IMG/VR virus record: IMGVR_UViG_3300025154_000055
DNA: 59,053 nt
From: an uncultured virus (IMG/VR IMGVR_UViG_3300025154_000055)
Lineage: Duplodnaviria > Heunggongvirae > Uroviricota > Caudoviricetes
Reading direction: 5' to 3' (one strand)
Part shown: piece after piece, positions 1 through 59,053 of the stretch
Layout: every line of letters begins with the position of its first letter
How positions within the stretch are numbered: position 1 is the first letter of the stretch
Translations under genes and position numbers: made by a program
Notes under the pieces: model-generated
Database searches by the model: none
Seen by the model: the letters and a program-made list of their open reading frames with translations, nothing else
What the model was told of the DNA's origin: nothing

Positions 1-34
1 CCATTGCGGTGTCTATTATTAAAGGGAATCGTCC

Positions 35-223
35 ATGATTGAACAACGCACCGATTGTGTAGACTGCCTATTACACCTCGCGTCCAACTTCTATGTCATT
101 AAAGAAGCGTGTGCCAGTGTTGGGATAGAGCACGGTCTGTCTACTGACGAGGAACTGGCTATATACGTGTCCTGGTATCACGCGAACGGACACCAATCTG
201 GTATGAAAAAGACCCTACCGTAA
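35..223 (+). CDS. small hypothetical protein
   Basis: 62-aa ORF with AAGGGA upstream, ending in the hairpin at 209-235. Confidence 0.4.
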   Translation: MIEQRTDCVDCLLHLASNFYVIKEACASVGIEHGLSTDEELAIYVSWYHANGHQSGMKKTLP

Positions 224-235
224 TGATAGGGTCTT
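206..235 (-). terminator. intrinsic terminator closing the minus-strand tRNA/HNH operon (possibly bidirectional)
   Basis: AAGACCCTA...TAGGGTCTT inverted repeat with A5 on the + strand (U tract on -), between convergent ORFs. Confidence 0.6.
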
Positions 236-431
236 ACCACGTTCTCCAGTTTACCTCGCCCTCAACTCCCAGTTGTCCACGATACGGATTGCCCACCACG
301 CGCCCCTGTTTCCACGCCCTGCGCCGTGCTTTAGAGAGACGACGCTTCCAGTATCGCCCCGTACCCACTCCGGGCCACACTTCTGAGAAGGACGGGACGT
401 GACCGTGACGAAAACGAATGGTGTCGGACAT
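234..431 (-). CDS. small basic hypothetical protein
   Basis: 65-aa Arg/Lys/Trp-rich ORF with a GGAGG RBS. Confidence 0.6.
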   Translation of the reverse strand: MSDTIRFRHGHVPSFSEVWPGVGTGRYWKRRLSKARRRAWKQGRVVGNPYRGQLGVEGEVNWRTW

Positions 432-433
432 GA

Positions 434-460
434 ACCTCCCGTGCGGTTACTTTACATAAC
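434..460. repeat. 27-bp dispersed motif copy
   Basis: ACCTCCCGTGCGGTTACTTTACATAAC. Confidence 0.7.
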
Positions 461-981
461 TAGATTTCTATATACTTCTTCCAAGATTCCGGCCAATCTC
501 CGCTGACGATAATGTAACTCGTGCGTGGCGTTTTGGCGATAAAATCTGGAAAGTAGAATCTCATTCCGCTGTCTTCGAGACTTCGATTGGATTTGCGCCG
601 ATTGCACTTAGGGCAGGCCGCGCAAGTATTAGACCACTGAGAGGCGCGAATACCACGACGGATACATTCTTCGCGCGAGATAATGTGGTCAATCGTCCCG
701 GTAGTTCTATCCAAATCACAGCCACAATACTGGCACTTCCAGTGGTCTCGTGTGAATACAGCGCGTCGGCTCCAGACCGCCTTTTTACGGGGCACATTTA
801 CGAACCTGCGTAGCCTTAGCACACTGGGAAAATCTAAGGTCAACGAGGGAGACCGGAGTTTCCTGTCCGGCACGCTTTCTAGCATATCCACTTTATCGCC
901 AAATATCAGGGATAGCGCACGCTGTAAACTGATAGCGCGAAGTGCTTCACCGTTGGCGTTCAACAAAAGTACGGCAGTCAC
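460..981 (-). CDS. HNH endonuclease (McrA/HNH_5-like)
   Basis: RRAVFTRD-CQYCG-TIDHII-CPKCNRRK motif; N-terminal VLLLNA. Confidence 0.9.
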   Translation of the reverse strand: MTAVLLLNANGEALRAISLQRALSLIFGDKVDMLESVPDRKLRSPSLTLDFPSVLRLRRFVNVPRKKAVWSRRAVFTRDHWKCQYCGCDLDRTTGTIDHIISREECIRRGIRASQWSNTCAACPKCNRRKSNRSLEDSGMRFYFPDFIAKTPRTSYIIVSGDWPESWKKYIEI

Positions 982-1007
982 GATATATTCCTTTCAAACA
1001 GTGTGAG

Positions 1008-1079
1008 TACCCGACGAGAATATTGAGTTCTCAACCTCGAATTTAGGAAATTCGCGCTCTATCTTTGAGCTAGTCGGGC
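1008..1079 (-). tRNA. tRNA-Arg(CCT)
   Basis: cloverleaf; acceptor GCCCGAC/GTCGGGT; loop TT-CCT-AA; T-loop CTCAATA. Confidence 0.85.
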
Positions 1080-1085
1080 ATATAG

Positions 1086-1157
1086 AGACGCCTGTCGGAA
1101 TTGAGCCGACGTATACAGGGTTGCGGCCTGTCACCTAATCCACTCGGTCAAGGCGTC
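1086..1157 (-). tRNA. tRNA-Cys(GCA)
   Basis: GACGCCT/AGGCGTC, U73; loop CC-GCA-AC; T-loop CTCAATT. Confidence 0.85.
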
Positions 1158-1295
1158 ATTTCTATGAGACGTTTTGCGCTTCTGTGGTCGTCTACGTCCG
1201 TCCACTTTCTCGCTATTACCGATCACTTTATGCGCCTTACACATCTGGCATCGGGCGCTGAATCGTCGGCAGACCTTCTTGTCGTAGTTAGCCAT
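1131..1295 (-). CDS. small basic CxxC peptide within the tRNA array
   Basis: MANYDKKVCRRFSARCQMCKAHK with AGGA RBS; 3' end overlaps tRNA-Cys. Confidence 0.45.
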   Translation of the reverse strand: MANYDKKVCRRFSARCQMCKAHKVIGNSEKVDGRRRPQKRKTSHRNDALTEWIR

Positions 1296-1300
1296 GACGA

Positions 1301-1405
1301 CTATCCTACAGACAGAGCGAATACGAACGTCCCGCACGCTACGATGGCGAGTATTCCAACAAAACACGCCAAAAATAATTCGTTCATTGGGTTTCTGTTT
1401 TCCAT
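1301..1405 (-). CDS. small membrane peptide
   Basis: MENRNPMNELFLACFVGILAIVACGTFVFALSVG, a single hydrophobic helix filling an inter-tRNA gap. Confidence 0.4.
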   Translation of the reverse strand: MENRNPMNELFLACFVGILAIVACGTFVFALSVG

Positions 1406-1407
1406 AG

Positions 1408-1480
1408 CACTCCGGTCACGATTTGAACGTGAGTAAACGGTTTCAGAGACCGTTGCACTGGGCCACTGTGCTACCAGAGT
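1408..1480 (-). tRNA. tRNA-Gln(CTG)
   Basis: ACTCTGG/CCGGAGT; loop CT-CTG-AA; TTCAAAT. Confidence 0.9.
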
Positions 1481-1483
1481 ATG

Positions 1484-1558
1484 TCGCCCAGCTCCGAGTC
1501 GAACGGAGGTGCAACCGTATCCCTGCGCCACTTATAAGATGGTTGGGCATACTGGGCG
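1484..1558 (-). tRNA. D-armless tRNA-like RNA, anticodon TAT (Ile)
   Basis: perfect acceptor CGCCCAG/CTGGGCG and T-arm; CCAT-CTTATAA-GTGG arm; no D-stem; long variable region. Confidence 0.5.
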
Positions 1559-1648
1559 TCTTGATGCCAATCTTCGTCATGTGCCACGCGGGGGATTGAC
1601 CCTCGCCACGCTACTGAGACGTGTTAAGTCCCCTGTAAGGGAATCGTG

Positions 1649-1720
1649 TGCCGCCCGTGGCGCTTGAATCCACGTCTACCGATTTTCACCCGGTCGCTAA
1701 ACCATCTCAGCTAGGGCGGC
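1649..1720 (-). tRNA. tRNA-Phe(GAA)
   Basis: GCCGCCC/GGGCGGC; loop GT-GAA-AA. Confidence 0.85.
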
Positions 1721-1723
1721 GTT

Positions 1724-1796
1724 TAGGCGATGGCTGAGTTGAACAGCCTTCTGAGAGGTGTAGGCTCCCCGTGATAGACCCTTCTACTAATCGCCT
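1724..1796 (-). tRNA. tRNA-Val(TAC)
   Basis: AGGCGAT/ATCGCCT; loop CC-TAC-AC; TTCAACT. Confidence 0.8.
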
Positions 1797-1939
1797 GTTT
1801 GCTATGTATCGCGGATTCCGCCACGACACTAACGGGATAGCGTCCCGCACCATTTGTCTTCCGAAGACGCATCACGGAGTCGAACCGATTCCCGTCTTAC
1901 CAAACCTCGGTGAGCGAGACAGAATCGAACTGTCTTTCG

Positions 1940-2012
1940 TGGAACTACGGGAACTCGAATCCCGATTCCGATCTTGAGGGGATCGTTACCTGTCCAATTA
2001 GTAGATAGTTCC
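1940..2012 (-). tRNA. tRNA-Glu(CTC)
   Basis: GGAACTA/TAGTTCC; loop CC-CTC-AA; TTCGAGT. Confidence 0.9.
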
Positions 2013-2123
2013 ATTTACCCCTCTACGCTTCCAGTGACGAGATTGATCCCGGCACTGTTCTATGAAAGGGCGACAGTCTCCCGCATCTACCTGAAATCGC
2101 AGACTCATATGCGAATGCGATTG

Positions 2124-2204
2124 TGGGCCTGACTGGAGTTGAACCAGCACGGGTTTCCCCAAAAGTTCCTAAGACTTTCGCGGCTGCGATTACGCCACAG
2201 GCCC
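2124..2204 (-). tRNA. tRNA-Leu(TAG)
   Basis: GGGCCTG/CAGGCCC; loop CT-TAG-GA; long variable arm. Confidence 0.9.
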
Positions 2205-2208
2205 GTAG

Positions 2209-2281
2209 CTGCTCCCCCGCGACTTAAACGCGGATCGTCCGATTTAACAGATCGGCGCACGATCAATTGTGCTAGAGAGCA
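2209..2281 (-). tRNA. tRNA-Asn(GTT)
   Basis: TGCTCTC/GGGAGCA, G73; loop CT-GTT-AA; T-loop TTTAAGT. Confidence 0.88.
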
Positions 2282-2349
2282 ATATTGTCGTCCGGTACTC
2301 TCCCCGACCGGACACGGAGGGTCGTCTTGATGATGAACGACCAAGATAG

Positions 2350-2423
2350 TACCCCATGAGTGAGTTGAGCACTCTACCTCCGCATCCGAAGTGCGGCGCT
2401 CTAGTCGGGTGAGCTAATGGGGC
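2350..2423 (-). tRNA. tRNA-Arg(TCG)
   Basis: GCCCCAT/ATGGGGT; loop CT-TCG-GA; T-loop CTCAACT. Confidence 0.88.
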
Positions 2424-2429
2424 GCTACA

Positions 2430-2513
2430 GTCATTCGTTGTTCCCCAGTCTATGCTCGCCCCACCCCGGAAGTGAGTTTGAATACGAGTGCCGCCTCGAA
2501 CGGCCCGAATGAC
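2430..2513 (-). ncRNA. stem-closed structured RNA, unknown
   Basis: 8-bp terminal inverted repeat GTCATTCG/CGAATGAC filling the gap between two tRNA genes. Confidence 0.4.
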
Positions 2514-2517
2514 CTTG

Positions 2518-2663
2518 TGCCGATGGCGAGATTCGGACTCGCAACTATTGTCAACAACTCCTCGACTAGCAGCGTTGTCGTTGACGCCTCCCTTACACTT
2601 TCGTCTGGGGGAGTGACCTCCGTCTTAGTCGGACGGCGCTCTTCCAATTTGAGCTACATCGGC
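2518..2663 (-). tRNA. tRNA-like RNA with a ~70-nt structured insertion in the variable region (loop CG-ACT-AA)
   Basis: perfect acceptor GCCGATG/CATCGGC, D-, anticodon- and T-stems; insert folds into two hairpins. Confidence 0.7.
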
Positions 2664-2742
2664 GTATCTAGGCGGTGTACACTTCCATACTCTTTCAGGC
2701 TGTTGCCAGATTGACGGGCGTTAATCCGTCACTTCCGCCACG

Positions 2743-2815
2743 GGCAGGATATGGGACTCGAACCCATGAGCATCTGATTGGCAACCAGACCCGATAGCCA
2801 CTACGGGAATCCTGC
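2743..2815 (-). tRNA. tRNA-Gly(GCC)
   Basis: GCAGGAT/ATCCTGC; loop TT-GCC-AA; TTCGAGT. Confidence 0.9.
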
Positions 2816-2907
2816 GTTCTGCGGTTCTCCGTCTGCCGTCCACTCCCACCGCAAGTCTTGCACATCGGCAGATAGTATTGACCAGACCAACACCCTTAAA
2901 GAGACAG

Positions 2908-2983
2908 TGCAAGGTGGCGGAGGCGAGCCGTGTCCTTCTTCCCCTTATCAGAGGGATGTTTCGTACCCCGAAACTGACCCTGC
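2908..2983 (-). tRNA. tRNA-Ile(GAT), degenerate T-arm
   Basis: GCAGGGT/ACCTTGC; TCCCT-CT-GAT-AA-GGGGA; weak T-arm CGG-CTCGCCT-CCG. Confidence 0.6.
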
Positions 2984-3053
2984 AAATGCGCGGTGTCTCC
3001 CATGCGAAGTTGATCAGTCAACACAAGTTCAACCATACTGCCGCGCCAGTAAG

Positions 3054-3125
3054 CAGACCCTCCCGATTTCGAGTCGGGACATGCGTCATCCAAAGTGACG
3101 TGCGCTACCTTTGCGCTAAGGGTCT
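3054..3125 (-). tRNA. tRNA-Gln(TTG)
   Basis: AGACCCT/AGGGTCT; loop CT-TTG-GA; T-loop CTCGAAA. Confidence 0.88.
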
Positions 3126-3131
3126 ATAAAG

Positions 3132-3222
3132 TGACTGCTATCTGATATTCCAATCGGGCTATCTTTCTCAGCACGCCATCTTCGCGTATTCGGACGATTT
3201 TGCCTCAGACCTGAAGCAGTCA
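3132..3222 (-). ncRNA. stem-closed structured RNA, unknown
   Basis: TGACTGCT/AGCAGTCA terminal stem plus inner TCTGA/TCAGA stem, between tRNA-Pro and tRNA-Gln. Confidence 0.45.
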
Positions 3223-3229
3223 GCGTAAG

Positions 3230-3304
3230 TCAGCGAAGAGGGATTTGAACCCCCGATCCCAAAGTCCCAAACTTTGTGCGTTGGCCGGTCTACGCTATTC
3301 GCTG
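3230..3304 (-). tRNA. tRNA-Pro(TGG)
   Basis: CAGCGAA/TTCGCTG; loop TT-TGG-GA; TTCAAAT. Confidence 0.92.
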
Positions 3305-3386
3305 TTTTGGTGGACGTTTTATGACGGAATGCGCCCTCCTCCGACATACTTCACGAATGTTTTCACTCAGAAGATATGTGAGCCAG

Positions 3387-3459
3387 TACCCCCACTCGGA
3401 CTTAAACCGAGATGTACAGATTAAAAGTCTGTCCCGTTATCAATTACGGACATGGAGGC
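3387..3459 (-). tRNA. tRNA-Lys(TTT)
   Basis: GCCTCCA/TGGGGGT; loop CT-TTT-AA; T-loop TTTAAGT. Confidence 0.87.
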
Positions 3460-3462
3460 GTG

Positions 3463-3537
3463 TGCATCCACCCCGATTTGAACGGGGACTAACTCGGTAA
3501 GGGCGAGCCATGCTGTGCCGTTGAACATTATGGATGC
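3463..3537 (-). tRNA. tRNA-Lys(CTT)
   Basis: GCATCCA/TGGATGC; loop CC-CTT-AC; TTCAAAT. Confidence 0.85.
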
Positions 3538-3657
3538 GTTTCTCGGTCGCTCAGGTCACTAGATTTGCATAGTCACTAAGTTCAGGTGTGCGTTTAGTAT
3601 CGGTGTGCCGATATTTCTTAGCGCATAACTTTCATCGCCCTCAATGACGACTGATTG

Positions 3658-3742
3658 CTGTGATGTGCAGAGTTGAACTGCAAGGCCATGACGACCACGT
3701 ACTTTCGAGATACGTCGGATGTGCCGATAATCCAACATCACA
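3658..3742 (-). tRNA. tRNA-Ser(CGA)
   Basis: TGTGATG/CATCACA, G73; loop CT-CGA-AA; long variable arm. Confidence 0.82.
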
Positions 3743-3748
3743 AAAGAG

Positions 3749-3834
3749 CGGTGAATAGAGTAGTCGAAACTCTGACCCTGTAACGGGCGCGGTATTTCCA
3801 ATACCGTTGGCTAAACCGACAAGCCGTATTCACC
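3749..3834 (-). tRNA. tRNA-Ser(GGA)
   Basis: GGTGAAT/ATTCACC, G73; loop TT-GGA-AA; long variable arm. Confidence 0.87.
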
Positions 3835-3840
3835 AAGTTA

Positions 3841-3955
3841 TTAGGGATTGCGACCGCGAGTTCCTGGCCCTATCGCGTCCTGTTTGATTCATCGTTGGCG
3901 GCACATATAGCCTTATCAGCACCGTTACCTTCTTCTCCACCAGAGCAATCCCTAA
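3841..3955 (-). ncRNA. stem-closed structured RNA, unknown
   Basis: perfect 11-bp terminal inverted repeat TTAGGGATTGC/GCAATCCCTAA filling the gap between two tRNA-Ser genes. Confidence 0.6.
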
Positions 3956-3958
3956 AGG

Positions 3959-4044
3959 CGGAAGCGGTGCGAGTTAAACGCACAGTCCCTTGCGGAACGC
4001 ACGGTTTCAAATCGTGCTAGAACTCTCGATATTCCAACGCTTCC
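3959..4044 (-). tRNA. tRNA-Ser(TGA)
   Basis: GGAAGCG/CGCTTCC, G73; loop TT-TGA-AA; long variable arm. Confidence 0.88.
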
Positions 4045-4145
4045 ATAGCATCTCGTTATCGCACGCCAGACGCCTAGCGCTTGCTTAAGGCGCGAAGAGC
4101 GACGGACTTTACCGTTGGATAGTTCTGCGGCGAACGTCCAGTGTA

Positions 4146-4218
4146 CACTCTCAGTCGGACTCGAACCGGCGTGAAATCGCTGAAAACGATCCATCCTAAG
4201 CCGCTAGATGATGAGAGT
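4146..4218 (-). tRNA. tRNA-Glu(TTC)
   Basis: ACTCTCA/TGAGAGT; loop TT-TTC-AG; TTCGAGT. Confidence 0.9.
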
Positions 4219-4271
4219 ATGGAGCAGGGCTGGCGTGGTCTTCGCCACGGAAGTTCCAGACACCTGCGTAT

Positions 4272-4348
4272 TGGGGTAGATGGAGGGACGTGCGCCCTCT
4301 ATAAACGGTTCCACAGACCGTCGCGGCACTATATTCGCCTCATCCACC
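4272..4348 (-). tRNA. tRNA-His(GTG)
   Basis: encoded G-1:C73 and CCA; loop CT-GTG-GA; T-loop CGCACGT. Confidence 0.88.
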
Positions 4349-4355
4349 ATGTTCT

Positions 4356-4530
4356 GCTAAATATCTGTAATCGAGAGTGGAACGGTCAAGGTTATCAGTT
4401 ATTCACGCTCTGGGAGAACTCCACGGGACACCTTTCGGTGTTTCTGCTTTCGCTTCGTCAGCCGAACCAGATGAGCGTCCAGATGTTTCCTGTCTCCGTT
4501 CCCGGCAACCCACGGTCACAGATATTTAAC
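4356..4530 (-). ncRNA. 175-nt rod with a central bubble, 6S RNA-like
   Basis: long closing stem (TAAATATCTGT..), GGAACGG/CCGTTCC stem, ~17/19-nt central bubble containing ACCTTGA, apical ACGCT/AGCGT stem. Confidence 0.5.
4405..4478 (-). ncRNA. type I hammerhead ribozyme core
   Basis: CGG-CUGACGA-A-GC-GAAA-GC-A-GAAAC-ACC-GAAA-GGU-GUC-CCG; predicted cleavage after GUC, between 4427 and 4426. Confidence 0.75.
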
Positions 4531-4533
4531 TTG

Positions 4534-4617
4534 CGGAGATGAGAATGCTCGAACTTCTAGTCCCTTTCGGAACGCCGCGTTAGCAGTGCGGTCGGAACAT
4601 CAATTTCCAACATCTCC
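4534..4617 (-). tRNA. tRNA-Ser(GCT)
   Basis: GGAGATG/CATCTCC, G73; loop CT-GCT-AA; long variable arm. Confidence 0.9.
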
Positions 4618-4841
4618 AGTTCGACTGATTGAGCGCGGGAATCATAGTACCTCTACCCTCTTTTAATGGTCTGCCGACCACTATCAGTCCATTCCCAAAT
4701 TATGTCATCCCCTTAAAGGAATCCTAATCATCACGTCCTGGGCAATCCGGCACGAGTCTGAGTCTGCGGTATCTAAGGTGTTACGTGCGTAGTCCCGCTG
4801 TATTCAGCGGCATACTTCTTGGGTTACAGATTGTACCCATG

Positions 4842-4915
4842 TGCGCCTCCCAGAACTCGAATCTGGACTCCTCCGTCCCGCGAACGGATGTGTTATCCAA
4901 TTACACCAGAGACGC
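4842..4915 (-). tRNA. tRNA-Arg(GCG)
   Basis: GCGTCTC/GAGGCGC; loop TC-GCG-GG; TTCGAGT. Confidence 0.85.
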
Positions 4916-5023
4916 ATTTGCAACCTTTGGTTGCCGTCGCCCATTGCATCACGCGATTTCATGAATTATGGTCTCGCGTTTTCAGTCATCTATCGATGGG
5001 GCGATAACCCCGATGACCTTGCA

Positions 5024-5096
5024 TGTCGGGTCTGGGAGTCGAACCCAGTTGAACGGAGCGTATGAGACTCCTGCCTTGCCGTTTGGCCTACCCGAT
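5024..5096 (-). tRNA. tRNA-Met(CAT), 1:72 mismatch (initiator-like)
   Basis: ATCGGGT/ACCCGAC; loop CT-CAT-AC; TTCGACT. Confidence 0.82.
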
Positions 5097-5101
5097 ACTG
5101 A

Positions 5102-5128
5102 ATCTCTATAGCGATTACTTGACATAAT
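5102..5128. repeat. 27-bp dispersed motif copy
   Basis: ATCTCTATAGCGATTACTTGACATAAT. Confidence 0.8.
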
Positions 5129-5132
5129 ACAA

Positions 5133-5277
5133 AATGTGTTGGGGCTGTGACTTCGACACGTCAAAACCTGCTGATCACTTGCCTCTTTTGCACTCTAGTC
5201 CGCTTTTACGTTGCGGCCCGCTAGTTCGTTTCCGATGAATAGCTGTATCCCTAGTCGCTCATGCAAGGCAACACATT
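5133..5277 (-). ncRNA. stem-closed multibranch RNA, unknown
   Basis: AATGTGTTG/CAACACATT terminal stem; nested GCCT/AGGC, TGCA/TGCA, CTAG/CTAG and CCGC/GCGG stems. Confidence 0.55.
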
Positions 5278-5290
5278 CTATTTCTGATAA

Positions 5291-5401
5291 AGATAGTGTC
5301 GGCGGAAGGCTTAGTATCACGCTGCTCCGCTTCCTGACCCGTGACGGTCTCCGAACTGTCCGCTATAAGGGTGCGACCCATATTCCAGACACGCACTATC
5401 T
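5291..5401 (-). ncRNA. 111-nt SRP(4.5S)-like RNA
   Basis: AGATAGTG/CACTATCT ends; rod ending in GUCACG-GG-UCAGG-aagcgg-AGCAG-CGUGAU, resembling the SRP helix 8 symmetric loop. Confidence 0.4.
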
Positions 5402-5403
5402 AG

Positions 5404-5476
5404 CAAGAGCGGTGGGACTTGCGCCCACTAAAACTGATTTTGGAGATCAGCCCCTATCTTCTTTGGGTTCGCCCTT
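5404..5476 (-). tRNA. tRNA-Trp(CCA)
   Basis: AAGGGCG/CGCTCTT, G73; loop CT-CCA-AA; T-loop CGCAAGT. Confidence 0.87.
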
Positions 5477-5484
5477 ATAGTTCT

Positions 5485-5528
5485 ATCTTACCCCAAGATG
5501 TTGAGTTAAGCAATGTTACTTAGGTACT
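5485..5528 (-). promoter_or_regulatory. internal sigma70-type promoter with upstream 15-bp box
   Basis: AGTACCTAAGTAACA-TTGCTT-17bp-TAAGAT just upstream of tRNA-Trp. Confidence 0.55.
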
Positions 5529-5530
5529 TG

Positions 5531-5604
5531 TGGAACAGATGGGATTTGCGCCCATAGAACCCTAATTTTGAATTAGAGATGTCTGCTAGTTGCATCACTG
5601 TTCC
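5531..5604 (-). tRNA. tRNA-Leu(CAA), short variable loop
   Basis: GGAACAG/CTGTTCC; loop TT-CAA-AA; 5-nt variable loop; T-loop CGCAAAT. Confidence 0.82.
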
Positions 5605-5607
5605 GTG

Positions 5608-5679
5608 TGGATCGTGGGGGAGTCGCGCCCCTCAAGACAAGAATATTGCAAGTATTCTCCGCTACCTCTATCCCGACCC
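5608..5679 (-). tRNA. tRNA-Ala(TGC), reduced D-arm
   Basis: G3:U70 pair and A73; loop CT-TGC-AA; no clear D-stem; T-loop CGCGACT. Confidence 0.7.
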
Positions 5680-5801
5680 GTATTGCTGGGAGCGACACGC
5701 CTGCCGCCCCCGTTGCTCTTGCAAGGTTCGCTTTCGCGTCCCAAGACCTCGCTACCACGCATGGTGGTTGAGACTTAAAACCTCAAGATAGACGACAATT
5801 T

Positions 5802-6137
5802 CTAGTTCAGCCGCTCAATCGTCTTACCGTTGTCGTTCAGTAAGTACACGCTCAAGTTAGACCCGATAATTACGCTTTTATCACCACGACTTGCGGTAAT
5901 AATAGCGCTTGTCGGGAATCCAACATTTCGCGCCACATTCAAGAATGTCTCATCGTATTGATCTAGCGGGATATTCGGATAACCGCTCACGGTATGATAC
6001 TCAACATTTTCGAGTCCATCCACGAATCGCCATCCCCCCTTCCATACTTCTTTAGTGTAGTTTCCGTCTCCATTCCCGTCCGATTCTGCGAGTTCGGGTA
6101 ACTGCCTGCCGTTCTCTGTTTCCATCTTGATAATCAT
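5802..6137 (-). CDS. hypothetical phage protein
   Basis: likely start MIIKMETENG with AGGAG RBS; the upstream extension in the ORF track overlaps tRNAs. Confidence 0.7.
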   Translation of the reverse strand: MIIKMETENGRQLPELAESDGNGDGNYTKEVWKGGWRFVDGLENVEYHTVSGYPNIPLDQYDETFLNVARNVGFPTSAIITASRGDKSVIIGSNLSVYLLNDNGKTIERLN

Positions 6138-6185
6138 CTGTCTTTCTCCTGTTCTGTCTCGCTGTCTGTCTATCTTGAGATTCAG

Positions 6186-6268
6186 TGGGCAATCAGTGAG
6201 TCGAACACTGCGTACTAAGTACACGGGTCTACAATCCGCTCCAACGATCCGATAGTTGGCTATTGCCC
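6186..6268 (-). tRNA. tRNA-Tyr(GTA)
   Basis: GGGCAAT/ATTGCCC; loop TT-GTA-GA; variable arm GTAC-TTA-GTAC. Confidence 0.9.
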
Positions 6269-6271
6269 AAG

Positions 6272-6346
6272 AGCTGATGGTCGAAGTCGAATCGACAATT
6301 ATGTTCCCGTACAGGGGGAGCGCCATACCAATTAGGCGACATCAGC
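6272..6346 (-). tRNA. tRNA-Thr(TGT)
   Basis: GCTGATG/CATCAGC; loop CC-TGT-AC; TTCGACT. Confidence 0.87.
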
Positions 6347-7002
6347 TAGAAACTCTTACCAGCTCTGTACCTTTCTTTTCTCGCCACTCTTCCATTTCCT
6401 CTGTTTTTACCTTTATATGTGTCAGTTTGCGCGTCACAATTTGGGCATATCAATCTAAGGTTACTTAGTCTATTATCGTATGGGTTTCCATCAATGTGAT
6501 CTACTATCAAGGGAATTTCTAAACCATTCCAAACCGATCCGTCGCATATTTCGCAAACATGCTTTCTTGTGGCGAGAATGGTTCTCCTGACGGACGGAGG
6601 TTCTATTTTTTCTCCGCCATTCATTTTTGATATATTTTCCAATATCCTGTTTTCAGATATGCACTTCATAGAACAGAACCTTTTGTAGTACGGGTTTTTT
6701 GTTGGAAGACCACACTGTTCACATATCGTATCTGGTTTTTTGTTTCTCGTCCTTCGTTTGTTATTGTAAGACGCAAAGCACGACGATCCGCAAAACACAT
6801 TTTTACCGAACGCGATCCCGCCACAGTTTTTGCATGGTTTATCGTGACGCTTGTGCCAATTTATATGATTAGTCATCGACACTCTAGCAATTGGCTTTCC
6901 GCACGAATCGCATTTTATCTTATCGGTTTTTCCACAATAAGATAAATGTCCCGCTACACTTCTCTTGGAATTAAATTCCCTGCCGCATTTTGGACAGTTC
7001 AT
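6346..7002 (-). CDS. HNH homing endonuclease with N-terminal zinc fingers
   Basis: multiple CxxC pairs; C-terminal VDHIDGNPYDNRLSNLRLICPNC. Confidence 0.9.
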   Translation of the reverse strand: MNCPKCGREFNSKRSVAGHLSYCGKTDKIKCDSCGKPIARVSMTNHINWHKRHDKPCKNCGGIAFGKNVFCGSSCFASYNNKRRTRNKKPDTICEQCGLPTKNPYYKRFCSMKCISENRILENISKMNGGEKIEPPSVRRTILATRKHVCEICDGSVWNGLEIPLIVDHIDGNPYDNRLSNLRLICPNCDAQTDTYKGKNRGNGRVARKERYRAGKSF

Positions 7003-7026
7003 ATCTCGACTCCAGTTTTGAATATA

Positions 7027-7055
7027 ATTGTACCACTGATTTCGGATATTGACAA
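7027..7055 (-). promoter_or_regulatory. sigma70-type promoter for the HNH gene
   Basis: TTGTCA-17bp-TACAAT with extended -10 TG. Confidence 0.6.
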
Positions 7056-7078
7056 CACTAAGTAGCGGAATCGGGATA

Positions 7079-7152
7079 AGAGACCGGTGGGATTTGAACC
7101 CATCATATCTAACTTGGAAGGATAGCGCCCTACCGGATTGGACGACGGTCTC
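7079..7152 (-). tRNA. tRNA-Gly(TCC)
   Basis: GAGACCG/CGGTCTC, U73; loop CT-TCC-AA. Confidence 0.9.
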
Positions 7153-7156
7153 GTTG

Positions 7157-7228
7157 ATCCAGAGACCCGAATTGAACGGGCGCTATTACTGTACGAAAGT
7201 AACGTCCTGCCGACTAGACGACTCTGGA
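7157..7228 (-). tRNA. tRNA-Thr(CGT)
   Basis: TCCAGAG/CTCTGGA; loop TT-CGT-AC. Confidence 0.87.
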
Positions 7229-7317
7229 ATGTTTTCAATTGTTAAGGAATGGCTGTTTCGCTATGCCAGTACAGCCATCGAAACTTCTGTAGGTCACGAG
7301 ATATAATCAGGCGACAG

Positions 7318-7392
7318 TGCCGACAGCAGAACTCGAATCTGCAAGCCCACGGGTTTAGGCCGTAGAGGTATGCCACTTCCCATCATGTCGGC
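7318..7392 (-). tRNA. tRNA-Leu(TAA), short variable loop
   Basis: GCCGACA/TGTCGGC; loop CC-TAA-AC; 5-nt variable loop. Confidence 0.82.
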
Positions 7393-7400
7393 GTTTCTGA

Positions 7401-7544
7401 ATAACTGTCACCGAGCGGAGAACTATACGGTCGTTCTCACACCCGCTGGTCAGGCGCTTTCTTATTGCTACCCTACATCGCAACCAACGATGATACTCTC
7501 GCAATGTGCTACGGGTTACACGTAGCCCGATCGGTGACAGTTAT
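7401..7544 (-). ncRNA. stem-closed multibranch RNA, unknown
   Basis: perfect 14-bp terminal stem ATAACTGTCACCGA/TCGGTGACAGTTAT plus three internal hairpins. Confidence 0.65.
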
Positions 7545-7554
7545 CCAAAATCAG

Positions 7555-7627
7555 AGCCAACAGGGGCGCTCGAATCCCCAACCTTATCTTTACCAAAGAT
7601 ACGTTCATCCATTTGAACTTTGTCGGC
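7555..7627 (-). tRNA. tRNA-Thr(GGT)
   Basis: GCCGACA/TGTTGGC; loop TT-GGT-AA. Confidence 0.9.
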
Positions 7628-7632
7628 AAAGG

Positions 7633-7704
7633 CGCGGATGATGGGTACTGGCCCCACTACTTATTCCTCGACAGGGAATCGCCTCGCTTTCCGGCTCCAC
7701 CCGC
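7633..7704 (-). tRNA. tRNA-Asp(GTC)
   Basis: GCGGGTG/CATCCGC, G73; loop CT-GTC-GA; T-loop GCCAGTA. Confidence 0.8.
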
Positions 7705-7713
7705 AGATACTAA

Positions 7714-7865
7714 AAACGCTTGTCGTTCCTTGCGGTTCGCCCAAGCGCCAATCCAATCCTTCAAGAGCGAAACCGCTACATCTTGTCCCCTGCGTCATGG
7801 CGCGTGACGAGATTCCCCAATTCGGGGGTATTCGCCAAAAACCAATTCTGATACGATAAGCGTTT
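7714..7865 (-). ncRNA. stem-closed multibranch RNA, unknown
   Basis: 13-bp terminal stem AAACGCTTATCGT/ACGACAAGCGTTT (one mismatch); starts just after the promoter at 7876-7904. Confidence 0.6.
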
Positions 7866-7875
7866 CATGTGAACA

Positions 7876-7904
7876 ATCATAAAGGATATTGCGACCGTTG
7901 TCAA
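7876..7904 (-). promoter_or_regulatory. strong sigma70-type promoter
   Basis: TTGACA-17bp-TATGAT. Confidence 0.75.
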
Positions 7905-7919
7905 TAGTCAATTTCAGTA

Positions 7920-8061
7920 AGATTGCGCGACTCCCGCGTTACCTCAGATTAGCCACATCGGGACGGTATCAGCGAGTGATTCTGAGAACTCCATCCACCG
8001 TTCGTCACGCCAAGTATCCAGTCCGCTTTTCGCAGTGGGAGGACATGCCGCCGCGCAATCT
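7920..8061 (-). ncRNA. stem-closed structured RNA, unknown
   Basis: 10-bp terminal stem AGATTGCGCG/CGCGCAATCT immediately 3' of tmRNA. Confidence 0.55.
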
Positions 8062-8063
8062 AG

Positions 8064-8374
8064 TGGAAATGTGGGGAGTCGAACCCCAGTCTCTCAGATT
8101 CCGGTTACATCATTCTTACGAGCGTGTCAGACTTTGAGAAAGTCTACGAAACAGGGATACCCTGACTTCGGTATCACTCCACCATCCGTCTTACTACTAG
8201 GCGACGGAAGCCTGTACTGCATTGCCGAATAACGCCTCGGCTAACGACGCCTGCGCGAAGGCAGGGTGTGTCAACTTGCTAGAGTTAGCATTTGATATTT
8301 GCGTTCATTAGGATTCAGAACGCCTACCGCTCGTGACGTTTTCCTTCCACTGAAATCGATTCCGGTTCATTCCC
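8064..8374 (-). ncRNA. ssrA: tmRNA
   Basis: acceptor GGGAATG/CATTTCC with G3:U70 and A73; GAC-T-arm; internal tag ORF 8289-8197 ANSSKLTHPAFAQASLAEALFGNAVQASVA followed by three stops. Confidence 0.93.
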
Positions 8375-8449
8375 ATGTACGCCGTTCTACGCTCTCGATT
8401 CGACTATGAACGGAAAACAGCCCCTATGTTTCGCTGGCATTAAGCCTTG

Positions 8450-8523
8450 TACCCCACGGAGAACTCGAATCTCCAACCTGCAAATTAGAAATTTGTCGCT
8501 CTGTCCAGTTGAGCTAGTGAGGC
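8450..8523 (-). tRNA. tRNA-Arg(TCT)
   Basis: GCCTCAC/GTGGGGT; loop TT-TCT-AA; TTCGAGT. Confidence 0.93.
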
Positions 8524-8545
8524 ATTTTACCACTATTTATTCTAA

Positions 8546-8719
8546 TTGACGGGACGGGAATCGAACCCATCTTTCCTGCGTAGTCTGGTACGACTTCGGT
8601 GAGTAGTCTACCCAGATTGCAGACCGAACCCGACACCCTTCTGTTTATCGTTAGCAAGACGACAGTGGGCGTCGCTCCCGACAACCGTTCGGATCAGTAC
8701 CGTACTGATGAACCGTCAA
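8546..8719 (-). ncRNA. 174-nt tRNA-like RNA with a multibranch body
   Basis: TTGACGG/CCGTCAA acceptor-like stem, canonical TTCGATT T-arm, 6-bp D-like stem, ~100 nt of extra hairpins. Confidence 0.6.
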
Positions 8720-8825
8720 CCATTGCGTCTTAGAGTAACGCACGACCGCCGAAGGACTCATTTTTGATTAGGTCTGTTATTCCGGCATTTACGAAACTAA
8801 CCACGCTTCGTGTTCTCTGACTGTC

Positions 8826-8868
8826 ATTATAATCATTCTCGGAAATCTTGCAATGGTACTTCTGTCTC
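8826..8868 (-). promoter_or_regulatory. main promoter of the RNA operon
   Basis: 15-bp box, TTGCAA-16bp-TATAAT. Confidence 0.6.
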
Positions 8869-9334
8869 ACTCGCAATTAACCCCAATTACCGTTAAACCG
8901 CCGACACTGTGCCGATAGTCTACCGACACCCTGTACCCCGCAGCCTTCCAGTGCCTAATGTCCCCCAGACTGCCGACAAACTGGCATCTCGGATACGCCA
9001 TATTGGGATATACCATCACTACGTCCATGACGACTTGCGCCACGTCTTCCCGAAACCTGAATGAGTGCGCACCGATTGCCCATCGCCACTGCGTCAGGTT
9101 CTCGCATCCGAGTCTCCGAACGTCATACATCACTTGGGACGCCAGAAAACGCCATGCAATCTCGTCCATGTCGCCAACTTCGTGCTGAGTAATGCGCCCG
9201 ATAGTGGTGAGGCATTCTGGCGTTGTCCATTTAGGAAAGTCTGGAATGGGGTCTAGTGGTGACGCAGACGCGATTCTCGTTACGCAGAATGTAACGAAAA
9301 TACACGCCAGTAATAAGCGCCTCACAGATACCAC
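8867..9334 (-). CDS. exported hypothetical protein
   Basis: N-terminal signal peptide (RRLLLACIFVTFC..ASA); stop/start overlap with upstream ORF. Confidence 0.65.
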   Translation of the reverse strand: MVSVRRLLLACIFVTFCVTRIASASPLDPIPDFPKWTTPECLTTIGRITQHEVGDMDEIAWRFLASQVMYDVRRLGCENLTQWRWAIGAHSFRFREDVAQVVMDVVMVYPNMAYPRCQFVGSLGDIRHWKAAGYRVSVDYRHSVGGLTVIGVNCE

Positions 9335-9765
9335 GACTGTAGTTCGTTTATCTTAGACTCCGTGTAGTATCGCCTGTCTCGGACAATAACGTTGACGATA
9401 GACGTGTCTTTGGGAAGACTTTTAAGAACGTCTTCTAAGACTGATGTAAGTAAGTATCCCTCCACAATCAACAGGGCGTTACCTGCCAATTCCTCTTTAA
9501 TAAGCGCCAAGACATATTTCTTCCACTGAGACCTCCCCAGTCTGTGAACGCTTAACACTGTCTTATAGTGCTGAGACACCACGCACGCTATATCGGATAG
9601 GTACAGAGACGGATGCCTGTCTCTGATGAAATCCACATAGGCGCTATCGAGATGAACTATTCCGCATATTCTGTTTTCAGACAACCTGTCCGCTAGATAG
9701 GTCTTCCCTTGTCCCGGTTCGCCAGTAATGAGTACGACTTGCGCCATATCACTTATCCTTTTCAT
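9322..9765 (-). CDS. P-loop kinase/NTPase
   Basis: Walker A GEPGQGKT; LIVEG. Confidence 0.8.
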   Translation of the reverse strand: MKRISDMAQVVLITGEPGQGKTYLADRLSENRICGIVHLDSAYVDFIRDRHPSLYLSDIACVVSQHYKTVLSVHRLGRSQWKKYVLALIKEELAGNALLIVEGYLLTSVLEDVLKSLPKDTSIVNVIVRDRRYYTESKINELQSWYL

Positions 9766-9979
9766 CTGGAAATTCTGTCAAGTGCCACTCGTGAAACCAT
9801 TTCAGGAACTCCCGTACCTCTTGCTCGTTGTACTGGTCGCCGTATAGTTTGCTACGCAAGTATTTCAACCGGCAAACGAAACAGGCAATGTCACCTCCCG
9901 GTGTAGGTGTAAATTGCAGTTCCAAGTAATCCCGCCTCTTTGTTCCACACAAATGCCTCTGCTTGACGTTGATTACCAA
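9749..9979 (-). CDS. small hypothetical protein
   Basis: fills gap in the operon; true start uncertain. Confidence 0.4.
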   Translation of the reverse strand: MVINVKQRHLCGTKRRDYLELQFTPTPGGDIACFVCRLKYLRSKLYGDQYNEQEVREFLKWFHEWHLTEFPDEKDK

Positions 9980-11210
9980 CGAACAGATTCTCGGAATGCC
10001 ACGTATCCGTACCGCTCAGAGATGGCAGAATCCTGACGCGAATACCGAACTTCTCCTCAACTTTTGTCTGGTGCTTATCGCCCGTGTGAATCTCTCGGTA
10101 AAGGGTTTGCCCCCAATCTTCGGGCCGCTCTGACGCCATGAGGGACGGGTAGTCCATGCGACGGCCTTTGTCCCCATGCGAGAATAGCAAGAGAACCTTT
10201 CCCCATCGTTCGTACTTCCGCGCAGACGGATCGTTATTGATCGTCACGTCCTTGTACTTATGGAACCAGCACTCCAAAGAGTCGCCCAAGTGCCACGCCG
10301 TCATTCGGTCGTGATTCCCCGGAACAACCAGCACCTTAACCGGAGCGATCTGCCGTAGCGTGTCAATCGCGTTTACCATGACTTCTCGGACAATCTTGAA
10401 CGTCCTGTGGTAGCGCGTGTCGCCGTCTACCTGAGTGCCAGAATAGGTGGTGTTCCCTGAGTTGTCGGTGTGAAACACGTCGTTCCCGACCACAAACAAT
10501 ACCTCGCCAAACTTGTAGGGTTCTACGCGAGACAGAAGAGTGGGGACTGCTTCCTCGAAGATTCGTCGGGCAATAGACACGTCATAGTCCTCGTATCCCG
10601 TCTGCAAGTGCCATCCAACTTTTCCAAAGTGCATATCGGGGAGGCACATTTCCAGCATATTATCAGACATCTTATTGGGGTATTTTATGGGCTTTACGGC
10701 AGGGGATACCAGTTTGGCCGCGATCTTGAGCGCGTCTATTTCTTTTCGCGCGTCCTCAATTTCCCTGCGCTTCTTGAGAGTTGCCCTGATGCTATTCAGA
10801 GGGGTAACGGTATAATCTCCGTCTCCATCTCGCAACCACATCTTCGAGTCGCCAGTCGCTTGCGTACCGTGAACGACCTCGTAGCGACTAATACGAAGTT
10901 CGGTAATCTCCCACAGTCCCATGTCTATCTGATACGCCTTGACTAACTCATCTTGGGTGCTAATAGGAGTTCTATCTAGTGAGATTGACCACGTATCCCC
11001 TTTGACGCTCTGCACATCGCGTGGGCTAGAGTTTGTTTGTGGTTTAACCACATTGGCCCGCATCCGAATACCACGCACCGCCTTGTCGGTAGTTTTGAAT
11101 CCCATTTTGCTCAATTGAGAAACAAGTTCCTTGTCCGTCCTCTCTCCGCCAATCTCAATAACGATTTCTCGTGCCGTTTTGCCGTTTTTTAAGGGGGAAT
11201 CCCAATTCAC
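9891..11210 (-). CDS. calcineurin-like metallophosphoesterase/nuclease
   Basis: DMHFG, GNDVFH, PGNHD, HGD and HTGDKH motifs. Confidence 0.88.
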   Translation of the reverse strand: MNWDSPLKNGKTAREIVIEIGGERTDKELVSQLSKMGFKTTDKAVRGIRMRANVVKPQTNSSPRDVQSVKGDTWSISLDRTPISTQDELVKAYQIDMGLWEITELRISRYEVVHGTQATGDSKMWLRDGDGDYTVTPLNSIRATLKKRREIEDARKEIDALKIAAKLVSPAVKPIKYPNKMSDNMLEMCLPDMHFGKVGWHLQTGYEDYDVSIARRIFEEAVPTLLSRVEPYKFGEVLFVVGNDVFHTDNSGNTTYSGTQVDGDTRYHRTFKIVREVMVNAIDTLRQIAPVKVLVVPGNHDRMTAWHLGDSLECWFHKYKDVTINNDPSARKYERWGKVLLLFSHGDKGRRMDYPSLMASERPEDWGQTLYREIHTGDKHQTKVEEKFGIRVRILPSLSGTDTWHSENLFVGNQRQAEAFVWNKEAGLLGTAIYTYTGR

Positions 11211-11240
11211 AGTAGTCTCCTAGTGCGGTTCATATCTTAA

Positions 11241-11315
11241 ATTATAGCGTTTTTTGAGCATATTGCAACAGTACCATGATACTTAATTGACACACCGTAC
11301 ATTTGCGCGTACAAT
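11241..11315. promoter_or_regulatory. divergent sigma70 promoters
   Basis: minus TTGCAA-16-TATAAT (11268-11241); plus TTGACA-17-TACAAT (11287-11315); GTAC box between them. Confidence 0.7.
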
Positions 11316-11316
11316 A

Positions 11317-11343
11317 ATTATGTCAACTAATCGCGTGAGAGAA
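11317..11343. repeat. 27-bp dispersed motif copy (inverted)
   Basis: reverse complement TTCTCTCACGCGATTAGTTGACATAAT. Confidence 0.8.
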
Positions 11344-11351
11344 AGGAACGC

Positions 11352-12038
11352 ATGAGTAAAAGCACAGAACTGAAGGATTATTGGAGCGACCCGGAACCGG
11401 AAGACCCGAAAACCACTCGGAAAGTAGCCTATGTCGCCAAAGATATAGACGACCGTAGCGGCGAGCAAAAGATTAACGAGAGAATAAAGAGTTACGAGAA
11501 CGACCTTGATGCCTCTAGTCTTACTGAGTCCGACCGGAGCCAGATTAAGAACTTGGCAAGATTAGAGGTCGGCATAGAGGCGTTTACAGAGAAGCTGAGT
11601 AACATTGGGGAATCTGACTCTAAGACCGCCAAATCACTCAGCGACACGCTATCGACCCTCATGGCCCAACACCGTCAGATTGCCTCTGCGCTGGGCATTG
11701 ACCGAAAGTCCCGATCCTCTCGCGGGGAGTCGGAATACGAGGAATACCTGCCACGCCTTCACAAGCAAGCATATAATTTTATGGCAGAGAAATCCATCGT
11801 TATCATGTGTCCCGTTTGTATTAACAACAAGGCACACACGAAGATTAACGAGGGGTTTATCGTTTTTCACTTCAGGGAAGATGTGGATTGGGAATGGCGC
11901 TCGGCGTGTCCGTCGTGCAAGCAGCAATTTGTGATTAACTACGGAAACTGGCAGAACTTCACCAGAGCGGCAATAAATAAGATTGGAAAACTAGATGGCA
12001 AGACCGAAGACGACTCAACCGAAGAATTCGACGCTTGA
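11352..12038 (+). CDS. probable terminase small subunit
   Basis: helical region ending ALGIDRKSR, C-terminal CxxC pairs, overlaps the start of TerL. Confidence 0.6.
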   Translation: MSKSTELKDYWSDPEPEDPKTTRKVAYVAKDIDDRSGEQKINERIKSYENDLDASSLTESDRSQIKNLARLEVGIEAFTEKLSNIGESDSKTAKSLSDTLSTLMAQHRQIASALGIDRKSRSSRGESEYEEYLPRLHKQAYNFMAEKSIVIMCPVCINNKAHTKINEGFIVFHFREDVDWEWRSACPSCKQQFVINYGNWQNFTRAAINKIGKLDGKTEDDSTEEFDA

Positions 12039-13785
12039 TACCACTATAGAAGAAATAGAAGACGTATCCTCGTCCAAAAACCCGATTGGGCGCTCCATGC
12101 TAGAGAAGGACGGCGAGTTCTCTCTTGGAATGATTCTGTGCGACCAGATTCTCTTTTCGCTATTCTACCAACAGCGTGATCTTTCTCTTGGGCTTAGTTT
12201 TGAACAGAAATTAATGTTCGCAGATGAGTCTAAGCGCGTCCTTTTATGTACTTCACGTAGCGTTGCCAAGACAGTCGGTATCGTTGGACGCATTTCCCGC
12301 GATGCCGTGACGTATCTTCCAGACCCAAGATCGAGAGACGACGAAATTCTAACCGTAACTCCGACTTCTGGGCATATGAGCCAATTAGCAGACCGCGTGT
12401 TCTCTAAGTTGAAAGAGAATATCTTGTTCAGTTCTCTTATCAAAACATGGCACAGAAGTTCAGAGTCTCAAAAAATCGCAACAAACAACGGGTTGACCAT
12501 TCATTTCAGAATCGAAGGGTCTATCGATGATCGGAATATGACTGGCCCGCACCCTCATAAAATCTATTGCGACGAGATGGCCTTCGGGAATTTTGCGTGT
12601 CACCGTTCTCGTGCGGGTGGGGCAAAACCAACCTGCCAATGGTTGTATGCGGGAGTTCCGAATGGCGTCCGAGATACACCATTCTATCAATTAGACCAGA
12701 CTCACGACGGAGACTCATGGAGTCGTCATCGGGCGTCAATGATCACCGCGAATCCATTATATACGAGTTCTCCCGGATACGCGAAGGAGATGGAAGACCT
12801 CTTCGGAGGAGTATTCTCGCAAGACTATCATACTCAGGTTCAAGGAGAATGGGGCAGTGAGGCGATTTCGTCCTTTAATGCGGGGACTATCTCGTTCAAC
12901 AAGACAGTGGGACAACCCAATGGGTACAAATACTACATTGCGAGAGCAGCATCAGGAGATGTTGAGAAAGCGATCAACACGAGCAAGTTGTACGAACTTC
13001 TCAGAATCCCTAGCGTCAATCCACTTAGGGCTGTAATTGGGTGGGACTACGGTGAGTCTCCTGACCCCACCACGTTCCTACTTGCCGTCCAATACGCAGA
13101 TAAGACACCGTGGCAGACTTACGCGAGAATATCCCTTTACGGCGTTCCATCTCCTCGCCAATTAGAAGTCCTTCAACACCTTTGGGAAAACACCCTTAAT
13201 CGAAAGTGCGTCATGCTGTCTATGGACAATAAGGTTCAGTATCACTACATGATGGAGGATAAATACAAGGCGCTATTTGAGGGCAAAATTAAGATGACCC
13301 AGTTCAATAGCACGGTCGAGATTGATATGGTCACGGGCAAAATGGTCACGGAAACCAATAAAGACGACCAGATCGTGCTAGAACACCGAAAAGATGGCAA
13401 GATCATTAAGGACTGGCGCAAGTATCTTCTCACCGAACAACTCAAGCGGTACATGCTGAGTCATATATACGGGGATACGGAACACACTAGACTTGAGTTG
13501 GGGTACGACCCTGATATGGAGAACGAACTATTGGGAACCGTAGAGCGCCGAACCATGTCCCACGTGGTTTACGATACGCCGAAAGTAAAGTCGAACAAAA
13601 ACTCACCAAAACCAGATCAAATTGTGGACGCTTTACGCGCATTAACGGATGCAATACTCGTAGTAGATTCTGAAAAACCAGATGAGGTTCCACAAGATAT
13701 TTCGGCCATGCTCGCCAGTTTTGGTTGGACGGGCAGCAACACGTCACTCAGTAAGGGATGGCGTCAACCGTGGCAGAACAGGTAG
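11995..13785 (+). CDS. terL: terminase large subunit
   Basis: Q-motif SFEQ, Walker A TSRSVAKT, Walker B IYCDEMA, GVPNG, nuclease IGWDYG and DQIVDALR. Confidence 0.88.
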   Translation: MARPKTTQPKNSTLDTTIEEIEDVSSSKNPIGRSMLEKDGEFSLGMILCDQILFSLFYQQRDLSLGLSFEQKLMFADESKRVLLCTSRSVAKTVGIVGRISRDAVTYLPDPRSRDDEILTVTPTSGHMSQLADRVFSKLKENILFSSLIKTWHRSSESQKIATNNGLTIHFRIEGSIDDRNMTGPHPHKIYCDEMAFGNFACHRSRAGGAKPTCQWLYAGVPNGVRDTPFYQLDQTHDGDSWSRHRASMITANPLYTSSPGYAKEMEDLFGGVFSQDYHTQVQGEWGSEAISSFNAGTISFNKTVGQPNGYKYYIARAASGDVEKAINTSKLYELLRIPSVNPLRAVIGWDYGESPDPTTFLLAVQYADKTPWQTYARISLYGVPSPRQLEVLQHLWENTLNRKCVMLSMDNKVQYHYMMEDKYKALFEGKIKMTQFNSTVEIDMVTGKMVTETNKDDQIVLEHRKDGKIIKDWRKYLLTEQLKRYMLSHIYGDTEHTRLELGYDPDMENELLGTVERRTMSHVVYDTPKVKSNKNSPKPDQIVDALRALTDAILVVDSEKPDEVPQDISAMLASFGWTGSNTSLSKGWRQPWQNR

Positions 13786-13801
13786 TGCGTGGTATAATAG
13801 C

Positions 13802-13910
13802 ACCCAACGGCCTCGGCGTCAGCCGATTGCCGACTTAGAGTTTTGACTGTCATCAGCCTGAGCGCCCGACCCCGCGCTACTTGGCAATTCGGCTGCACGC
13901 CGTGTTGGGC
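13802..13910 (-). repeat. attC site 5
   Basis: GCCCAAC-ACGGC-GTGCAGCCG...CGGCTGAC-GCCGAGGCC-GTTGGGT. Confidence 0.85.
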
Positions 13911-14052
13911 GGCTGCTTGCAATAAAAGAGGAACAACGGCCCTGACACATCTGACACGGCCCGATGCGTTTTACGAAGCCGCCCGATGCTGCGAACCTGA
14001 AATGCTGAGACTTCCTGTGACCACAATTCTGACAGACCGAATTACCGTGCAT
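13819..14052 (-). CDS. cassette ORF, small Cys/His-rich protein
   Basis: CQNCGH..H..CQMC..C; stop lies inside attC5. Confidence 0.65.
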   Translation of the reverse strand: MHGNSVCQNCGHRKSQHFRFAASGGFVKRIGPCQMCQGRCSSFIASSRPTRRAAELPSSAGSGAQADDSQNSKSAIG

Positions 14053-14061
14053 AGAGTTGCC

Positions 14062-14171
14062 GTCTAACGGCCCCGGCGTCAGCCGCCGCGCACCGTGCTA
14101 GATTTTCGGCTGGTCGATTTGGCGCTCTTGCGCTTGGCTACTGGCGCGGTCGGCTGCACGCCGTGTTGGGC
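14062..14171 (-). repeat. attC site 4
   Basis: GCCCAAC-ACGGC-GTGCAGCCG...CGGCTGAC-GCCGGGGCC-GTTAGAC. Confidence 0.87.
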
Positions 14172-14330
14172 GGCGTCCAATTTCTCAGCGTCGCGCATGG
14201 CACGATCCCAGTCAAACCAGTTAATCCCGCCACGCTTAACGATGTACTGCGCACATTCAAAGCGAGTCGTCTTTCCGCCATTGATAACACGGATAGTCCA
14301 ACCGCCCAACCCTTCATCTGTTTTGATCAT
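14079..14330 (-). CDS. cassette ORF, hypothetical
   Basis: GGAGG RBS, MIKTDEG; reads into attC4. Confidence 0.65.
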   Translation of the reverse strand: MIKTDEGLGGWTIRVINGGKTTRFECAQYIVKRGGINWFDWDRAMRDAEKLDAAQHGVQPTAPVAKRKSAKSTSRKSSTVRGG

Positions 14331-14348
14331 TTGTCCTCCAAGAAAGCC

Positions 14349-14452
14349 GCCCAACGGCCCCGGCGTCAGCCGCCGCGACCTGCTACATTTTCAATGTCGG
14401 TTGAATCGCTGGCCGACGCATGATCGGCGGTCGGCTGCACGCCGTGTTGGGC
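14349..14452 (-). repeat. attC site 3
   Basis: GCCCAAC-ACGGC-GTGCAGCCG...CGGCTGAC-GCCGGGGCC-GTTGGGC. Confidence 0.87.
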
Positions 14453-14635
14453 GGCGGCCTGTTCAACAACGACTTTCAGCGTTGCGTCATATAGCGCTGG
14501 CGCGCACGCTGCGCACGCGAAAATCCAGCCAACCATATTGCCATTTGCGCGATGTGGTATCAGGCATATGTTTTCTGTCTTAGCGCACGATATGCAATGA
14601 GCGATGAATGGCCGTTCAATTTTTCTGATCTTCAT
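14366..14635 (-). CDS. cassette ORF, zinc-ribbon hypothetical
   Basis: GGAGG RBS, MKIRKIE, CISC/CAAC; reads into attC3. Confidence 0.65.
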   Translation of the reverse strand: MKIRKIERPFIAHCISCAKTENICLIPHRANGNMVGWIFACAACAPALYDATLKVVVEQAAAQHGVQPTADHASASDSTDIENVAGRGG

Positions 14636-14659
14636 GATTTCCTCCGGGCGAAAGATGCC

Positions 14660-14749
14660 GCCCAACGATTCGCGTAAGCGGCGGGCGCTCACGCACTGGT
14701 GGATTTACGCGCCCTCGGTGCGCCCGTCCGCTTGACGCGAGGGTTGGGC
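14660..14749 (-). repeat. attC site 2
   Basis: GCCCAAC-CCTCG-CGTCAAGCGG...CCGCTTACG-CGAATC-GTTGGGC. Confidence 0.88.
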
Positions 14750-15051
14750 CGCGCTGGTGGAAAAGGAAGTTCCCAGTTTTGCTCAATAATGGCCCAGTCA
14801 ATTTCTTCTGGTTTTAGTTCGCTGTTTCCGGCCTGCAAAACTAAAACAAACTGGTCGCGCATTGGCTTGAAGCCCAAAACTTGTTTCAGTCCATGCTCTT
14901 TGACTCCAATTTGAAACGGGGGAAATTCCATAAAAAACTGGGTAACGACGCAATTAGCGCAAAGCCCTTCGCTTGCACGTCTAAACGGACGTGCTTCGCT
15001 ATTTTCTGATTTTCCAGGCCTTGCTGGCCTGTGGCAACGCTGGCATTCCAT
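14689..15051 (-). CDS. cassette ORF, zinc-ribbon hypothetical
   Basis: AGGAG RBS, CQRC/CANC; reads into attC2. Confidence 0.7.
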   Translation of the reverse strand: MECQRCHRPARPGKSENSEARPFRRASEGLCANCVVTQFFMEFPPFQIGVKEHGLKQVLGFKPMRDQFVLVLQAGNSELKPEEIDWAIIEQNWELPFPPARPNPRVKRTGAPRARKSTSA

Positions 15052-15075
15052 AGAGACTCCTATTTACGAGAAGCG

Positions 15076-15181
15076 GCCCAACGACCTCGGCTTCACCCGC
15101 CGCCACCGACCCAACTGCCGATGGTCAACCGTAACGCTCAACTCCGGCATGATCGGCGGTCGGGTGCAATCCGTGTTGGGC
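15076..15181 (-). repeat. attC site 1
   Basis: GCCCAAC-ACGGA-TTGCACCCG...CGGGTGAA-GCCGAGGTC-GTTGGGC. Confidence 0.85.
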
Positions 15182-15193
15182 GCTGGAGAGTCT

Positions 15194-15228
15194 GGGGTGA
15201 CTGGTGGAGAGAGATCACCAGTCACCCC
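15194..15228 (-). terminator. 13-bp perfect hairpin after ssb
   Basis: GGGGTGACTGGTG/CACCAGTCACCCC; no U tract. Confidence 0.5.
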
Positions 15229-15239
15229 GATAGTTTCAC

Positions 15240-15605
15240 CTAGAACTCTGGTTCTGAATCCTCGGACTCTTCTTGCTTCTTTTCGCCCTTATTGTCTCCG
15301 GTGAACTCAAAATCCGTCACGACAATCTCGATAGATACGCCAGTACCACCATCGCGTTTCTCGTAAGTCACGACTTTCTGGCGACCAGATAGAGCGAACG
15401 TCGTTCCGCCCTTAATGAACTTGGACAGCGATTCGGCCTGTTTTCCGAAGAGTACCGCCTGAAAGTTGTTGAACTCCGGTTTCTCTTTTGTGCCTACATT
15501 CTTCGAGAACCGTAACTTCAGAACAGCCGTACCGCTTGGAGCATAGACCATACTAACGTGTTCGTCGTCCTTGATTTTCCCTGTTACGTGAGCGATAACT
15601 GACAT
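15240..15605 (-). CDS. ssb: single-stranded DNA-binding protein
   Basis: OB-fold pattern (FGKQAESL..KG..SGR..YEKRDG) and acidic C-terminus ending EPEF. Confidence 0.9.
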   Translation of the reverse strand: MSVIAHVTGKIKDDEHVSMVYAPSGTAVLKLRFSKNVGTKEKPEFNNFQAVLFGKQAESLSKFIKGGTTFALSGRQKVVTYEKRDGGTGVSIEIVVTDFEFTGDNKGEKKQEESEDSEPEF

Positions 15606-15622
15606 GCTATTCTCCTGTGAGA

Positions 15623-17785
15623 TTAGATTTTCTTTTCAACGTCGTCTTTGAACAAAAACGTCACAACCGCGCTACTTTGAGTCTTGAAACCCGTCACGGG
15701 AACGATATATTCCGCCTCTGCCGTGTTGTGATATTTCTTCCAGTGTCCACCGAGCGCAATGGCGTATCGTCTCGCGTTAATGTCTGCATCGATATGGCGC
15801 TTCTTGTCTTTAAGGATGGTGATCCGGTCGTTCAACCACTGAATTGCCGCGCCCGTTGACTTGGGCATTGCGTCCATATCCGATTGACCCAACATCATCA
15901 TATCGCCCGTGAAGTTCATCTTCTTGTTACCCTTGACCATCTCAGCGAAGTCCTTCATAGTTACGGGACTCGTCTTGGAAACCTTAATCTCGAAGGTGCG
16001 AATCTTCATCACGTCTGTAGCGTCTTCCTCAACCATCGGAGGCGAATACGAACCGTCAGACTTGATGCCACACTCTGATAGGAACGCCTCCTGTTCGGGA
16101 GTCATCGTCACAGGGCGCTTGAACTCTTTATTTGGGTCGAGTTCGTCCAACTTCGCCCTGAGAACCTTTAAGGTGTTGCCGACGATGGCAGACTCAACGG
16201 ACTTCTTCGCCAGATCGTCCCAATTACATGCCGTCTTGCCGCGAACACGATTACAGGCAGGGACGGCGGATAAGTCTAAGACATGAATAACAGAACCGTC
16301 GTCCTTTTTGATGGATTCTGCGATAGCACCGATTCTGTCCAACTCCCGGAAAGTGGCGTACCCAACGCTTACGGGTAGTCTGGTTACATTCGGCAGGGCG
16401 TTCGCAATCACGTTGTACGTTCGGAAGATACTGGAGTTGAACACCTTCGGAAGCCCGACCGATTCTCGCGTGACTCCGTTCTCCTCATCGGGCAATTCAA
16501 CCGTACCCGGAATGTTGACACCCACACTAATATTGAGTTCTTTCGAGTTCCCGACAAGACCAGAAGAGATAGGAACAGACACATTCTCGTCTGCCTTGAA
16601 CTCTGGATACCCGTCCTTGACTTTACTGACACGACCGATACGCTTGTACTTGAACTCCTTGTGACGCGGGTATAGACGCGCTTCGGGGTCGTTCTGCAAT
16701 AGCGTCAGTAGGTCAATCAAGTCGAAGGCATCCTCTTTTGGCGCACATCCCTTCTTCTGACCTTTCAAGAACCTTTTCGTAATATCCGTAGCGGCATCCT
16801 GAATCATGGACTCCACTTCACCGAACTCTTTGTTCGTGATAGCAGAACCCAACTTCTCGACAATCGCCACGTCCCCTACATCACCTAGAATGGACAAAGC
16901 GCCATCTACGTCCCCACTTTGCAGAGACAGCAGTGCAGTTGCGTAGACGGGTTGATAGGGGTCAACCATCTTGGACGCGACCATAGACGCAACGGGTTTC
17001 CCGTCTGATTTGCTCGTCACGAAATAGACGCTCGTGCCAGTCGGGGCAGTCACCACACCGTTTTCCACGGAGTAGATGACCACGCGCCCGTTTTCGATAG
17101 CGAAGGCGGCGTCAGAACCCGCAGGGAGCGTAATCGTTGTGCGCTTCTTGCCCTGCTTGACGACAATCTTGCCCAATGCCTTGCCAAAGTCCCGAATCTC
17201 GTCAGCGTGTTGCAATGTAGCACCCAACGCTTGCGCCATCTCGGTCATAAGCTGACGGTTATATCCATCCGAATATCCCACTAAGAGACCCGATGAAATC
17301 TGTCCCTTAATGTCCTTAATGGCGTTAAAGATTGCCTTCTTCTCGCGGTCGTAGGACGGCACAACAGGGTATCCATCTGTCAGGAAAACCAATTCAACGG
17401 TATCCACAAGGGGCGCAACATCCGCAATGACCGTGGGGACGTTCGCCAGAATCTCGCTAAAGCACGTTGTATTTCGGGAACGCGCATTGCTCTGGATAAT
17501 CTTGGCAACGGCATCATAATCCCTTTGGTCAACTACACGAGTGCCCTTGACGAACCACCGATAATCCCCAACACCGCTGAAATACCCCACCGTCATGAAG
17601 TCGCCCGATGGGACTTCTTTCAGGTGCGTACACATATCGTCTGCTACTTGCTGAGTATAGTAGCCCATACTGCCGCTCTGGTCAACGACCCAAATGTGAT
17701 GCTTTCGTTGCGAGACCTGAGTCTTCTCGCTCTCTGCGGGATGAATCACCCCTACGAATTTGTTCCCAATCGGCCAATAACTCAT
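15623..17785 (-). CDS. von Willebrand factor A domain protein
   Basis: MIDAS DQSGSM and FLTDG. Confidence 0.82.
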   Translation of the reverse strand: MSYWPIGNKFVGVIHPAESEKTQVSQRKHHIWVVDQSGSMGYYTQQVADDMCTHLKEVPSGDFMTVGYFSGVGDYRWFVKGTRVVDQRDYDAVAKIIQSNARSRNTTCFSEILANVPTVIADVAPLVDTVELVFLTDGYPVVPSYDREKKAIFNAIKDIKGQISSGLLVGYSDGYNRQLMTEMAQALGATLQHADEIRDFGKALGKIVVKQGKKRTTITLPAGSDAAFAIENGRVVIYSVENGVVTAPTGTSVYFVTSKSDGKPVASMVASKMVDPYQPVYATALLSLQSGDVDGALSILGDVGDVAIVEKLGSAITNKEFGEVESMIQDAATDITKRFLKGQKKGCAPKEDAFDLIDLLTLLQNDPEARLYPRHKEFKYKRIGRVSKVKDGYPEFKADENVSVPISSGLVGNSKELNISVGVNIPGTVELPDEENGVTRESVGLPKVFNSSIFRTYNVIANALPNVTRLPVSVGYATFRELDRIGAIAESIKKDDGSVIHVLDLSAVPACNRVRGKTACNWDDLAKKSVESAIVGNTLKVLRAKLDELDPNKEFKRPVTMTPEQEAFLSECGIKSDGSYSPPMVEEDATDVMKIRTFEIKVSKTSPVTMKDFAEMVKGNKKMNFTGDMMMLGQSDMDAMPKSTGAAIQWLNDRITILKDKKRHIDADINARRYAIALGGHWKKYHNTAEAEYIVPVTGFKTQSSAVVTFLFKDDVEKKI

Positions 17786-17993
17786 TCCTTGTCCTCCGTG
17801 TTCTTCGCCATGATAACCGCCAACAACAGACTACTCATCTACTCCGACTCGATTATCAACCCCGCCAAAACCATACCAATGGACGGACTCTCGTCATGGT
17901 CGTGGTTCTTGTATGCCATCTTTAATGTCTCAGTTAGTTTCTGAGATTGGCGAAAGGCGTAGGATAGATAGTCGGAGTCGTGAAATGCCATGT

Positions 17994-18257
17994 CTACTTC
18001 TTTGAGACGCTACTCGACTTAACGAAGTATGCGCCAATAAATCCCAGTGTTCCGCACAGTAGGGGAAGTTGCGCCAGAGTCACCTCTAGGCGAAGAAGCG
18101 CAAGACCGGCTACCACCCAATTACCCGCAAAGACTAACACATTGGAGAGAATCCATCCCGTAAACGCGCCCATCAGGAAATAGAACACTGGGAGAATCAG
18201 GACTAACGCGCCAATGCCCAATAACGCCAATACGCCAACTGCAATATCGCCCCTCAT
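17994..18257 (-). CDS. small membrane protein
   Basis: 2-3 hydrophobic segments, AGGAG RBS. Confidence 0.7.
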   Translation of the reverse strand: MRGDIAVGVLALLGIGALVLILPVFYFLMGAFTGWILSNVLVFAGNWVVAGLALLRLEVTLAQLPLLCGTLGFIGAYFVKSSSVSKK

Positions 18258-18331
18258 TTCAGACTCCTTTGATTTGATGACTCATTTTACAACATCTAGC
18301 ACACAGTCGTCCATAGTACGAAGGTAACTGT

Positions 18332-18577
18332 CTATGGTGTCATCTCGTTAATATATACCCATACTCCATTCCCGAATACCGCCGTCATCGCCGCCTCGTA
18401 AATGTATTGTCTGCCGTCTGAGTCGGCATCTCCATTGGTTATATCGTCTAACCGAGATAAGCACATCTTGTAAAGAGGCAACCAATTAGGTTCTTCTAGT
18501 GGCTTGGGTTGATCGTCTTTTTCTCTACGCGCTAATTCTTCTTCGAGTTGTTCTTTTGTGAAGTCTCTAATGTTCAT
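18332..18577 (-). CDS. hypothetical protein
   Basis: GAGG RBS, operon context. Confidence 0.7.
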   Translation of the reverse strand: MNIRDFTKEQLEEELARREKDDQPKPLEEPNWLPLYKMCLSRLDDITNGDADSDGRQYIYEAAMTAVFGNGVWVYINEMTP

Positions 18578-18581
18578 GAAA

Positions 18582-18608
18582 ACCTCTCACGCGATTACTT
18601 TACATAAC
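18582..18608. repeat. 27-bp dispersed motif copy
   Basis: ACCTCTCACGCGATTACTTTACATAAC. Confidence 0.8.
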
Positions 18609-19054
18609 GAGAACTCTGGCTCGTTTAGTCGCCACTTATCCTGGACTTCCTGAGTCGTCATGTGCGCCAAATCAAACCAATACTGCCCCACGGCGTCCAA
18701 CTTGTTCTGTTCCCCGTCCGAGTCCATTTTTGTCTTAAGCGTCTTGAGTTTCGCCGCTCGTTCTGCCCAGTATCTTAGGGTGTACGGACTCTGGTAAGGA
18801 GTTACAACATGGGGTACACTGTGCCAATTCTCGTTACCCGTAAACAGGGCATCCAAGTGTTCCGTGTTGACTTCTGGCGCGTCAGGAGCTTTTGCTCCAC
18901 CCTTATTGAGATACAATCGCACTTGGCGAACGTGCCAACAGTTCTCTTTACCGCATGAGCACGTCCTGTCCTTGCAGACGGTATTGACCTTCCCCTGCGC
19001 GTCTGTAACGGAATAGGCATATCCAGAAACGGTAACAGTGGTGGATTCAGTCAT
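18587..19054 (-). CDS. SWIM zinc-finger-like protein
   Basis: CSC....C.H motif. Confidence 0.65.
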   Translation of the reverse strand: MTESTTVTVSGYAYSVTDAQGKVNTVCKDRTCSCGKENCWHVRQVRLYLNKGGAKAPDAPEVNTEHLDALFTGNENWHSVPHVVTPYQSPYTLRYWAERAAKLKTLKTKMDSDGEQNKLDAVGQYWFDLAHMTTQEVQDKWRLNEPEFSLCKVIA

Positions 19055-19242
19055 ACACCGAACTCTGGCATAGGAAGTTGATAGGTTGTATTTTCCTCAT
19101 CTTCTTTCTGTAGTACGGTAACATCTCCGCAGTACATCTCGTAAATACCCCGATAAACACTTGATTCGGGTGCGGAACCAATAAACTCAAAGTTCAATGG
19201 AAGAACATCGCCGAACTGATTCACAGATACAATCTCAATCAT
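19051..19242 (-). CDS. small hypothetical protein
   Basis: AGGAG RBS, ATGA overlap. Confidence 0.6.
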   Translation of the reverse strand: MIEIVSVNQFGDVLPLNFEFIGSAPESSVYRGIYEMYCGDVTVLQKEDEENTTYQLPMPEFGV

Positions 19243-19254
19243 CTCAATCTCCTT

Positions 19255-20358
19255 TTACTTCGGTTGCATAAAGACAACCATGCCCGTCCATCCGTCCTGT
19301 AAAGCGGATTGAACGATTGCGCGGTCGTCACCCACACGCATCAGGTAGTTCGCGGTAGCGTTACTCAGCGTGTCCAGCATGTACTTGACGTTGAACATCA
19401 ACTTGAAGTCGATGTCCATGCCCTCTACGGTCAGCGATACTTCTGCGCCGCCATCGCCCAGTTCTGTGCTTCGAGACGAGATAGACGCGCTACCTTTTGC
19501 TGGACTCACTTGCATAACCGCCACATTGAAGTCATCCTTGCCGAACACCTGAGACACCTTGAGCGCCTGTACCATCTCAGTCGTCTCTCCGAGGATGGAG
19601 AACTTGAAGTCTTTCGGGATGAGCCGATTATACTCAGGATACTTGTCTTGAGTATACTGCGAGATAACCGTTTCTACGCCTGTAGAGAACATCACTTGAT
19701 TCTCTTTAAGGGAAATCGTCACCAATCCGTTCAGAGCAGACAGAAAACTGGTGCTTGCCAGTGGCAGAATCACTTCAAACGCTGAAGACGGTTTCACGCC
19801 AGTTTCCAGCATCGCCATGACGCCTACGCCGTCCAGCGACACCAAGTTAAGTCCGTCTCCCATGCCATCGAGATACACACTGTTTACCTTTGGAAGATTA
19901 GAGTCTGGATTCGCAGCGTGACTCACTCGCCCCACGCCCTTAATGAGTAAGGCACTCTGAATCATGCACACTTCCGAGAACCCGCCATAGTCAATCAGCG
20001 GATAGTCCTCAATAGACAGACACCTAATCTTAGAAGTCGTCTTGCCATTCTTGACGGTTAGTGTGTCTCCATTCAATGTCAGTTCGACTTCATCACTAGC
20101 ACTAACTCCTACGACCGTCTTGAACTTGTCATACGGAACGCATGTTGCCCACGTATACATGGATGCGCCATTCTCCGACTGAATACTTTGTTTGAGGGTC
20201 GTAGTCAAATCTGTTGCCTGGATGGTAATATCACCATTCAAATCCAGCTTCACGCACGACAATACGGGTAGCGTCGTCCGAGTCTTAACCACCTTGCCCA
20301 CGAACCCCAATGCCGCATCTAGTTCCTTACGACTTACTTTTGCCACGATTGCCTCCAA
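19255..20358 (-). CDS. dnaN: DNA polymerase III beta sliding clamp
   Basis: 367 aa; TTLPVLS, ATDL, DYP, YPEYNRLIP, FNVKYMLDTL. Confidence 0.93.
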   Translation of the reverse strand: MEAIVAKVSRKELDAALGFVGKVVKTRTTLPVLSCVKLDLNGDITIQATDLTTTLKQSIQSENGASMYTWATCVPYDKFKTVVGVSASDEVELTLNGDTLTVKNGKTTSKIRCLSIEDYPLIDYGGFSEVCMIQSALLIKGVGRVSHAANPDSNLPKVNSVYLDGMGDGLNLVSLDGVGVMAMLETGVKPSSAFEVILPLASTSFLSALNGLVTISLKENQVMFSTGVETVISQYTQDKYPEYNRLIPKDFKFSILGETTEMVQALKVSQVFGKDDFNVAVMQVSPAKGSASISSRSTELGDGGAEVSLTVEGMDIDFKLMFNVKYMLDTLSNATANYLMRVGDDRAIVQSALQDGWTGMVVFMQPK

Positions 20359-20371
20359 TCAGAATATGACG

Positions 20372-20602
20372 TTAGTCGGGTAGAATGTACTGATCAGGAA
20401 CGTCCATGTTAAACGTCAGAGTAAGACGCTTAGGGGAGTCTGCCTGACACTCGTAGACCACACCCTCGCCATAATACGTCCCGAACTCTTCATCTACAAT
20501 GTCGTGCTCTTTAAGATACTTGGCGGCGCTTTTAAGCAGCTTATACACACTGTCTTCTTCAAAAGTAACCGACTTCATGGTTGAAACGTCGATAATGCTC
20601 AT
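20372..20602 (-). CDS. hypothetical protein
   Basis: AGGAG RBS; first gene after promoter 20634-20677. Confidence 0.7.
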   Translation of the reverse strand: MSIIDVSTMKSVTFEEDSVYKLLKSAAKYLKEHDIVDEEFGTYYGEGVVYECQADSPKRLTLTFNMDVPDQYILPD

Positions 20603-20633
20603 TGGACTCCTTTGTTTTCTGTGAGATGACGCT

Positions 20634-20677
20634 ATTGTAGTCTATTTCTGAACGAATGTCAGTAGTTATTTAGTACC
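20634..20677 (-). promoter_or_regulatory. promoter with upstream 15-bp box
   Basis: GGTACTAAATAACTA-CTGACA-17bp-TACAAT. Confidence 0.6.
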
Positions 20678-21001
20678 AAGTTCCTTAATCGCTGCCCAAA
20701 AATCCCTAGCGCGTTGCCCTTTCGGTTGTTCGTCAAAGTGTAGCATGGGCAGGTTGATAAAGTAGTCACTCTTGAGTTTCTTGGTCATCTTGAGACAGCA
20801 CAACCACGAACAGAACTCGTACCGCTTCGTGTCGTGGTCTTTATTAAACACGTCCACTGTAAGAGTATCGCCTGTGACGACTTTCTTGCAGTAGTCGCAC
20901 CCGTATTCCTCTTCTCGAATAAGAGTCTTGTGCCGTCCACATTCTGTGCAGTCTTCCCATTCTCGATCATGCAATAACACTGTCTGCCTCCTGTCTTGCA
21001 A
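20666..21001 (-). CDS. zinc-binding hypothetical protein
   Basis: CTEC, CDYC, FCSWLC motifs. Confidence 0.65.
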   Translation of the reverse strand: MQDRRQTVLLHDREWEDCTECGRHKTLIREEEYGCDYCKKVVTGDTLTVDVFNKDHDTKRYEFCSWLCCLKMTKKLKSDYFINLPMLHFDEQPKGQRARDFWAAIKELGTK

Positions 21002-21422
21002 TTAAATCGCAACGCTCGTTAAATTCGTGTCCGTTATGGCCCTTCACGTGATGAAAAGTCACGATATGTTTACCGCTCGCAATGGCGTCGTCAATCTTCC
21101 GAGCGATCTTGGCGCACTCAAAGTCCTTTCGCTTGAACTTCTTAGAAGGATCGGGGACGTTCTTCTCGGTGTCCCATCCATGTATCCATCCAATCACCAG
21201 TTTGGAATCTGTGGTTATAAGCACGTCGCACGGAACACGAAGCGCCTTAATCCCTTCAAGTACGGCAGTCAACTCAGCGATATTATTGGTGGTGTTCTGT
21301 AACGCTCCCGACACCACTCTCTCACGATCCCCGCTCACCAGAATCGCACAGTATCCCCCTCTGCCGTGTCCCTTAGAGTTTTCAGGGGAACTTCCGTCTG
21401 TGAACATATCGACATGCACCAT
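20967..21422 (-). CDS. rnhA: ribonuclease HI
   Basis: FTDGS, TTNNIAEL, TDS, HVKGHNG..NERCD. Confidence 0.95.
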   Translation of the reverse strand: MVHVDMFTDGSSPENSKGHGRGGYCAILVSGDRERVVSGALQNTTNNIAELTAVLEGIKALRVPCDVLITTDSKLVIGWIHGWDTEKNVPDPSKKFKRKDFECAKIARKIDDAIASGKHIVTFHHVKGHNGHEFNERCDLIARQEADSVIA

Positions 21423-21631
21423 TACAGTGACAATCTCTTCAGTTTCACCAGTTCTTCCGACATAGCGTTCATTTTCTTCAAGGAGTACTCCATGCCCATG
21501 TTGGAACTCTTGAGTAACTTCTTCGTCATCTGGTGTTCAGCGCGTTCCCGCCCCAATTCTAGTCGGAGCATGGTGATTTCGCCCACCAGTTCTTCACGGG
21601 ATGCGGTCTTTAGGTCGAGTTCGGTGTCCAT
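21422..21631 (-). CDS. small coiled-coil protein
   Basis: AAGGA RBS, TAATG overlap with rnhA. Confidence 0.65.
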   Translation of the reverse strand: MDTELDLKTASREELVGEITMLRLELGRERAEHQMTKKLLKSSNMGMEYSLKKMNAMSEELVKLKRLSL

Positions 21632-21662
21632 GTGAGAGTCCTTAATGACTGTTCTTGCCCTG

Positions 21663-21706
21663 ATTATATCTCGTTCCCGTCATGCCTTCAATGGGTATTC
21701 CGTACT
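21663..21706 (-). promoter_or_regulatory. promoter with upstream 15-bp box
   Basis: AGTACGGAATACCCA-TTGAAG-17bp-TATAAT. Confidence 0.65.
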
Positions 21707-21759
21707 ACCCCTCGTGGGACATTTGGTCATACGAGCCACATTCTCGACTGCAATATTTA

Positions 21760-22140
21760 TTAGTTCTCGTCTGGACTGAATGCTACAGATTCTTTCTTAA
21801 GAACCTCACTCATCCGGTACGCGCCAAGAGCCGTGAATAGTCCCCGTTTCTCTTGATACTCAAATAATACCTGCTCTGGCGTGAGTGTCCCCAAATTCTC
21901 AGATGTGGCTTTAATTTTCGCTACGTCCTCACGGGTTGGCTTTTCTTTGCTGTACACGCCAACGCTAAAGCGGGTTTCCTTGATAGCGACTGGAACAATC
22001 TCGTACTTCTCGTTAATCCTGTATATTTGCACAGGAAACCCGCTCGGAAACATTCCACGCAGTCTACTGGCGTAGTAGTCGTTGATGATTCCTAAATAGG
22101 AGTCGTATTTCTCTTTGTTAGTCTTCATTCTGTTCTCCAT
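21760..22140 (-). CDS. hypothetical protein (possibly truncated)
   Basis: 126-aa ORF with an out-of-frame Cys-containing tail downstream. Confidence 0.6.
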   Translation of the reverse strand: MENRMKTNKEKYDSYLGIINDYYASRLRGMFPSGFPVQIYRINEKYEIVPVAIKETRFSVGVYSKEKPTREDVAKIKATSENLGTLTPEQVLFEYQEKRGLFTALGAYRMSEVLKKESVAFSPDEN

Positions 22141-22258
22141 GTGTATTTCTGCCCACTACTTAAATGGGACGTTCCACCAATTGCGCTGTTACCCTTTCAG
22201 AGATATGATGAGCGTATGTACAACGAACTGTTCACCCTACTCACTCTGGCGATAGTCC

Positions 22259-22483
22259 TTATCGGGGGATGGGCGCTGAGTCAGGATTAAATTTCTTCAC
22301 GAACCATATCGGTAGCGTGATGTAGTTTTGTCCGTCCACAAAGGACATCCCCGGATCGAACGCCGCAAGAGTCATGCCGAACATCCTCTCAATGGGTTCT
22401 GCTAACGAGTGCCATGCTTGGTAGTATTCGTCAAAGTCGGTGGTGTCTTGCCCTGTTACGGGCAGGGTGTAGTGTTCAGTCAT
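22259..22483 (-). CDS. hypothetical protein
   Basis: GGAGG RBS, ATGA overlap. Confidence 0.7.
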   Translation of the reverse strand: MTEHYTLPVTGQDTTDFDEYYQAWHSLAEPIERMFGMTLAAFDPGMSFVDGQNYITLPIWFVKKFNPDSAPIPR

Positions 22484-22845
22484 GTTTCCTCCAGAACGTC
22501 CTGCGCCTCAAGTATCGCCTCTACCATCTGGTCAAATTCCTTGAATGTGATCTGAGCCGCCCCACTCTGAGAAATGTGGACATTGATGCCCTTTGTTTTA
22601 TCAGGAGTATAAAACTTGTACTTATACCCACCACCGAGAGAAACCACAATCACCATCGCCTCTCTGCGAATCTCGATTTGTGGATGACCAGACTTAAATC
22701 CGACCTTACGCGCCTTCCACTTTTTAGAGTCTTCTCTTGACATATTCGGAGTATAGACACCGGCAGGAGCCGAGTCAGCAGAGATAGAACTCCACTCGTC
22801 TTTAGTCATCACTTGTGCTGGTTTATCCCATGATAAAATTCCCAT
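22480..22845 (-). CDS. hypothetical protein
   Basis: AGGAG RBS; first gene after promoter 22866-22909. Confidence 0.72.
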   Translation of the reverse strand: MGILSWDKPAQVMTKDEWSSISADSAPAGVYTPNMSREDSKKWKARKVGFKSGHPQIEIRREAMVIVVSLGGGYKYKFYTPDKTKGINVHISQSGAAQITFKEFDQMVEAILEAQDVLEET

Positions 22846-22865
22846 GTTTGTTCTCCTATGCGCCC

Positions 22866-22909
22866 ATTATAACCGTTCTCACTAATGCTGTGTATAGGTA
22901 TTCTGTACC
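22866..22909 (-). promoter_or_regulatory. promoter with upstream 15-bp box
   Basis: GGTACAGAATACCTA-TACACA-17bp-TATAAT. Confidence 0.55.
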
Positions 22910-23482
22910 ATATCCCCGCTAGTGACCTAAGCTTTAATAGCGCGTTTCCTTATTAAAGTATCCGCGCCAGTCTGTTCGCATAACGACCGTAGCGTATTCC
23001 TCATTAAAGACGCTGTACTCTCTGCCCTAATAGAATCTGTGGTAGACAAGACAGTTACGCCTACGGCGTGCGCTCACAAAAGCGTTCGCGCTGTTTTACG
23101 TTCTCATTGTGAACGTCTTTGTACCCCAATATCTTACCGTAAAAGAGAACGATTGTGAAAGATGGGGAGAACATGCCGAAGTGACGAAGGAACGAGGCAA
23201 CACAGTCCTATACCATGCTCGGAAAAAGCATGATTTAGGATTGCCAATGGTAACACATATACTGACGCGCCGCCCGGTCACTATGTCCGGCGAGGTGTTC
23301 CTACCAGCAGTATATCGTCCTTCCCCCGGAATTTCACCTTAAAGTGGGGATTCGTGACGGTTAATTTGTGCCGAGAATCGTCCAGCCTCTCCTGGAAACT
23401 TTTGGTCGCCCTAAGCATCTCGGTTACGGGTGTGTTCCACTTCCTGTCCTAGCAGGAGTTGGGATGGCAGACATTACTATGA

Positions 23483-23989
23483 CTAGGACATTTTGAGTTC
23501 TGGGTGTTCTTTAAGATACTGACTAGAGGCGCGATTGATTGGAATTATCTCGTTTCGCTTCACCTTGAATGCAATCCATCCTTCTCGCGCTACGTTGATG
23601 TTTTGCCTGTATTTCTTGATTCTTTCCCTTAATAAATACGGTAGTATTGCGAACTGCTTCCCATTGACGTTGTTTCTTAATTTCTGATACAGCCCATCAA
23701 ATTCTTGAATGACAAAAATGCGAACACCCTCTTTTCGAGCAATGCTTCGCTTTAGTTCGTCTCTTTTTCTTTGCGCTAAATAGTCTGAAACGGAGTGTTG
23801 CCACTTGGGGACAAATAGATAGTGCTGTTGGCCTTGAACCTCGAATCCAACATGGTATTTAGGTATATATAGGTCTATCTCCATTCCGTGAAGCCAGTCT
23901 GGACGATAGTTCTCGATTATCACATCGTCCTTGAACCAAAACCTGAATGATTCCGATATTAGAGATTGAAATCCAGAATAATATGGCAT
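23483..23989 (-). CDS. Vsr/DUF559-like PD-(D/E)XK endonuclease
   Basis: EIDLYIP..GFEVQGQQHY..QRKRDELKR. Confidence 0.8.
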   Translation of the reverse strand: MPYYSGFQSLISESFRFWFKDDVIIENYRPDWLHGMEIDLYIPKYHVGFEVQGQQHYLFVPKWQHSVSDYLAQRKRDELKRSIARKEGVRIFVIQEFDGLYQKLRNNVNGKQFAILPYLLRERIKKYRQNINVAREGWIAFKVKRNEIIPINRASSQYLKEHPELKMS

Positions 23990-24151
23990 AAAAGAAACCG
24001 CCGTCCTGTTTCTCGTTTTCACTGTTCTTGTCACGGAAGCAGGATTCTTGAGACAGGTGCGGCGGTTATTACACTTGTATAAACTAAAAATCCTGACCAT
24101 TCCGTGACGAAAATATTGTAGCACATCACAGAGAAAAACGCAAGGGGCAAA

Positions 24152-24403
24152 TTACTCGTTGCATTCTTTCTTTGCTCGGATATAAACGCCCCGTATAGAC
24201 ACGAGAATTGAGAATAGGAATCCCAAAACTATAAGTCCAGCGATAATATATATTACCGCCTTTTCCCCAAACAAAATATATAGCGCCCCAAAAACTGAGA
24301 AAAGTATCAGGAAGAAGACTAGAATCGGCAGGTCTTCCGTCATATCTTTTTTGAAACTCTGCCACGAAATAGCAATCATCTCATATAGAATACACTTGTT
24401 CAT
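24152..24403 (-). CDS. small membrane protein
   Basis: two hydrophobic helices. Confidence 0.6.
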   Translation of the reverse strand: MNKCILYEMIAISWQSFKKDMTEDLPILVFFLILFSVFGALYILFGEKAVIYIIAGLIVLGFLFSILVSIRGVYIRAKKECNE

Positions 24404-24404
24404 T

Positions 24405-24617
24405 TTAGTTCCCCCAATAACAGTAGTCTTTAATGCGCTCTGCCGTCATCACTTCCACCTTGCCCGTCTTTCCCTGCCGTCTCAGTTGCGCCCTGCGGGT
24501 TGACGCGATGTTTGACTTACGGCGACATTCTTGACACATGGCGTTACCCTTGTGAGATATGGACGTTTCTATTTGTGTGCCACACCCCGCCGTACAGGGG
24601 ACTGTGATTCTGTTCAA
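24405..24617 (-). CDS. small zinc-ribbon protein
   Basis: CTAGC/CQEC, GGAGG RBS. Confidence 0.65.
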   Translation of the reverse strand: MNRITVPCTAGCGTQIETSISHKGNAMCQECRRKSNIASTRRAQLRRQGKTGKVEVMTAERIKDYCYWGN

Positions 24618-24642
24618 GTAACACCTCCGAGAGTATTATGCG

Positions 24643-25179
24643 TTAGTGGGCGGTAATTGTACATGGTACTATAGTCGCGCCCCACCCGTACTGACGAAAC
24701 TCTTTCAGGAACTTATCGGGGTTCTCGCCAAGATAGATAATCGCTTGCCCTTGAAGGGGTGCGCCAGTGGGTTTGAGACTCATATCTAAGAACCTGACAC
24801 GCGATGACGGGAACACCACCGCTGATGCCACGCGAGCCAAGACTTTGAACCACTCTGTTTCTGTGGCGTTGTTCACGAGAACGATTGCCTCTGAAATATT
24901 GCCAAGAGAAAACTCTAGCGCCATCTTTTCTGTAAATTGAGATACCAATTTGCTAGAATATGGAGGGTTCATCCATGCCCTACCCGACCAGTTCTTATCC
25001 AGTCCGTTCGTCTCTTCTGTGTAGAACGTGGTAGCGCGAACGATAGTATTGGCGACTTCGCTAGACGCGGGGTCTAGGTCGATACTACCCATGACGCGCC
25101 TTGCAGACTCTATGATATAGGACGGGGTGTACCACTCGTTATTTCCAGAATTGTGGGTGACGTGCGGTTTATCTGTCAT
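24643..25179 (-). CDS. phage DNA N6-adenine methyltransferase
   Basis: EWYTP, DLDPAS and NPPY motifs. Confidence 0.9.
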   Translation of the reverse strand: MTDKPHVTHNSGNNEWYTPSYIIESARRVMGSIDLDPASSEVANTIVRATTFYTEETNGLDKNWSGRAWMNPPYSSKLVSQFTEKMALEFSLGNISEAIVLVNNATETEWFKVLARVASAVVFPSSRVRFLDMSLKPTGAPLQGQAIIYLGENPDKFLKEFRQYGWGATIVPCTITAH

Positions 25180-25361
25180 TACTCGTCCTCGTCATATCGG
25201 GAGTCCAGTTCTGCTATCTTCTTGTCAATCCAGGCGCTTATCCTATTTCTGACCATACTGGAGATATACCAAAGAACCCCAAAGATGGTAAACATTGCTA
25301 GAAACATTGTGAACAGAATTGTCATTAGCCCGATAGTCGCCAAGTCGTTTACGGTAATCAT
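25179..25361 (-). CDS. small membrane protein
   Basis: one TM helix, GAGG RBS. Confidence 0.6.
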   Translation of the reverse strand: MITVNDLATIGLMTILFTMFLAMFTIFGVLWYISSMVRNRISAWIDKKIAELDSRYDEDE

Positions 25362-25366
25362 GCAGA

Positions 25367-25393
25367 ACCTCTCTAAAGATTACTTGACATAAT
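25367..25393. repeat. 27-bp dispersed motif copy
   Basis: ACCTCTCTAAAGATTACTTGACATAAT. Confidence 0.8.
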
Positions 25394-25394
25394 G

Positions 25395-25631
25395 TCATTT
25401 AGGAAACAAGTATCCACCTAAGAGTGCTAATCCAGCCGCTATAGCCCAAAACAGGGGATAGCTGAGCAAGAGTTGCGTCTCCGTCATTTCGGGGTGGGAG
25501 AACCGAAAGACGATAGCAATTGCCACGGAAGACGCCCATGCCAGTACGGACAGGATTTGTGGGGCGTAGCGTTTTAGGGACTTCACGTTAAGTCCACAAT
25601 ATCGGACAGGTCGTAGCAACGCAGAACCCAT
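25395..25631 (-). CDS. small membrane protein
   Basis: two TM helices; start uncertain. Confidence 0.55.
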   Translation of the reverse strand: MGSALLRPVRYCGLNVKSLKRYAPQILSVLAWASSVAIAIVFRFSHPEMTETQLLLSYPLFWAIAAGLALLGGYLFPK

Positions 25632-25867
25632 CCCATTTTAGAATCGCCGTCTACAAAAGAGTTACTGAGAGCAGTCCAGAACTCATCGATTGTTTTCGGA
25701 CTTCCGAGTGAGCGTAGAACGCTTTCGTATTTATTGGGCGTATCTAACTGGTACAGAATGTGTTCTGTCAGTTTGTTTTCGCCCTCTATTCCGTAGTCGG
25801 CGTAGAACGGGAAGATGGTTTCAGTTCCCTCATCGTATGCTCCCGCCAGTAGGTATAGTTTCTTCAT
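25583..25867 (-). CDS. hypothetical protein
   Basis: ATGA overlap, operon context. Confidence 0.65.
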   Translation of the reverse strand: MKKLYLLAGAYDEGTETIFPFYADYGIEGENKLTEHILYQLDTPNKYESVLRSLGSPKTIDEFWTALSNSFVDGDSKMGWVLRCYDLSDIVDLT

Positions 25868-26325
25868 TGGCGTTTATCCTTATAGAAGTCTTTCCACGAG
25901 AAGTCCGTATCATTATTAACGTGCTGCGTCATCATAAGTGAGTGCTCGTAAGACGGAAGAGACACCTTAATGTCTGGATACAGCGCCTTAAGGTCGAAAT
26001 CGTGTACGGTGTAGACTACAGGATGCTCGCGCTTGAATGACGCCGGAATCCATCGGAGATAGTAGTCATCCACGGCGTACCACTTCTCTTTCAGCGCTTC
26101 TTTCCAGTCTCTTGGATACTTGACTGTGAAGGTCTTAACACTCTCTCCCCACAAATACCCGTTGACTCTAACTCCGAATCCCACTAAGAGATAGTCGGTG
26201 AACAGTTCTGCGTTAGCGTCCAGAAACTTCTCTTGGAATGTTTGTAACATCCCGAATCGAATCTTTTCGAGACGAATTGTCCTGTATGACGGACTAAAGT
26301 CTAGCGTATCGTCTTGTTGCGTCAT
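25864..26325 (-). CDS. hypothetical protein
   Basis: likely start MTQQDD overlapping the upstream stop. Confidence 0.65.
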   Translation of the reverse strand: MTQQDDTLDFSPSYRTIRLEKIRFGMLQTFQEKFLDANAELFTDYLLVGFGVRVNGYLWGESVKTFTVKYPRDWKEALKEKWYAVDDYYLRWIPASFKREHPVVYTVHDFDLKALYPDIKVSLPSYEHSLMMTQHVNNDTDFSWKDFYKDKRQ

Positions 26326-26915
26326 GAGTGGGGTTCTCGCGCTGACTCTGCCGCCCACGCCATTGCCTTCTGGAGAACGGTATTGTTACTGCCGTTAATG
26401 AGACGCGACACACCTGACTCTGTGATGCTTAGAATCTCGCCTGTCTCTTTCAGGGATTTTCCTTCTACCGTGTGCAATCGGTGTGCGTCCAGGGCGCGTT
26501 GATACCGCATCTCCATCTCTGCGGCAGACTTCTTGCGGCGTCCAATCGTGGACTTATCCCCGTACTTGGCGTAATTGAGTACCTGGTTATGCGCCCCAAT
26601 CTCAGCGGGTGTGCCGTAGAACAAGTTATCTGCGGTACAGTCTGCCTTATTCCCATTCTTGTAGGATGCCATAGCGCGTTCTGGGCGTTCTCCAATGAAC
26701 GCTTGCGCCACAAGCTGTGCCAGACTGACGTTCTTCTGCTTGCCGTTGATACACAGCATGACACGGGTGTATCCTTTGGGCGTAACTAGGAGTCCGTGAA
26801 TCTTGGGTTCCTTCAGAACGTGTCCGAAGATACCGCGAGTGGTGGTTCGGACGCGCCCCAGACTGGAGACTTCGTAATTGTCGTATTGTGTTGCTTTCCA
26901 AACTTCTTCTGTCAT
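26322..26915 (-). CDS. NUMOD4/HNH-derived protein with C-terminal HTH (HNH degenerate)
   Basis: EVWK..YEVSSLGRVR NUMOD4; LVAQAFIG..SYKNGNKADCTADNL; GKSLKETGEILSITESGVSRLING HTH. Confidence 0.85.
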   Translation of the reverse strand: MTEEVWKATQYDNYEVSSLGRVRTTTRGIFGHVLKEPKIHGLLVTPKGYTRVMLCINGKQKNVSLAQLVAQAFIGERPERAMASYKNGNKADCTADNLFYGTPAEIGAHNQVLNYAKYGDKSTIGRRKKSAAEMEMRYQRALDAHRLHTVEGKSLKETGEILSITESGVSRLINGSNNTVLQKAMAWAAESAREPHS

Positions 26916-26926
26916 TGTATATCCTT

Positions 26927-27217
26927 TTAATGAGCGTTCTTACTGCGCTCTTCTAGGCGCTTCTTTTCTTCTGCCCAAAGTGTTTTCCGCGCCTCGTCTA
27001 CGTTTCCGTCCATTGCGTCTTTAATAGCAGAATGCACGGGTCTAAACGCCTCTGCGGACAACACCATCTTTCCAACTTGTCCAGTGGGGTTCACCCATGA
27101 TATGTTAGCAGGGGAGTCGCCCACGTCCCACGCCACTTCGAGCATGTGATCCTGGCGTCCAATCACTACGCCACGAGAGATACGCCCGTTGGTTGCGTAG
27201 AAGGTGACGGTTATCAT
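26927..27217 (-). CDS. hypothetical protein
   Basis: ATGA overlap, operon context. Confidence 0.6.
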   Translation of the reverse strand: MITVTFYATNGRISRGVVIGRQDHMLEVAWDVGDSPANISWVNPTGQVGKMVLSAEAFRPVHSAIKDAMDGNVDEARKTLWAEEKKRLEERSKNAH

Positions 27218-27612
27218 TTTCTCACGAAGTACACGGGATCGCCCACGTTAATAGTTCCAGAAGCGACATATCCGAGATGCTTAGGGCGTTTGTTGTACGC
27301 TTTCAGGGCGCGGCCCAGAGAAATGGCGCGAGCTAACGGGAGGTTTTCGATGTCGCCCTCTTTCTTAAAGGCAATCCCTGTTGCTACGACTTCCCACTTG
27401 GTAACAGTAGACGGCAGTTTGTTGTTGTGCGCCCCATCTGCTTTCACGAGAACGCACACGGTAGACTCAAGAAGTCCCTGGTCTACCCCAACAACCCAGT
27501 ACGGAGCAAGTCCTTCTGGAACATCGGGCAGGGTGTACTTCTTTTCATGCTTGCCCTTCGTGACGTTAGACTTCGGTGCGGCATACGACGTTTTATCAAT
27601 GTGCGTAAACAT
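27214..27612 (-). CDS. hypothetical protein
   Basis: AGGAG RBS, TAATG overlap. Confidence 0.65.
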   Translation of the reverse strand: MFTHIDKTSYAAPKSNVTKGKHEKKYTLPDVPEGLAPYWVVGVDQGLLESTVCVLVKADGAHNNKLPSTVTKWEVVATGIAFKKEGDIENLPLARAISLGRALKAYNKRPKHLGYVASGTINVGDPVYFVRK

Positions 27613-27950
27613 TATTCTCCTTGTAGTGATTCTAGTGTGAATGGTGGATATTTATACAGACTTAGCATTTCGGACACGTACTCGTCTACCGTTTTCTGCC
27701 CTTCACGGGCGCACAACAGACGATACGCTTCTTGCCTTGATGGAATCCCATTATGGGAGGCGTGAGTATCGTGATTCTCCCAAAGCAGATTGCATGGGTG
27801 GTGAATCTTGGCGCGTACCTTGACGGGCATACCCATTACGTCACGCTTGGTGAACAGGCAATGGTGCAGATCAAAAACTCCAGATACGGGAGGATGACAC
27901 TTCATCATCTCTAGGTAGACGCTCTTAGGCATTGCGTTATCGTTAGCCAT
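27612..27950 (-). CDS. His-rich hypothetical protein (possible HNH-like fold)
   Basis: DLHHCL..HHPCNLL..H..H. Confidence 0.6.
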   Translation of the reverse strand: MANDNAMPKSVYLEMMKCHPPVSGVFDLHHCLFTKRDVMGMPVKVRAKIHHPCNLLWENHDTHASHNGIPSRQEAYRLLCAREGQKTVDEYVSEMLSLYKYPPFTLESLQGE

Positions 27951-28132
27951 TATTCCGCCAACTCATAGATTTGGAGCGTTTCTTCTTCAAGAGCGATCCA
28001 TTCCTTAAGGGTCTGTCTCGTCTCCCGTGATACGGGTACGGCACGGAGTCCCGCCCGTAGTAGCGCGATGACTTCTCCGAGATGGTGAATCGGGACGATA
28101 AGTGCTTCGGTGTGAACGAGTTCGTCTTTCAT
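27950..28132 (-). CDS. small hypothetical protein (leaderless-like start)
   Basis: ATG lies ~8 nt downstream of a TATACT -10 box. Confidence 0.55.
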   Translation of the reverse strand: MKDELVHTEALIVPIHHLGEVIALLRAGLRAVPVSRETRQTLKEWIALEEETLQIYELAE

Positions 28133-28191
28133 GCGCTAATAGTATACCAAATTGTCTGTTTTTGATAGATTACTTTAGTCCTATATTATGT

Positions 28192-28218
28192 ACCTCTCAA
28201 CGTGGTAGTTGACATAGT
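28192..28218. repeat. 27-bp dispersed motif copy
   Basis: ACCTCTCAACGTGGTAGTTGACATAGT. Confidence 0.65.
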
Positions 28219-28237
28219 GTGCGTAATCGTTTATGCT
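28209..28237 (+). promoter_or_regulatory. promoter of the portal/late module
   Basis: TTGACA-17bp-TATGCT. Confidence 0.7.
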
Positions 28238-28280
28238 AGTGTATATTGGCGCAGTAACTCTCCAATATCGAAGGACTCTC

Positions 28281-30116
28281 ATGAAAAAGACCGCAAAAGA
28301 CAACTACCCATTGTACGCGAAGGGTGTACAGGCAGGGTGGAACCCTAAAAGCAAACGATGGACGGACATTAACGGGCGTATCACGACGCAATCTAAGGCG
28401 TTGGCGACTACGTTAGAGAAAAACCCTGACGCCTTTGGGGGGAAAGTAAAATATCACTTCCCGACCCCAATCAGCACAAACTTCGAGATTCTGGAAGCGA
28501 ATATGTCCACCTTGAGTGACAATTCCCCCATGTCAGGATTCGCCAATATCCTCAAGGCAACTCTTGGACACGCCGAATCGTACCAGAACACCATGCAGGC
28601 GTCCTATAATAAGGCACTGACTGACTATGAAGTGATGCCCCAAGAACGCAAGAACCAGATGTGGGCAGTACGGGGGTTTGATAAATCGCCTGAGTCGAAA
28701 CCGATGGCGAATTACATGCCCATGCAGATTCAGACGCGCATGAACCTTGCAGAACACTTCTGGCAAACAGATGGGGACGCCATGAACGTCTGCGAAGCCC
28801 CCATTGAAGTTCTCGCACGGGATGTTGACGTAATCTGCCCAGACAAGGCGTTACGGAGAGACATTGAGGACTTCCGAGACGAGATTGGACTCTCTGCCAT
28901 TATAGCGGAAATCTGGTCAGTCATGCGGGAGTACGGTCAGTCCTACCCCTTTGAGGTGTGGGGCGAAGACAACAAGAACGTCCAGATTATCATGTTACCC
29001 CCCAAGCATACGCACATAGGATACAATTGGGCGTATGGACTGTCCTCTATGATGGTGGGACAATCCGAGTGGTCTAAGGCGCTATTAGAGGCGGTGTTTC
29101 CGCCCGCGATGTTCCGTGTCCTGATGCGTCATTGGGACGACTCCCCGATTGCTACGCCGGGGCAAGGCGCGTTCCTGCCTGGGGATAATCTACGCCCTAT
29201 CTTTGATAAGGGGAGAGACTGGTCGCGGTACTCCATGCCGATGCTGTCACGGGGATTCCGAGAACTGGTGTCTCGTCAGGTGTACGAAGATAGCGTTCGT
29301 GCGCTCGTAGAGGGCATTCGTTACCAGTTGTGGGTGATTAAGGTCGGTGATGCCGAACACCCGCCGATGCCGCAGGAAATCGCCGCAGTGAAGTCCATGC
29401 TGAATGGCATTAGTGGCGAACCTACGGGCATGTTTGTGTGGCGGGACAGTCCTCTGACGGTGGAGGTTCATATCCCTGCTGGGTTGGATCAGATGATTGG
29501 CAACGACTATGGCGGAACGCTGACGAAGAACTTCTTCCGCAAGATGGGGATTTCGTCTGAGATCATTTCAGGGGAGATGCCGGGTATGTTGGGATCGTCT
29601 GGTGGACGTGGCGCAGGCGGTGGGTCGAAGGGGGATATTGACGTACAGCTCTACATCGAGCGGGCGCGATACCAGGCGGCACAGGTGACCTCTTGGGCGG
29701 AGTATTTAGTGAGAAAGTGGGCGCGTAACAACAACAAACGAGTGAAGGACTTGAACAAGATTAGACTGCCGTTCATGCCGACCGTGATTGAAATGGAGAA
29801 CCGTATTAAGAACGTGTTTGGGCCAATGTACCGAGATGGGGCACTGTCTCACAGAACATACGTGGGTGGCGCTGGATTGGACGGAGATAATGAACTGACA
29901 CAGAAGAGGTCGGAACTAAAGGATCGTGATATTTTACTTCCGCCAGTTACGTTCGCGCAGGCAGTGGTCGGGTCGGACGGCGAGACAAAAACAGCAGTAC
30001 AAACAGAGCCTCAAGGGAGTCCAGACTCCGCGTCAGAGCAAAACAACGCTATTAGGCGCAAGTCTGGAATTCCCATTAAAGATAAACCAGTAAAGGAAGA
30101 GGAGCTGAAAGAGTAA
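28281..30116 (+). CDS. probable portal protein
   Basis: ~610 aa; portal-like layout (REYGQSYPF, PMLSR, VIKVGDAEHPP); first gene of the virion module. Confidence 0.7.
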   Translation: MKKTAKDNYPLYAKGVQAGWNPKSKRWTDINGRITTQSKALATTLEKNPDAFGGKVKYHFPTPISTNFEILEANMSTLSDNSPMSGFANILKATLGHAESYQNTMQASYNKALTDYEVMPQERKNQMWAVRGFDKSPESKPMANYMPMQIQTRMNLAEHFWQTDGDAMNVCEAPIEVLARDVDVICPDKALRRDIEDFRDEIGLSAIIAEIWSVMREYGQSYPFEVWGEDNKNVQIIMLPPKHTHIGYNWAYGLSSMMVGQSEWSKALLEAVFPPAMFRVLMRHWDDSPIATPGQGAFLPGDNLRPIFDKGRDWSRYSMPMLSRGFRELVSRQVYEDSVRALVEGIRYQLWVIKVGDAEHPPMPQEIAAVKSMLNGISGEPTGMFVWRDSPLTVEVHIPAGLDQMIGNDYGGTLTKNFFRKMGISSEIISGEMPGMLGSSGGRGAGGGSKGDIDVQLYIERARYQAAQVTSWAEYLVRKWARNNNKRVKDLNKIRLPFMPTVIEMENRIKNVFGPMYRDGALSHRTYVGGAGLDGDNELTQKRSELKDRDILLPPVTFAQAVVGSDGETKTAVQTEPQGSPDSASEQNNAIRRKSGIPIKDKPVKEEELKE

Positions 30117-30137
30117 AACAGTACAAAAGTACCATAT

Positions 30138-30181
30138 AAGGGTCTACATAATGTGATATACTAAAACGTGTAGACCCTTTT
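30138..30181 (+). terminator. hairpin after portal, overlapping a promoter-like element
   Basis: AAGGGTCTACA/TGTAGACCCTT followed by Ts; loop contains TGaTATACT. Confidence 0.5.
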
Positions 30182-30204
30182 CGTTATGTCATTAAGGAGC
30201 CCAA

Positions 30205-30396
30205 ATGAAACTTGAAGAAATTGTCTCCAAAAAAACCACTCTTGAATCGTCTATCGTCAAATTGATTCTGGAATTTGAAGACTCGACTGGAATGTTCTGT
30301 GTTGGACTTGGCTTAAATACTGAGTTCCAATCTAGTGGAAGTGTGCCGTATAGGGAACAGAAGGTCGCTGTTTCTGTGGACAACAAGGTGCGGTGA
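30205..30396 (+). CDS. small hypothetical protein
   Basis: AAGGAG RBS; resembles 32249-32425. Confidence 0.65.
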   Translation: MKLEEIVSKKTTLESSIVKLILEFEDSTGMFCVGLGLNTEFQSSGSVPYREQKVAVSVDNKVR

Positions 30397-30402
30397 TATT
30401 CT

Positions 30403-31452
30403 GTGAATATCTCGTGGTTCTCCGCAGACTTAAAAGGCGAACTCAACACAAGTATTCATAGAATATTTGTGCCCTCAACGATGATGAGTCGTGCGGGGTA
30501 TCCATGCTATGTTACCCACATTGCAGAAATACTCTCTGGTAAACCTTCCCCCGAAACACAAAATGCACTACATGAGTCATCGGTTATCGTCTTAGAGCGA
30601 CTGCTGATGAAAGAGTCGCACGAGTTCATCAAAGACATGCGGTTTAAGGGCAAGAAGGTCTTTGTCACGTTTGACGACAATTACGGTCTGATGCCAGCGG
30701 GTGCAGGGAAGTCTTACGAGACATGGCGGGGCGGGAAGAGCGCAGTTGGGGGTCGTGGCGCTATTCTAAACGAATTCCGAGGGGGACTGTCTCTGTGCGA
30801 CGGGTTTATGGTTCCGTCTAAGGTTCTCGCAGAGGACTTCCGTGCTTATAACCCAAATCCCCAATTTGTCCCAAACTACCTTTTGGGTGATTTTTGGGAT
30901 AAACTACCCGGAAAAGACCCCGACAACTTCGTGATTGGGTGGGGCGGAAGTTCGGGTCATTACGAGTCTTGGGGCGGTTCTTCCCTCATTAGCGCTCTTG
31001 AATCATTATGTGCCAAATACCCGCGCCTATATCTTCATTTACAGACAAGAGACCCACGCATCCTAAAAATTCTAGATAGCGCCAAAGTCCGCTATCGCGC
31101 CTATGATTGGGTGAGGTTTGAGGAGTGGCCGAAAATTGTGGCGTCGTTCAACCTATACGCAATGCCCCTATCTGGGGCGTATGATTTACGTCGTTCTGCG
31201 TTAAAGACGACCGAAAGTGCGATGGCGGGCGTTCCGTGGATAGCAACCAAAGCGCCCCCCTACCTTGAAAGCAAGGGCGGGATTTTAGTGGATGACACGA
31301 AGAAGAAGCACTCAGAGAACTGGTTCCGCGCCATAGATTCACTCATTAAGGACAAGGCGCTGTATCAACGTCTCTCAGAAGAGGGACGGGCGTGGGCGAA
31401 AGAGTTTAACGCGGGTGCAGTTCGGACATACGAAAAGGCGTTCGGATTATGA
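30403..31452 (+). CDS. GT-B (GT4-like) glycosyltransferase
   Basis: FDDNY, IGWGGSSGH, RSALKTTESAMAGVPWIAT. Confidence 0.85.
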   Translation: MNISWFSADLKGELNTSIHRIFVPSTMMSRAGYPCYVTHIAEILSGKPSPETQNALHESSVIVLERLLMKESHEFIKDMRFKGKKVFVTFDDNYGLMPAGAGKSYETWRGGKSAVGGRGAILNEFRGGLSLCDGFMVPSKVLAEDFRAYNPNPQFVPNYLLGDFWDKLPGKDPDNFVIGWGGSSGHYESWGGSSLISALESLCAKYPRLYLHLQTRDPRILKILDSAKVRYRAYDWVRFEEWPKIVASFNLYAMPLSGAYDLRRSALKTTESAMAGVPWIATKAPPYLESKGGILVDDTKKKHSENWFRAIDSLIKDKALYQRLSEEGRAWAKEFNAGAVRTYEKAFGL

Positions 31453-31697
31453 AAGAAAAGATTGAATGGCCGCGCCATCTGATTACGACAAAATACTGCG
31501 ACAAATGTGGGTCGCACTTAACTTTTGGGTATTCTTTTAGTGGATATTCGTTGTCGAGTGGCACGCCTGAATATTGGGTTTCGTGCAAATGCCCTAACGC
31601 GAGCTGGTATTCTTGGGGGCACTACAATCAGACCTATGTCGTCAAGTGCGACTCAAAGCAAGTTGCTCAGTCCTACGTGGACGAGGGAAATCAATGA
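31449..31697 (+). CDS. small zinc-ribbon protein
   Basis: CDKC, CKCP; ATGA overlaps. Confidence 0.6.
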   Translation: MKEKIEWPRHLITTKYCDKCGSHLTFGYSFSGYSLSSGTPEYWVSCKCPNASWYSWGHYNQTYVVKCDSKQVAQSYVDEGNQ

Positions 31698-32005
31698 ATA
31701 GGCGCAATTTCCTTAAAGCATTAACAGGTGGATCGATTGGCGTTGCTATCGCTAGTGTTCTTCCTGATTCTATTATCGCCAAACAGATGTCTAAGCGCCA
31801 CGCAGAAGTTTTTGTAGATACGGAACATCATTGCTACATCACGATAGGCGACTCCGACAGAATAGAGGTGGACAGTCTAAATATCAGGATTCAGCACAAT
31901 CTTCCGAAAATATCGGAGTTTGCGCCAGAATATCAGCACATGGATAGAACGCCAACGACAACAATAAGCGTAGAGCATTTTGATAACTCTCTAGCGATTA
32001 CTTGA
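31694..32005 (+). CDS. protein with twin-arginine (Tat) signal
   Basis: MNRRNFLKALTGGSIGVAIA. Confidence 0.7.
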   Translation: MNRRNFLKALTGGSIGVAIASVLPDSIIAKQMSKRHAEVFVDTEHHCYITIGDSDRIEVDSLNIRIQHNLPKISEFAPEYQHMDRTPTTTISVEHFDNSLAIT

Positions 32006-32011
32006 CATAAC
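31985..32011. repeat. 27-bp dispersed motif copy
   Basis: AACTCTCTAGCGATTACTTGACATAAC. Confidence 0.8.
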
Positions 32012-32019
32012 GAAGGAGA

Positions 32020-32256
32020 ATGATGGAAGAAAAAGGCGAGTACAAGGGTGTTCTTGATGGGCTGAATACGCTTCCCAATGGCGTTACTGGTGAGACTGTC
32101 GATTTTTCTGATATTCAGAGTCAAATTGACGCCTTAAAGAAAGAGGTAGAACGTCTATCTGATCCTGAAATTATGGCGCGTTCCGTTCTGCCTGTTTTAT
32201 ACAAGATGTTGATTGAGTCCGCAAAGAAATCTGGACTGGAGACGCCTAATGTCTGA
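32020..32256 (+). CDS. hypothetical protein
   Basis: AAGGAG RBS. Confidence 0.65.
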   Translation: MMEEKGEYKGVLDGLNTLPNGVTGETVDFSDIQSQIDALKKEVERLSDPEIMARSVLPVLYKMLIESAKKSGLETPNV

Positions 32257-32425
32257 AGACGCCATGACCGTTCTCGAAGCATGCGACCTTAAAATGCTCT
32301 TAGAGCAACGCATTGCAGAGATGGTAGACGAGTACGAGCGCAAGACGGGATTGGTCGTTCTGGGGGTAGATTTATCGCGGGACGATAACGAGAAGACGGT
32401 CGCGGAAGCGATGGTGGTGTTATGA
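32249..32425 (+). CDS. small hypothetical protein
   Basis: GGAG RBS; resembles 30205-30396. Confidence 0.6.
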   Translation: MSEDAMTVLEACDLKMLLEQRIAEMVDEYERKTGLVVLGVDLSRDDNEKTVAEAMVVL

Positions 32426-33210
32426 CGAAATCTTTGGTGGATGTGGTTATCCCAGCAAAGAACCAGAGTCAACTCGTTTTGAGATGTATTCAGTCACTCC
32501 GCGCCCAAAAGAGGATTGGGGATATTATTCTCATTGACGATGGCAGTCAAGATAGTGATCGTGATATTTTTAAGACTATCCCCAATGTCAATTTGTATAG
32601 GAATAGCGGTTCTGAGGGGTTTATTAAAAGCACATCTCGCGGAGTGAACAAAAGCAATGCCCCTTATGTTTTGCTTTTGAATAGTGACACAGAAGCGTAT
32701 CATACCGATTGTCTGAAGGTAATGGCGGAGAATTTGGATGATGGCGCGAAGATTTGTGGGGCGCTATTGCTCTATCCTAAAAACGATCTGTATCGCCCAG
32801 AGCGCATACAACACGCCGCGATCTATTATGGGAGTGATGGTTTCCCGAATCATATCTTTGGAGGATGGCACGCGGCGACCCCTGCGGCAAACGTCAAGCG
32901 GATTGTTCCTGCTGTTACTGGGGCGTGCTTTATGATTAAGCGTGATTGGTGGGAAAAACTGAACGGGTGGGACAATAAACTTGGGCGTGGTGTTTTTGAG
33001 GATGTTGAGGCTTGTATTAGAACGATTAAGATGGGCGGAGAGATTGTCTACGAGCCAAAATCAGTTTTCACCCACTACGAACACGCCAGTCAGGAACCGG
33101 GCAGTAATTGGTTCACGCGAGAAAATATACAAAAGAACTTTCAATATCTGACCTTAAAACACGGAATACAACCGCCGTCAGATTCTTATTGGTTCAAGGG
33201 GATAGCATGA
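32422..33210 (+). CDS. GT2 glycosyltransferase
   Basis: VVIPAKN, IDDGSQD, LLNSDT, VTGAC, FEDVE. Confidence 0.92.
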   Translation: MTKSLVDVVIPAKNQSQLVLRCIQSLRAQKRIGDIILIDDGSQDSDRDIFKTIPNVNLYRNSGSEGFIKSTSRGVNKSNAPYVLLLNSDTEAYHTDCLKVMAENLDDGAKICGALLLYPKNDLYRPERIQHAAIYYGSDGFPNHIFGGWHAATPAANVKRIVPAVTGACFMIKRDWWEKLNGWDNKLGRGVFEDVEACIRTIKMGGEIVYEPKSVFTHYEHASQEPGSNWFTRENIQKNFQYLTLKHGIQPPSDSYWFKGIA

Positions 33211-34958
33211 AGATAGGTGCGTTTTCGAGTCATGCCTACGGTGTGGGGGGCGGTTTTCAGGCATTGAAGTGGATCGCGTTGGCTTGTCAAAAGTTAGGAC
33301 ATGAGATAACCATCCATGTTAGAAACTCTCCGTCAGAGGCGGTGCTTGCACAGTGGCCCTCAGGGATTCCGATGCGATCATATTCCATCGGTTGCGAGAG
33401 TGAATATGATGTTGCGATTTGCGTTGATCATTTTGCGTGGTCTCCGCCTCTTGCTAAGAGAAATGTAGCGTTTGTATTTTTCCCGCAAGATAAGTTGCCG
33501 CCTCCGCCAGATGGGGTAAAATTGTACGCGGTGAGTGATTATACCGCTCGACACATTAAGAACCGTTGGGATGTCGAAGCCGAGACGCTATATCTTCCTA
33601 TTAGTAAGGGATTCTACGCCGGAGATAAAGAGAAGATTATTCTTCACGTGTCTCGCTTTACAGAACCATCCGAATATTCTGATAAAGCACATGAGCAGAT
33701 GATTCTTGCCTTTAAGAGCATTTCTCGTAAAATTCCGGGGTGGCGGTTAGCACTAGCTGGAAGTATTGACCCCCATCAGGGATTCTATTATGATAAATTG
33801 CAGCGTCTTGCGGCGGGGTTTCCTATTGATTTTGCTCCAAATTGGGGACAAAAAGAACTGGCGGATTTGTATGCGCGTTCTGCCATTTACTACCACGCGA
33901 CAGGCGTCAGTCTCTCGACGGTTCCGGGGGCGCAAGAACATTTGGGACTGGCCCCAATTGAAGCGCAAGCATCCGGGTGCGTTCCGATTGTTTACAATAG
34001 CGGTGGAATGCCCGAAGTGGTTCTTGACCACAAAACTGGATTGTTGTTCGATAATATCATGGAATTGCCCAAGCTAACGCTAGAATTGATTAGCAATATG
34101 CAAGCATGGGCGTCCATGTCCCAAGCGGGTCAGCTGTGGGCGCAACAATGGGCGGACTTTGATGCTTTCACGAGGCGCATTGACGATATGTTGAACGACC
34201 GTCCAATTATGCGGTCGAGTGTATTCGGTATTGCGCTAAAGGCATCTCAGTCAGACGTAACGATTGTGATTCCAACGATGAATTCTCCGTTATTAAATAA
34301 ATGTCTAGTTTCGTTAAACAAGACAGTGCCCAATTCAAAAATCCTTATTATGAATAACGGCGGTTCGCTATCTTTATCGGATGAGATAGACGTATCGAAT
34401 ATTCGGGTTGTTGATTTGGTGAATAATTTGGGTTTTGCAGGGGCGCTTAGAAGAGCTAAATCGTTAGTAGATACTTCGCTCACGATGATCCTGAATGATG
34501 ACACAGAAATGCGGCATCAAGGATGGATGGAGCAATTGTTACTCGTGATGAACAACGGGGCAGTAGGAGTTGTTGGGCCTAAATTGGTGTTTGGAGATGG
34601 GCGGATTCAGTTCGCGGGTGGAATAATTGACGCCAATAGGGACGACATTGGGTCTCATCGGGCGTATGGACGACCTGACGGCATAGAGGTTTCTGCGCCA
34701 ATGGAAACAGACTTTATTACTGGCGCGGCGCTGTTATGTAGAACAGAGTTGTTTGATATGCCAGAAGAATTATCAGACACGCTAAATTACGAGGATGTTT
34801 GGCTATGTTTTTCGGCAAAAGAGAAGGGGTATAAGGTTGTCTATCAGCCCGCCAGCGTCATTACCCATTTTGAGGGTGAAACAAAAAAGAGGACGCCGGA
34901 TATTCAGGGCAAGGTGGATGCGGCAAGGAACATCTTTAGGGATAGGTGGATGAAATGA
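33207..34958 (+). CDS. GT4+GT2 fusion glycosyltransferase
   Basis: EHLGLAPIEAQASG (GT4) followed by IVIPT, LNDD, TGAALL, YEDV (GT2). Confidence 0.92.
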   Translation: MKIGAFSSHAYGVGGGFQALKWIALACQKLGHEITIHVRNSPSEAVLAQWPSGIPMRSYSIGCESEYDVAICVDHFAWSPPLAKRNVAFVFFPQDKLPPPPDGVKLYAVSDYTARHIKNRWDVEAETLYLPISKGFYAGDKEKIILHVSRFTEPSEYSDKAHEQMILAFKSISRKIPGWRLALAGSIDPHQGFYYDKLQRLAAGFPIDFAPNWGQKELADLYARSAIYYHATGVSLSTVPGAQEHLGLAPIEAQASGCVPIVYNSGGMPEVVLDHKTGLLFDNIMELPKLTLELISNMQAWASMSQAGQLWAQQWADFDAFTRRIDDMLNDRPIMRSSVFGIALKASQSDVTIVIPTMNSPLLNKCLVSLNKTVPNSKILIMNNGGSLSLSDEIDVSNIRVVDLVNNLGFAGALRRAKSLVDTSLTMILNDDTEMRHQGWMEQLLLVMNNGAVGVVGPKLVFGDGRIQFAGGIIDANRDDIGSHRAYGRPDGIEVSAPMETDFITGAALLCRTELFDMPEELSDTLNYEDVWLCFSAKEKGYKVVYQPASVITHFEGETKKRTPDIQGKVDAARNIFRDRWMK

Positions 34959-35812
34959 CAAACAGTCTTGAATTAACTGGTATTCACGTCTGGAGAAATA
35001 CAGTTCGCTTGGGATACCCTGTATTAGAGTCTTTTCTTAGCACGATTGATATGGTAGACGAGGTAGTATTGTGCGTTGACCCTACATCAGATGGAGAGAC
35101 GATTAGACTTGCGCGTGCCATTCAAGACAAGTTTGACAAAGTGAATTTAGTGTGGTTTGAATGGCCGATTGGGACAAGTGGAGACGGGCGCGTGATTGGT
35201 GTCGCCTCGTCTTTCGCTCTACAGCAGGCTAGAACCTCTCATGTGATAAACATTCAAGGTGATGAAATATATGGATCAGAGTTATCCAGTCATATTAAAG
35301 AAAACTGGCGGGGATGGGCCAGGGACGGGATAGAGTGCATTAGATTTAAGGTGCTGAACCTCGAAAGCAATATGCAAGAATATCAGGGAGGGGGAAACTG
35401 GGATTGGCAAACAGGCTCTGGATACAATCACAGTTATAAATTGTGTAAAAAATGCCTAAATACTCGCTACATACATGATGCTTGGAGTTTTGATTGGAAT
35501 GGGTTTGTACACGCAGACGCGATATTTAGCGAGAAATTCCCAATAGTTCACGCTCACAATAACTTCAGAGATAGCCTAATCGATTTAAGACAGGCGGCGG
35601 CAAATGAGATTTGGACGGATGACAAATATGGGCCTATGTACAAGAAATTTGCCGATGATTTAGAGGAATCTCAAAAACAATGGTATGATGATCCAAAGTG
35701 GACGCGAACGGATTCTCCCTTCGGGTATTTGATTCCAGATTTTGCTAAGGGCATTCTTGGTCAAACGCGATATGCCCCGAATTATGACCTCCTGGAGAGA
35801 TGGCCTTTATGA
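34955..35812 (+). CDS. GT-A (GT2-like) glycosyltransferase
   Basis: RNTVRLGYPVLES, VDEVV, IQGDE. Confidence 0.8.
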   Translation: MTNSLELTGIHVWRNTVRLGYPVLESFLSTIDMVDEVVLCVDPTSDGETIRLARAIQDKFDKVNLVWFEWPIGTSGDGRVIGVASSFALQQARTSHVINIQGDEIYGSELSSHIKENWRGWARDGIECIRFKVLNLESNMQEYQGGGNWDWQTGSGYNHSYKLCKKCLNTRYIHDAWSFDWNGFVHADAIFSEKFPIVHAHNNFRDSLIDLRQAAANEIWTDDKYGPMYKKFADDLEESQKQWYDDPKWTRTDSPFGYLIPDFAKGILGQTRYAPNYDLLERWPL

Positions 35813-36570
35813 ACATATGGTCATATACACCCGTTAGCTGTGATGACACAGATGTGCTTCCTAGTTGCCTAAACTCGCTATCTAAAATCCCTGTAGATAG
35901 AATGATTGTGGCGGACGGTGGTCTGGGGCGTGTTCTAGTGGCGCGAATGCGGAATTGGACGCCCGTAAGTGAATGGCTAAAGACTCGCCCTGAGTATAAA
36001 GATGGGCTATGGAATGGTGTCCCGCTAGAACTAATCCATAACCCACAGATACATCCCGCCCAACAGCGCAATGATGTTCTGAGATGGATTGATGGGCAGC
36101 CAATCCCCCCTGATTGGATTATTGCATTAGATTCCGACGAGATTGCGTCTGATGAAATGATAGTGCAATGCCGCCCTCTGTTATCTCAAGCGCCCGACCG
36201 AGTAACGAATTACGTACAGCCCCTGCTGAATATTGCACAAGATGAGGCGCATTGTGCGGGGGGTGTGCATAGTGGATGGTTGTCTCATGCGCGAGTTCAT
36301 AGACGTGGAGTGGTGCGGTATCGAGGGGAGTGGCATGAGCACCAAGACTATTCTGGCGTAAGGGAACGATGGCCCGCGAGAATTGTTCACACCCGAATGT
36401 TGTTTAGAAAGAGACTTCTTTATCAACGGGACGCGCCTACCATAACAGGGTCGTGGCCCGATGCGGTGATTGGGGATATTCCAGAAGGCGTTCACTGGAC
36501 GCTAGAATGGCCTACCGATGAAAAGGCAATACCGTTTTATTCAGATGCGAGGGAATACTTTGGCGAATAA
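35800..36570 (+). CDS. GT-A (GT2-like) glycosyltransferase
   Basis: IVADGG, QRN, LDSDE, WHE. Confidence 0.8.
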   Translation: MAFMNIWSYTPVSCDDTDVLPSCLNSLSKIPVDRMIVADGGLGRVLVARMRNWTPVSEWLKTRPEYKDGLWNGVPLELIHNPQIHPAQQRNDVLRWIDGQPIPPDWIIALDSDEIASDEMIVQCRPLLSQAPDRVTNYVQPLLNIAQDEAHCAGGVHSGWLSHARVHRRGVVRYRGEWHEHQDYSGVRERWPARIVHTRMLFRKRLLYQRDAPTITGSWPDAVIGDIPEGVHWTLEWPTDEKAIPFYSDAREYFGE

Positions 36571-36796
36571 TATTGATACACTCAAAGAGTTGCTGTATAA
36601 TGTAATGGGAGTACCCGTTGACGAAACAACTTCTAGCGATACGTGCGAGGCATGGGACTCTCTGCGTCATCTTAATTTGGTGCTTGCGCTAGAGGACAAA
36701 TTCGATATTTCCTTCACGGAGGATGAATCGGTTAATTTATTCTCTTATGCCGATATTAAACGGACTCTGGATAAGCATGGAGTAGACTTCTCGTGA
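36560..36796 (+). CDS. acyl carrier protein
   Basis: WDSLRHLNLVLALEDKFDI phosphopantetheine site; acidic. Confidence 0.9.
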   Translation: MANNIDTLKELLYNVMGVPVDETTSSDTCEAWDSLRHLNLVLALEDKFDISFTEDESVNLFSYADIKRTLDKHGVDFS

Positions 36797-37386
36797 TATT
36801 CAAGGGGAATCTCGTTACGCTACGTCCGCTAGAGGTTGAGGATGCGCCTATTACGCTGAAATGGCGGTTAAGTGATAGGGCGAGGATGCTCCAACGCGGA
36901 TCGCAAACCATTGGACAACAGCTGGATTGGATTTACGCCAGTAACACGAATGGTGACTTGAACTTCATCGCTGAATACGCTGGACGCCCTGTCGGAATGC
37001 AGTCGATTTGTAGCATTAGTGGGATTCACAAAACAGCGTCTACGGGAAGAATGTTAGTAGGAGAAGAGGTTGATGGACTTCCGGTGATGCTAGAAGCAGA
37101 TTTAATTTTATGCGACTACGCTTTTGGGGAGTTGGGACTGGACACTATCTATGGGGACGTGATGGTGGACAATAAATCGATGATTCAGGCGCGTCTCTAT
37201 CTGGGGTATCACCAAGACGGCGTTCTCAGAAGTCACTACCTGTACGATGGCGTCCGAAAAGACACCGTGGCGCTATCTATCCTAAAAGACGAATGGCCGA
37301 TGTGCCGGTCGAAACAAGTGGAGATTTTGTCTCTAATGAGCGGGATAGACGAGGCAGAATGGGCAACTCCGATATTCGCCTCATAG
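36793..37386 (+). CDS. GNAT N-acyltransferase (PseH/RimL-like)
   Basis: VTLRPL, YAFGELGL, DN..LGYHQDGVLR. Confidence 0.85.
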   Translation: MIFKGNLVTLRPLEVEDAPITLKWRLSDRARMLQRGSQTIGQQLDWIYASNTNGDLNFIAEYAGRPVGMQSICSISGIHKTASTGRMLVGEEVDGLPVMLEADLILCDYAFGELGLDTIYGDVMVDNKSMIQARLYLGYHQDGVLRSHYLYDGVRKDTVALSILKDEWPMCRSKQVEILSLMSGIDEAEWATPIFAS

Positions 37387-37778
37387 AATTTCCTGTGATT
37401 CATGATATTCGGGGCAACCTGACGTTCATTGAGAATGACAGGCAGATTCCCTTTGAGGTTAAGCGGGTTTACTATCTCTATCGAGTCCCTGCGGGAGAAT
37501 CCAGAGCGGGACATGCTCATAAGTCGCTTGAACAGGTGATGATTGCGATTTCGGGCAGTTTTCTGGTGACATTGGATACGGGAACTGATCGTTTTGAATA
37601 CCGACTCTCGTCTCCGCGTATCGGGCTTCATATCTTTCCCGGAACATGGCGTGAGATTAGCGAGTTTTCAGAAGGCGCGGTTTGTCTCGTCTTGGCATCT
37701 GATTATTACAATGAGTCCGACTACTACAGAAACTACGATCAGTTTATCGCGTCAGTAAAGGAGAAGAATGGATTATAA
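37359..37778 (+). CDS. fdtA: dTDP-6-deoxy-3,4-keto-hexulose isomerase (FdtA/WxcM cupin)
   Basis: DIRGNL, PFEVKRVYY, RAGHAHK, WRE, YNESDYYRNY. Confidence 0.9.
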   Translation: MGNSDIRLIEFPVIHDIRGNLTFIENDRQIPFEVKRVYYLYRVPAGESRAGHAHKSLEQVMIAISGSFLVTLDTGTDRFEYRLSSPRIGLHIFPGTWREISEFSEGAVCLVLASDYYNESDYYRNYDQFIASVKEKNGL

Positions 37779-38067
37779 TCAGGCAATGGATGTGCTTCAA
37801 AAGTCTATGGACGACATGATGAATATGGGAGACATGATTGGAGAACCCGTTAAGGTAACGGAAGATACGCAGTTCATTGGTGATGCTTCGCCACTGGATT
37901 CTATCGCGTTCGTTTCGTTTATCGTGGCGCTGGAACAACGCACCAATAAACGTATTGTCGTGAGTAAAATTCATCAATTCAATATTGATGACGCCGGACA
38001 TAAATTCGACCCCTATCACCCCGTGCTGTATGCGGACACTTTGGCGAGATACCTGATGACCCTATGA
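37768..38067 (+). CDS. second acyl carrier protein
   Basis: SPLDSIAFVSFIVALE. Confidence 0.8.
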   Translation: MDYNQAMDVLQKSMDDMMNMGDMIGEPVKVTEDTQFIGDASPLDSIAFVSFIVALEQRTNKRIVVSKIHQFNIDDAGHKFDPYHPVLYADTLARYLMTL

Positions 38068-38771
38068 GTGAAAATCCTGTTGCCGTTATCACGGGCGCGA
38101 GCAAGGGAATCGGGTTGAATATGGCCGAACACTTTCTGTCTTTGGGGTACGAAGTGTTTGGATGTAGCAGAGGAGAAACACCCCTCCAGGACGCCCATTA
38201 TTATCATCTTGTCTTAGATGTTGGAGACGAAGATGACGTGTCCCTGTGGGTGCGGTCTATTAAAAAGATGGTGGGGCGCATTGACGTTCTTGTTTGCAAT
38301 GCCGCCTACGCCCCCGCTAATGCGCTGTTCCTGTCCACGCCAGACGAGATGCTGAACGAGGTCATGGATACGAACGTCAGGGGGACGTATCTCGTATGCC
38401 GAGAAGTTGCCAAAGTTATGATGCTACAGAAGTCCGGCAGAATCATTACGGTGTCTTCAATGGCGGTAGGTCTTCACGCTGAGGGAACATCTGCATACGC
38501 CGCCAGCAAGAGCGCGATTGTTGAGATGTCCAAGATTCTTGCTAAAGAAGTGGCTAGATTTGGGATTACTTGCAATGTGATTGCTCCGTCTATTGTTCAG
38601 ACAGACTCGGTTAAAGCATTAGGAGATAAAGTGATTGAACGCGCCCTGTCTCAATTGACGATCAAGCGGGAGGTAACGATGGGTGAGATTAACAACGTCG
38701 TGGACTTCTTTGTTTCGCCTGAGAGTCGGATCATTACTGGGCAGGTTATCCATATGGGATTGGTTGTGTAA
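38064..38771 (+). CDS. FabG-like short-chain ketoreductase
   Basis: TGASKGIG, CNA, YAASK. Confidence 0.92.
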   Translation: MSENPVAVITGASKGIGLNMAEHFLSLGYEVFGCSRGETPLQDAHYYHLVLDVGDEDDVSLWVRSIKKMVGRIDVLVCNAAYAPANALFLSTPDEMLNEVMDTNVRGTYLVCREVAKVMMLQKSGRIITVSSMAVGLHAEGTSAYAASKSAIVEMSKILAKEVARFGITCNVIAPSIVQTDSVKALGDKVIERALSQLTIKREVTMGEINNVVDFFVSPESRIITGQVIHMGLVV

Positions 38772-39685
38772 TGGGCATTGGTGTGTTGGGGGTTGGAAAA
38801 TATGTGCCAGAGAGCGTCCTGTTTAATTCTCCAGAGTTCGCGGACAAAACGGGCATCCGTGAAAGGCGGATTGTCTCGCAGGGAGAGTTGTCTTCTGACC
38901 TTGCCGCGAAAGCGTGCCTACGATCTCTTGAGAGTGCGGGGGTTTCGGCAGAGCAAATCGGATTGATTATCTGCGCGACCTACACGGGGGATTATCAATC
39001 TCCGGCCACGTCGTGCAAGATTCAATCTCTCATTGGAGCGGAGAATGCCGGGGCATTCGATATTCTAGCGAATTGCACCGGGTTTCAGATTGGCCTTAGT
39101 GCTGCGTCCGACCGATTGACGCTCGATGCTAGTTTGGATTATGCTCTAGTGGTGGGTGTAACTACCCAATCCCGATACATCCAAAATATCCAAGAAGAAG
39201 GATTCTACGGAGATGGCGCTGGGGCAGTTGTTTTAGGGCGAGTTCCAGACGGATACGGTGTTTTGGCGACCGAAGTATTCTCCAACACGGACGTGTATGA
39301 GTCCGTGAGATTATTGCGACCCGATCCAGCGCCCCGCTTCTTAGAGATGAATGGGCTAGATGTTTGGAAGCAAGTGATCCAGAATCAACCAAAGTGCGTT
39401 AGCCGAGTTTTGGATAAAATTGGAGCAACGACGCGAGATGTGGACTTCTTTGTGTTTCATCAGGCGAACGTTAAGCTGGTTGAGTATCTGGTGGGTAAGA
39501 TGAAGATGTCGCTTTCCAAAACGCATATCACAGCGGATAGATATGGGAACACAGCAGAAGCAAGCTTGCCGATAACTTTGTGTGAGGCAGTAGAGAGCGG
39601 TAAAATCAACCGAAACGATCTTGTGGTAATTAGCGGAGTCGGTGCGGGGTTTATATTCGGGGCAACGGTGCTACGATGGTACTAG
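38771..39685 (+). CDS. FabH-like ketoacyl-ACP synthase III
   Basis: catalytic triad ANCTGF, FHQAN, YGNT; GDGAGA. Confidence 0.93.
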   Translation: MGIGVLGVGKYVPESVLFNSPEFADKTGIRERRIVSQGELSSDLAAKACLRSLESAGVSAEQIGLIICATYTGDYQSPATSCKIQSLIGAENAGAFDILANCTGFQIGLSAASDRLTLDASLDYALVVGVTTQSRYIQNIQEEGFYGDGAGAVVLGRVPDGYGVLATEVFSNTDVYESVRLLRPDPAPRFLEMNGLDVWKQVIQNQPKCVSRVLDKIGATTRDVDFFVFHQANVKLVEYLVGKMKMSLSKTHITADRYGNTAEASLPITLCEAVESGKINRNDLVVISGVGAGFIFGATVLRWY

Positions 39686-40047
39686 ACCAGATTAGATTAG
39701 GAGAACCAGTTTCGATTTACAAGACAGTGCATCGCCATGATGTCATGGAGTTCTGTAGCTTAACTGGAGATTATAACCCGATTCATGTAGACAGTGGCGT
39801 GGTTCACGGATTGCTCTTGGCGTCCTACGTCTCTCGCGTGATTGGAATGAAGATGCCCGGAAATGGGGCAATCATTGCCACGATGAATTTAGAGTTTCAC
39901 CAACCCGCGCACGTTGGGGATGATTTAGAAATCATCGTCACGCCCGTAGAGAAGTCGGTCGCCGCGCACTCCGTAGTGATTGATATTCTTATTAAAAAGG
40001 ATGGGGTGTCTTTGGTGACGGGGGAATCTGTGGTGAAATGCCCATGA
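39676..40047 (+). CDS. MaoC-like (hot-dog) dehydratase
   Basis: LTGDYNPIHVD..VHG. Confidence 0.9.
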   Translation: MVLDQIRLGEPVSIYKTVHRHDVMEFCSLTGDYNPIHVDSGVVHGLLLASYVSRVIGMKMPGNGAIIATMNLEFHQPAHVGDDLEIIVTPVEKSVAAHSVVIDILIKKDGVSLVTGESVVKCP

Positions 40048-40904
40048 TTGAGGAACTTGTTGCGGCAATTGAGTTTCTAAGCAGTAGACAGGGTAGAAAT
40101 ATCCGACTGTTTATGGCAAAACAAAACGCCGATTATTTACAATTTGCTGAGGATATTTCAGAGAGAGCGGTATCTCTTGCTGGCGGCATTGAGTTGGCGG
40201 CAGAAGCATACAATCAGGTCTGCGCGGACATTCTGAGAGAACAGATACGCTACAGTCGGACAGGAACCTACTTTCTCCAAACGGCACAACAGGCGAATGA
40301 CTCTATATACAGTCAACCGTCTATGAGGGAGTATGCTATTGGGTTGCTTCTCTCGTATATATTCTGGCCTAACCATTACAAAATGTGGAAGTTCTACGAA
40401 AAGCACATTCGGGATATTCCTGTAACCCGTGTTCTGGAAATTGGGGCAGGGCATGGATTATTTTCGGCACATATGGTTAATAAATCTCCCGAATCGCAAC
40501 TTGACATAATCGACATTAGCAAGTTGTCCGTCATACTGTCTTGTGATATGATGCGAGCGCATGGCGCTTTAAGTGATAATGTTAAATTTGTTGTTGGAGA
40601 CTTTTTGTCGGTAGATTTGTCTCATCAGTACGACTTCCTAATTATGGGTGAGGTTTTAGAGCATGTGGACAAAGCGCCTGAGTTTTTGAGAAGGGCGTAT
40701 GATGCTTTAAGGAGTGGCGGGAAAGCGTATCTTTCTACTTGCTCGAATTGCCCAGCACTCGATCATGTGTGGCACTTTCATTCAGTAAATGAGATTCGGA
40801 GAATGATTGACGATGCGGGGTTTATGGTGTACGCAGACTTGATACTACCCGTATCGTCGTTCCCGGACACTACAAACTATTGTGCTATCTTGGAGAAACC
40901 ATGA
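40038..40904 (+). CDS. class I SAM-dependent methyltransferase
   Basis: VLEIGAGHG, EVLEHV. Confidence 0.9.
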   Translation: MPMIEELVAAIEFLSSRQGRNIRLFMAKQNADYLQFAEDISERAVSLAGGIELAAEAYNQVCADILREQIRYSRTGTYFLQTAQQANDSIYSQPSMREYAIGLLLSYIFWPNHYKMWKFYEKHIRDIPVTRVLEIGAGHGLFSAHMVNKSPESQLDIIDISKLSVILSCDMMRAHGALSDNVKFVVGDFLSVDLSHQYDFLIMGEVLEHVDKAPEFLRRAYDALRSGGKAYLSTCSNCPALDHVWHFHSVNEIRRMIDDAGFMVYADLILPVSSFPDTTNYCAILEKP

Positions 40905-42532
40905 CTTACTCTGATTATCTCAAGGGATCAAACACGGACGGGATGCCGGAATATCGAGTCGCCGTTCTGAGAAACCTCACCATTGAACCTCTTCTGCCCG
41001 TCATTCAGGCGGAGGTAGAGAAAATGGGCATCAAGGCCGTGTTCTATGTAGGCGGATACGACACAATAGGGATTGATATTCGTGGCGATAGTCTCTACGA
41101 GTTTGCCCCGCAGTGTATCTTGATTCTCCAATGGGGGGATCGGTCAATTATTCCGTCTGTAGATGTCCTCAAAGCGATTCGAGAAAGAACTTTTGCGCCA
41201 ATCATTGTCAACAACCTGCCCATATTCCCCTACCCCGTTATGGGAATTTATGATATTCATGGAGATTTTGAGAGTCGAAACACACTTAACGGGAATGACG
41301 CGATTCGCCATAATGCTCTACAGTTTAGATCAGTTTATGTATTAGACTTCATGAGGTTGTTCGGGCGTATCGGATGGGATAGGGCAACGGATTATCGTCA
41401 CTGGGCGTCTGAGAGGATGCCGTTTACCCCACCTGCTTTATCCTTAGTTGGGATCGAGTGCGCCAAGTTTATTCGGGCGTTCACGGGGCATACTAAGAAA
41501 TGCCTTGTGCTAGACTGCGACAATACGCTTTGGAAGGGAGTTGTTGGGGAGGACGGAATTTCGGGTATTGCGCCGTATCAGGAATTTCAGCGAGCCTTAC
41601 TTGCCTTGAAGAACAAAGGAGTTCTATTATCTCTCTGTAGCAAAAACAACGAGGAAGACGTTTGGGCGGCACTCGGTCATTCTGATAGTCTTCTTAAGAA
41701 AGAGGATTTTGTCGCGTGGCGGATTAACTGGAAAGACAAGGCGTCTAACATCTCCACAATTTCGGCGGAACTCAATATCGGGATAGATAGTCTGGTTTTC
41801 GTGGACGACAGCCAATTTGAATGCGATTTTATCCAGAAAAACTACCCTGAAGTCAGCGTCATGCGCTTCGATGTGGATCAGTACACGTTCTCAAATAGAC
41901 TTCTGGATAGCGGATTGTTTGACTCCCTTTCCGTATCTGACGAGGACGAGCACAAGACGGAGATGTACCAATCCGATAGCCAGCGCAGGCAGTTACGCGA
42001 ATCATCCAGTACGTTAGAGGATTATCTTCGCGTACTGGAAATAAGCGTAGAGATAACCCATGCTACAGAGTCCACTTTGCCAAGACTCGCCCAACTCTCG
42101 CAGAAAACGAACCAGTTTAATCTTGATACCTATCGGTATACGGAAGAAGAACTGAGAGTATTATCTAATAGCGGAGTAGCGTCCGAGGTATATTCGATTC
42201 GAGTTAAAGACAAGATTTCCGACTTAGGCATTGTCGGTATGTCCGTAGCATGGAAGCATGACGACTATTACCTGATCCGTTCGTTTATGCTGAGTTGTCG
42301 GACGCTGGGCAGGGGTATTGAGGTTGCTCTACTGGCGCATTTGGTCAATCGGGCTAGGGTGTTAGGATATACTCGCGTTCATGGTAAGTACGTTGCGTCT
42401 CCCAAGAACTCCCAAGTATCCACCTTCTACGCCAGTCATGGATTCTCCGACTTAGGGAATGGAACGTGGGAATGGAAAGAACCAGAACCCATTGTGTCAC
42501 CAGACTGGATACAAGTGATTACCCGTGACTAA
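40901..42532 (+). CDS. FkbH-like HAD-IIIC glyceryl-ACP transferase/phosphatase
   Basis: LDCDNTLW, CSKNN, FVDD, KTNQFNL, MLSCR. Confidence 0.92.
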   Translation: MTYSDYLKGSNTDGMPEYRVAVLRNLTIEPLLPVIQAEVEKMGIKAVFYVGGYDTIGIDIRGDSLYEFAPQCILILQWGDRSIIPSVDVLKAIRERTFAPIIVNNLPIFPYPVMGIYDIHGDFESRNTLNGNDAIRHNALQFRSVYVLDFMRLFGRIGWDRATDYRHWASERMPFTPPALSLVGIECAKFIRAFTGHTKKCLVLDCDNTLWKGVVGEDGISGIAPYQEFQRALLALKNKGVLLSLCSKNNEEDVWAALGHSDSLLKKEDFVAWRINWKDKASNISTISAELNIGIDSLVFVDDSQFECDFIQKNYPEVSVMRFDVDQYTFSNRLLDSGLFDSLSVSDEDEHKTEMYQSDSQRRQLRESSSTLEDYLRVLEISVEITHATESTLPRLAQLSQKTNQFNLDTYRYTEEELRVLSNSGVASEVYSIRVKDKISDLGIVGMSVAWKHDDYYLIRSFMLSCRTLGRGIEVALLAHLVNRARVLGYTRVHGKYVASPKNSQVSTFYASHGFSDLGNGTWEWKEPEPIVSPDWIQVITRD

Positions 42533-43109
42533 CGTTCATGTCGTGACTCCCTTTTTTCGGGAGAAAAATAAACAATCCCTAATTGTCGCTCTAGCGCGAG
42601 AACAGGTCTATTGGCATCCCATTACGGATTATCCAATTGATTTCGGAGAACAATGGATTCAGCCTATGGTGACGCAAGTCCTTGTCGGATGGCATCAAGG
42701 ATCGTGGAAAACCCAGTGGTATATCGACCACGCGGACATTATTGATGAGGATTATTATCACGTTCTGTGCGATGATGATCTGTTTGAAGAAGGGTTTTAT
42801 GATAAGATTCGGCACTGTCCAGAAGACGTTATTGTGGTTTCACTAAAGCGGGGAAATCGTCCGTCTAACTCTACTGGTATCCTGCATGGTTGCACAACGC
42901 TGGTTGCATCTCCACAAAATATGAAACGGGGACACGTCAGTAGCCAGCAGTATATCATGAAGGGTAAAATCTTCAAGACGCTAAAAATAGACCCGTCTGG
43001 GTGGGCCGATGGGCTATTGGGAGAGTTTTTGTACGCCAACTACCCCATCCGATACGAGCCAGATTGGTGCGCCTATTTCAATTACTTTGACACGGAGCGG
43101 TGGTCGTGA
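42525..43109 (+). CDS. putative GT-A glycosyltransferase
   Basis: VVTPFFR, LCDDD, ADG, YFNY. Confidence 0.65.
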   Translation: MTNVHVVTPFFREKNKQSLIVALAREQVYWHPITDYPIDFGEQWIQPMVTQVLVGWHQGSWKTQWYIDHADIIDEDYYHVLCDDDLFEEGFYDKIRHCPEDVIVVSLKRGNRPSNSTGILHGCTTLVASPQNMKRGHVSSQQYIMKGKIFKTLKIDPSGWADGLLGEFLYANYPIRYEPDWCAYFNYFDTERWS

Positions 43110-43789
43110 ACTTTGCATTACTCCTTACGGGACAAGAACGCACATTCGAGAAATGTTTTCCGTCTATCCAGAAACATATTCTAGCGCCCTACTCGCCCGA
43201 CGTGTTTATCTGCGTGGACGCCAATCAGGAGTTAAGATTTAGAGAATTACACAAACCGGTGTCAATGCACTTCGTCTTGGATAAAGAGAATCGGGACGCT
43301 ATCGGGAACTCTAGTCAAAAATATACCAACAAGGCAAAAGAGGCTGATGTCGAGGCGAATGTCTCGTTATTCTGGAAGTGGCGCGTCTGTTGGGATTTAT
43401 TAGAGAGGTCTGGACGCCAGTATGACGTGGTATTTATGGCGCGTCCAGACATTTGGATTAACTCGTTTGATTGTCCGTCTAATATTGACGAGAATATCAT
43501 CTACCTACCATCAACGGACGCGCTGGGAACAAGGTGGACGAGTGAACACGAATATTACGGTGGATGGGGCGGACAACTCGTATTCGGGAGTATGAGGGTT
43601 GCAGAAGTGGCATCTAAGATGTATGACCATCTGGACGAGATTTATAAGACTTATGAGAAGTATCCCCACTCATTTGGGGCATGGCACACTGAGCGAAACT
43701 TCAAGAGATGGATGTGCGTTATGAACCATATCGATATGAGTCTGTTCGATATAGACTTTCACATTGTTAGACCGGAGGAGTCATGCTAG
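43106..43789 (+). CDS. putative glycosyltransferase
   Basis: ALLLTGQERT, DVFI, YDVVFMARPD. Confidence 0.65.
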   Translation: MNFALLLTGQERTFEKCFPSIQKHILAPYSPDVFICVDANQELRFRELHKPVSMHFVLDKENRDAIGNSSQKYTNKAKEADVEANVSLFWKWRVCWDLLERSGRQYDVVFMARPDIWINSFDCPSNIDENIIYLPSTDALGTRWTSEHEYYGGWGGQLVFGSMRVAEVASKMYDHLDEIYKTYEKYPHSFGAWHTERNFKRWMCVMNHIDMSLFDIDFHIVRPEESC

Positions 43790-44004
43790 AAAAGGTCTCT
43801 CAGGCACTTTGGAGTTGGTGGGAGAGGGTTATAGACGTGTTTAATCTAGACTTCTTAGATAACATGGGTGGAGATATGCCGGAGTCTGATTCACCGAAAT
43901 GCCCCGTGTGTCAACATGATGCCGCTCCATTCGCGTCGTCATCGCTTGGCCCAGTTATGCGTTGTACGTGGTGCAAATTCACCTTTACGCTAAGGAAATT
44001 TTAG
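43783..44004 (+). CDS. small zinc-ribbon protein
   Basis: GGAGG RBS, CPVC/CTWC. Confidence 0.6.
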   Translation: MLEKVSQALWSWWERVIDVFNLDFLDNMGGDMPESDSPKCPVCQHDAAPFASSSLGPVMRCTWCKFTFTLRKF

Positions 44005-44456
44005 TGCCTGATATTACGCTGCTCCCCTACCCTCACACTTGCTACGAGGCTGAACTGCGATACGACCCCGACATGAATTGGTGGGAGTGTTCTGTTTGTG
44101 GGAAAAGATACCACGCACCGCAGATTAAGATTCCTGTCGTTCCGGTGTGGATGCCGTGGAAGATTCCCGTGGAAAAATTGTGTATTCCGGCTGGTCGGTA
44201 TTGGATTCCGTGGAGAGATTATCGGTTATGGAAGGTGCGAAGTGAATTTAGAGTTTGGGCGTGACGAAAGCGGGAATATATTAGGGCCGGACGTAAAGCT
44301 AGTCATGACCTTGTTTGACGGGGATGTGGTCGTGAAATATATGCCTGCTATGTTGGCGACCCTTACGTTGCTCTATGGGGACGAAAACGGAATTGTATTT
44401 AGGTCTGGGCACATCGAACACCGTGGTCTAATGGATGTTTGGGGGACGAGCGCGTA

Positions 44457-44483
44457 AATTCTCTACAGATTAGTTGACATAAC
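44457..44483. repeat. 27-bp dispersed motif copy
   Basis: AATTCTCTACAGATTAGTTGACATAAC. Confidence 0.78.
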
Positions 44484-44502
44484 TGTATTTCGGTGCTATC
44501 GT
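44474..44502 (+). promoter_or_regulatory. sigma70-type promoter
   Basis: TTGACA-17bp-TATCGT. Confidence 0.55.
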
Positions 44503-44605
44503 ATAGATAACACCGCGAGGTGAGCGGCCATTGGCCGGATGGGGCGGTAAAATTATCCTTCATGGTCATGCGCCGCCCCTGTGGAATTATCCTGAAACAA
44601 TACTC

Positions 44606-44633
44606 TTGACAACGGGTAATCACGCGATATGAT
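44606..44633 (+). promoter_or_regulatory. sigma70-type promoter upstream of ferritin/head genes
   Basis: TTGACA-16bp-TATGAT. Confidence 0.6.
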
Positions 44634-44653
44634 AATAACGATGATTTATTGTC

Positions 44654-44680
44654 GTTATGTCAACTACTCAAGTGAGAGAT
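44654..44680. repeat. 27-bp dispersed motif copy (inverted)
   Basis: reverse complement ATCTCTCACTTGAGTAGTTGACATAAC. Confidence 0.75.
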
Positions 44681-44690
44681 TTTGTATCAA

Positions 44691-44724
44691 AGGCGTGGCG
44701 CGGATGGCGTTACGCCTGTTTTTT
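44691..44724 (+). terminator. intrinsic terminator/attenuator in the ferritin leader
   Basis: AGGCGTGGCG/CGTTACGCCT stem followed by GTTTTTT. Confidence 0.65.
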
Positions 44725-44735
44725 GTGAGTATGCT

Positions 44736-45212
44736 ATGATTCCGATAAGCGAAAAACTGTCCGAAATGGTAAATTCCCAGATAGCCCGCGAGTTGGGCAA
44801 TTCGTTGCTTTACTCCCATTTTAGCTCATGGGCGCATATTCGCGGGTTGAAAAACATTGCCAAATTCTTCAAGGGTGAGTCTGATGGAGAAAAGGGACAT
44901 GCGGAGATTCTGACGAAAGTATTAAACGATTCAAATATTCAGATTGCGCTTCCCGCCATTCCAGAGAAACCGTCTAATTTTGCGGACTGCATGGCGATTG
45001 CTGATGAGTACGAACGCGCAGAAGTGGAAACTACGGACTTTCTGGACGCATTATATATGGCGGCAGAAGACGAGAAGTGCATCGGACTAAGTAATGTTCT
45101 TCAGGGAATGCTAGAAGAGCAATTAGAGGAACAGGGGACAACCGAGCGCGTAAAGTCCCTATTTGAGCAAGCTGGCGGAAATTACTTGTTGCTGGATTTG
45201 ATGTTCGATTAG
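44736..45212 (+). CDS. ferritin
   Basis: ferroxidase ligands E..Y (ARELGNSLLY), EKGH, AEVETT, EQLEE. Confidence 0.9.
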   Translation: MIPISEKLSEMVNSQIARELGNSLLYSHFSSWAHIRGLKNIAKFFKGESDGEKGHAEILTKVLNDSNIQIALPAIPEKPSNFADCMAIADEYERAEVETTDFLDALYMAAEDEKCIGLSNVLQGMLEEQLEEQGTTERVKSLFEQAGGNYLLLDLMFD

Positions 45213-45213
45213 C

Positions 45214-46536
45214 ATGAACAAACTTGACGCCAAGTGGAAGGTATATAACGAGAAGGGCCGCTATCAGTTGCATAAACTGAACGACGACGGCACTCAGGGT
45301 GAGGCAGTTGGCCCCGCTTACGAGAAGCGTGAAGATGCCCTGAAGTACCAACGCACACTTTACCGGAATTCGCAAGATATGAAGGCGGACACCATTGAAG
45401 AGACAGAATCTATGAATTCAACTAATCTCATGTCGGGGCGCGTACAATTCCAAGCGGATGAGTTTAATCCGCGTCTCTTGCATTTCAAAGATTACGTTTT
45501 AGCGCGACCAGAAAGTAACAAGAATAAGGATCGAGTTGACGAGCAGGGTATTCGAGAACTTGCCGCCACAATCGCTGGAATGCCCGTGGACTATAACCAC
45601 AACCCTAAACAAAACGTTGGAGTCTTCACCGCTGGAAGAGTCGGCGCAGAAGGGGAGTTGCGGACGGATGGACTGATTTGGCTAGATCGCTGTGAAGAGA
45701 ATGGCGTGAGCGCACAAGAGGTTTTGGATGGTCAGTTTGGTATGAGTGTCCACGGAGATGGGGACACCGCTGAGTGTTCCGTTTGTCACGGTATCTTTGC
45801 CAATGAGAGTCAGTATTGTGAGCACATCCGCGTTCAGGGCAAAGATCAGGGTATTCGCGCCAAGATAAAGCACGGGGCGGAGCGCATTATGCGCGGACTT
45901 CGCGCAATGGGCGGGGCATTCACTCACAATCCCGCAGGCAGTGGCACGGGCGCAGACGCTCTGTCTGGAATGAGATTCGCGGCGAGCCACACGGAGTTGA
46001 GCATGAACGACGAAACGAGCGAAGTAGAATCTGTCGAAAAGCAAGAAGATATGTCTCCCGCTGATGATCTTCGTGCAGAATCTATGAACAAAGAGGAAGC
46101 AATGGACAAGAAACCAGAAGAGGAAACCCCCGAAGAGGACAAGAAAGAAACTCCGAAGGATGAAAAGAAAGAAGAAGAGGCCGCCAAGATGAAGGCAGAA
46201 TATGAGGCCACGCAGAAAGAGATGGCCTGCCTCACCGCTAAACTCGAAGAAGTGACCGCCGAGAAAGCCGATGTGGAGTCTAAGTTGCAGTCCGCTAACG
46301 CGCAACTGGCTGAGGCTCAGAACACGCTCAAGGCACATCGCGTGGCGGAATTGCGGACTAAGTTTGAGGCGATGGCCGCTGAGGACTTTGAGGCGAATGT
46401 GGATTGGTATCTGTCGCTGAACGAGAAGCAATTAGCGCAGATTATCCCCGTGAAAGCGGGTAACGAAGACAAACCGGGACGTGTACGGATTGCGGCATCT
46501 GAGCAGCAAGACGTGATTGTTCCGTCGTTATTTTAA
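45214..46536 (+). CDS. prohead protease/scaffold fusion
   Basis: NKNKD, VDYNH, GMSV, CSVCH..CEH, NPA, then acidic coiled coil; upstream of capsid genes. Confidence 0.72.
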   Translation: MNKLDAKWKVYNEKGRYQLHKLNDDGTQGEAVGPAYEKREDALKYQRTLYRNSQDMKADTIEETESMNSTNLMSGRVQFQADEFNPRLLHFKDYVLARPESNKNKDRVDEQGIRELAATIAGMPVDYNHNPKQNVGVFTAGRVGAEGELRTDGLIWLDRCEENGVSAQEVLDGQFGMSVHGDGDTAECSVCHGIFANESQYCEHIRVQGKDQGIRAKIKHGAERIMRGLRAMGGAFTHNPAGSGTGADALSGMRFAASHTELSMNDETSEVESVEKQEDMSPADDLRAESMNKEEAMDKKPEEETPEEDKKETPKDEKKEEEAAKMKAEYEATQKEMACLTAKLEEVTAEKADVESKLQSANAQLAEAQNTLKAHRVAELRTKFEAMAAEDFEANVDWYLSLNEKQLAQIIPVKAGNEDKPGRVRIAASEQQDVIVPSLF

Positions 46537-46547
46537 GGAGCTATGAG

Positions 46548-47018
46548 ATGGCTAATAAAGTTTTTCAGATTCTCGATAGTTCCGGTGCGACTTTTGATGG
46601 TACGACCTATACGACCAGCGTGGCAACGATTGAACCGGGCCTGTTGGTGGTGAAAGATGCGGGCGCGAGCACAGTAGGGCTTGCGGCGGCGTCTGGCTCT
46701 GCCCCATCAGGATTTGCGTTCGGGACTCGTGACTCCGAGTACATGCCAACCACGCGCACGTATGACACGGGCGAGCATCTAGTGGTTGTGTCTGGACACG
46801 GAATTGCTTTGGTAAGTGCCGACTTCTTCACTAGCGGTAGCGTGCCTACGGACAATGCTGGTTCAAACGTCCTGTATGCTGCGGCCAGCGGGTTGATGGA
46901 TACTACGGGCACTAACAAAGTTGCGCGACTTTTGGAGATTACTTCGGTCTACGATCCCACGAACGGTACGGGAACGTCGAACAGTCTCGCAAAAATCGAA
47001 TTCAACATCGTGCCATAA
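46548..47018 (+). CDS. capsid decoration/cement protein
   Basis: 156-aa Gly/Thr/Ala-rich beta protein between scaffold and major capsid. Confidence 0.65.
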   Translation: MANKVFQILDSSGATFDGTTYTTSVATIEPGLLVVKDAGASTVGLAAASGSAPSGFAFGTRDSEYMPTTRTYDTGEHLVVVSGHGIALVSADFFTSGSVPTDNAGSNVLYAAASGLMDTTGTNKVARLLEITSVYDPTNGTGTSNSLAKIEFNIVP

Positions 47019-47030
47019 GGGGTGAATAAC

Positions 47031-48014
47031 ATGACAGAAATCAAAGTTCCATTCACTAAGTGCATTAAAGTTCATCCTCGTGTGGGCGCGAATGTGTTGA
47101 ACGCTGCGGATATGTCGCTGGATATGTATCTGGATAACACCCCAGACTATCGGGCGCAAGTCGATCAAATGTTAGCGTCCCTCGCAGGAAGCGGCCCCGA
47201 TGTTCTGGATAGCCGCAATCGTTTGGCGGCAGCGTTAGCCGAACCTATCCTCCAGATGGTTCCCTACGCCACGCTGTACGACAAGTTCTTCATGCCGTTG
47301 CAGATTGAAGAGCGCGAAGACCCCTCACTGCCCGTTGAAGATCAGCTCGTGGGCGTAGGGTGGGAAAGCCACATGCAGACGGGCGTTCAGTACGTGCGTC
47401 CGGGATACCTGTGGTATCGACCGTCGTTCAAGTATTGGACTTCGGGCATCGAGATTCCGTGGAATCTGATGAACAAGGCGGGATGGAATGTCCTGTCTCG
47501 TCAGATGAACTACACGGTCTGGGACATGGCGAAGAAACAGGATGCCGTGGCGAAAGCCGTTATCGATGCCGCGATTCCGAACTCTCACAAGTCCACCGTT
47601 GCAACGACTCTGACCAAAGCGGCAGTTGATGCCGTGCTGATTGCCTCTAGCCAGATCGGGTTCCCGGTCAAGCAAGCCTTGATCAATCCGGGTATCCTGA
47701 TGAGTATGCAGGGCTGGACGTGGGGCGGAACCGGGTTCTTCATCCCGCCAGAGCGCGCACAAGAACTGCTGGACAACCTGTTCATTAGCACTTACGGCAA
47801 CATCAAGTGGTACGCTTCTCCGTATGTTCCTACGGACTACGTGTACTTCGCGGGCGATCCTCAGCAAGTGGGCTGGCACGAAACCCGTGGTACTCCTCGC
47901 AATGACAGCGCCGTAAATATCACTGAAGGCATCGATCAGTACACGATTCGATCCGCTGAACACTCGTTTTACGCACAAAGCGGACTTTCACTTTGGCGCA
48001 TACAAATTACTTGA
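47031..48014 (+). CDS. major capsid protein (HK97 fold)
   Basis: ~330 aa, position, highly expressed codon bias, followed by a strong hairpin. Confidence 0.78.
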   Translation: MTEIKVPFTKCIKVHPRVGANVLNAADMSLDMYLDNTPDYRAQVDQMLASLAGSGPDVLDSRNRLAAALAEPILQMVPYATLYDKFFMPLQIEEREDPSLPVEDQLVGVGWESHMQTGVQYVRPGYLWYRPSFKYWTSGIEIPWNLMNKAGWNVLSRQMNYTVWDMAKKQDAVAKAVIDAAIPNSHKSTVATTLTKAAVDAVLIASSQIGFPVKQALINPGILMSMQGWTWGGTGFFIPPERAQELLDNLFISTYGNIKWYASPYVPTDYVYFAGDPQQVGWHETRGTPRNDSAVNITEGIDQYTIRSAEHSFYAQSGLSLWRIQIT

Positions 48015-48045
48015 TATATTAAGCAATTTGTGGTAATAAACATGG

Positions 48046-48082
48046 GATGGGGATTGCACCCAATGTGAATGCAATCCCCATC
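48046..48082 (+). terminator. 13-bp hairpin after capsid gene
   Basis: GATGGGGATTGCA/TGCAATCCCCATC. Confidence 0.6.
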
Positions 48083-48109
48083 TAAATAAAAAAGGAATAG
48101 GCAAACAGG

Positions 48110-48718
48110 ATGGCAACTAAGGTTAAGAAGGTTTCAGATACGCGCCCTACTCTCGAAGAGGTTAAGGCGCAACCGGGGCAATATCTATTCGTGACGTATG
48201 AGGGGACTCAGTTCGGGATGATGGGTATTCCCGCATTACGGCAGAGATGGGTAGGGGATGTTCAGGCAGACTTAGAGATTGAATTATTCAAGCCAAAGAT
48301 GATTGACGTAGAATGGTTGGATAATCCGATTTTCAGAGAGCATTATTTGAAGCATACTGGCATTAAGGTGTGGAAAAGTGATACTCTCCCCAAACCGCCT
48401 GACTATACCCTGCCAGACGACCTAGAGCGAACCATTAGCGAGGCACGAAAGCAGTTCGCCAGAACACTTGCCACATCGGACTATGACGAGAAGTTTAAGG
48501 ACATAGTTCAGATGACCGCCCGCGACCTCCCAGAAACAGAAGCAATGAAGTGGGAGAATCAGCAGCTCTACCCGTTTCTTGAAGTCCTTCGGATTTACGA
48601 GGAACGATTGTTAAACCGCAAAGAGATTCTACGCGACATTGACAAGCGACTGAAAGAAATCGAGAGCCGTGTTGATGGCGCAAATCGCCGCAGTCGCTAC
48701 AAGGCATATCAGAGATAA
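48110..48718 (+). CDS. hypothetical protein
   Basis: 202-aa ORF in the structural operon. Confidence 0.7.
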   Translation: MATKVKKVSDTRPTLEEVKAQPGQYLFVTYEGTQFGMMGIPALRQRWVGDVQADLEIELFKPKMIDVEWLDNPIFREHYLKHTGIKVWKSDTLPKPPDYTLPDDLERTISEARKQFARTLATSDYDEKFKDIVQMTARDLPETEAMKWENQQLYPFLEVLRIYEERLLNRKEILRDIDKRLKEIESRVDGANRRSRYKAYQR

Positions 48719-48721
48719 CAC

Positions 48722-49546
48722 ATGAGCTATAACCTCTGGACGGATGGTCTCGCAGACGTTGACCGAATTGCACGCCTTTTCAATAAGACGGTCATCGGAC
48801 GCGATCCGTTATCGGGTGTGGTCGATGGGGTGAACCAGTATTTCTATACTCAGTACACCCCTATTCTCGCCTCTCCCGCGCCAAGCGTGTACACCAGCGG
48901 GAGTACACCATTGGCGACGACCGATTATACGCTAGACTACGACGCTGGATTGGTGACGTTCAACACACCGCCTAGCGTTCAACCCGTCGCATCGTATACT
49001 ACGGCCAAATACTCGGACATGACTGTTCGCTCCATCCTCGTGGCAGGATTTGACGAGATGGAAGGGTTATGGTTTAGAGGGTTCGCGTTGAGCGAGTCTG
49101 TAGGCAGTGAGGTGATCCCGATTACCGAGAGTTCGGGGTCGGCCTACATTACGCTCAGTACGGGGAGCGACCCTCAAATCGGAAGTATCTATTTTGGGCA
49201 ATCCAGAAACCAAATCAACCTCTACGCTAAGTGCGTGCAATTGGCGTTTTACAGAACCTTAATGGGCGAACACGCGCTCTCAGACTTCATTTGGACAGAA
49301 GCGCAAGGATTGCGTGTGGATAAGTCCATGACCGTCAAGAATCTGAAACTAGCGTATGACGCGCTGTGGGACACCCTACAGATGATTCTCCAGAAAGCGC
49401 AATATGAGTGGTACGGCGATGCCCTCTTTGGTGGAGCGATACTTTCACCGCACACGAAAGACTACATCGCGCACAATTTCTGGCAGAAGGCATCCATCTC
49501 GGAAGATTGGCGCGGGAACACTCAGTATACGGGCAATAGGTGGTAA
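48722..49546 (+). CDS. putative head-tail adaptor
   Basis: DGVNQYF..DYTLDYDAGLVTFNTPP virion domain plus helical C-terminus; position. Confidence 0.6.
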   Translation: MSYNLWTDGLADVDRIARLFNKTVIGRDPLSGVVDGVNQYFYTQYTPILASPAPSVYTSGSTPLATTDYTLDYDAGLVTFNTPPSVQPVASYTTAKYSDMTVRSILVAGFDEMEGLWFRGFALSESVGSEVIPITESSGSAYITLSTGSDPQIGSIYFGQSRNQINLYAKCVQLAFYRTLMGEHALSDFIWTEAQGLRVDKSMTVKNLKLAYDALWDTLQMILQKAQYEWYGDALFGGAILSPHTKDYIAHNFWQKASISEDWRGNTQYTGNRW

Positions 49547-50005
49547 ATGCTTACGCCACACGATATGCTCACGATTCGCAAGGACGCATGGGACGCCCGA
49601 TTACCGTATCGAGAAGTTCTTATGGTATTCCCCAATATCACGAGCGGAAGCAATTACGACCCGTTTAGCGATAGTTCCTACGACATAACAGGCGCTCAAC
49701 CGACTGTCACCTATACGGACTATCGGACTAAGGCGCGGACGAAGATTATCCAAGACACGACCCTCGCGTTGTTCAATCAAGCGGTGGTTGGTCTGGAAGT
49801 GGGCGACTATCTACTGTACTTCTCTGACAGAGATAAAGCGATGGTCGATAAGATGGTGAACGCGCAGAACCAGTTTGCATATCTTGTAGTGGATGGCGTA
49901 ACGCTACGACCGTGGAACGATACCTTAAATGGAGTTGGCAAAACCTTTGACGTGTACGTACACGCGAAGAAATACTCGCCAAAATATCGCAGAACAGGGA
50001 CTTAG
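49547..50005 (+). CDS. putative head closure/stopper protein
   Basis: YDPF, beta-rich, position. Confidence 0.55.
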   Translation: MLTPHDMLTIRKDAWDARLPYREVLMVFPNITSGSNYDPFSDSSYDITGAQPTVTYTDYRTKARTKIIQDTTLALFNQAVVGLEVGDYLLYFSDRDKAMVDKMVNAQNQFAYLVVDGVTLRPWNDTLNGVGKTFDVYVHAKKYSPKYRRTGT

Positions 50006-50008
50006 GAC

Positions 50009-50347
50009 ATGGCACAGGACGAGGGATTAGAGGAAAGGGTTGTTGAATTAGAGAGATTGCTGGCGGAAAAGGACGCAACGATAGAGGCTTTAGGCAAGAT
50101 GCTGACAACCGCTCACGATGTGCTGAATCGGTCATCTGGCGCAGTCATGGAGAGTTCGCTCAAGGTATATGCGACCATGAAGCGACTCTTTGCAGCGAAC
50201 GACGTGAAGTTCGACTCCATCATGCGGATGCAGATTGCAGAGCACATGAATGATTTGGGGAGAAACGTCATCGACTTCTTCCATAACACGGGACTTGTAA
50301 CCTACACATCACGGGAAGCATGGCCTCCCAAGTTTAAGCGAGACTGA
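50009..50347 (+). CDS. hypothetical coiled-coil protein
   Basis: AGGA RBS. Confidence 0.6.
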   Translation: MAQDEGLEERVVELERLLAEKDATIEALGKMLTTAHDVLNRSSGAVMESSLKVYATMKRLFAANDVKFDSIMRMQIAEHMNDLGRNVIDFFHNTGLVTYTSREAWPPKFKRD

Positions 50348-50358
50348 GGTTTCACTGA

Positions 50359-50943
50359 ATGCCTGTAACGTCCAACTTGTCGGGTCTGAATAGATTCATT
50401 GATGACATTAAACTTCGATTTGATGATCCGGGTCTGATAAGAGTTCTTGGACAGGAGTTGTCGAAAGACCTGACGAGCGCGTTCTCTGAATCCGGTTTGC
50501 AATCTAAAAGTGGTGCAACTATTCAGGCGTTGTCTACCATTGGGGAACCGGAGAAAGTCGGTCGCGGATGGCGCATCACAGTTGGCGACAAGTCTGCACT
50601 AGGAAGTCCAGACGACCCCGCCCCGCGTGGAACGCTTAGAAAGTTCTATGATTATCTTGAGGGAACGGGGCGCGTCCATGCTTTTACCAAGTGGTCTGGA
50701 ATGTCTAGGTCTAACAAAGAACTTCTACAGGAAATGCGCCGTGCAGGACTGATGGGGGGGCGTGGCCCACGATATGCGAATTATATGTGGGTTCAGAACT
50801 ACGGTAGCGCTGCCGCCGAAATATCAGGGCGTCATTTCATAGAAAGAGGACAAGAACGATTCCGGTCTAGGGCAAGTAGTATTATCAATGATTGGTGGAA
50901 ATCGTCTGGTCATATTGGAACGTTGAAAGTTGGACTGGGATAA
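50359..50943 (+). CDS. putative neck/tail-completion protein (HK97 gp10-like)
   Basis: basic; YANY..QNYG..GRHFIERG. Confidence 0.6.
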   Translation: MPVTSNLSGLNRFIDDIKLRFDDPGLIRVLGQELSKDLTSAFSESGLQSKSGATIQALSTIGEPEKVGRGWRITVGDKSALGSPDDPAPRGTLRKFYDYLEGTGRVHAFTKWSGMSRSNKELLQEMRRAGLMGGRGPRYANYMWVQNYGSAAAEISGRHFIERGQERFRSRASSIINDWWKSSGHIGTLKVGLG

Positions 50944-50970
50944 ACCTCTCTGGTGATAAGTTAACATAAT
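50944..50970. repeat. 27-bp dispersed motif copy
   Basis: ACCTCTCTGGTGATAAGTTAACATAAT. Confidence 0.72.
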
Positions 50971-51517
50971 GCTAAAACACAGGGCGATACGCCTTTCCAT
51001 TCGAGACAGAATACGCGATATGTTCCTGTCCCCTGATGCGGGAAGTGGCCTTGCGTCCTTTAATGTGTACACTGAGGCACAACTACGGGCGGCATCGGCG
51101 GGAAACTTTACGCCCGTGTTTCCGTATGTGTATCTCTTAGACGCCTACATGTTGCCGGTGGCACAGCGGGTCAACGTCATGCAACCACAGTGCGTCATCG
51201 AAATTCAAGAATATCGCAAGCGACCCTTTGAGATGGGTAATCGTGAGGGGCGGTGGATTACGGTGTGGGTTCATGTGTTTGGACTAGATCGAGGACAGCG
51301 GGACGATCTGGGGTCATTCATTGTGGACTACCTCGGAAGTTCACTACCCATTAAGTCGTACAGCGCGAGTGACACAGCGGGCACTATCGTTGAGACGGCG
51401 CTCATTGACCCTGACCGGGTAGTTAGCGACCAGTTCACGAGCCGTTTAGATCAGGCTTTAGACGGCGTAACACTTGGGTGGAGCTTGGTAGAATTTAAGT
51501 TGCTGCCTAAGTTGTAA
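50969..51517 (+). CDS. putative tail terminator
   Basis: FPYV, VHVFG..QRDDL; directly before the tail tube. Confidence 0.62.
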   Translation: MLKHRAIRLSIRDRIRDMFLSPDAGSGLASFNVYTEAQLRAASAGNFTPVFPYVYLLDAYMLPVAQRVNVMQPQCVIEIQEYRKRPFEMGNREGRWITVWVHVFGLDRGQRDDLGSFIVDYLGSSLPIKSYSASDTAGTIVETALIDPDRVVSDQFTSRLDQALDGVTLGWSLVEFKLLPKL

Positions 51518-51529
51518 TGGAGTAAGAAT

Positions 51530-52555
51530 ATGTCAAGTGACCCCTCAATCATTGGCTCTTTCGGGTACGATTTGGGCGTGTGGTATTCCAACGCCACGCT
51601 ATCCACTTCTGGGAGCACAAACGACATCTGGGGAGATCGTGTTCAGTCGGCAGAGCCTACCGCCACTCACAATACAACTAAGTATTATGAACTAGGGCGC
51701 AAAGACCCCGTAGGCGCGACGACCGATCCGAGTCAGATGCGGTTTGTCAGTGAAGAAAATCTCCACAACTCGGAGATTGATATGTACTTAGCCGGTGTGA
51801 ACCCCACCACCGGAAGCGGCTATTACGCCGCAAATATGTTGGGGCAGAACAACACGGCTTACGTCGTGCAGAGAAACGCCGCAGGTAGTGTTGTGGGTGA
51901 AATTGGTGTTGGTAATCTTCGCGTCAGTGAAGTCCAATATAAGTTCGTCGTCAATGGTACTTGTACCGCGCAATACACGCTAGAGGGAACGTCTGGTAGT
52001 TACTGGACGGGCGCAGGAACGTATGTCCACTCATTGTGGGGGACTCCTGATAACACTTCTCCGGGCGGTATTCACGGCAAGGACGCTCGTATCTCGTTTG
52101 GTACGGCGGGTGCGGGAACAAAAGCGTATCGCCTACAGTCATTCACTATTCGCGTGGCATATCCGGTTCAGCACGTGAAGGAACTCGGTCGCAGGCAGGA
52201 AGTGGGTGTTCTGAACGATGTGCCGGACGTGACCGTGGACTTTGACCTGTTGCAAGCGGATTACCAGCCGCATGATGTGTTCTTCGGAACCAGTACGGAT
52301 GGCGGATCGTTGCACTACAACTTGGCCGATCCGCAGACGGCAGACGTGTTTATTAATGTCTATGACCCCGATCTCGCTGAATACGCGAGCGTTGTGAAGT
52401 CGTTCCGTATCGACAACTGCAAGCCGACGAGCAACACGCCGACACAGGCGCGGGTTCGTCAATTGGCAACCGCACGATGGACGCTGATGAGCATTAGTGC
52501 CGACACAGCCGACACGGGCGGATTGACCGTAAGCAAGACAGAAATAGTCGCGTAA
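51530..52555 (+). CDS. major tail tube protein
   Basis: duplicated QS..ELGR motif (two tube domains); position. Confidence 0.72.
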   Translation: MSSDPSIIGSFGYDLGVWYSNATLSTSGSTNDIWGDRVQSAEPTATHNTTKYYELGRKDPVGATTDPSQMRFVSEENLHNSEIDMYLAGVNPTTGSGYYAANMLGQNNTAYVVQRNAAGSVVGEIGVGNLRVSEVQYKFVVNGTCTAQYTLEGTSGSYWTGAGTYVHSLWGTPDNTSPGGIHGKDARISFGTAGAGTKAYRLQSFTIRVAYPVQHVKELGRRQEVGVLNDVPDVTVDFDLLQADYQPHDVFFGTSTDGGSLHYNLADPQTADVFINVYDPDLAEYASVVKSFRIDNCKPTSNTPTQARVRQLATARWTLMSISADTADTGGLTVSKTEIVA

Positions 52556-52681
52556 CACCGTATCACAAATGGGGCGGGCTACAGGGCAAGGATGCCCGCC
52601 TCATTCTTCTCCACAAGGTAGCGGCGCACATTGGGCGTCGTAGGGTGTCCCCATATTTCAGGCAAATAGGAGTGTTTTGGC

Positions 52682-53365
52682 ATGTTTCAGTTAGATGAAT
52701 TTTTAAGAGCAAGTCGAGAAGTTGAACTGCCCAACGGCATTACTATCACCATGCGCGTTCTATCCGATTTGGAAATGAACGCGAGACGGGACTACGCCAT
52801 GAGTGAGGCAATGCGTGTTTCAGATGAGTTAAAAAACTCTGATACAGAAGCGTACAAGACCAAGATTCTCCCCTTCAAGGATTCTTCACGAGAGTCTATT
52901 CTCAATCTTCTTTCCGAGGGGCGTGTAGCGGAACTTAGGCGAGAAGTCGAGACGCTGTATCCGATTAACTTTGTTCCATCCCCAGATGATGCTACACTCT
53001 CGGACGAGATTGATACCGAGAAGCGTCAGAGTGAACACGAGGCGCAAGTCTATAAAGATCGTCTTGAGTATATCGTTAAGGGGATAGACGCCTTCCGAAA
53101 GAAAATGGACGAACTTTCTCCCGACGTTCTCTTTGGAGAAGTTAAGGCACGCGCCATTCAGGTCTATCCGTATGTCGCCTCTCAGGACGCAGAGTTTTAC
53201 TACACTATTTGGTGTTCCGTCGAAAAAGACGGCAAAAAATATTGGAAGAATGTTGATTCCGTCCGAAAACTTCCCAAGATCGTCATTGATAAACTAGGTG
53301 ATCTGTATAAGGAGTTGGACTCCCAGAACCCGTGGGAGTTGACCAAAAGCGTCTCTGAGGGGTAG
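52682..53365 (+). CDS. tail assembly chaperone
   Basis: acidic protein between tube and tape measure. Confidence 0.68.
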   Translation: MFQLDEFLRASREVELPNGITITMRVLSDLEMNARRDYAMSEAMRVSDELKNSDTEAYKTKILPFKDSSRESILNLLSEGRVAELRREVETLYPINFVPSPDDATLSDEIDTEKRQSEHEAQVYKDRLEYIVKGIDAFRKKMDELSPDVLFGEVKARAIQVYPYVASQDAEFYYTIWCSVEKDGKKYWKNVDSVRKLPKIVIDKLGDLYKELDSQNPWELTKSVSEG

Positions 53366-53648
53366 ATTAGTCGGCTGGATCAAAACAATCCAGTACGGCA
53401 ATACAGCACTCCCCATGAGCGCAGAACGGTGTCCGTGGTATTGGACATATGCTCTATTTTTAGAGAGACGATGGGATCAGATTCAAGAGATAAGTTCCAT
53501 GTACGGTGATGAAGACGCGCCAGAAGGGAATTACTACCGAGAGATTCCTAGAGAGTTCTGGCACGATCAGAAGAGGATAGATAAGTGGATAGAGCAGGCA
53601 AAAGAAAGGCGAAACAGGAATCAGGAAGAGAAATCTCGACAGAGATAA
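53343..53648 (+). CDS. chaperone C-terminal extension (probable frameshift product) or small ORF from ATG 53415
   Basis: +1 frame open from 53343, overlapping the end of the chaperone gene. Confidence 0.55.
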   Translation, partial: PKASLRGRLVGWIKTIQYGNTALPMSAERCPWYWTYALFLERRWDQIQEISSMYGDEDAPEGNYYREIPREFWHDQKRIDKWIEQAKERRNRNQEEKSRQR

Positions 53649-53674
53649 TTATGTAAAGTTCGAGTGATGGAGTT
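53648..53674. repeat. 27-bp dispersed motif copy (inverted, degenerate)
   Basis: reverse complement AACTCCATCACTCGAACTTTACATAAT. Confidence 0.5.
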
Positions 53675-53680
53675 TGGAAT

Positions 53681-56600
53681 ATGACCGACGAAACCTTTAA
53701 GATAGATGTAGATACCTCATCGGCAGAGAATAAACTTAACCAATTACAGGCTAAGTATAACGCTCTTGTTTCCCTGATAGAGCAGGCAAATGCAAAAATA
53801 GCATCTGCCCCGACGACTTCTTATAGTATTGGTGGGGCGACCGTAAAGCAACCGGACTACGGCGGATTCCAGCCAAGCGTCATTATGCCGCAGGCGATGG
53901 GGCAAAAACAAGATTACGAGACTGCAATAAGAGCGTTACAATCCGGTCGGGATATTCCCAAGCTATTACAGGGAATTGGGGAAGGCGAAGATTTTATCTC
54001 CCAAAAACTTACGGCATTTATTAGTGGTGCTTCTCAGGCCGCGTCTGTAACGTCTATCGAGTCTGCCGCACATCAAGGGAATGCGGCGGCAATACAACAA
54101 GAAGCGTCCGCCACAGATCGACTCATTCAAGAAAAACGCAAGGCGTATTCTTCTCCACGCGCAACTGATATTACTCAACAAAATGTTGGACAGTTCCCAT
54201 TTGAAACACAGAAGGATTTTTATAAAGCGCAAGATGCTCTTCTGGCAAAAGGTAAAGCCAATATTCCGCAAGTATCTTCTGTCGCTGACGCATCAATGGT
54301 TAGTCAAGCGGCGAGAGCAAAAGAGGCTACTAGCGCTGTAGAGGGACTGTCGTCTGCTTATTCTGGATACTATAACACCCTAAAACAAGCAGGAACAGCA
54401 GAACAAGATATTCGCCAAGCATTTGTAAAGGGAGGGCTTGGGGCAGAAGAATACGAGAAAATCTCTCCTGCCACAAACAGGGCGGGGGCGTCATTATCAG
54501 AATTACGCTCAAATCTAAATGATGCCAAAAACTCATTTGACGGTAGCGAAGCATCCACCAAGAGGTTGGTCGCCGCCAACAAAGAATATAACACGGTCTT
54601 GGGTCAAGCAAACGAGGCAATGGGCAAGACGGGTTCTGCCTATAATAGCCTCGGCTCTATCATCGAGCGACAGCTCACCAGGATTGCTATTGGCGTGGCG
54701 GTTTGGACGACACTTCGCACGGCGCAGCAGGAAATTCAAGAAACCATTAAGGCGATGCAGCAATATAGCATCGAGGTTGCCCGGTTTGCCGCCGTTACAG
54801 ATCAGTCGATTGGTAGCGCAATTTTGCAGTATAACGCTCTGAGAGACGCGGCGGCGCAACGCGGATTCACCCCGACTGAGGCCGCGCCCGCCATGCTTGA
54901 AGTTGGTCGTGTTTCTAAGTCTGACACGGGACAACAACAGCTCATGGTAGCGGGTACGGGCCTTGCCGAATTTCTGGGAACAGACGTTAAGAAGTCGGTA
55001 GATGGATTGAACGAAGCCATGCTTGCTCTTGGCGCAAATGAGAACGATGTCGCCAAGATTGCCGATATGATTGGCGCGGCTTATAAGAGGGTGGGCGGAG
55101 ACGCGAACCAGTTCTTATCCGCTATGACCAATGCGGCCCTGATTGGAGACAAGCTAGGCATTTCATTCGATAAGACCTTCGCCATGATTACATCGGGCGC
55201 TCAGGTTAGCGGTCGTAGTATGGACGTGGTGTACAGCACCCTGAACCGATTCTCAGAATCTTTAGGGAATCTGAGTGTTGATAAAACCATTGAGGTAGCG
55301 AGAGGATTCAAAGAACTCGGTATAAACGCGCTAGACGCCCAGGGCAAGATTCGACCAGTCGGAGATTTGATTACTGAGATTGGCACGAAATGGTCAACCA
55401 TGTCGTCTGGAAATCAAGAGAAGGCTATTGCTCTTTTGTCCGGGAACGAAAAACTAAAAGGGCAGGCATACGCCGCCGCTAAAGGAATTATGGAATCGTA
55501 TGCTACGGGGTGGTCGGACGGATTTAAGGATGTAGAGGGGACTATTCAAGAGGGTCTTGCTAAGATAGATAGTTCGTTCGGGCAATCCATCAAGCGACGT
55601 GACGCCATTATTCAAAGCATGGAACAGCAAGGACAAATGATGCCCGCGCTAGTCTCTAAGGTTCTGGGCGGAATTATGCCCTATACCAGCGGTGCGTCAG
55701 GCGGACTGGAAGGCGAAATGATCGCCAAGTCCTATCAAGTCGGAACGTTCCAGGCAATCCAAATGTCACGCGATGATGTCATGAAGCGCGTAGTGGGCAT
55801 GACCCCAGAAGACGCGGAAAAGGCCGTGACCGAGTTCAATACTGCCGTTGTTAATCTTATGAAGGCGTTTCCGATTTCGACAATTGGTGCAGATCAATTC
55901 CTAGTCGGGAGAGATGAATTTAATTCTGCCATGAAGAATGCGGGCGCAAATGCGGGAAAGGCATTTGTGGGCGGATTCTTAGGGATGATGAATATTGGAG
56001 ACGTTATTCAAAACGCCATTAAGGGGGTTTCGGAATCCGGTAAGTCAGGAGTGAATACTGTCTCAGAAAAGCCCAGATTTGATTTGGGAACACCGCAAGG
56101 CGAATTGGGATACAAACTATCTCAGTACGCCCAGAATCCACAAGGGAGTGCATTCCCGCTTACCACGCAAGAAACCGACTTGACTAAACTTTCTCAGGAT
56201 GAAATCAATCAAGCCAAGCAACTCTCTGTACAAATCTCTAATATGGAATTGGAGGCTATGCGTCAGCAGCTTATGTTGTTAGGATTATCTAAGTCTGAAA
56301 TAGACGCGATTATCTTAGCGCAAGAGAAAGAGTTGGACGCCACGGTGAAGTTACTACAGACTCGCCAGGGCGTAAATTACGAAATGGGCAAGACGGTTGC
56401 CAATCTTGATAAGGCGCTGTCTCAGATGAACAACGAGAAGCAGTCTTCGCAATCCAATTTCCAATTTCAGCGTCTCAAGAACGTCGATCCGTCTCAGTTC
56501 GGACAGCTTGAGGGTCTTGCCCAGATGTACAATAAGTTTCTGACGAACATCGGATCGCCAGAGAAATCCCAAAACATCAACCTGTTACTAGGCGAACAGA

Positions 56601-57337
56601 ACGTCTTTAAGACTATGAATGTTCGCATGACGGCCTTGCAGCTCGCCCTTGAGGACTTGACCAAAATCGAAAAGGCGCAGTTATCCGGCACGTGGAATCT
56701 ACCAGCAGGAGCAACCGCGCTAGTCCCTATTTCGTCACTGGACATTCAACGATGGAACGGGTCGGGAGCAGGTGGGGGTTTATCCGAGGAGGCGCTCAGG
56801 GCGCTAATGGGAGTAGAGGGGGCAACCAATCAGTCTGGGGATAAAGTCAAGACGGCAGTTGACAACTCAGCTCAGTCGATTGTGGCGGCCATCAACAAAG
56901 GATTCTTCCCGGATCAACAGGAAGAGATGACTCGCGCAAATTCCGAGGCGGAGCAAAAGAAGTCCAGTTTGGACGCCATAAATAACATGCCCGACTTCCT
57001 AGAGGAGTTGGCTAGAGCAAATTCGGCTTCCAATCAGCAAGCAGTTCCACCTCAACCAAGCGTCAGTCGAGATATGGAATACTACCGTTCTCTATTAAAA
57101 GAGTCAGACAGGTATCCCGGCGAATTCAAGTCGTCTATACCATCTTTCAGGCAGATGGAAACGGTCAACGTTAATGTGAGCGCGTTGCCCTTGAAGGCTA
57201 CGTTTAATGCAAACTTGTCTGTTGTTCTCAATGGTCAGATTGTAGCAAAGGCGATTATGCCAATTCTATACCAGATGATGATTAAGATGTCTAACTCTAC
57301 CCCAACTACGGGTGGAGGACTGGGGGCACTGCGATGA
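53681..57337 (+). CDS. tape measure protein
   Basis: 1218 aa, Ala/Gln/Ser-rich helical, TP901-like core (FKELGINALDAQGKIRPVGDLI). Confidence 0.9.
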   Translation: MTDETFKIDVDTSSAENKLNQLQAKYNALVSLIEQANAKIASAPTTSYSIGGATVKQPDYGGFQPSVIMPQAMGQKQDYETAIRALQSGRDIPKLLQGIGEGEDFISQKLTAFISGASQAASVTSIESAAHQGNAAAIQQEASATDRLIQEKRKAYSSPRATDITQQNVGQFPFETQKDFYKAQDALLAKGKANIPQVSSVADASMVSQAARAKEATSAVEGLSSAYSGYYNTLKQAGTAEQDIRQAFVKGGLGAEEYEKISPATNRAGASLSELRSNLNDAKNSFDGSEASTKRLVAANKEYNTVLGQANEAMGKTGSAYNSLGSIIERQLTRIAIGVAVWTTLRTAQQEIQETIKAMQQYSIEVARFAAVTDQSIGSAILQYNALRDAAAQRGFTPTEAAPAMLEVGRVSKSDTGQQQLMVAGTGLAEFLGTDVKKSVDGLNEAMLALGANENDVAKIADMIGAAYKRVGGDANQFLSAMTNAALIGDKLGISFDKTFAMITSGAQVSGRSMDVVYSTLNRFSESLGNLSVDKTIEVARGFKELGINALDAQGKIRPVGDLITEIGTKWSTMSSGNQEKAIALLSGNEKLKGQAYAAAKGIMESYATGWSDGFKDVEGTIQEGLAKIDSSFGQSIKRRDAIIQSMEQQGQMMPALVSKVLGGIMPYTSGASGGLEGEMIAKSYQVGTFQAIQMSRDDVMKRVVGMTPEDAEKAVTEFNTAVVNLMKAFPISTIGADQFLVGRDEFNSAMKNAGANAGKAFVGGFLGMMNIGDVIQNAIKGVSESGKSGVNTVSEKPRFDLGTPQGELGYKLSQYAQNPQGSAFPLTTQETDLTKLSQDEINQAKQLSVQISNMELEAMRQQLMLLGLSKSEIDAIILAQEKELDATVKLLQTRQGVNYEMGKTVANLDKALSQMNNEKQSSQSNFQFQRLKNVDPSQFGQLEGLAQMYNKFLTNIGSPEKSQNINLLLGEQNVFKTMNVRMTALQLALEDLTKIEKAQLSGTWNLPAGATALVPISSLDIQRWNGSGAGGGLSEEALRALMGVEGATNQSGDKVKTAVDNSAQSIVAAINKGFFPDQQEEMTRANSEAEQKKSSLDAINNMPDFLEELARANSASNQQAVPPQPSVSRDMEYYRSLLKESDRYPGEFKSSIPSFRQMETVNVNVSALPLKATFNANLSVVLNGQIVAKAIMPILYQMMIKMSNSTPTTGGGLGALR

Positions 57338-57708
57338 CCGCTAAATGGATATGGAACACTGTTAATATCTACGTTTCTGATGAGGAAACCGCCCGCGAGA
57401 TTAAACGTGCAGAGATTTTCAAATTGGACAACACCGAAAGTTCGTATCACTTCTTCGGGGCAGGGTCTCGTAAAATATCCCTGAAGGGAATGGTTATCGG
57501 AGACACAGACCGTAATTCGCTCTTTACGGACGCCATTAACGATACCGCTAGAACTTTCACGACGCCCTATGGCTCACTTGCTAATTGCAAGATTAACGGG
57601 ACGCCTAAATTCTCGTACATTAGTTACACTAGCGGAACGATAGACGGTACGACCTACTCGGTTGATACGACGCCGATCTACAATTGCGACTTGGAGATTA
57701 TCCTGTGA
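57334..57708 (+). CDS. putative distal tail protein
   Basis: follows TMP; FGAGSRKISLKG. Confidence 0.6.
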   Translation: MTAKWIWNTVNIYVSDEETAREIKRAEIFKLDNTESSYHFFGAGSRKISLKGMVIGDTDRNSLFTDAINDTARTFTTPYGSLANCKINGTPKFSYISYTSGTIDGTTYSVDTTPIYNCDLEIIL

Positions 57709-58673
57709 GTTTCCAGAATGTCTATATGACTGTTACTGGAATATCCAGTAGCATCATTAGCCTAAATATCGATGCGTCCTATTCTCAGATTTCCAGCGTA
57801 GCGACTATAGAATGTGATTCTCATACGCTCTCTTTGGGGGATTTGATTACTATCGATTTAGGATATGTCTCAAGTCATGGCGTTGTGTTTCGGGGGTACG
57901 TCAAGAAGATAGAGTTCTCTAAGCCCGATCAGACCTATCGCATCACGGCATACGACACACTTGTGAGGGCTGTAGATTACTTTATAGCATCGAATAATCC
58001 AAACGATCCGCTTACCTATCATAATATCGGAACACTCGATCTTATTAAGGAACTACTGAGTCAATGCGGGATAACCAATGTTACGGGAACAGACCCCGGA
58101 TTCACATGGGGAACAAACGATGATGGGGCGAGATTCAACTTGCAGTCCGTTGCAGATGCCATTCAATTTGTTTCCACCATTGTTGGTTATACGATATACG
58201 ATGACGGCACAGGACAAATCAATTTTGTTCAACGGTATCCTTACGTCGATGGCGACACGCCTACCGTCACGATCACAGACGGAGCTTCTGGGAATATCAT
58301 CAGTTGCCAATATAGTCGCGGGACGGATAAGACCCGTAATCGTGTAGTGGTTTATGGTCGAGGCGAACTGACCGCAAGCGCGTCTGCTCCAAACGCATTT
58401 TTGGTAGTCGATCAGACGGCGGTTGTGGCACACGAACTTTTAGATAACGATTCTCTGGTTAATGGGACAGCGCAAGTAAACCTAGCAATTCTTAATCGAC
58501 TAACAGAGAGTTACGAAGTTGAGATAGAGGGCGATTGGGCTATTCAGCCCAGAATGATTGGAGCATTAACGGAGTCTTTTTCTGGAGCAAGCGCACGTCC
58601 CGTGTTTATCTACAGAGTGTCGCATATTTGTTCGGATTCTGGATTTATAACCAGTCTCACTTGTACGCCGTGA
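57705..58673 (+). CDS. putative baseplate hub protein
   Basis: LGY..VFRGYV, ITAYD, YDDGTGQINF, RNRVVVYG. Confidence 0.7.
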   Translation: MSFQNVYMTVTGISSSIISLNIDASYSQISSVATIECDSHTLSLGDLITIDLGYVSSHGVVFRGYVKKIEFSKPDQTYRITAYDTLVRAVDYFIASNNPNDPLTYHNIGTLDLIKELLSQCGITNVTGTDPGFTWGTNDDGARFNLQSVADAIQFVSTIVGYTIYDDGTGQINFVQRYPYVDGDTPTVTITDGASGNIISCQYSRGTDKTRNRVVVYGRGELTASASAPNAFLVVDQTAVVAHELLDNDSLVNGTAQVNLAILNRLTESYEVEIEGDWAIQPRMIGALTESFSGASARPVFIYRVSHICSDSGFITSLTCTP

Positions 58674-58679
58674 GGGTTT

Positions 58680-59053
58680 ATGACTAATCGTTTTTTGGAT
58701 AGTTTCGATCATTACAACAATCTTGACTACAAGTGGGACGAGTCCCAAAACGCCACAATTAGTAGCACGACTGGTCGATATGGCACAGCGGGCGCGGACT
58801 TAAGCTTTGCTGGAACGGTCTACATCCAGAAGAATTTTACGGACTATCCGACTGGTCTTGCCATTGGAGTTGCTGTATATCGAACCGGAGTGCCGGATGG
58901 CGGCGATCTTATTACGGTATTGGACACTATCGGTGGAACGTATCGTCAGGTCGGTTTGTTTCTGGACTATAACGGGAATTTAGGTGTATCGAGTAGCGGA
59001 TCAACCCTCTTTACTACCACCAAGATTATTCAACCTAATTCTTGGTACTATGT
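58680..59053 (+). CDS. tail/receptor-binding protein, partial (runs off the window)
   Basis: MTNRFLDSFDHY..TTGRYG..WYY open to the end; GAGG RBS. Confidence 0.65.
   Translation, partial: MTNRFLDSFDHYNNLDYKWDESQNATISSTTGRYGTAGADLSFAGTVYIQKNFTDYPTGLAIGVAVYRTGVPDGGDLITVLDTIGGTYRQVGLFLDYNGNLGVSSSGSTLFTTTKIIQPNSWYY

Follow-up and report, generated by a model that had tools for sequence, protein, structure and literature searches.

The closest described counterparts of the locus reported here are the tRNA clusters of the phages T5 and T4. The T5 record (NC_005859) lists eight "stable RNAs with unknown functions" (RNAI, RNAIII, RNAIV, RNA1, RNA2, RNA2H, RNA3 and RNAX) among 25 tRNAs, HNH genes and promoters. 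They share the strand of the tRNAs and stand 0-20 nt from them, in an array of about 15 kb with HNH homing endonucleases and internal promoters, and two of them stand directly behind promoters. All seven of the small T5 RNAs fold into stem-closed structures whose termini pair over 5-12 bp and whose interiors are multibranched. In T4, RNAC (species 1, 139 nt) and RNAD (species 2, 119 nt) are found directly downstream of tRNA-Arg, 1 and 6 nt apart, with the homing endonuclease SegB inside the same tRNA cluster; RNAC is weakly stem-closed and RNAD is not stem-closed in its MFE fold, giving 7 of 9 stem-closed structures for the small T5 and T4 RNAs together. Rfam holds no family for any of them. 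The T4 pair is transcribed from the tRNA region and is given as being of unknown role in passages of two accounts (PMC3014915, PMC9697503), the first of which reports no role after decades of work.

The locus described here belongs to a novel phage from a groundwater metagenome, and the window, i.e. the whole stretch of DNA that was analysed, measures 59,053 nt. The original prediction confined the array to positions 2430-8061, a range that proved too narrow: the complete tRNA operon, an array of the T5/T4 type, occupies 1008-8635 on the minus strand. Besides a tmRNA and as many as 37 genes that are tRNAs or resemble them, it contains a single HNH ORF, an ORF of 111 aa and about 25 spacers. 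ARAGORN reports 22 tRNAs and the tmRNA at default settings and 31 tRNAs with -ps90, while an Rfam search adds tRNAs at 1008-1079, 3387-3459, 4275-4347 and 7555-7627. A phage-specific tRNA covariance model, trained on 25 of the operon's tRNAs, recovers 8 further minus-strand matches at E<0.001 and two weak ones, and marks several genes next to the spacers discussed below as degenerate tRNA-like elements. The model's matches include a tRNA-Trp(cca)-like gene outside the training set (5403-5476, minus strand; 48 bits, E 1.6e-11), which has a cloverleaf fold and was overlooked by both ARAGORN and Rfam, and a tRNA-Asp(gtc)-like gene (7632-7704, minus strand; 23.6 bits, E 6.5e-5) with a cloverleaf MFE structure, whose anticodon was assigned by eye. 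A third element, at 2530-2665 on the minus strand, is tRNA-like by direct reading of its sequence and by partial matches of the model (2575-2663, 14.1 bits; 2517-2566, 11.5 bits), and its variable region and T-arm are separated by about 70 extra nt that form two hairpins. The tmRNA gene (8061-8374, minus strand) scores 65.8 bits against Rfam RF00023 (gathering score 47), and its tag peptide is reported by ARAGORN. The HNH homing-type endonuclease ORF (6346-7002, minus strand), which matches PHROG HNH families down to 2e-25 and Pfam HNH_3, has a promoter-like site ahead of it, at 7027-7055. The best-scoring promoter-like site in positions 1-10000 is TTGACA-17-TATGAT at 7876-7904 (minus strand; 11 of 12 consensus matches), although the total count of such sites shows no excess over shuffles.

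Ten inter-tRNA units, here numbered U1 to U10 by position, had been proposed to pair at their ends, to fill their gaps nearly edge to edge, to branch internally and to lack convincing ORFs, and each of these features was recovered. All ten terminal helices form where they had been placed, on the minus strand, which is that of the tRNAs, and are present in the MFE folds, every one of which is multibranched. The units lie 0-9 nt from the adjoining tRNAs once weak tRNAs are counted, the same spacing as between one tRNA and the next, and none of the 20 ORFs overlapping them, most of which also overlap tRNAs, matches a PHROG at E<=0.01. About four to six of the ten rise above the level of chance. 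When 24 gaps were each compared with 1000 shuffles, stem closure reached p<=0.05 in four, with about 1.2 expected: 3126-3228 (p=0.041), 3835-3956 (p=0.001), 4348-4532 (0/1000) and 7393-7553 (0/1000). Only U3, U4, U5 and U8 thus close their gaps better than shuffles do. In a looser, anchored-stem version of the test U1 (p=0.067) and U10 (p=0.06) are borderline, while U7 (p=0.45) and U9 (p=0.35) are at chance, as is U2 by gap-closing (p=0.30); U6 is likewise placed at chance, the p of 0.22 for its gap applying to a 9-bp stem at the opposite end of the U6/U7 gap and not to U6's own helix, for which there is no specific p. Across the window, perfect stems of at least 9 bp spanning 40-220 nt occur at 1.15/kb in the array and 0.68/kb in the rest (9 vs 34), and stems of at least 11 bp number 3 in the array and 4 in the rest. 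Measured against dinucleotide shuffles, the folds of U5 (z -4.1) and U8 (z -5.0; whole gap -6.9) stand apart from those of the other eight units (-0.05 to -2.1).

The four units with significant closure are all on the minus strand. U3 (3132-3222, 91 nt) has an 8-bp closing helix and an inner helix in a self-contained fold (z -2.06), and U4 (3841-3955, 115 nt), closed by a perfect 11-bp helix, fills the gap that separates Ser(tga) from Ser(gga). U5 (4356-4530, 175 nt; MFE -62.9) adopts a rod-like fold with a three-hairpin head and two GAAA tetraloops, closed by a 15-bp helix of which 11 bp are perfect and two pairs are G·U; its z is -4.08 on the minus strand as against -2.05 on the plus strand. 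U8 (7393-7553; MFE -59.7, z -5.02, whole gap -6.92) spans the gap from Thr(ggt) to Leu(taa) with 3 and 2 nt left over, and its perfect 14-bp helix, which encloses four inner hairpins, is lengthened to 20 bp by a G·U-containing extension. The G·U pairs of the U5 and U8 closing helices form only on the transcribed tRNA strand. The remaining units, on the same strand, are less distinct. U1 (2430-2513, 84 nt, 8-9 bp; MFE -26.4, z -1.33) and U10 (7920-8061, 142 nt, perfect 10 bp; z -1.32), which begins directly after the tmRNA 3' end, are the borderline cases. U2 (2988-3046, 59 nt, 6 bp; z -0.05), U6 (5133-5277, 145 nt, 9 bp; z -0.36, with -0.48 for the U6/U7 gap) and U7 (5291-5401, 111 nt, 8 bp; z -2.06), which adjoins the tRNA-Trp-like gene, are closed as chance would have it. 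U9 (7714-7865, 152 nt), followed by the gap that the tRNA-Asp-like gene occupies, has a closing helix of 8+4 bp around one mismatch, and its fold scores better on the strand that is not transcribed (z -3.48) than on the transcribed one (-1.27). The best promoter-like site lies between it and U10, and as U9 begins about 11 nt past the -10 hexamer of that site, it can be read as a probable 5' leader RNA.

In its general arrangement the locus was taken by the original prediction for an unrecognised RNA-only system, but the arrangement is the classical one of T5 and T4, and the architecture is therefore not new: it adds a further case to a type that is known but has no functional explanation. The T5 RNAs are 73-172 nt long (RNAX, 719 nt) and the units here 59-175 nt, and U9 follows a promoter-like site as two of the T5 RNAs follow promoters. 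In T5, however, three of the RNAs are annotated as tRNA-like, of which RNA1 and RNA2 fold with a T-arm, and RNAI and RNA3 end in CCA, whereas U1-U10 are without T-arm or CCA-type features and the only tRNA-like element of that sort in our array is the one at 2530-2665. T4 RNAC combines a canonical T-arm with a weak terminal helix, and the two T4 RNAs stand at the end of their cluster, while here a series is interleaved with the tRNAs. That the T5 RNAs are stable is stated in the annotation of their record, and the present units are known from sequence alone. As the T4 and T5 RNAs share no detectable sequence similarity with this phage, the likeness, judged by such comparison, is one of kind and not of descent. 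As had been proposed, the ten units also share no sequence with one another, with the exception of the closing arms of U5 and U8, which are identical at 11 of 14 bases.

Comparison with related contigs indicates an array that gains and loses parts, since near-identical strains differ by whole cassettes, and the joints of these indels fall at tRNA ends and not at unit ends. U8 is missing together with its flanking tRNAs from one such relative (run X7; joint 7320>7712), and a contig in run X7 covers 7712-8015, in the region of U9, with 2 differences. The U3 core (3138-3211) recurs in a 678-nt contig (runs X9/X10) with 8 differences, 66 of 74 bases being kept, between other flanks that are again complementary and could form a 6-bp closing helix; this reading comes from one contig and 30-nt loose-end consensus sequences, was made by eye, and its chance level was estimated informally. 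Within U6, a contig from a relative aligns to 5141-5191 at no less than 80% likeness. The tRNA array is absent from the retrieved relatives, whose neighbouring exonuclease is at most 55% identical in amino acids.

We favor, with a probability of roughly 60%, the interpretation that this is a T5/T4-type operon in which some of the spacers form autonomous end-paired RNA domains released as stable RNAs, clearly so in their end-pairing for U3, U4, U5 and U8 and possibly for U10, U1 and U9, with U2, U6 and U7 representing ordinary spacer whose ends pair no more than expected by chance. That units are co-transcribed with the tRNAs, freed by processing of these and preserved by their paired ends, as originally suggested, is plausible by analogy. 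Long minus-strand transcripts, whose probable starts are the promoter-like sites near 8853 and near 7904, would carry tRNAs, tmRNA and non-tRNA spacers alike; cleavage by host RNase P at the 5' end of the tRNA that follows, together with trimming behind the preceding one by RNase E or exonucleases, would set the domains free. Because their termini would be buried in a helix, a form resisting 3' exonucleases, the domains would be expected to build up as discrete by-product RNAs of high stability, in the way that T5 RNAI, RNAIII, RNAIV and RNA2H and T4 RNAC and RNAD do. Their role is most likely in cis: end-pairing would prevent the spacers from base-pairing with the adjoining tRNAs, which are unusually weak, and would leave leaders of 2-8 nt single-stranded for the processing enzymes, and U9 could act as the 5'-terminal stem-loop of a transcript starting at 7904. 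RNase III processing stalks are well known from polycistronic stable-RNA transcripts, such as the stems of rRNA operons and the early sites of T7. Like these, U8, and less clearly U5, has a helix of at least 20 bp that flanks an internal RNA and lies between two mature RNAs of one transcript, and the 20-bp helix of U8 would be long enough for an RNase III site; unlike them, the enclosed RNA matches no known functional RNA, and cleavage is hypothetical here.

It is conceivable, though we consider it unlikely, that no discrete RNA is made at all and that the spacers are fast-evolving filler with remnants of decayed or rearranged tRNA cassettes, their terminal pairing being chance or left over from acceptor stems and their RNA being degraded after processing. 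The closing stems of 6 of the 10 units at or near chance, at least 13 other spacers of the array without stem closure, a mean spacer z of only -1.36 on the minus strand as against -1.01 on the plus strand, the turnover of cassettes between strains and the degenerate tRNA-like neighbours all agree with this, yet the helices bridging from tRNA to tRNA are matched by just 1 of 1000 shuffles (11 bp) or by none of 1000 (15 and 20 bp), the G·U pairs are strand-specific, the phage-specific tRNA model finds no tRNA-remnant signal in the ten units, and their T5 counterparts are annotated as stable RNAs. Strand specificity also weighs against the idea that the inverted repeats act as DNA, as ends of miniature mobile elements or as attC-like, homing or recombination sites that drive cassette shuffling: the G·U extensions of the U5 and U8 helices would be A·C mismatches on the other strand of DNA. 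The three HNH endonuclease ORFs in or near the array (PHROG, Pfam), the cassette-sized indels, the similar U5 and U8 arms and the U3 core between different flanks would fit such elements, but no target-site duplications are seen at U4, U5, U8 or U10, unit ends recur elsewhere in the window no more than chance allows, neither a transposase nor an integrase was seen there, and the indel joints of relatives do not fall at unit ends, making this account very improbable.

A distinctly doubtful proposal, if less so than that of DNA-level elements, is that the units, at least U5, U8 and U3, are phage small RNAs with targets of their own, acting for instance as decoys or sponges for RNases of the host or for defence nucleases directed at tRNAs, or regulating mRNAs of host or phage, with the tRNA operon as a mere vehicle for their expression and processing. 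U5 and U8 are indeed far more structured than a spacer requires (z -4 to -7) and carry GNRA tetraloops, the U3 core was conserved while its flanks were replaced, the theme recurs in T5 and T4, suggesting selection, and the phage devotes sequence to a nearly complete set of tRNAs as well as a tmRNA. Against this, no target, partner protein or family could be identified, and searches of the units against Rfam yield no match even at E<=10; a decoy for anticodon nucleases should resemble a tRNA, and no tRNA model, including the phage-specific one, detects tRNA-likeness in any unit; no Ro60, reverse transcriptase or RNA ligase is found in the 59 kb; U8 is dispensable in a near-identical strain; and for T4 RNAC and RNAD decades of work have yielded no role (PMC3014915). 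With no Rfam match, repeats or tRNA-likeness, the decoy, antitoxin, CRISPR-mimic and ribozyme roles first envisaged for the units find no backing.

For the end-paired domains that we favor, predicted pairing between spacer and flanking tRNAs was also examined. Over all 22 gaps tested there is no avoidance of such pairing (mean z -0.09), so that insulation does not hold as a general design rule in this array; U1 has high predicted cross-pairing with its neighbours. Pairing is close to zero, a level reached by no more than 1 of 40 shuffles, for U3 (1.7; 0/40), U4 (0.7; 1/40), U5 (1.0; 0/40), U8 (0.0) and the spacers 4220-4271 and 7229-7316, and in the strong units this follows almost automatically from their own stability. 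The spacer at 7229-7316 on the minus strand, absent from the original list, is a small self-contained hairpin (z -2.09) with a cross-pairing value of 0.2, which none of 40 shuffles matched.

The stem-closed RNAs lodged between the tRNA genes of this groundwater phage are a genuine feature, partly over-counted in the original prediction, and constitute a new example of the stable RNA class of the T5 and T4 tRNA operons. Knowledge of stable non-tRNA RNAs in phage tRNA clusters goes back to the 1970s and 1980s; the class is defined by its context and is not a homologous family. All RNA genes of the array lie on the minus strand. ARAGORN with default settings recovers 22 tRNAs and a tmRNA, Rfam adds four further tRNAs, and relaxed ARAGORN settings bring the total up to 31. 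A covariance model that we trained on 25 of this phage's own tRNAs returned more minus-strand matches outside its training set, namely a Trp(cca)-like gene (5403-5476; 48 bits), an Asp(gtc)-like gene (7632-7704), a tRNA-like gene (1483-1558) and weaker tRNA-like matches at 5607-5679 and 2575-2663. The combined matches thus delineate an operon spanning 1008-8635 with up to 37 tRNA or tRNA-like genes. The His (4272-4347), Trp-like and Leu-caa (5530-5604) genes, all on the minus strand, share an odd T-arm, GGGCGCA(A/C)(A/G)TCCC, in which a CGCA-type loop takes the place of the usual TTCRA; default scanners miss these genes or score them down. In a further minus-strand tRNA-like gene (2530-2665) the acceptor, D and T arms are normal, position 33 is a G, and some 70 additional nucleotides, folded into two hairpins, separate the variable region from the T-arm; the gene is comparable in kind to the T5 'tRNA-like stable RNA' RNA1. 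The tmRNA (8061-8374, minus strand) has a long tag of 30 residues and three stop codons. The array also includes an ORF of 111 aa (5802-6137) and one of three minus-strand HNH-type endonuclease ORFs (6346-7002), of which another (463-981) lies at the downstream edge of the array and the third at 26325-26915. Promoter-like sites occur at 8853-8826, 7904-7876 and 7055-7027; the second, with 11 of 12 consensus matches, is the best of the region, and their total number is not above that in shuffled sequences.

The original prediction had placed about ten unrelated stem-closed units between these tRNAs, here termed U1 (2430-2513), U2 (2988-3046), U3 (3132-3222), U4 (3841-3955), U5 (4356-4530), U6 (5133-5277), U7 (5291-5401), U8 (7401-7544), U9 (7714-7865) and U10 (7920-8061), the last directly after the tmRNA. 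On the minus strand they lie within 0-9 nt of tRNAs or the tmRNA. Each of the ten terminal helices is indeed present in the minus-strand MFE fold of its unit, but not all of them rise above chance, their significance varying greatly between units. The array shows only a mild excess of perfect stems of at least 9 bp spanning 40-220 nt (9 in 7.8 kb versus 34 in 50 kb). When helices joining the two 10-nt ends of an inter-tRNA gap were compared, gap by gap, with 1000 shuffles, 4 of 24 gaps passed, namely those of U3 (8 bp; p=0.041), U4 (11 bp; p=0.001), U5 (15 bp) and U8 (gap 7393-7553; 20 bp including G·U pairs), with 0 of 1000 shuffles as good for either of the last two; U2 yielded p=0.30. For composite gaps the stem test was anchored at one end, giving p=0.067 for U1, 0.06 for U10, 0.45 for U7 and 0.35 for U9; at the U6 end of its composite gap the best stem (9 bp; p=0.22) is not the closing helix of U6, which leaves this unit with no p-value of its own. 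Fold energies relative to dinucleotide shuffles are consistent with these results, the z-scores being -4.1 for U5, -5.0 for U8 (-6.9 for its whole gap) and -0.05 to -2.1 for the remaining eight. Averaged over the spacers, z reaches -1.36 for the minus and -1.01 for the plus strand, and at least 13 further spacers of the array are not stem-closed. Given the uneven significance of the helices and these z-scores, the observation is only partly confirmed: about four units (U3, U4, U5 and U8) are solid, two are borderline and four are explained by chance. Those four clearly fit the profile of the T5/T4 class, compact non-coding segments of about 70-170 nt with paired termini; the other six are weak or at chance level. 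The absence of shared sequence and of convincing ORFs was correctly called, as pairwise comparison of 24 units and spacers gave nothing beyond 12-nt matches, none of them significant, and none of 20 ORFs overlapping the units matches a PHROG.

We folded each gap together with both neighboring tRNAs, using 40 shuffles for each of 22 gaps. Expected pairs between spacer and tRNA are close to zero for U3, U4, U5 and U8 and for the small hairpin spacers at 7229-7316 and 4220-4271, a level that no more than 1 of 40 shuffles reached, whereas U1, U2, U6/U7 and most other gaps pair with their tRNAs at the level of shuffles. Self-containment is therefore a trait of a subset and not of the whole array; insulation of tRNAs as a general rule was rejected, the mean z over the 22 gaps being -0.09.

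Paired ends of this kind could in principle belong to elements acting in the DNA. The 15-bp closing helix of U5 contains two G·U pairs, and the extension of the U8 helix from 14 to 20 bp adds six pairs, two of them G·U; these are possible only in the minus-strand transcript. No target-site duplications were seen around U4, U5, U8 and U10, and the closing-arm sequences do not recur above chance, with the single exception of the U5 and U8 arms. Taken together, this points to closing helices that act at the RNA level on the transcribed strand. Miniature inverted-repeat mobile elements were rejected on the same grounds, namely the lack of duplications, ends not repeated above chance and helices that use G·U. 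The end motif of attC-type sites is GTTRRRY/RYYYAAC; termini resembling it occur in U5 only, in the wrong order, and there is no integrase. DNA-level elements are a very improbable alternative.

The arms of U5 (4361-4374 and 4512-4525) and of U8 (7401-7414 and 7531-7544) occupy the same structural position and agree in 11 of 14 bases, and the 3' ends of the two units align over 20 of 27 positions; the score of the whole-unit alignment is not significant. On this resemblance, U5 and U8 may be distant paralogs.

We aligned region 1000-8700 with contigs from four other groundwater metagenome runs (X5, X7, X9 and X10), which are fragmentary, so that the following holds among the matches listed. 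Near-identical strains among these contigs differ by whole cassettes. One contig joins position 7320 to 7712, and thus lacks the cassette 7321-7711 (Asp-like gene/Thr/U8/Leu); a second joint, from 6187 to 7242, removes the cassette 6188-7241 (Thr/Gly/HNH/Thr/Tyr), with the HNH ORF and four tRNAs. The same contig retains U9 and the greater part of U10, differing at 2 of 304 nt. The absence of such cassettes in near-identical strains indicates that the array gains or loses blocks of genes, possibly driven by the HNH endonuclease. In a more distant contig of 678 nt, from the runs X9 and X10, the U3 core (3138-3211) differs at 8 of 74 positions and stands between flanks unrelated to those of the window. 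By eye, these flanks can pair anew, TGTCGC with GCGACA, immediately next to the inner helix, which is conserved, as if the sequence of the U3 closing helix had been replaced and the helix kept; we would put the chance of such re-pairing at roughly 1 in 100 to 1 in a few hundred, an estimate and not a computed value. Among the matches listed, this contig is the only comparative support for any of the helices. A 36-nt piece (4396-4431) with foreign flanks in four runs was given no weight, because by our estimate it is short enough for a chance match at 80% likeness.

Several known kinds of RNA were considered and rejected. Rfam yields no family match inside any of the ten units even at E<=10, including the tRNA family (RF00005), 5S, 6S, 4.5S and Y RNA-like RNAs. 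The suggestion of ribozymes likewise failed, as no hammerhead, twister, pistol, hatchet or HDV-like family appears in 1-9500 at this threshold. With filters off, our own 25-tRNA model gave only noise (U3, 4.6 bits, E 9.6; a 21-nt fragment of U8, E 6.5). A weak group-II-D1D4-4 match from Rfam at 5206-5430 (19.6 bits versus a gathering score of 49; E 0.59) is noise as well. None of the 65 ORFs scanned across the 59 kb, out of a contig of about 121 kb, matches a reverse transcriptase in Pfam, as a retron msr-msd RNA would require, and there is no TROVE/Ro60 domain in the window as the partner of a YrlA-type Y RNA; an RNA ligase is also absent among the window ORFs.

The closest counterparts lie in T5 and T4. 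In the T5 record (NC_005859), 25 tRNAs of a single strand occupy about 15 kb, interspersed with four further HNH endonuclease genes, a fifth at the edge and many internal promoters. It annotates eight features as 'stable RNA with unknown functions' or 'tRNA-like stable RNA': RNAIII (106 nt), RNAI (107), RNA1 (144), RNA2H (172), RNAIV (103), RNA2 (125), RNA3 (73) and RNAX (719). Several of them lie 0-4 nt from tRNAs or from each other, and two directly behind promoters. In our folds all seven small T5 stable RNAs have termini paired over 5-12 bp and branched interiors. In T4, rnaC (139 nt) and rnaD (119 nt) directly follow tRNA-Arg, and SegB is encoded inside the cluster; rnaC folds as a tRNA-like structure whose terminal helix is weak, and the rnaD fold is not closed. 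The window units are likewise non-tRNA segments in a tRNA cluster, on the tRNA strand and adjoining tRNAs; unlike homologs, they lack sequence similarity to the T4 or T5 stable RNAs, and when 2400-8400 was compared with 50,697 phage records by blastn in 'distant' mode, the matches were to HNH genes only and to none of those RNAs. As Rfam detects only tRNAs in the T4 and T5 stable-RNA regions, its blank for U1-U10 is no argument against membership in the class. This architecture is now seen in an unrelated, uncultured groundwater phage, and its recurrence speaks for a general class that is under some selection.

From what is directly observed, namely the layout, the helices, their strand and the self-containment of a subset, a pathway can be proposed in which the units would be co-transcribed with the tRNAs from the promoter-like sites. 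RNase P would cut at the 5' end of the next tRNA, 2-8 nt beyond the closing helix, trimming would proceed back to this helix, and the closed RNA would survive as a stable by-product. The U8 helix, at 20 bp including two G·U pairs, might be cleaved by RNase III, whose processing stalks are continuous helices of about 20 bp or more between mature RNAs; U9 might form a 5'-terminal stabilizing structure of the transcript starting at 7904. We favor, with a probability of roughly 60%, a role in cis in orderly folding and processing, together with stable accumulation. That the spacers are mere filler is unlikely.

A trans-acting role of the units appears less probable still. It is conceivable, if slightly more doubtful, that U5, U8 and perhaps the U3 core are founders of undescribed trans-acting phage small-RNA families; the closing arms of U5 and U8 are related and their multi-hairpin heads exceptionally stable. 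One conceivable action of such RNAs would be to titrate a nuclease, be it a host RNase or one of a defence system. If so, the tRNA operon would be a general phage platform for a changeable panel of RNAs, and the T5/T4 'stable RNA' class, which in the accessible text of PMC3014915 and PMC9697503 is still without a function, would at last have one. The window alone adds an example of the class and not a mechanism, and U5 and U8 are unusually clean candidates for experiment.

The window proteins are of phage type (tape measure, major head protein, sliding clamp, SSB, RNase H, Dam and an Mre11-like exonuclease), and groundwater metagenome runs contain its DNA. Megablast and blastn against INPHARED gave no match to any phage record, or HNH genes only; the nearest isolate is an acidobacterial phage, with 42% amino-acid identity in the exonuclease beside the array. 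This exonuclease as a single query found no relatives in viral_contigs, where an exact 20-mer from U9 also gave no match, and its homologs with 63-78% identity lie on short contigs or Logan contigs. An alignment of 21 homologs returned 14 metagenome, 21 viral and 1 genome-contig loci, of which the closest three (L001, L002 and L015) reach 54-55% identity. Five of the six closest loci have no tRNA within reach, L017 has five ordinary tRNAs, and a tRNA array appears in none of the loci examined at up to 55% identity; four whole relative records contain 0, 0, 1 and 3 tRNAs and no array. Elsewhere in the window, a plus-strand stretch (30403-42529) holds a glycosyltransferase cluster, an FdtA-like sugar isomerase, a short-chain dehydrogenase, a KAS-III-like condensing enzyme, a MaoC dehydratase, a methyltransferase and a GNAT acetyltransferase, and looks like a sugar or acyl modification pathway. 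A ferritin/Dps-like ORF (44682-45209, plus strand) lies directly upstream of the head genes.

What the first reader, a model, noticed from the sequence alone, without database searches (positions are those of the whole stretch)
4405..4478. Hammerhead ribozyme inside the tRNA operon
Seen on the minus strand: complete core CUGACGA / GAAAC / GUC, a perfect 5-bp stem III capped by GAAA, a minimal stem II (GC-GAAA-GC) and an extended bulged stem I. The usual G10.1-C11.1 pair is replaced by A.A, so it is a variant core. It lies between tRNA-Ser(GCT) and tRNA-His. Established: HDV-like ribozymes process phage tRNA trailers. Inference: this one cuts the polycistronic precursor or matures the RNA that hosts it.
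Basis: partly seen in the sequence, partly recalled or inferred. Interest (0 to 1): 0.8.

Follow-up and report, generated by a model that had tools for sequence, protein, structure and literature searches.

The report
Hammerhead ribozyme nested in uncatalogued phage RNA
The flagged stretch looks like a real self-cutting hammerhead RNA, but it sits as an optional add-on inside a larger, tightly knotted small RNA that many phages carry, often among their tRNA genes, and that appears in no RNA catalogue searched.

Summary
On the minus strand, 4478-4405 carries a complete type I hammerhead: CUGACGA, GAAA, A15.1-U16.1 and C17. Stem II is 2 bp flanked by A10.1.A11.1, and the predicted cut lies between 4427 and 4426.

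Sequence alone is weak evidence: 10 of 300 shuffled windows give such a motif. No Rfam hammerhead model matches the window, even at E<=10. Comparison settles it. In 37 of 37 related sequences all three stems form, with 37 distinct stem III sequences. H17 is C, A or U. Position 10.1/11.1 is G-C in 15, A.A in 14, U.U in 7 and C.A in 1.

The hammerhead is not free-standing. It fills one loop of a conserved RNA of about 105 nt, which runs 4530-4356 here with its outer stem. That RNA has two interlocked pseudoknots in a pseudo-two-fold layout. Relatives exist without the hammerhead and in a circularly permuted order with the hammerhead at the 5' end.

Copies without it lie mostly flush between tRNAs (19 of 30). 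Copies with it mostly do not (1 of 21 standard, 0 of 9 permuted).

Cultured phages carry the RNA unannotated: Mycobacterium Gaia and phiGD24-3, Arthrobacter Constance, Microcystis Mwe-JY26, Enterobacter SDFMU_EhYP and Pectobacterium Pappous.

Best reading: the ribozyme nicks or matures its host RNA. Cutting the tRNA precursor is a by-product. Cleavage and the host RNA's function are untested.

The parts
4516..4530 (-). Outer closing stem, 5' strand (GUUAAAUAUCUGUGA)
   Evidence: Pairs over 15 bp, 2 of them G.U, with 4356-4370. Outer stems of unrelated sequence occur in many relatives: own-partner mean 9.7 bp against 7.0 bp with permuted partners.
4485..4515 (-). Host RNA unit 1. Conserved CCGUGGG (4515-4509). 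Hairpin helix C (4509-4504 with 4490-4485). Its loop carries D5' GGAACGG (4502-4496) and AGACA (4495-4491).
   Evidence: Helix C covaries: 4 of 5 pairs compensatory in hammerhead-bearing copies and 5 of 6 in copies without it. The covariance model R1, built only from copies without a hammerhead, aligns this stretch.
4479..4484 (-). Conserved single-stranded AUCUGG
   Evidence: Nearly invariant (CAUCURG) in alignments A2 and A3.
4473..4478 (-). Helix A 5' strand, which is also the outer part of hammerhead stem I (ACGCUC)
   Evidence: Pairs with 4405-4410. All 6 of 6 pairs show compensatory changes in both alignments.
4462..4472 (-). Stem I internal-loop strand AUCUGGUU (4472-4465) and inner stem I 5' strand CGG (4464-4462)
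   Evidence: CGG pairs with CCG at 4426-4424. The core-adjacent pair is G-C in 18, C-G in 14 and A-U in 5 of 37 sequences.
4455..4461 (-). Hammerhead core C3-A9 (CUGACGA)
   Evidence: In the host-anchored searches, 11 of the 12 family loci with an insert of at least about 38 nt show an intact CUGANGA...GAAA core, as do all family hits.
4445..4454 (-). Stem II: A10.1, GC, GAAA loop, GC, A11.1
   Evidence: There are 27 distinct stem II sequences among 37, all forming 2-5 bp. A.A occurs in 14 of 37 and in phages phiGD24-3 and Gaia.
4428..4444 (-). G12 A13 A14 (4444-4442) and the stem III hairpin from A15.1 (4441) to U16.1 (4428), GAAA loop
   Evidence: 37 distinct stem III sequences among 37; 35 form at least 4 bp.
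4426..4427 (-). Predicted cleavage site: C17 (4427) | C1.1 (4426)
   Evidence: Position fixed by the hammerhead numbering. H17 is C in 30, A in 6, U in 1 and never G among 37. Cleavage not tested.
4391..4426 (-). Host RNA unit 2. CCGUGGA (4426-4420). Hairpin helix B (GUUCUC 4419-4414 with GAUAAC 4396-4391). Its loop carries CCA, A3' GAGCGU (4410-4405) and GAAUAACU (4404-4397).
   Evidence: Helix B crosses helix A, forming a pseudoknot. 5 of 6 pairs are compensatory and 4 of 6. CGUGGA and GAAUAA are invariant or nearly so.
4377..4390 (-). CUUGA linker, D3' CCGUUCC (4385-4379) and CAC (4379-4377), which can pair with the 5' GUG
   Evidence: Helix D (4502-4496 with 4385-4379): in 43 of 43 relatives the loop of unit 1 pairs with this tail. 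Mean 7.6 bp against 4.7 bp with other sequences' tails; 0 of 200 permutations reach it. The GUG/CAC pairing is invariant, so it is not tested by covariation.
4356..4370 (-). Outer closing stem, 3' strand (UUACAGAUAUUUAGC)
4275..4347 (-). tRNA-His(GUG), the next gene downstream on the same strand
   Evidence: Rfam tRNA, 34.7 bits, E 2e-5. Not called by ARAGORN.
4534..4617 (-). Deviant tRNA-Ser(GCU)-like cloverleaf, upstream neighbour
   Evidence: Folds with a 7-bp acceptor stem and a long variable arm. Called by neither ARAGORN nor Rfam.

Best explanation
The stretch is a genuine, evolutionarily maintained type I hammerhead ribozyme of a minimal-stem-II, A10.1.A11.1 variety. It is not a free-standing processing signal.

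Shown:
- It occupies one loop (loop 1 of the second pseudoknot) of a conserved phage small RNA of about 105 nt.
- That host RNA is built from two similar units. Each unit is CGUGG, a hairpin, (A/C)U(C/A)(U)GG and a tail. The hairpin loop of each unit pairs with the tail of the other (helices A and D).
- The host's helix A doubles as the outer part of hammerhead stem I.
- The insert is optional, and the host RNA also exists in a circularly permuted order.

Inferred:
- After transcription of the minus-strand tRNA array, the ribozyme cuts between C4427 and C4426. This leaves a 2',3'-cyclic phosphate on the piece holding unit 1 plus the ribozyme, and a 5'-OH on CCGUGGA, the first bases of unit 2.
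- The two pieces stay joined by helix A, helix D and the 15-bp outer stem, giving a nicked two-piece RNA.
- RNase P at tRNA-His and the 3'-end machinery at the Ser-like tRNA trim the outer ends.
- The cut gives the host RNA an end it otherwise gets from flanking tRNA processing. In permuted relatives the same ribozyme at the same CCGUGGA junction simply removes the 5' leader.
- Severing the Ser-His precursor is a side effect.

What the host RNA does is unknown.
For: Core and stems are present.

Hammerhead in homologues:
- An exact 22-mer and degenerate patterns retrieved homologues from viral contigs.
- 37 of 37 sequences parse as hammerheads, with 37 distinct stem III and 27 distinct stem II sequences. 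H17 is C in 30, A in 6, U in 1. Position 10.1/11.1 is GC in 15, AA in 14, UU in 7, CA in 1.
- On alignment A2, helices C, A, inner stem I and B are 96.6% paired, against 71.6% in shuffles and 38-48% when the partner is slid. 16 of 20 pairs show compensatory changes, and 0 of 500 shuffles reach the covariation score.

Host RNA:
- Searches anchored on the host RNA, not the ribozyme, find copies with only a 3-7 nt loop or a plain hairpin at the insertion site.
- Those copies covary on their own: 98.3% paired against 72.9% in shuffles, 15 of 18 pairs compensatory.
- A covariance model built only from them hits the window at 4371-4516(-) with 50 bits, E 9.6e-14. It matches full length, with the helix-A loop expanded from 15 to 59 nt.
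- The same model hits 21 of 21 standard hammerhead-bearing loci tested.
- Helix D pairs in 43 of 43 sequences, mean 7.6 bp against 4.7 bp with other sequences' tails.
- In the permuted form, 6 of 6 have the order hammerhead, unit 2, capped hairpin, unit 1, A5', and A5'/A3' covary.

Context: 1 of 21 standard and 0 of 9 permuted hammerhead-bearing copies are tRNA-adjacent, against 19 of 30 without it (Fisher p 2.3e-5). After counting three variant-core inserts as hammerheads, the figures are 3 of 24 against 17 of 27 (p 4e-4).

Cultured phages:
- They carry the same arrangement. Phage phiGD24-3 has an A.A copy lying flush between tRNA-Ser and tRNA-Trp.
- Rfam Hammerhead_1 scores a relative (Enterobacter phage SDFMU_EhYP) at 28.7 bits, E 7.6e-4, which is below its threshold of 34.

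Literature: two-base-pair stem II and a U10.1-U11.1 mismatch are documented in natural active hammerheads (PMC3088659, section 8, read).
Against: - No cleavage data and no RNA reads exist for this or any relative.
- No Rfam hammerhead model matches the window, at the gathering score or at E<=10 on an 801-nt slice.
- An A.A mismatch at 10.1/11.1 is not among the natural variants described in the section of PMC3088659 that I read. That section says U.U supports more activity than any other mispair, so A.A should be slower in a minimal context.
- In this copy the inner stem I is only 3 bp, followed by U.U. Many relatives have 4-5 bp there (and by eye).
- Nearest-neighbour energy favours a competing fold that sequesters G12-A13: -26.6 against -14.4 kcal/mol for the hammerhead secondary structure. 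This score ignores tertiary contacts and pseudoknots.
- The 'end-maker' role is inferred from context statistics only. Some copies without a hammerhead (L254, L260) have long outer stems and no tRNA neighbour, so the rule is not strict.
- Hammerhead-bearing copies inside tRNA arrays do exist: this window, L006, L030, L037, L119, L141 and phiGD24-3.
- Most hammerhead-bearing sequences were retrieved with patterns that required the core, so core invariance in that set is partly by construction.
Confidence: 0.62

Rival explanations
1. One reading: the ribozyme is there to cut the polycistronic tRNA precursor. It would be a ribozyme alternative to protein RNases, as theta ribozymes are for tRNA 3' ends.
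For: In this window a cut at 4427|4426 necessarily separates the Ser-like tRNA from tRNA-His. Theta (HDV-like) ribozymes sit with their cleavage site within 5 nt of phage tRNA 3' ends (PMC10879173, abstract and section 7, read). Several hammerhead-bearing copies are directly upstream of a tRNA: L030, L037, L119, L141 and phiGD24-3.
Against: The cut lies about 78 nt upstream of tRNA-His and about 106 nt downstream of the Ser-like tRNA, so it makes neither mature end. In the unbiased sample, hammerhead-bearing copies are rarely near tRNAs: 1 of 21 standard and 0 of 9 permuted, against 19 of 30 without the ribozyme. Host RNAs packed between tRNAs mostly lack the ribozyme.
Confidence: 0.13
2. The insert is a decaying or inert hammerhead in this phage. 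A.A at 10.1/11.1, a 2-bp stem II, a 3-bp inner stem I and a competing fold make it inactive, and the host RNA works uncut.
For: No Rfam match. The competing fold is 12 kcal/mol more stable by nearest-neighbour rules. Copies without a hammerhead show the host RNA does not need a cut. Damaged cores exist in the family: L291 has CCGAUGA, and L252 has C at position 16.1.
Against: 14 of 37 copies share A.A, and each has a different, well-paired stem III and an intact core. That is not expected of pseudogenes. The same variety is kept in cultured M. abscessus phages and, with a U3-A8 core, in Gaia. The competing pairing uses loop bases that are not conserved in relatives.
Confidence: 0.13
3. A gated ribozyme. 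The double-pseudoknot host fold is a sensor for a ligand, protein or tRNA. Because it forms stem I of the hammerhead, its folding state switches cleavage on or off.
For: Stem I of the ribozyme is host helix A, and its loop strand is pseudoknot helix B, so the host fold and ribozyme geometry are coupled. The host has many invariant unpaired bases (CGUGG, AUCUGG, GAAUAA), as binding pockets do. Several stand-alone copies lie 7-60 nt upstream of an ORF start.
Against: The downstream genes share no visible family. Copies without a hammerhead sit between tRNAs, where there is nothing to regulate. No known riboswitch family matches.
Confidence: 0.08
4. A chance resemblance, a degenerate tRNA, or conservation owed to a protein-coding frame (plus-strand ORF 4141-4542).
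For: 10 of 300 shuffled windows give a hammerhead-like site. The 74-mer's minimum-energy fold looks like a cloverleaf. Small hypothetical CDSs are annotated over the element in phages Constance, Pappous and Gaia.
Against: There is compensatory variation in every helix. Loop lengths differ by amounts not divisible by three. The ORF runs antisense through tRNA-His and tRNA-Glu. No tRNA model matches 4405-4478.
Confidence: 0.01

Closest known systems
Type I hammerhead ribozymes of phages and prophages (Rfam RF00163; Perreault et al. 2011, PMC3088659)
   Same: It has the same catalytic core, the A15.1-U16.1 pair, H17, three helices and an open stem I. Very short stems II and a mismatched 10.1/11.1 (U.U) are already recorded in nature (section 8, read). 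A relative scores 28.7 bits on RF00163.
   Different: The window copy matches no Rfam hammerhead model. It has A.A at 10.1/11.1, which that section does not list. Stem I is interrupted by a pseudoknot strand, and the whole ribozyme is nested in another conserved RNA. It does not stand between genes.
Theta (minimal HDV-like) ribozymes beside phage tRNAs (Kienbeck et al. 2024, PMC10879173)
   Same: Both are small self-cleaving RNAs of Caudoviricetes linked to tRNA genes. The host RNA, like theta ribozymes, often starts within a few nucleotides of a tRNA 3' end: -1 to 4 nt in 7 of 13 cases.
   Different: The catalytic fold differs. The hammerhead cut is internal to the host RNA and not at a tRNA end. 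The host RNA lacks P3, P4 and the J4/2 arrangement of HDV-like ribozymes (my mapping from the sequence; no HDV-family hit). The paper's main text does not mention hammerheads (0 occurrences).
GOLLD and ROOL RNAs (Weinberg et al. 2017, PMC5737381, passages read)
   Same: These are structured phage or prophage RNAs of unknown function, often next to tRNAs and probably co-transcribed with them.
   Different: They are five to eight times larger and have no sequence or model match here. No embedded ribozyme or permuted form is reported in the passages I read.
Circularly permuted non-coding RNA genes and permuted hammerheads (Nucleic Acids Res 2023, PMC10085705, passages read)
   Same: One RNA fold is encoded in two gene orders.
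   Different: Here the host RNA is permuted, not the ribozyme. The hammerhead keeps the classic type I order in both forms.
Hammerhead-released folded RNAs noted earlier in this scan (e1-6004168, e1-6066103)
   Same: Uncatalogued phage RNAs whose look-alikes usually sit in tRNA clusters. In one note a hammerhead stands 'instead of the usual tRNA'.
   Different: Those RNAs are about 240 nt and showed no shared words with this one. The notes are unchecked and I could not compare sequences.

Membership tests
Hammerhead ribozyme | Core C3 U4 G5 A6 N7 G8 A9 | tested here: met
   CUGACGA at 4461-4455. Present in 37 of 37 parsed relatives, but most of these were retrieved with this core in the search pattern. 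U3-A8 variants occur in Gaia and L344.
Hammerhead ribozyme | G12 A13 A14, then an A15.1-U16.1 pair closing stem III | tested here: met
   GAA at 4444-4442; A4441 pairs with U4428. 37 of 37 relatives.
Hammerhead ribozyme | Cleavage-site nucleotide H17 (not G) after U16.1 | tested here: met
   C4427. In relatives: C 30, A 6, U 1, G 0.
Hammerhead ribozyme | Three helices around the core, supported by covariation | tested here: met
   Stem I: inner 3 pairs 100% paired and outer 6 of 6 pairs compensatory. Stem II: 27 distinct sequences. Stem III: 37 distinct sequences. All pair.
Hammerhead ribozyme | G10.1-C11.1 pair at the base of stem II | tested here: not met
   A4454 and A4445. In the family: GC 15, AA 14, UU 7, CA 1 of 37. 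This is a consensus feature, not an absolute one: a natural U.U is reported in PMC3088659, section 8.
Hammerhead ribozyme | Score at or above the gathering threshold of an Rfam hammerhead model | tested here: not met
   No hit at the gathering score or at E<=10 on 4150-4950. None in 20 relatives at the gathering score. Best relative: RF00163 at 28.7 bits against a threshold of 34.
Hammerhead ribozyme | Site-specific self-cleavage giving 2',3'-cyclic phosphate and 5'-OH ends | not testable with these tools
HDV-like / theta ribozyme (considered for the host RNA) | Nested double pseudoknot P1-P1.1-P2-P3(-P4), with a catalytic C in J4/2 and cleavage at the 5' end of P1 | tested here: not met
   Helices A and B have a P1/P2-like topology. 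Only CCA lies where P3 and L3 should be, and only GAAUAACU where P1.1, P4 and J4/2 should be. No HDV-family match.
tRNA (considered for the 74-mer) | Cloverleaf with D, anticodon and T arms recognised by tRNA models | tested here: not met
   Not called by ARAGORN or the Rfam tRNA model. The cloverleaf-like minimum-energy fold is not supported by covariation.
Any Rfam 15 family (host RNA) | Match of the host RNA to a curated covariance model | tested here: not met
   No match at E<=10 over hammerhead-less copies or cultured-phage copies, including the 105-nt Mwe-JY26 copy.

The most novel reading that the evidence does not exclude
The host is a new class of phage RNA. It is a pseudo-two-fold double pseudoknot whose two units swap loop and tail. 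It needs a free 5' end at an N-CGUGG junction, and it obtains that end in interchangeable ways: from the 3' end of an upstream tRNA, from a built-in hammerhead, or from gene permutation with a 5' hammerhead. In the boldest form, the host RNA is itself a self-cleaving ribozyme that cuts at its own 5' edge and so releases the upstream tRNA, as theta ribozymes do. The hammerhead would then supply the equivalent cut at the second, symmetry-related junction.
Probability: 0.12. Interest if true: 0.9.

Novelty: new variant of a known kind. Interest (0 to 1): 0.72.

Why it matters
Hammerheads in phages are usually read as punctuation between genes. Here one is a removable module inside another conserved RNA, sharing a helix with it. 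It appears to stand in for the end-making that flanking tRNAs otherwise provide. That gives a concrete, testable role for a bacterial-virus hammerhead.

It also documents an A10.1.A11.1 core variety kept in 14 of 37 sequences.

The work exposes a widespread small RNA that is unannotated in the phage records examined and matched no Rfam family. The RNA has an unusual symmetric, permutable fold. It occurs in phages that can be grown in harmless laboratory hosts, such as Gaia on M. smegmatis and Constance on Arthrobacter. Cleavage, structure and phenotype can therefore all be tested directly.

Tried and rejected
- **Rfam.** Gathering score on the window, E<=10 on 4150-4950, 20 hammerhead-bearing loci, 6 loci without it and 6 cultured-phage loci. 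No family matched the host RNA, and no hammerhead reached threshold.
- **blastn of 4150-4950 against phage records:** no match. Only shorter queries from relatives found cultured phages.
- **Whole genome of the window:** none is held.
- **A loose flank pattern** returned mostly collagen-like repeats and other chance hits. Only 9 of 121 were family members.
- **Scan of 185,579 species genomes with a strict 3' pattern:** 10 hits, none a family member. The pattern misses known copies such as the M. abscessus prophages. So this shows only that the RNA is rare in that collection by this pattern, not that it is absent.
- **Downstream ORFs of stand-alone copies** shared no obvious family by eye. They were not run against protein libraries.
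- **Window proteins** show a tailed phage with replication and structural genes. No RNA ligase, kinase-phosphatase or RtcB lies within the 59 kb, so there is no link to RNA repair.
- **Sequencing runs:** no RNA holder listed.
- **Reading the 74-mer as a tRNA, or the host RNA as HDV-like, twister, pistol or hatchet:** rejected on topology and the lack of model matches. The twister, pistol and hatchet comparisons rest on recalled consensus features plus the negative Rfam scans.
- **Literature searches** found no paper describing a hammerhead inside a tRNA-array RNA or this host RNA. These searches cover open-access papers and bioRxiv only.
- **Earlier findings of this scan:** none by sequence.
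Full report
**1. The observation**

Read on the minus strand, 4478-4405 is:

ACGCUC-AUCUGGUU-CGG-CUGACGA-A-GC-GAAA-GC-A-GAA-A-CACC-GAAA-GGUG-U-C|CCG-UGGA-GUUCUC-CCA-GAGCGU

- Every hammerhead core position is present.
- Stem III is 5 bp including A15.1-U16.1. Stem II is two G-C pairs flanked by A10.1 and A11.1.
- Stem I is CGG/CCG plus ACGCUC/GAGCGU.
- A descriptor requiring the core, at least 2 bp in stem II, at least 4 bp in stem III, H17 and 3 bp of stem I finds only this site in the window.
- The same descriptor finds at least one site in 10 of 300 dinucleotide shuffles. Taken alone, across a scan of many windows, this could be chance.
- Rfam gives no hammerhead match, at the gathering score or at E<=10 on an 801-nt slice.
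- tRNA-His (4275-4347) is confirmed by Rfam at 34.7 bits.
- The 'tRNA-Ser(GCT)' at 4617-4534 only folds into a deviant cloverleaf. Neither ARAGORN nor Rfam calls it.

**2. Relatives show a real hammerhead**

An exact 22-mer from the core and stem II hit 7 viral contigs. Their alignment showed different but complementary stems. Most were chance, but 32 shared conserved flanks with the window.

For 37 non-identical sequences including the window:

- All 37 parse as hammerheads.
- Stem III has 37 different sequences. It forms at least 4 bp in 35, and 2 or 3 bp in the other two.
- Stem II has 27 different sequences of 2-5 bp.
- N7 is any base.
- H17 is C in 30, A in 6, U in 1 and never G.
- 10.1/11.1 is G-C in 15, A.A in 14, U.U in 7 and C.A in 1.

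On alignment A2, four helices in well-aligned columns are 96.6% paired. These are inner stem I, outer stem I (helix A), and host helices B and C. Shuffled partners give 71.6% and slid partners 38-48%. 16 of 20 pairs show compensatory changes, and 0 of 500 shuffles reach the covariation score.

One caveat applies. Most of these sequences were found with patterns that required the core, so core invariance in this set is partly built in. Searches that did not require the core are covered in section 3.

Perreault et al. 2011 (PMC3088659, section 8, read) already report natural hammerheads with two-base-pair stems II and with a U10.1-U11.1 mismatch. That section does not mention A.A.

**3. The hammerhead is an insert in a larger RNA**

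The flanks are conserved: upstream CGUGGG-hairpin-AUCUGG, downstream CGUGGA-...-GAAUAA(C/A)UG-...-CUWRG.

A viral-contig pattern anchored only on the 3' flank gave 27 loci:

- 8 were chance hits.
- 11 carried a canonical hammerhead core.
- 8 were clear family members without one. Five have a loop of 3 nt (L260, L265, L262, L272) or a plain hairpin (L258). L254 and L264 have a 17-nt insert. L252 has a variant core.

The same kind of pattern on metagenome contigs gave 72 loci, of which 54 were family members.

Hammerhead-less copies covary on their own: 98.3% paired against 72.9% in shuffles, with 15 of 18 pairs compensatory.

A covariance model (R1) built from 20 hammerhead-less sequences gave these results:

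- It hits the window at 4371-4516(-) with 50 bits, E 9.6e-14. The match is full length, with the helix-A loop expanded from 15 to 59 nt. There is only one copy in the window.
- It hits 21 of 21 standard hammerhead-bearing loci tested, plus partial hits on 2 permuted ones.

Every family insert of about 38 nt or more is a hammerhead or a recognisable variant:

- U3-A8 cores in L344 and phage Gaia. This is the covarying pair described in PMC3088659, section 8.
- CCGAUGA in L291.
- A 16.1 defect in L252.

**4. Anatomy of the host RNA**

In the window the parts are as follows.

- Outer stem: 4530-4516 with 4370-4356, 15 bp.
- Unit 1:
  - CCGUGGG at 4515-4509.
  - Hairpin C: 4509-4504 with 4490-4485.
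  - The loop of hairpin C holds D5' (4502-4496) and AGACA.
  - AUCUGG follows.
- Tail 1: A5' at 4478-4473.
- The hammerhead follows tail 1.
- Unit 2:
  - CCGUGGA at 4426-4420.
  - Hairpin B: 4419-4414 with 4396-4391.
  - The loop of hairpin B holds CCA, A3' (4410-4405) and GAAUAACU.
  - CUUGA follows.
- Tail 2: D3' at 4385-4379, then CAC.

The loop of each unit pairs with the tail of the other, giving two pseudoknots in a pseudo-two-fold arrangement.

Helix D pairs in 43 of 43 sequences. The mean is 7.6 bp, against 4.7 bp when tails are exchanged among sequences, and 0 of 200 permutations reach it.

The pairing of the 5' GUG with the 3' CAC, and the symmetry itself, are my reading. Those bases do not vary, so covariation cannot test them.

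No Rfam 15 family matches the host RNA.

**5. A circularly permuted form**

Six viral loci (L015, L042, L126, L266, L268, L270) share one order: hammerhead, unit 2, tail 2, a capped hairpin, unit 1, tail 1. The distant A5'/A3' strands and helix D still covary. Enterobacter phage SDFMU_EhYP and Pectobacterium phage Pappous have the same order. In this form the hammerhead stands at the 5' edge and cuts at the same CCGUGGA junction, which simply removes the leader.

**6. Context**

The sample gathered without reference to the hammerhead has 62 non-redundant members. A same-strand tRNA lies beside:

| Form | tRNA-adjacent |
|---|---|
| Standard, with hammerhead | 1 of 21 |
| Permuted, with hammerhead | 0 of 9 |
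| Standard, without hammerhead | 19 of 30 |

- Fisher p is 2.3e-5 for standard copies with the hammerhead against those without.
- Counting three variant-core inserts as hammerheads gives 3 of 24 against 17 of 27, p 4e-4.
- Where a tRNA lies upstream, the host RNA begins -1 to 4 nt after it in 7 of 13 cases. Downstream tRNAs follow within a few nucleotides.
- Stand-alone copies are often followed by terminator-like hairpins or lie just upstream of unrelated ORFs.
- Exceptions exist. Hammerhead-bearing copies inside tRNA arrays include this window, L006, L030, L037, L119 and L141.

The window is a tailed phage with head, tape-measure, clamp, SSB, RNase H and Dam genes. Its tRNA array holds HNH endonuclease genes and a tmRNA.

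**7. Cultured phages**

blastn with two relatives found the RNA in the following records. It is unannotated, or lies under short 'hypothetical protein' CDSs.

| Phage | Form | Notes |
|---|---|---|
| Microcystis phage Mwe-JY26 | No hammerhead | 82 bits on R1; inside a tRNA array |
| Mycobacterium phage Gaia | Hammerhead, U3-A8 core, A.A | Starts at the end of tRNA-Ser |
| Arthrobacter phages Constance and Karkharias | Canonical hammerhead (read in Constance; Karkharias is a blastn match only) | H17 = A |
| M. abscessus phage phiGD24-3 and three prophage records | A.A hammerhead (read in phiGD24-3; the prophage records are blastn matches only) | Flush between tRNA-Ser and tRNA-Trp |
| Enterobacter phage SDFMU_EhYP | Permuted, with hammerhead | Rfam Hammerhead_1 28.7 bits, E 7.6e-4 (threshold 34) |
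| Pectobacterium phages Pappous and Taid, Dickeya phage Setonix | Permuted, with hammerhead (read in Pappous; Taid and Setonix are blastn matches only) | Pappous copy is followed by tRNA-Met |

The Rfam score on SDFMU_EhYP gives independent, sub-threshold recognition of the family's insert as a type I hammerhead.

**8. How it most likely works**

*Shown:*
- The hammerhead features are conserved.
- The ribozyme sits in a loop of a conserved, pseudoknotted host RNA.
- The insert is optional.
- A permuted form exists.
- Presence of the hammerhead is inversely associated with tRNA neighbours.

*Inferred:*
- The ribozyme cuts at 4427|4426.
- The two pieces stay paired through helix A, helix D and the outer stem.
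- RNase P and the tRNA 3'-end enzymes trim the outer ends.
- The selected role of the cut is to give the host RNA an end at the CCGUGGA junction. Copies embedded between tRNAs get their ends from tRNA processing instead.

I put about 0.9 on 'a maintained hammerhead'. I put about 0.75 on measurable self-cleavage of this particular copy, and about 0.5-0.6 on the end-making role.

*Against:*
- There are no cleavage data.
- There is no Rfam match.
- A.A is expected to be slower than G-C or U.U.
- This copy's inner stem I is only 3 bp.
- A competing fold is more stable by nearest-neighbour rules: -26.6 against -14.4 kcal/mol. Those rules ignore tertiary structure and pseudoknots.

The function of the host RNA is unknown. 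Ideas such as a decoy for tRNA-targeting defences, a ribozyme, or a binder of the translation machinery are speculation.

**9. Comparison with what is known, and novelty**

- The ribozyme is a member of the hammerhead class on every defining feature that could be tested, except the G10.1-C11.1 consensus pair and the Rfam threshold.
- Phage hammerheads between genes have been known since 2011.
- tRNA-linked theta ribozymes (PMC10879173, abstract and section 7, read) are the nearest functional parallel. They have a different fold and cut at the tRNA end.
- I found no paper describing a hammerhead nested in a tRNA-array RNA, or describing this host RNA. These searches cover open-access papers and bioRxiv only.
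- Two unchecked notes from this scan describe other hammerhead-released phage RNAs whose relatives sit in tRNA clusters. This suggests the theme recurs on other DNA. The notes shared no sequence words with this element.

**Verdict:** a real feature. It is a new variant of a known kind (a hammerhead) in a new setting, and it points to an undescribed RNA family.

Noticed in passing
window 8063-8374 (-): The phage encodes a full tmRNA (Rfam 65.8 bits) with an unusually long predicted tag, ANSSKLTHPAFAQASLAEALFGNAVQASVA. It lies at the upstream end of the tRNA array.
   Followed up: no
window 1008-1079, 3387-3459, 4275-4347, 7555-7627 (-): Four tRNAs are called by Rfam but missed by ARAGORN. With ARAGORN's 22 this makes at least 26 tRNA genes in the first 8.5 kb, several with deviant arms.
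   Followed up: partly
window 4534-4617 (-) and 4618-4840 (-): There is a Ser(GCU)-like cloverleaf with a G.A pair closing the T loop and a 4-bp anticodon stem. No tRNA caller recognises it. The 220 nt upstream of it matches no RNA family at E<=10.
   Followed up: partly
window 463-981 (-), 6349-7002 (-), 26325-26915 (-): HNH and NUMOD4 homing-endonuclease-like ORFs lie inside and beside the tRNA array.
   Followed up: no
window 33108-43786 (+): Just before the head genes there is a block of glycosyltransferase, GNAT acetyltransferase, short-chain dehydrogenase, KAS III-like condensing enzyme and SAM methyltransferase genes. This is an unusual biosynthetic cluster for a phage.
   Followed up: no
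L045, L113, L196, L258, L263 (3' of the host RNA); L042 and L268 (3' of the permuted form; in L268 also 5' of the hammerhead): A second conserved module recurs: UGACA followed by a hairpin. Its 4-5 bp stem differs in sequence between loci but always pairs, and its loop is invariantly GAAAGA.
   Followed up: no
L357 (phage Gaia) 628-634; L344: These hammerhead cores read UUGAUAA and UUGACAA. They are natural U3-A8 covarying variants of the C3-G8 pair, inside the same host RNA.
   Followed up: partly
L358 (Constance gene 68), L361 (Pappous CDS0014), L357 (Gaia gene 147 start): Short 'hypothetical protein' CDSs are annotated across the RNA element in cultured-phage records. They are probably mis-annotations of a non-coding RNA.
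   Followed up: no
window 4465-4484 (-): The conserved CAUCUGG motif occurs twice, 14 nt apart (4485-4479 and 4473-4467). The second copy lies in the stem I internal loop and can pair with the stem II/G12-A13 region in the competing minimum-energy fold. Relatives show only AUCU or AUUU at that place.
   Followed up: partly
L306, L321, L258, L254, L341 (helix-A loop): The loop that holds the hammerhead in other copies carries unrelated short hairpins or 17-28 nt inserts in these copies. It is therefore a general hot spot for insertions.
   Followed up: no

Follow-up and report, generated by a model that had tools for sequence, protein, structure and literature searches.

Positions 13798-15185 of this phage DNA hold a co-oriented 1.39-kb array of five attC sites and four small cassettes, placed in the short 3'-3' spacer where the large terminase gene (terL, + strand) and ssb (- strand) converge. 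The array is a CALIN, that is, a cluster of co-oriented attC sites without intI nearby, in this case within the window (the whole stretch of DNA analysed, 59 kb). The reading developed here, in which we have fairly good confidence as a whole, is that a CALIN occupies the terL/ssb spacer, that its junctions were made in trans by an integron integrase (IntI) of the host, that the hosts are probably Chloroflexota, and that a match between the outer half-sites of the array is uninformative. The features of the region are as follows.

11995..13785, + strand: terL, large terminase, 596 aa, with a native C-terminus and an intact stop (13783-13785)
13786..13797: 12-nt spacer from the terL stop to the outer end of attC5, with a promoter-like TGgTATAAT (a consensus match only)
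13798..13914, + strand: attC5, covariance model 94.6 bits (19.6 on the - strand), fold -31.8 kcal/mol, z -4.39
13798-13808: far-end R' half-site of attC5, with the predicted crossover between 13807 and 13808
13808-14067: cassette D, 260 nt, with a candidate ORF at 13819..14052, - strand, 77 aa, CxxC...CxxC
14058..14175, + strand: attC4, 107 bits, left core GTCTAAC
14079..14330, - strand: cassette C ORF, 83 aa, GGAGG ribosome-binding site upstream
14345..14456, + strand: attC3, 125 bits, fold -38.6 kcal/mol, z -4.26
14366..14635, - strand: cassette B ORF, 89 aa, GGAGG ribosome-binding site upstream
14656..14753, + strand: attC2, 68.6 bits, shorter and of a different subtype
14689..15051, - strand: cassette A ORF, 120 aa, of an uncharacterised four-cysteine small-protein family
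15072..15185, + strand: attC1, 103.7 bits (19.2 on the - strand), the first site on the cassette-coding strand; its R'' half is 15175-15185 and its R' half, part of cassette A, is 15072-15082
15194..15228: hairpin behind the ssb stop, a perfect 13-bp stem with a 9-nt loop
15240..15605, - strand: ssb, 121 aa, acidic tail intact and ending in F

The product of terL had no match in Pfam, PHROG or NCBIfam, and a PDB sequence search with its profile returned nothing usable. Its AlphaFold model (alignment A1, pLDDT 64.6) matches the D6E, T4 gp17, HK97 and Sf6 terminases (E-values 1.7e-12 to 1e-8), and this predicted fold confirms the gene as a large terminase. The near-terminal residues W589, P592 and W593 are conserved across 15 homologues. 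The identity of ssb is given by PF00436 (1.2e-07) and phrog_44 (4.3e-12). The hairpin behind it has no T run and is therefore not called an intrinsic terminator. The positions of the genes and the hairpin bear out the original prediction that the site lies between the ssb hairpin and the terL stop, at the convergence of the two transcription units.

All five sites possess the attC anatomy: RYYYAAC (R'') and GTTRRRY (R') cores at the ends, an R-box stem, an asymmetric internal loop, a second stem and a variable centre. Two single-base bulges are found in each of the five folds, always on the 3' arm of the + strand; the bulged bases are C and T here, and T and G in class 1 and VCR sites. From core to core the sites span 90-110 nt, and the centre is unconserved. 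A paired-core pattern scan gave two exact matches against none expected, the + strand folds lie between -28.5 and -38.6 kcal/mol (z -2.5 to -4.4), and 7 of the 27 consensus pairs in the attC alignment show compensatory changes. With a covariance model the sites score 68.6-125 bits on the + strand versus 18.8-34.4 on the - strand, and nothing else in the 59 kb is matched. The attC bottom strand is thus the + strand, and the cassettes are read from the - strand. The same asymmetry is seen in attC4, in which GTCTAAC pairs with GTTGGGC through a G:T on the + strand only, the - strand leaving the R box unfolded. The arms of attC3-5 are near-identical; attC1, with arms 84-92% identical to those of attC3, departs from them and retains its pairing by compensatory changes.

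Nineteen genome loci contain a 21-mer of the conserved attC arm; by their titles, 16 belong to Chloroflexota lineages and the other three to Bryobacterales, Clostridiales and Rhodoferax. These loci carry co-oriented arrays, with 33 model matches altogether. IntI (TIGR02249) scored above the cut-off in four of the five genomes of this attC family that were tested, versus 0/14 controls. That the same family forms arrays in IntI-encoding genomes is indirect evidence that the phage sites may serve as integron integrase substrates. Because the family is used in their chromosomal cassette arrays, IntI-encoding Chloroflexota (Anaerolineae, Thermoflexales) are the probable hosts, the sharing of the attC family being the sole basis of this assignment.

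The array is not a complete integron: upstream of attC1 on the cassette strand come the hairpin and ssb, and the window holds no tyrosine recombinase, PF00589 having no match among the 65 ORFs scanned across it. The window covers 59 kb of a phage genome whose length is 121 kb or more, and the remainder might encode an integrase. The gene content is that of a large phage of the replication-autonomous type, with a clamp, SSB, RNase H, 22 tRNAs and a tmRNA, and at gathering thresholds Rfam matched the tRNAs and the tmRNA only, a result taken to have no bearing on the attC assignment. The phage comes from groundwater, and its genome is rich in tRNAs.

A paper of 2023 described CALINs carried by virulent phages and recombining with IntI1 (PMC9892861). 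As described there, Tetrasphaera phage TJE1 and Pseudoalteromonas phage PH101 likewise carry a co-oriented, attC-bounded array, with no IntI and no visible lysogeny genes; their cassettes encode small proteins of unknown function, as here, and the TJE1 array is reported beside a terminator-type hairpin, which is also the situation in our phage. The present case differs from what is described for those two in that its attC sites are of the family found in Chloroflexota arrays and known from sequence alone, and that they occupy precisely the spacer on which terL and ssb converge; the phage itself is uncultured, with a genome of at least 121 kb that encodes 22 tRNAs and a tmRNA.

Every ORF of the array that bears a ribosome-binding site lies on the - strand. 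The ORFs of cassettes C and B take their C-terminal tail and TGA stop from attC4 and attC3, respectively; that of cassette D has no clear ribosome-binding site, and its coding status is uncertain. None of the four cassette proteins matched NCBIfam, Pfam or PHROGs. The cassette C protein has one homologue (64% identity), on a 798-nt metagenome contig. Cassette A belongs to a family with 229 representatives at E<=1e-3, in which C3, R5, C6, C31, C34, W86 and W93 are invariant among 30 sequences; no Pfam family matched it, and a PDB sequence search with its profile gave nothing usable. The cassettes are 260-416 nt long. In none of the four true cassettes does the adjacent R' half pair better than the one belonging to the cassette itself; the whole-site minimum free energies (own/adjacent) are -39.6/-33.6, -38.7/-38.6, -43.0/-36.1 and -32.4/-31.8. 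The R'' of attC2, for instance, pairs perfectly over 10 bp with the half-site 15072-15081, the start of its own cassette A (10+0 pairs, -15.9 kcal/mol, versus 9+1 and -10.5 for the adjacent half).

That host cassettes were threaded into the phage contig by assembly, through shared attC repeats, is extremely improbable. The arms of attC3-5 do share identical runs of about 25 bases, and the same attC arms occur on other contigs of the same groundwater runs (loose ends 14149/14183). Against this, the shared runs are shorter than the 31-letter words behind the contigs, the outer arms of attC1 and attC5 are unique in the window, and the cassette A and C proteins recur unchanged on 11 and 10 contigs, respectively. 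A run of another study, moreover, yielded a contig identical over 14668-15361, a stretch from attC2 through cassette A, attC1 and the hairpin into ssb. The source contig covers 11000-17836.

Relatives of the phage were attC-free. The sites are absent from 29/29 relative loci, which were recovered through an alignment-based search, and from all three whole relative records; the relatives whose DNA was compared all have terL identities below 50%, and the contig with a terL homologue of 64% identity is 2 kb long. A phage collection gave no match to the region or to terL in nucleotide and protein searches, and single-protein locus searches of viral contigs found nothing. The 720-aa neighbour protein has relatives only at 26-29% identity, for example in Rhizobium phages. 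One distant relative (L006, terL 49% identical) is the sole one to keep the terL/ssb junction; there terL and ssb also converge, across a 31-nt spacer that holds a plain hairpin and no attC. A single attC at the empty site, for which the original prediction would look in relatives, is therefore not present in the one syntenic genome, a finding of the kind named in advance as counting against the prediction. The hairpin at 15194-15228 is likely the counterpart of the plain hairpin in that spacer. Since ssb occupies the same junction in this attC-free relative, its adjacency to the array looks ancestral rather than linked to attC. A complete 124-kb relative encodes its own Xer-like recombinase, which by its TIGR02249 score (30 bits versus a cut-off of 265) is not an IntI.

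The array begins and ends exactly at attC boundaries, leaving 12 nt to the terL stop on one side and 8 nt to the ssb hairpin on the other. This makes an integron integrase of the host the most likely author of the junctions; it would have acted in trans on the phage DNA during infection. On the upstream, ssb side there is no bare GTTRRRY core, which an insertion at a non-attC site would be expected to leave (bioRxiv 10.1101/2022.09.11.507474, in its account of such insertions). Two insertion points on that side were considered and rejected. From the ssb stop to attC1 the cassette strand holds a single GWT, in the hairpin loop, and its use as a secondary site was discarded because one arm of the perfect 13-bp stem would then be cassette-derived; a GTT within the final ssb codons was discarded because the SSB tail ending in F is native. 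The attC x attG insertion described with SALINs (bioRxiv 10.1101/2022.09.11.507474) would be a possible route for a first cassette into an attC-free replicon via host IntI; as outlined there, it leaves a bare TT... cassette start fused to the upstream GWT, whereas the upstream end here is a complete attC.

The original prediction was built on the complementarity of the outer half-sites. On the - strand the R'' of attC1 (R1) reads CAGCGCCCAAC (15175-15185), the far R' reads GTTGGGTGCTA (13798-13808) and the adjacent R' reads GTTGGGCCGCT (15072-15082). The pair count that had been put forward is correct: without gaps, R1 forms 9 Watson-Crick pairs and one G:T of 11 with the far half, 7+1 with the adjacent half, and 8+2, 8+1 and 6+4 with the remaining three half-sites. 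The far half is thus its best gapless partner, with a margin of one pair only, and the two are reciprocal best gapless partners among the five phage sites. The match is nevertheless at the level of the family background. In half-sites taken from a covariance-model-based alignment of same-family Chloroflexota arrays, 5/20 left halves pair with R1, and 6/21 right halves with the far-end half, at 9/11 or better; 22.8% of 400 unrelated (non-self) half-site pairs of the family score as high. Random 5-mers of the window match the outer five bases of R1 equally well in 4.5-9.6% of 200,000 draws. By energy the preference is reversed: with a one-base bulge allowed, the R1 duplex is at -12.1 kcal/mol with the adjacent half versus -9.3 with the far half, and the whole-site minimum free energy is -28.5 for the present attC1 versus -25.7 for the site rebuilt from the outer halves. 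If the phage backbone is counted as a fifth 'cassette', the gapless count favours its outer pair and energy favours the adjacent pair, and it is the sole one of the five whose own pair is energetically worse. The outer-half match is no better than chance within the family and carries no information on ancestry.

A resident attC, formed of the attC1 body and the far R' half, into which cassettes A-D were inserted by attC x attC recombination, is possible in the ancestor of the phage, at somewhat worse than even chances. The layout fits this part of the landing-pad proposal: the four cassettes come with five attC sites, the array terminates precisely at an attC boundary on either side, the ssb side lacks the bare core mentioned above, and the far half-site retains a canonical GTTGGGT core. 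The divergence of attC1 from the attC3-5 arms, with compensated pairing, and the reciprocal gapless match of R1 and the far half within the phage also speak for it. The half-site evidence itself falls to background, the rebuilt site being less stable than the present attC1 and the backbone alone having the weaker own pair by energy; the 11-mer R1 is identical to two sites of an Anaerolineae array and is for that reason an ordinary host-type sequence. No attC stands in the syntenic relative, the 29 loci or the three whole records, and a resident site only shifts the problem back, for a first attC would still have had to enter an attC-free phage. Cassette removal, as had been claimed, does rebuild one attC, deletion of 13808-15081 (1274 nt) joining the attC1 body to the far R' half, yet this is true of any attC-bounded array.

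Phages commonly acquire host DNA by illegitimate recombination. A multi-cassette circle excised by IntI from a host array might have been joined illegitimately to the phage with the break inside a fifth cassette, in which case the outer halves would derive from the broken cassette, one from each of its ends, and not from a phage attC. The same layout (five attC sites, outer halves cognate) would follow with no resident attC at all, and Qi et al. name off-target homologous or illegitimate recombination at GTTRRRY-like terminator repeats, in their discussion of the matter, as a possible route for phage CALINs (PMC9892861). We regard this capture as distinctly improbable: no more than 22 nt of the fifth cassette would be left at one end of the array, and 8-54 nt at the opposite end, sizes estimated to be unlikely for random breaks in cassettes of 260-416 nt.

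If the junctions were indeed made by a host integrase, the same enzyme could go on editing the phage array, with cassettes gained, lost or reordered. No gain or loss of cassettes was seen in the contigs of four runs, contigs being a form of data that drops rare variants; the runs other than the source are low-depth contig sets in which parts of the array lack cover, so that the comparison is silent on cassette-free variants. The more elaborate scheme, in which the phage keeps a working attC pad that Chloroflexota IntI loads and unloads in trans, with occasional whole-genome cointegrates as a by-product, is unlikely.

A further suggestion was that the circular phage genome is itself a giant cassette and would live by integrating at attI or attC sites of its host with the host's IntI. 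Formally this can be so; any backbone with an attC-bounded array is by its topology 'formally a cassette', and this is not evidence for IntI integration. Plasmids with one attC, the attC of a virulent phage included, do integrate at attI1 in the standard assay (PMC9892861). The closest published attC-bounded phage genome among those described in the same paper is the Vibrio anguillarum prophage Va_90-11-286_p16, which has two flanking attC sites inside the chromosomal integron, and for whose excision IntI is suggested (PMC9892861). That prophage is stated there to be proven temperate, was seen integrated and carries intIA, whereas here no integrated form, IntI or host junction was found. No joint, no alternative junction and no loose end at 13807/13808 or 15081/15082 appears among the matches listed for four runs, the terminase occurred in 0/401 genomes (the class of one attC-bearing MAG) and prophage copies were absent from them. 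The 65 scanned ORFs include no repressor or integrase, the genes are those of a large phage autonomous in its replication, and the complete 124-kb relative has the Xer-like recombinase of its own. The backbone was found neither inserted at attI or attC nor as a one-attC circle in the four runs, 401 genomes, 29 loci and three records, results that stand for absence in these samples and not for proof of absence. Integration as a giant cassette is accordingly a highly improbable way of life for this phage, and that part of the original prediction is not upheld. Elements of the CTX-phi type use the host XerCD at dif, that is, a host tyrosine recombinase and a folded single-strand site, and are small filamentous ssDNA phages with demonstrated integration. 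The likeness is one of concept only, a mobile genome relying on a host tyrosine recombinase; no comparable integration was seen for our phage.

With this locus the phage CALINs of 2023 extend to an uncultured groundwater phage and to a new, probable host phylum. If host integrases edit the arrays of lytic-type phages, phages would be a route of cassette transfer in, for example, the Chloroflexota, a phylum in which plasmid-borne mobile integrons are little known, and the small cassette proteins would be candidates for functions useful to the phage. If the scheme of a working pad, loaded and unloaded in trans, proves true, a large virulent-type phage would be a regular shuttle of cassettes between hosts.

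Five imperfect palindromes of 98–118 nt each, attC1 to attC5, lie with four cassettes, A to D, between the genes terL, for the large terminase, and ssb, for a single-stranded DNA-binding protein. A scan of 65 ORFs in the window turned up no tyrosine recombinase; the array is therefore a CALIN (an attC array lacking an integrase), and a real and tidy one. The features are as follows.

Features of the terL–ssb region
11995–13785 (+), terL
13798–13914, attC5
13819–14052 (−), cassette D ORF, 77 aa
14058–14175, attC4
14079–14330 (−), cassette C ORF, 83 aa
14345–14456, attC3
14366–14635 (−), cassette B ORF, 89 aa
14656–14753, attC2
14689–15051 (−), cassette A ORF, 120 aa
15072–15185, attC1
15194–15228, 13-bp hairpin behind the ssb stop
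15240–15605 (−), ssb

On the + strand all five sites have a YYYAAC core at their start and GTTGGGC at their end. Their single-stranded folds share one shape, namely a terminal stem (R box), an asymmetric internal loop, a second stem and a variable centre; the second stem always carries two single-base bulges in its + strand 3' arm. Alignment of the sites gave 27 consensus pairs, with compensatory changes in 7. A covariance model built from these five sites scored them at 68.6–125 bits on the + strand versus 18.8–34.4 bits on the − strand, and detected no further attC anywhere in the window. The bottom strand of an attC bears the extrahelical bases, and crossover takes place at G|TT of R'. By these rules, which PMC9892861 partly restates, the bottom strand here is the + strand, with the cassettes read on the − strand, in agreement with the orientation of their ORFs.

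Measured from crossover to crossover, the cassettes are 416, 311, 287 and 260 nt long. ORFs A, B and C are preceded by ribosome-binding sites (GGAG or GGAGG); that of cassette D has no obvious one and is a weaker candidate. The cassette A protein, which in a word-index search matched itself only, proved not to be an orphan: its family, of ~100–130 aa, is widespread and uncharacterised (229 representatives at E≤1e-3, 41 at E≤1e-10), has invariant residues C3, R5, C6, C31, C34, W86 and W93 in 30 sequences, and had no fitting counterpart in Pfam. The B and C ORFs extend ~90 nt into their own attC (14366–14456 and 14079–14175); their proteins have the attC-encoded tail AAQHGVQPTA in common, and both end at an identical TGA within GGCGTCAGCC, a conserved part of the left arm of attC.

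The 596-aa protein whose gene ends at 13785 had no match in family searches; its predicted structure (pLDDT 64.6) matches large terminases, with E down to 1.7e-12. With ssb recognised by both Pfam and PHROGs, the proposed convergence of terL (+) and ssb (−) on the array was borne out. An effect of SSB on attC hairpins has reportedly been published already (PMC5737091). A promoter-like element (GTGGCA-17-TATAAT with an extended −10 TG; 13770–13798, +), a candidate by consensus match only, borders attC5 at its outer end and faces the array, in antisense orientation relative to the cassettes.

The original prediction held that the R'' half of attC1 (R1, 15175–15185) best matches the R' half at the far end of the array (L5, 13798–13808) rather than its adjacent R' half (L1, 15072–15082), that an ancestral resident attC had served as landing pad, and that the phage backbone could behave as a giant cassette. 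The quoted 11-mers were verified in the sequence.

Gapless pairing of R1 with each R' half (Watson-Crick plus G:T pairs of 11)
L1 (adjacent), 7 + 1
L2, 8 + 2
L3, 8 + 1
L4, 6 + 4
L5 (far), 9 + 1

L5 is thus the best gapless partner of R1, by a margin of one pair, and R1 reciprocally that of L5. The match is right as a count but does not rise above background, and it carries no weight because of three controls: chance, family background and energy. In 4.5–9.6% of draws, a 5-mer picked at random from the window paired equally well with R1's outer five bases. To gauge the family background, half-sites were drawn from 22 host attC sites in a model-based alignment: 5 of 20 left halves paired with R1, and 6 of 21 right halves with L5, at 9/11 or more, and 22.8% of non-self combinations (n=400) reached that score; two sites in one Anaerolineae array have the same 11-mer as R1. 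When a one-base bulge is allowed, L1 gains four pairs with R1. Duplex energies with R1 were −12.1 kcal/mol for L1 and L3, −11.5 for L2 and −9.3 for L5, and the present attC1 folds at −28.5 versus −25.7 kcal/mol for a site rebuilt from the outer halves. In all four true cassettes the own R' half did at least as well as its adjacent counterpart (whole-site MFE, own/adjacent, −39.6/−33.6, −38.7/−38.6, −43.0/−36.1 and −32.4/−31.8), the phage backbone being the sole exception.

The window belongs to a large phage, and an identical terminase protein is recorded from contigs as long as 121 kb. The genes in the window include those for an SbcCD-type exonuclease, a DNA polymerase III beta clamp, RNase H, Dam, several HNH endonucleases, the major head protein and the tape measure, together with a modification cluster for sugars and fatty acids. 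This cluster (30403–40904, +) specifies several glycosyltransferases, a GNAT, an FdtA/WxcM-like isomerase, a short-chain dehydrogenase, a KAS III-like enzyme, a MaoC dehydratase and a methyltransferase. A ferritin/rubrerythrin-like protein (44682–45212, +) is encoded just before the head genes. The tRNA region comprises:

460–981, HNH endonuclease gene
1008–8523 (−), 22 tRNA genes and a tmRNA (30-residue tag peptide)
6346–7002, HNH endonuclease gene

None of the relatives compared exceeds 50% terL identity. The attC model had no match at E up to 1 in 29 relative loci (312,790 bases), nor were attC matches present in three whole viral relative records. Of the loci that extend 150 nt or more past the terL stop, 20 in all, none had a paired-core motif within 600 nt (three pairs of these being the same contigs from two collections); the window, as control, gave two. 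L006, with terL 49% identical, is the one relative that retains the junction; its terL stop (1687) and the ssb stop on the opposite strand (1719) are separated by 31 nt containing just a 7-bp hairpin. The array was therefore inserted at an ancestrally tight convergent junction, between the terL stop and the 13-bp hairpin, the likely counterpart of that in L006. A relative without attC at the empty site is the outcome that had been named as counting against the original prediction, though L006 is a distant one. Judged by gene order, the ssb adjacency would be older than the array.

One relative (G404), complete at 124 kb and bearing terminal repeats, encodes a 321-aa Xer-like tyrosine recombinase (L057, 1109–2074), which scored 113 bits with XerC and 30 with TIGR02249 (IntI) against a cut-off of 265. 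A 264,808-nt contig (L009/L010) carries the same terL relative twice, 132,033 nt apart, presumably because a ~132 kb genome was assembled head to tail. Some terL homologues (noted in L013, L004 and the proteins P0027 and P0038) are interrupted or lengthened: in L013 (10417–10793) ~375 nt divide the match, and two homologues, of 876 and 950 aa, contain Hint and intein/LAGLIDADG-type Pfam domains, which points to inteins or introns in relatives' terminases.

There are five attC for four cassettes, with 12 nt between the array and the terL stop and 8 nt between it and the hairpin. By our estimate random capture of a host array would rarely be so neat at both ends, and we therefore infer that integrase-made junctions are the better explanation. 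Insertion at a non-attC GWT site, the route into att-free DNA described by Loot et al. (bioRxiv 10.1101/2022.09.11.507474), would be expected to leave the start of a cassette bare on the ssb side, where there is none. A resident attC in the ancestor is a possible landing pad, though on balance a somewhat doubtful one; a cassette circle broken within a fifth cassette and hairpin-directed breakage are further possibilities, and the data do not separate the three.

By the topology of the array the backbone is formally a cassette. Whole plasmids with phage attC sites integrate at attI1 in the standard assay, according to PMC9892861, and the mechanistic plausibility is thereby already covered. Contigs of four runs compared with window positions 11000–18000 revealed no alternative joints, and among the loose ends listed for these runs none fell at 13807/13808 or 15081/15082. 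The terminase was absent from a sample of 401 genomes, drawn from the class to which one attC-bearing MAG belongs, an absence that speaks for this sample alone. The giant-cassette reading has no support. The source contig covers the entire array, and chimeric assembly is disfavoured because a contig from another study's run is identical over 14668–15361.

Phage CALINs as such are already known. Qi et al. 2023 (PMC9892861) report that IntI1 recombined 5/6 virulent-phage attC sites, that a CALIN adjoined a terminator with inverted GTTRRRY motifs, and that a Vibrio prophage lay between two attC sites, IntI being suggested for its excision. No paper on a phage with a Chloroflexota-type array came up in literature searches on phages, attC sites and integrons.

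A 21-base segment of the conserved arm is present at 19 loci in the species-representative genome collection, 16 of them titled Chloroflexota (Thermoflexales, Anaerolineae, Promineifilaceae, Chloroflexia) and the remaining three Bryobacterales, Clostridiales and Rhodoferax; it was in no viral contig among those searched. The IntegronFinder paper (PMC4889954) is said to include Chloroflexi. At the genome loci the covariance model gave 33 matches, in co-oriented arrays, and 4/5 of the attC-bearing genomes tested, versus 0/14 controls, encode an integron integrase that clears the curated cut-off of TIGR02249. The runs containing the window sequence are groundwater metagenomes, and contig comparison revealed loose ends at 14149/14183 and 13913, where the same attC arms stand in other contexts in the same groundwaters. 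Because of the 21-base loci, the co-oriented arrays and the integrases, the array sites are assigned to a canonical integron attC family of IntI-bearing Chloroflexota. Chloroflexota carrying IntI are the probable hosts of this phage.
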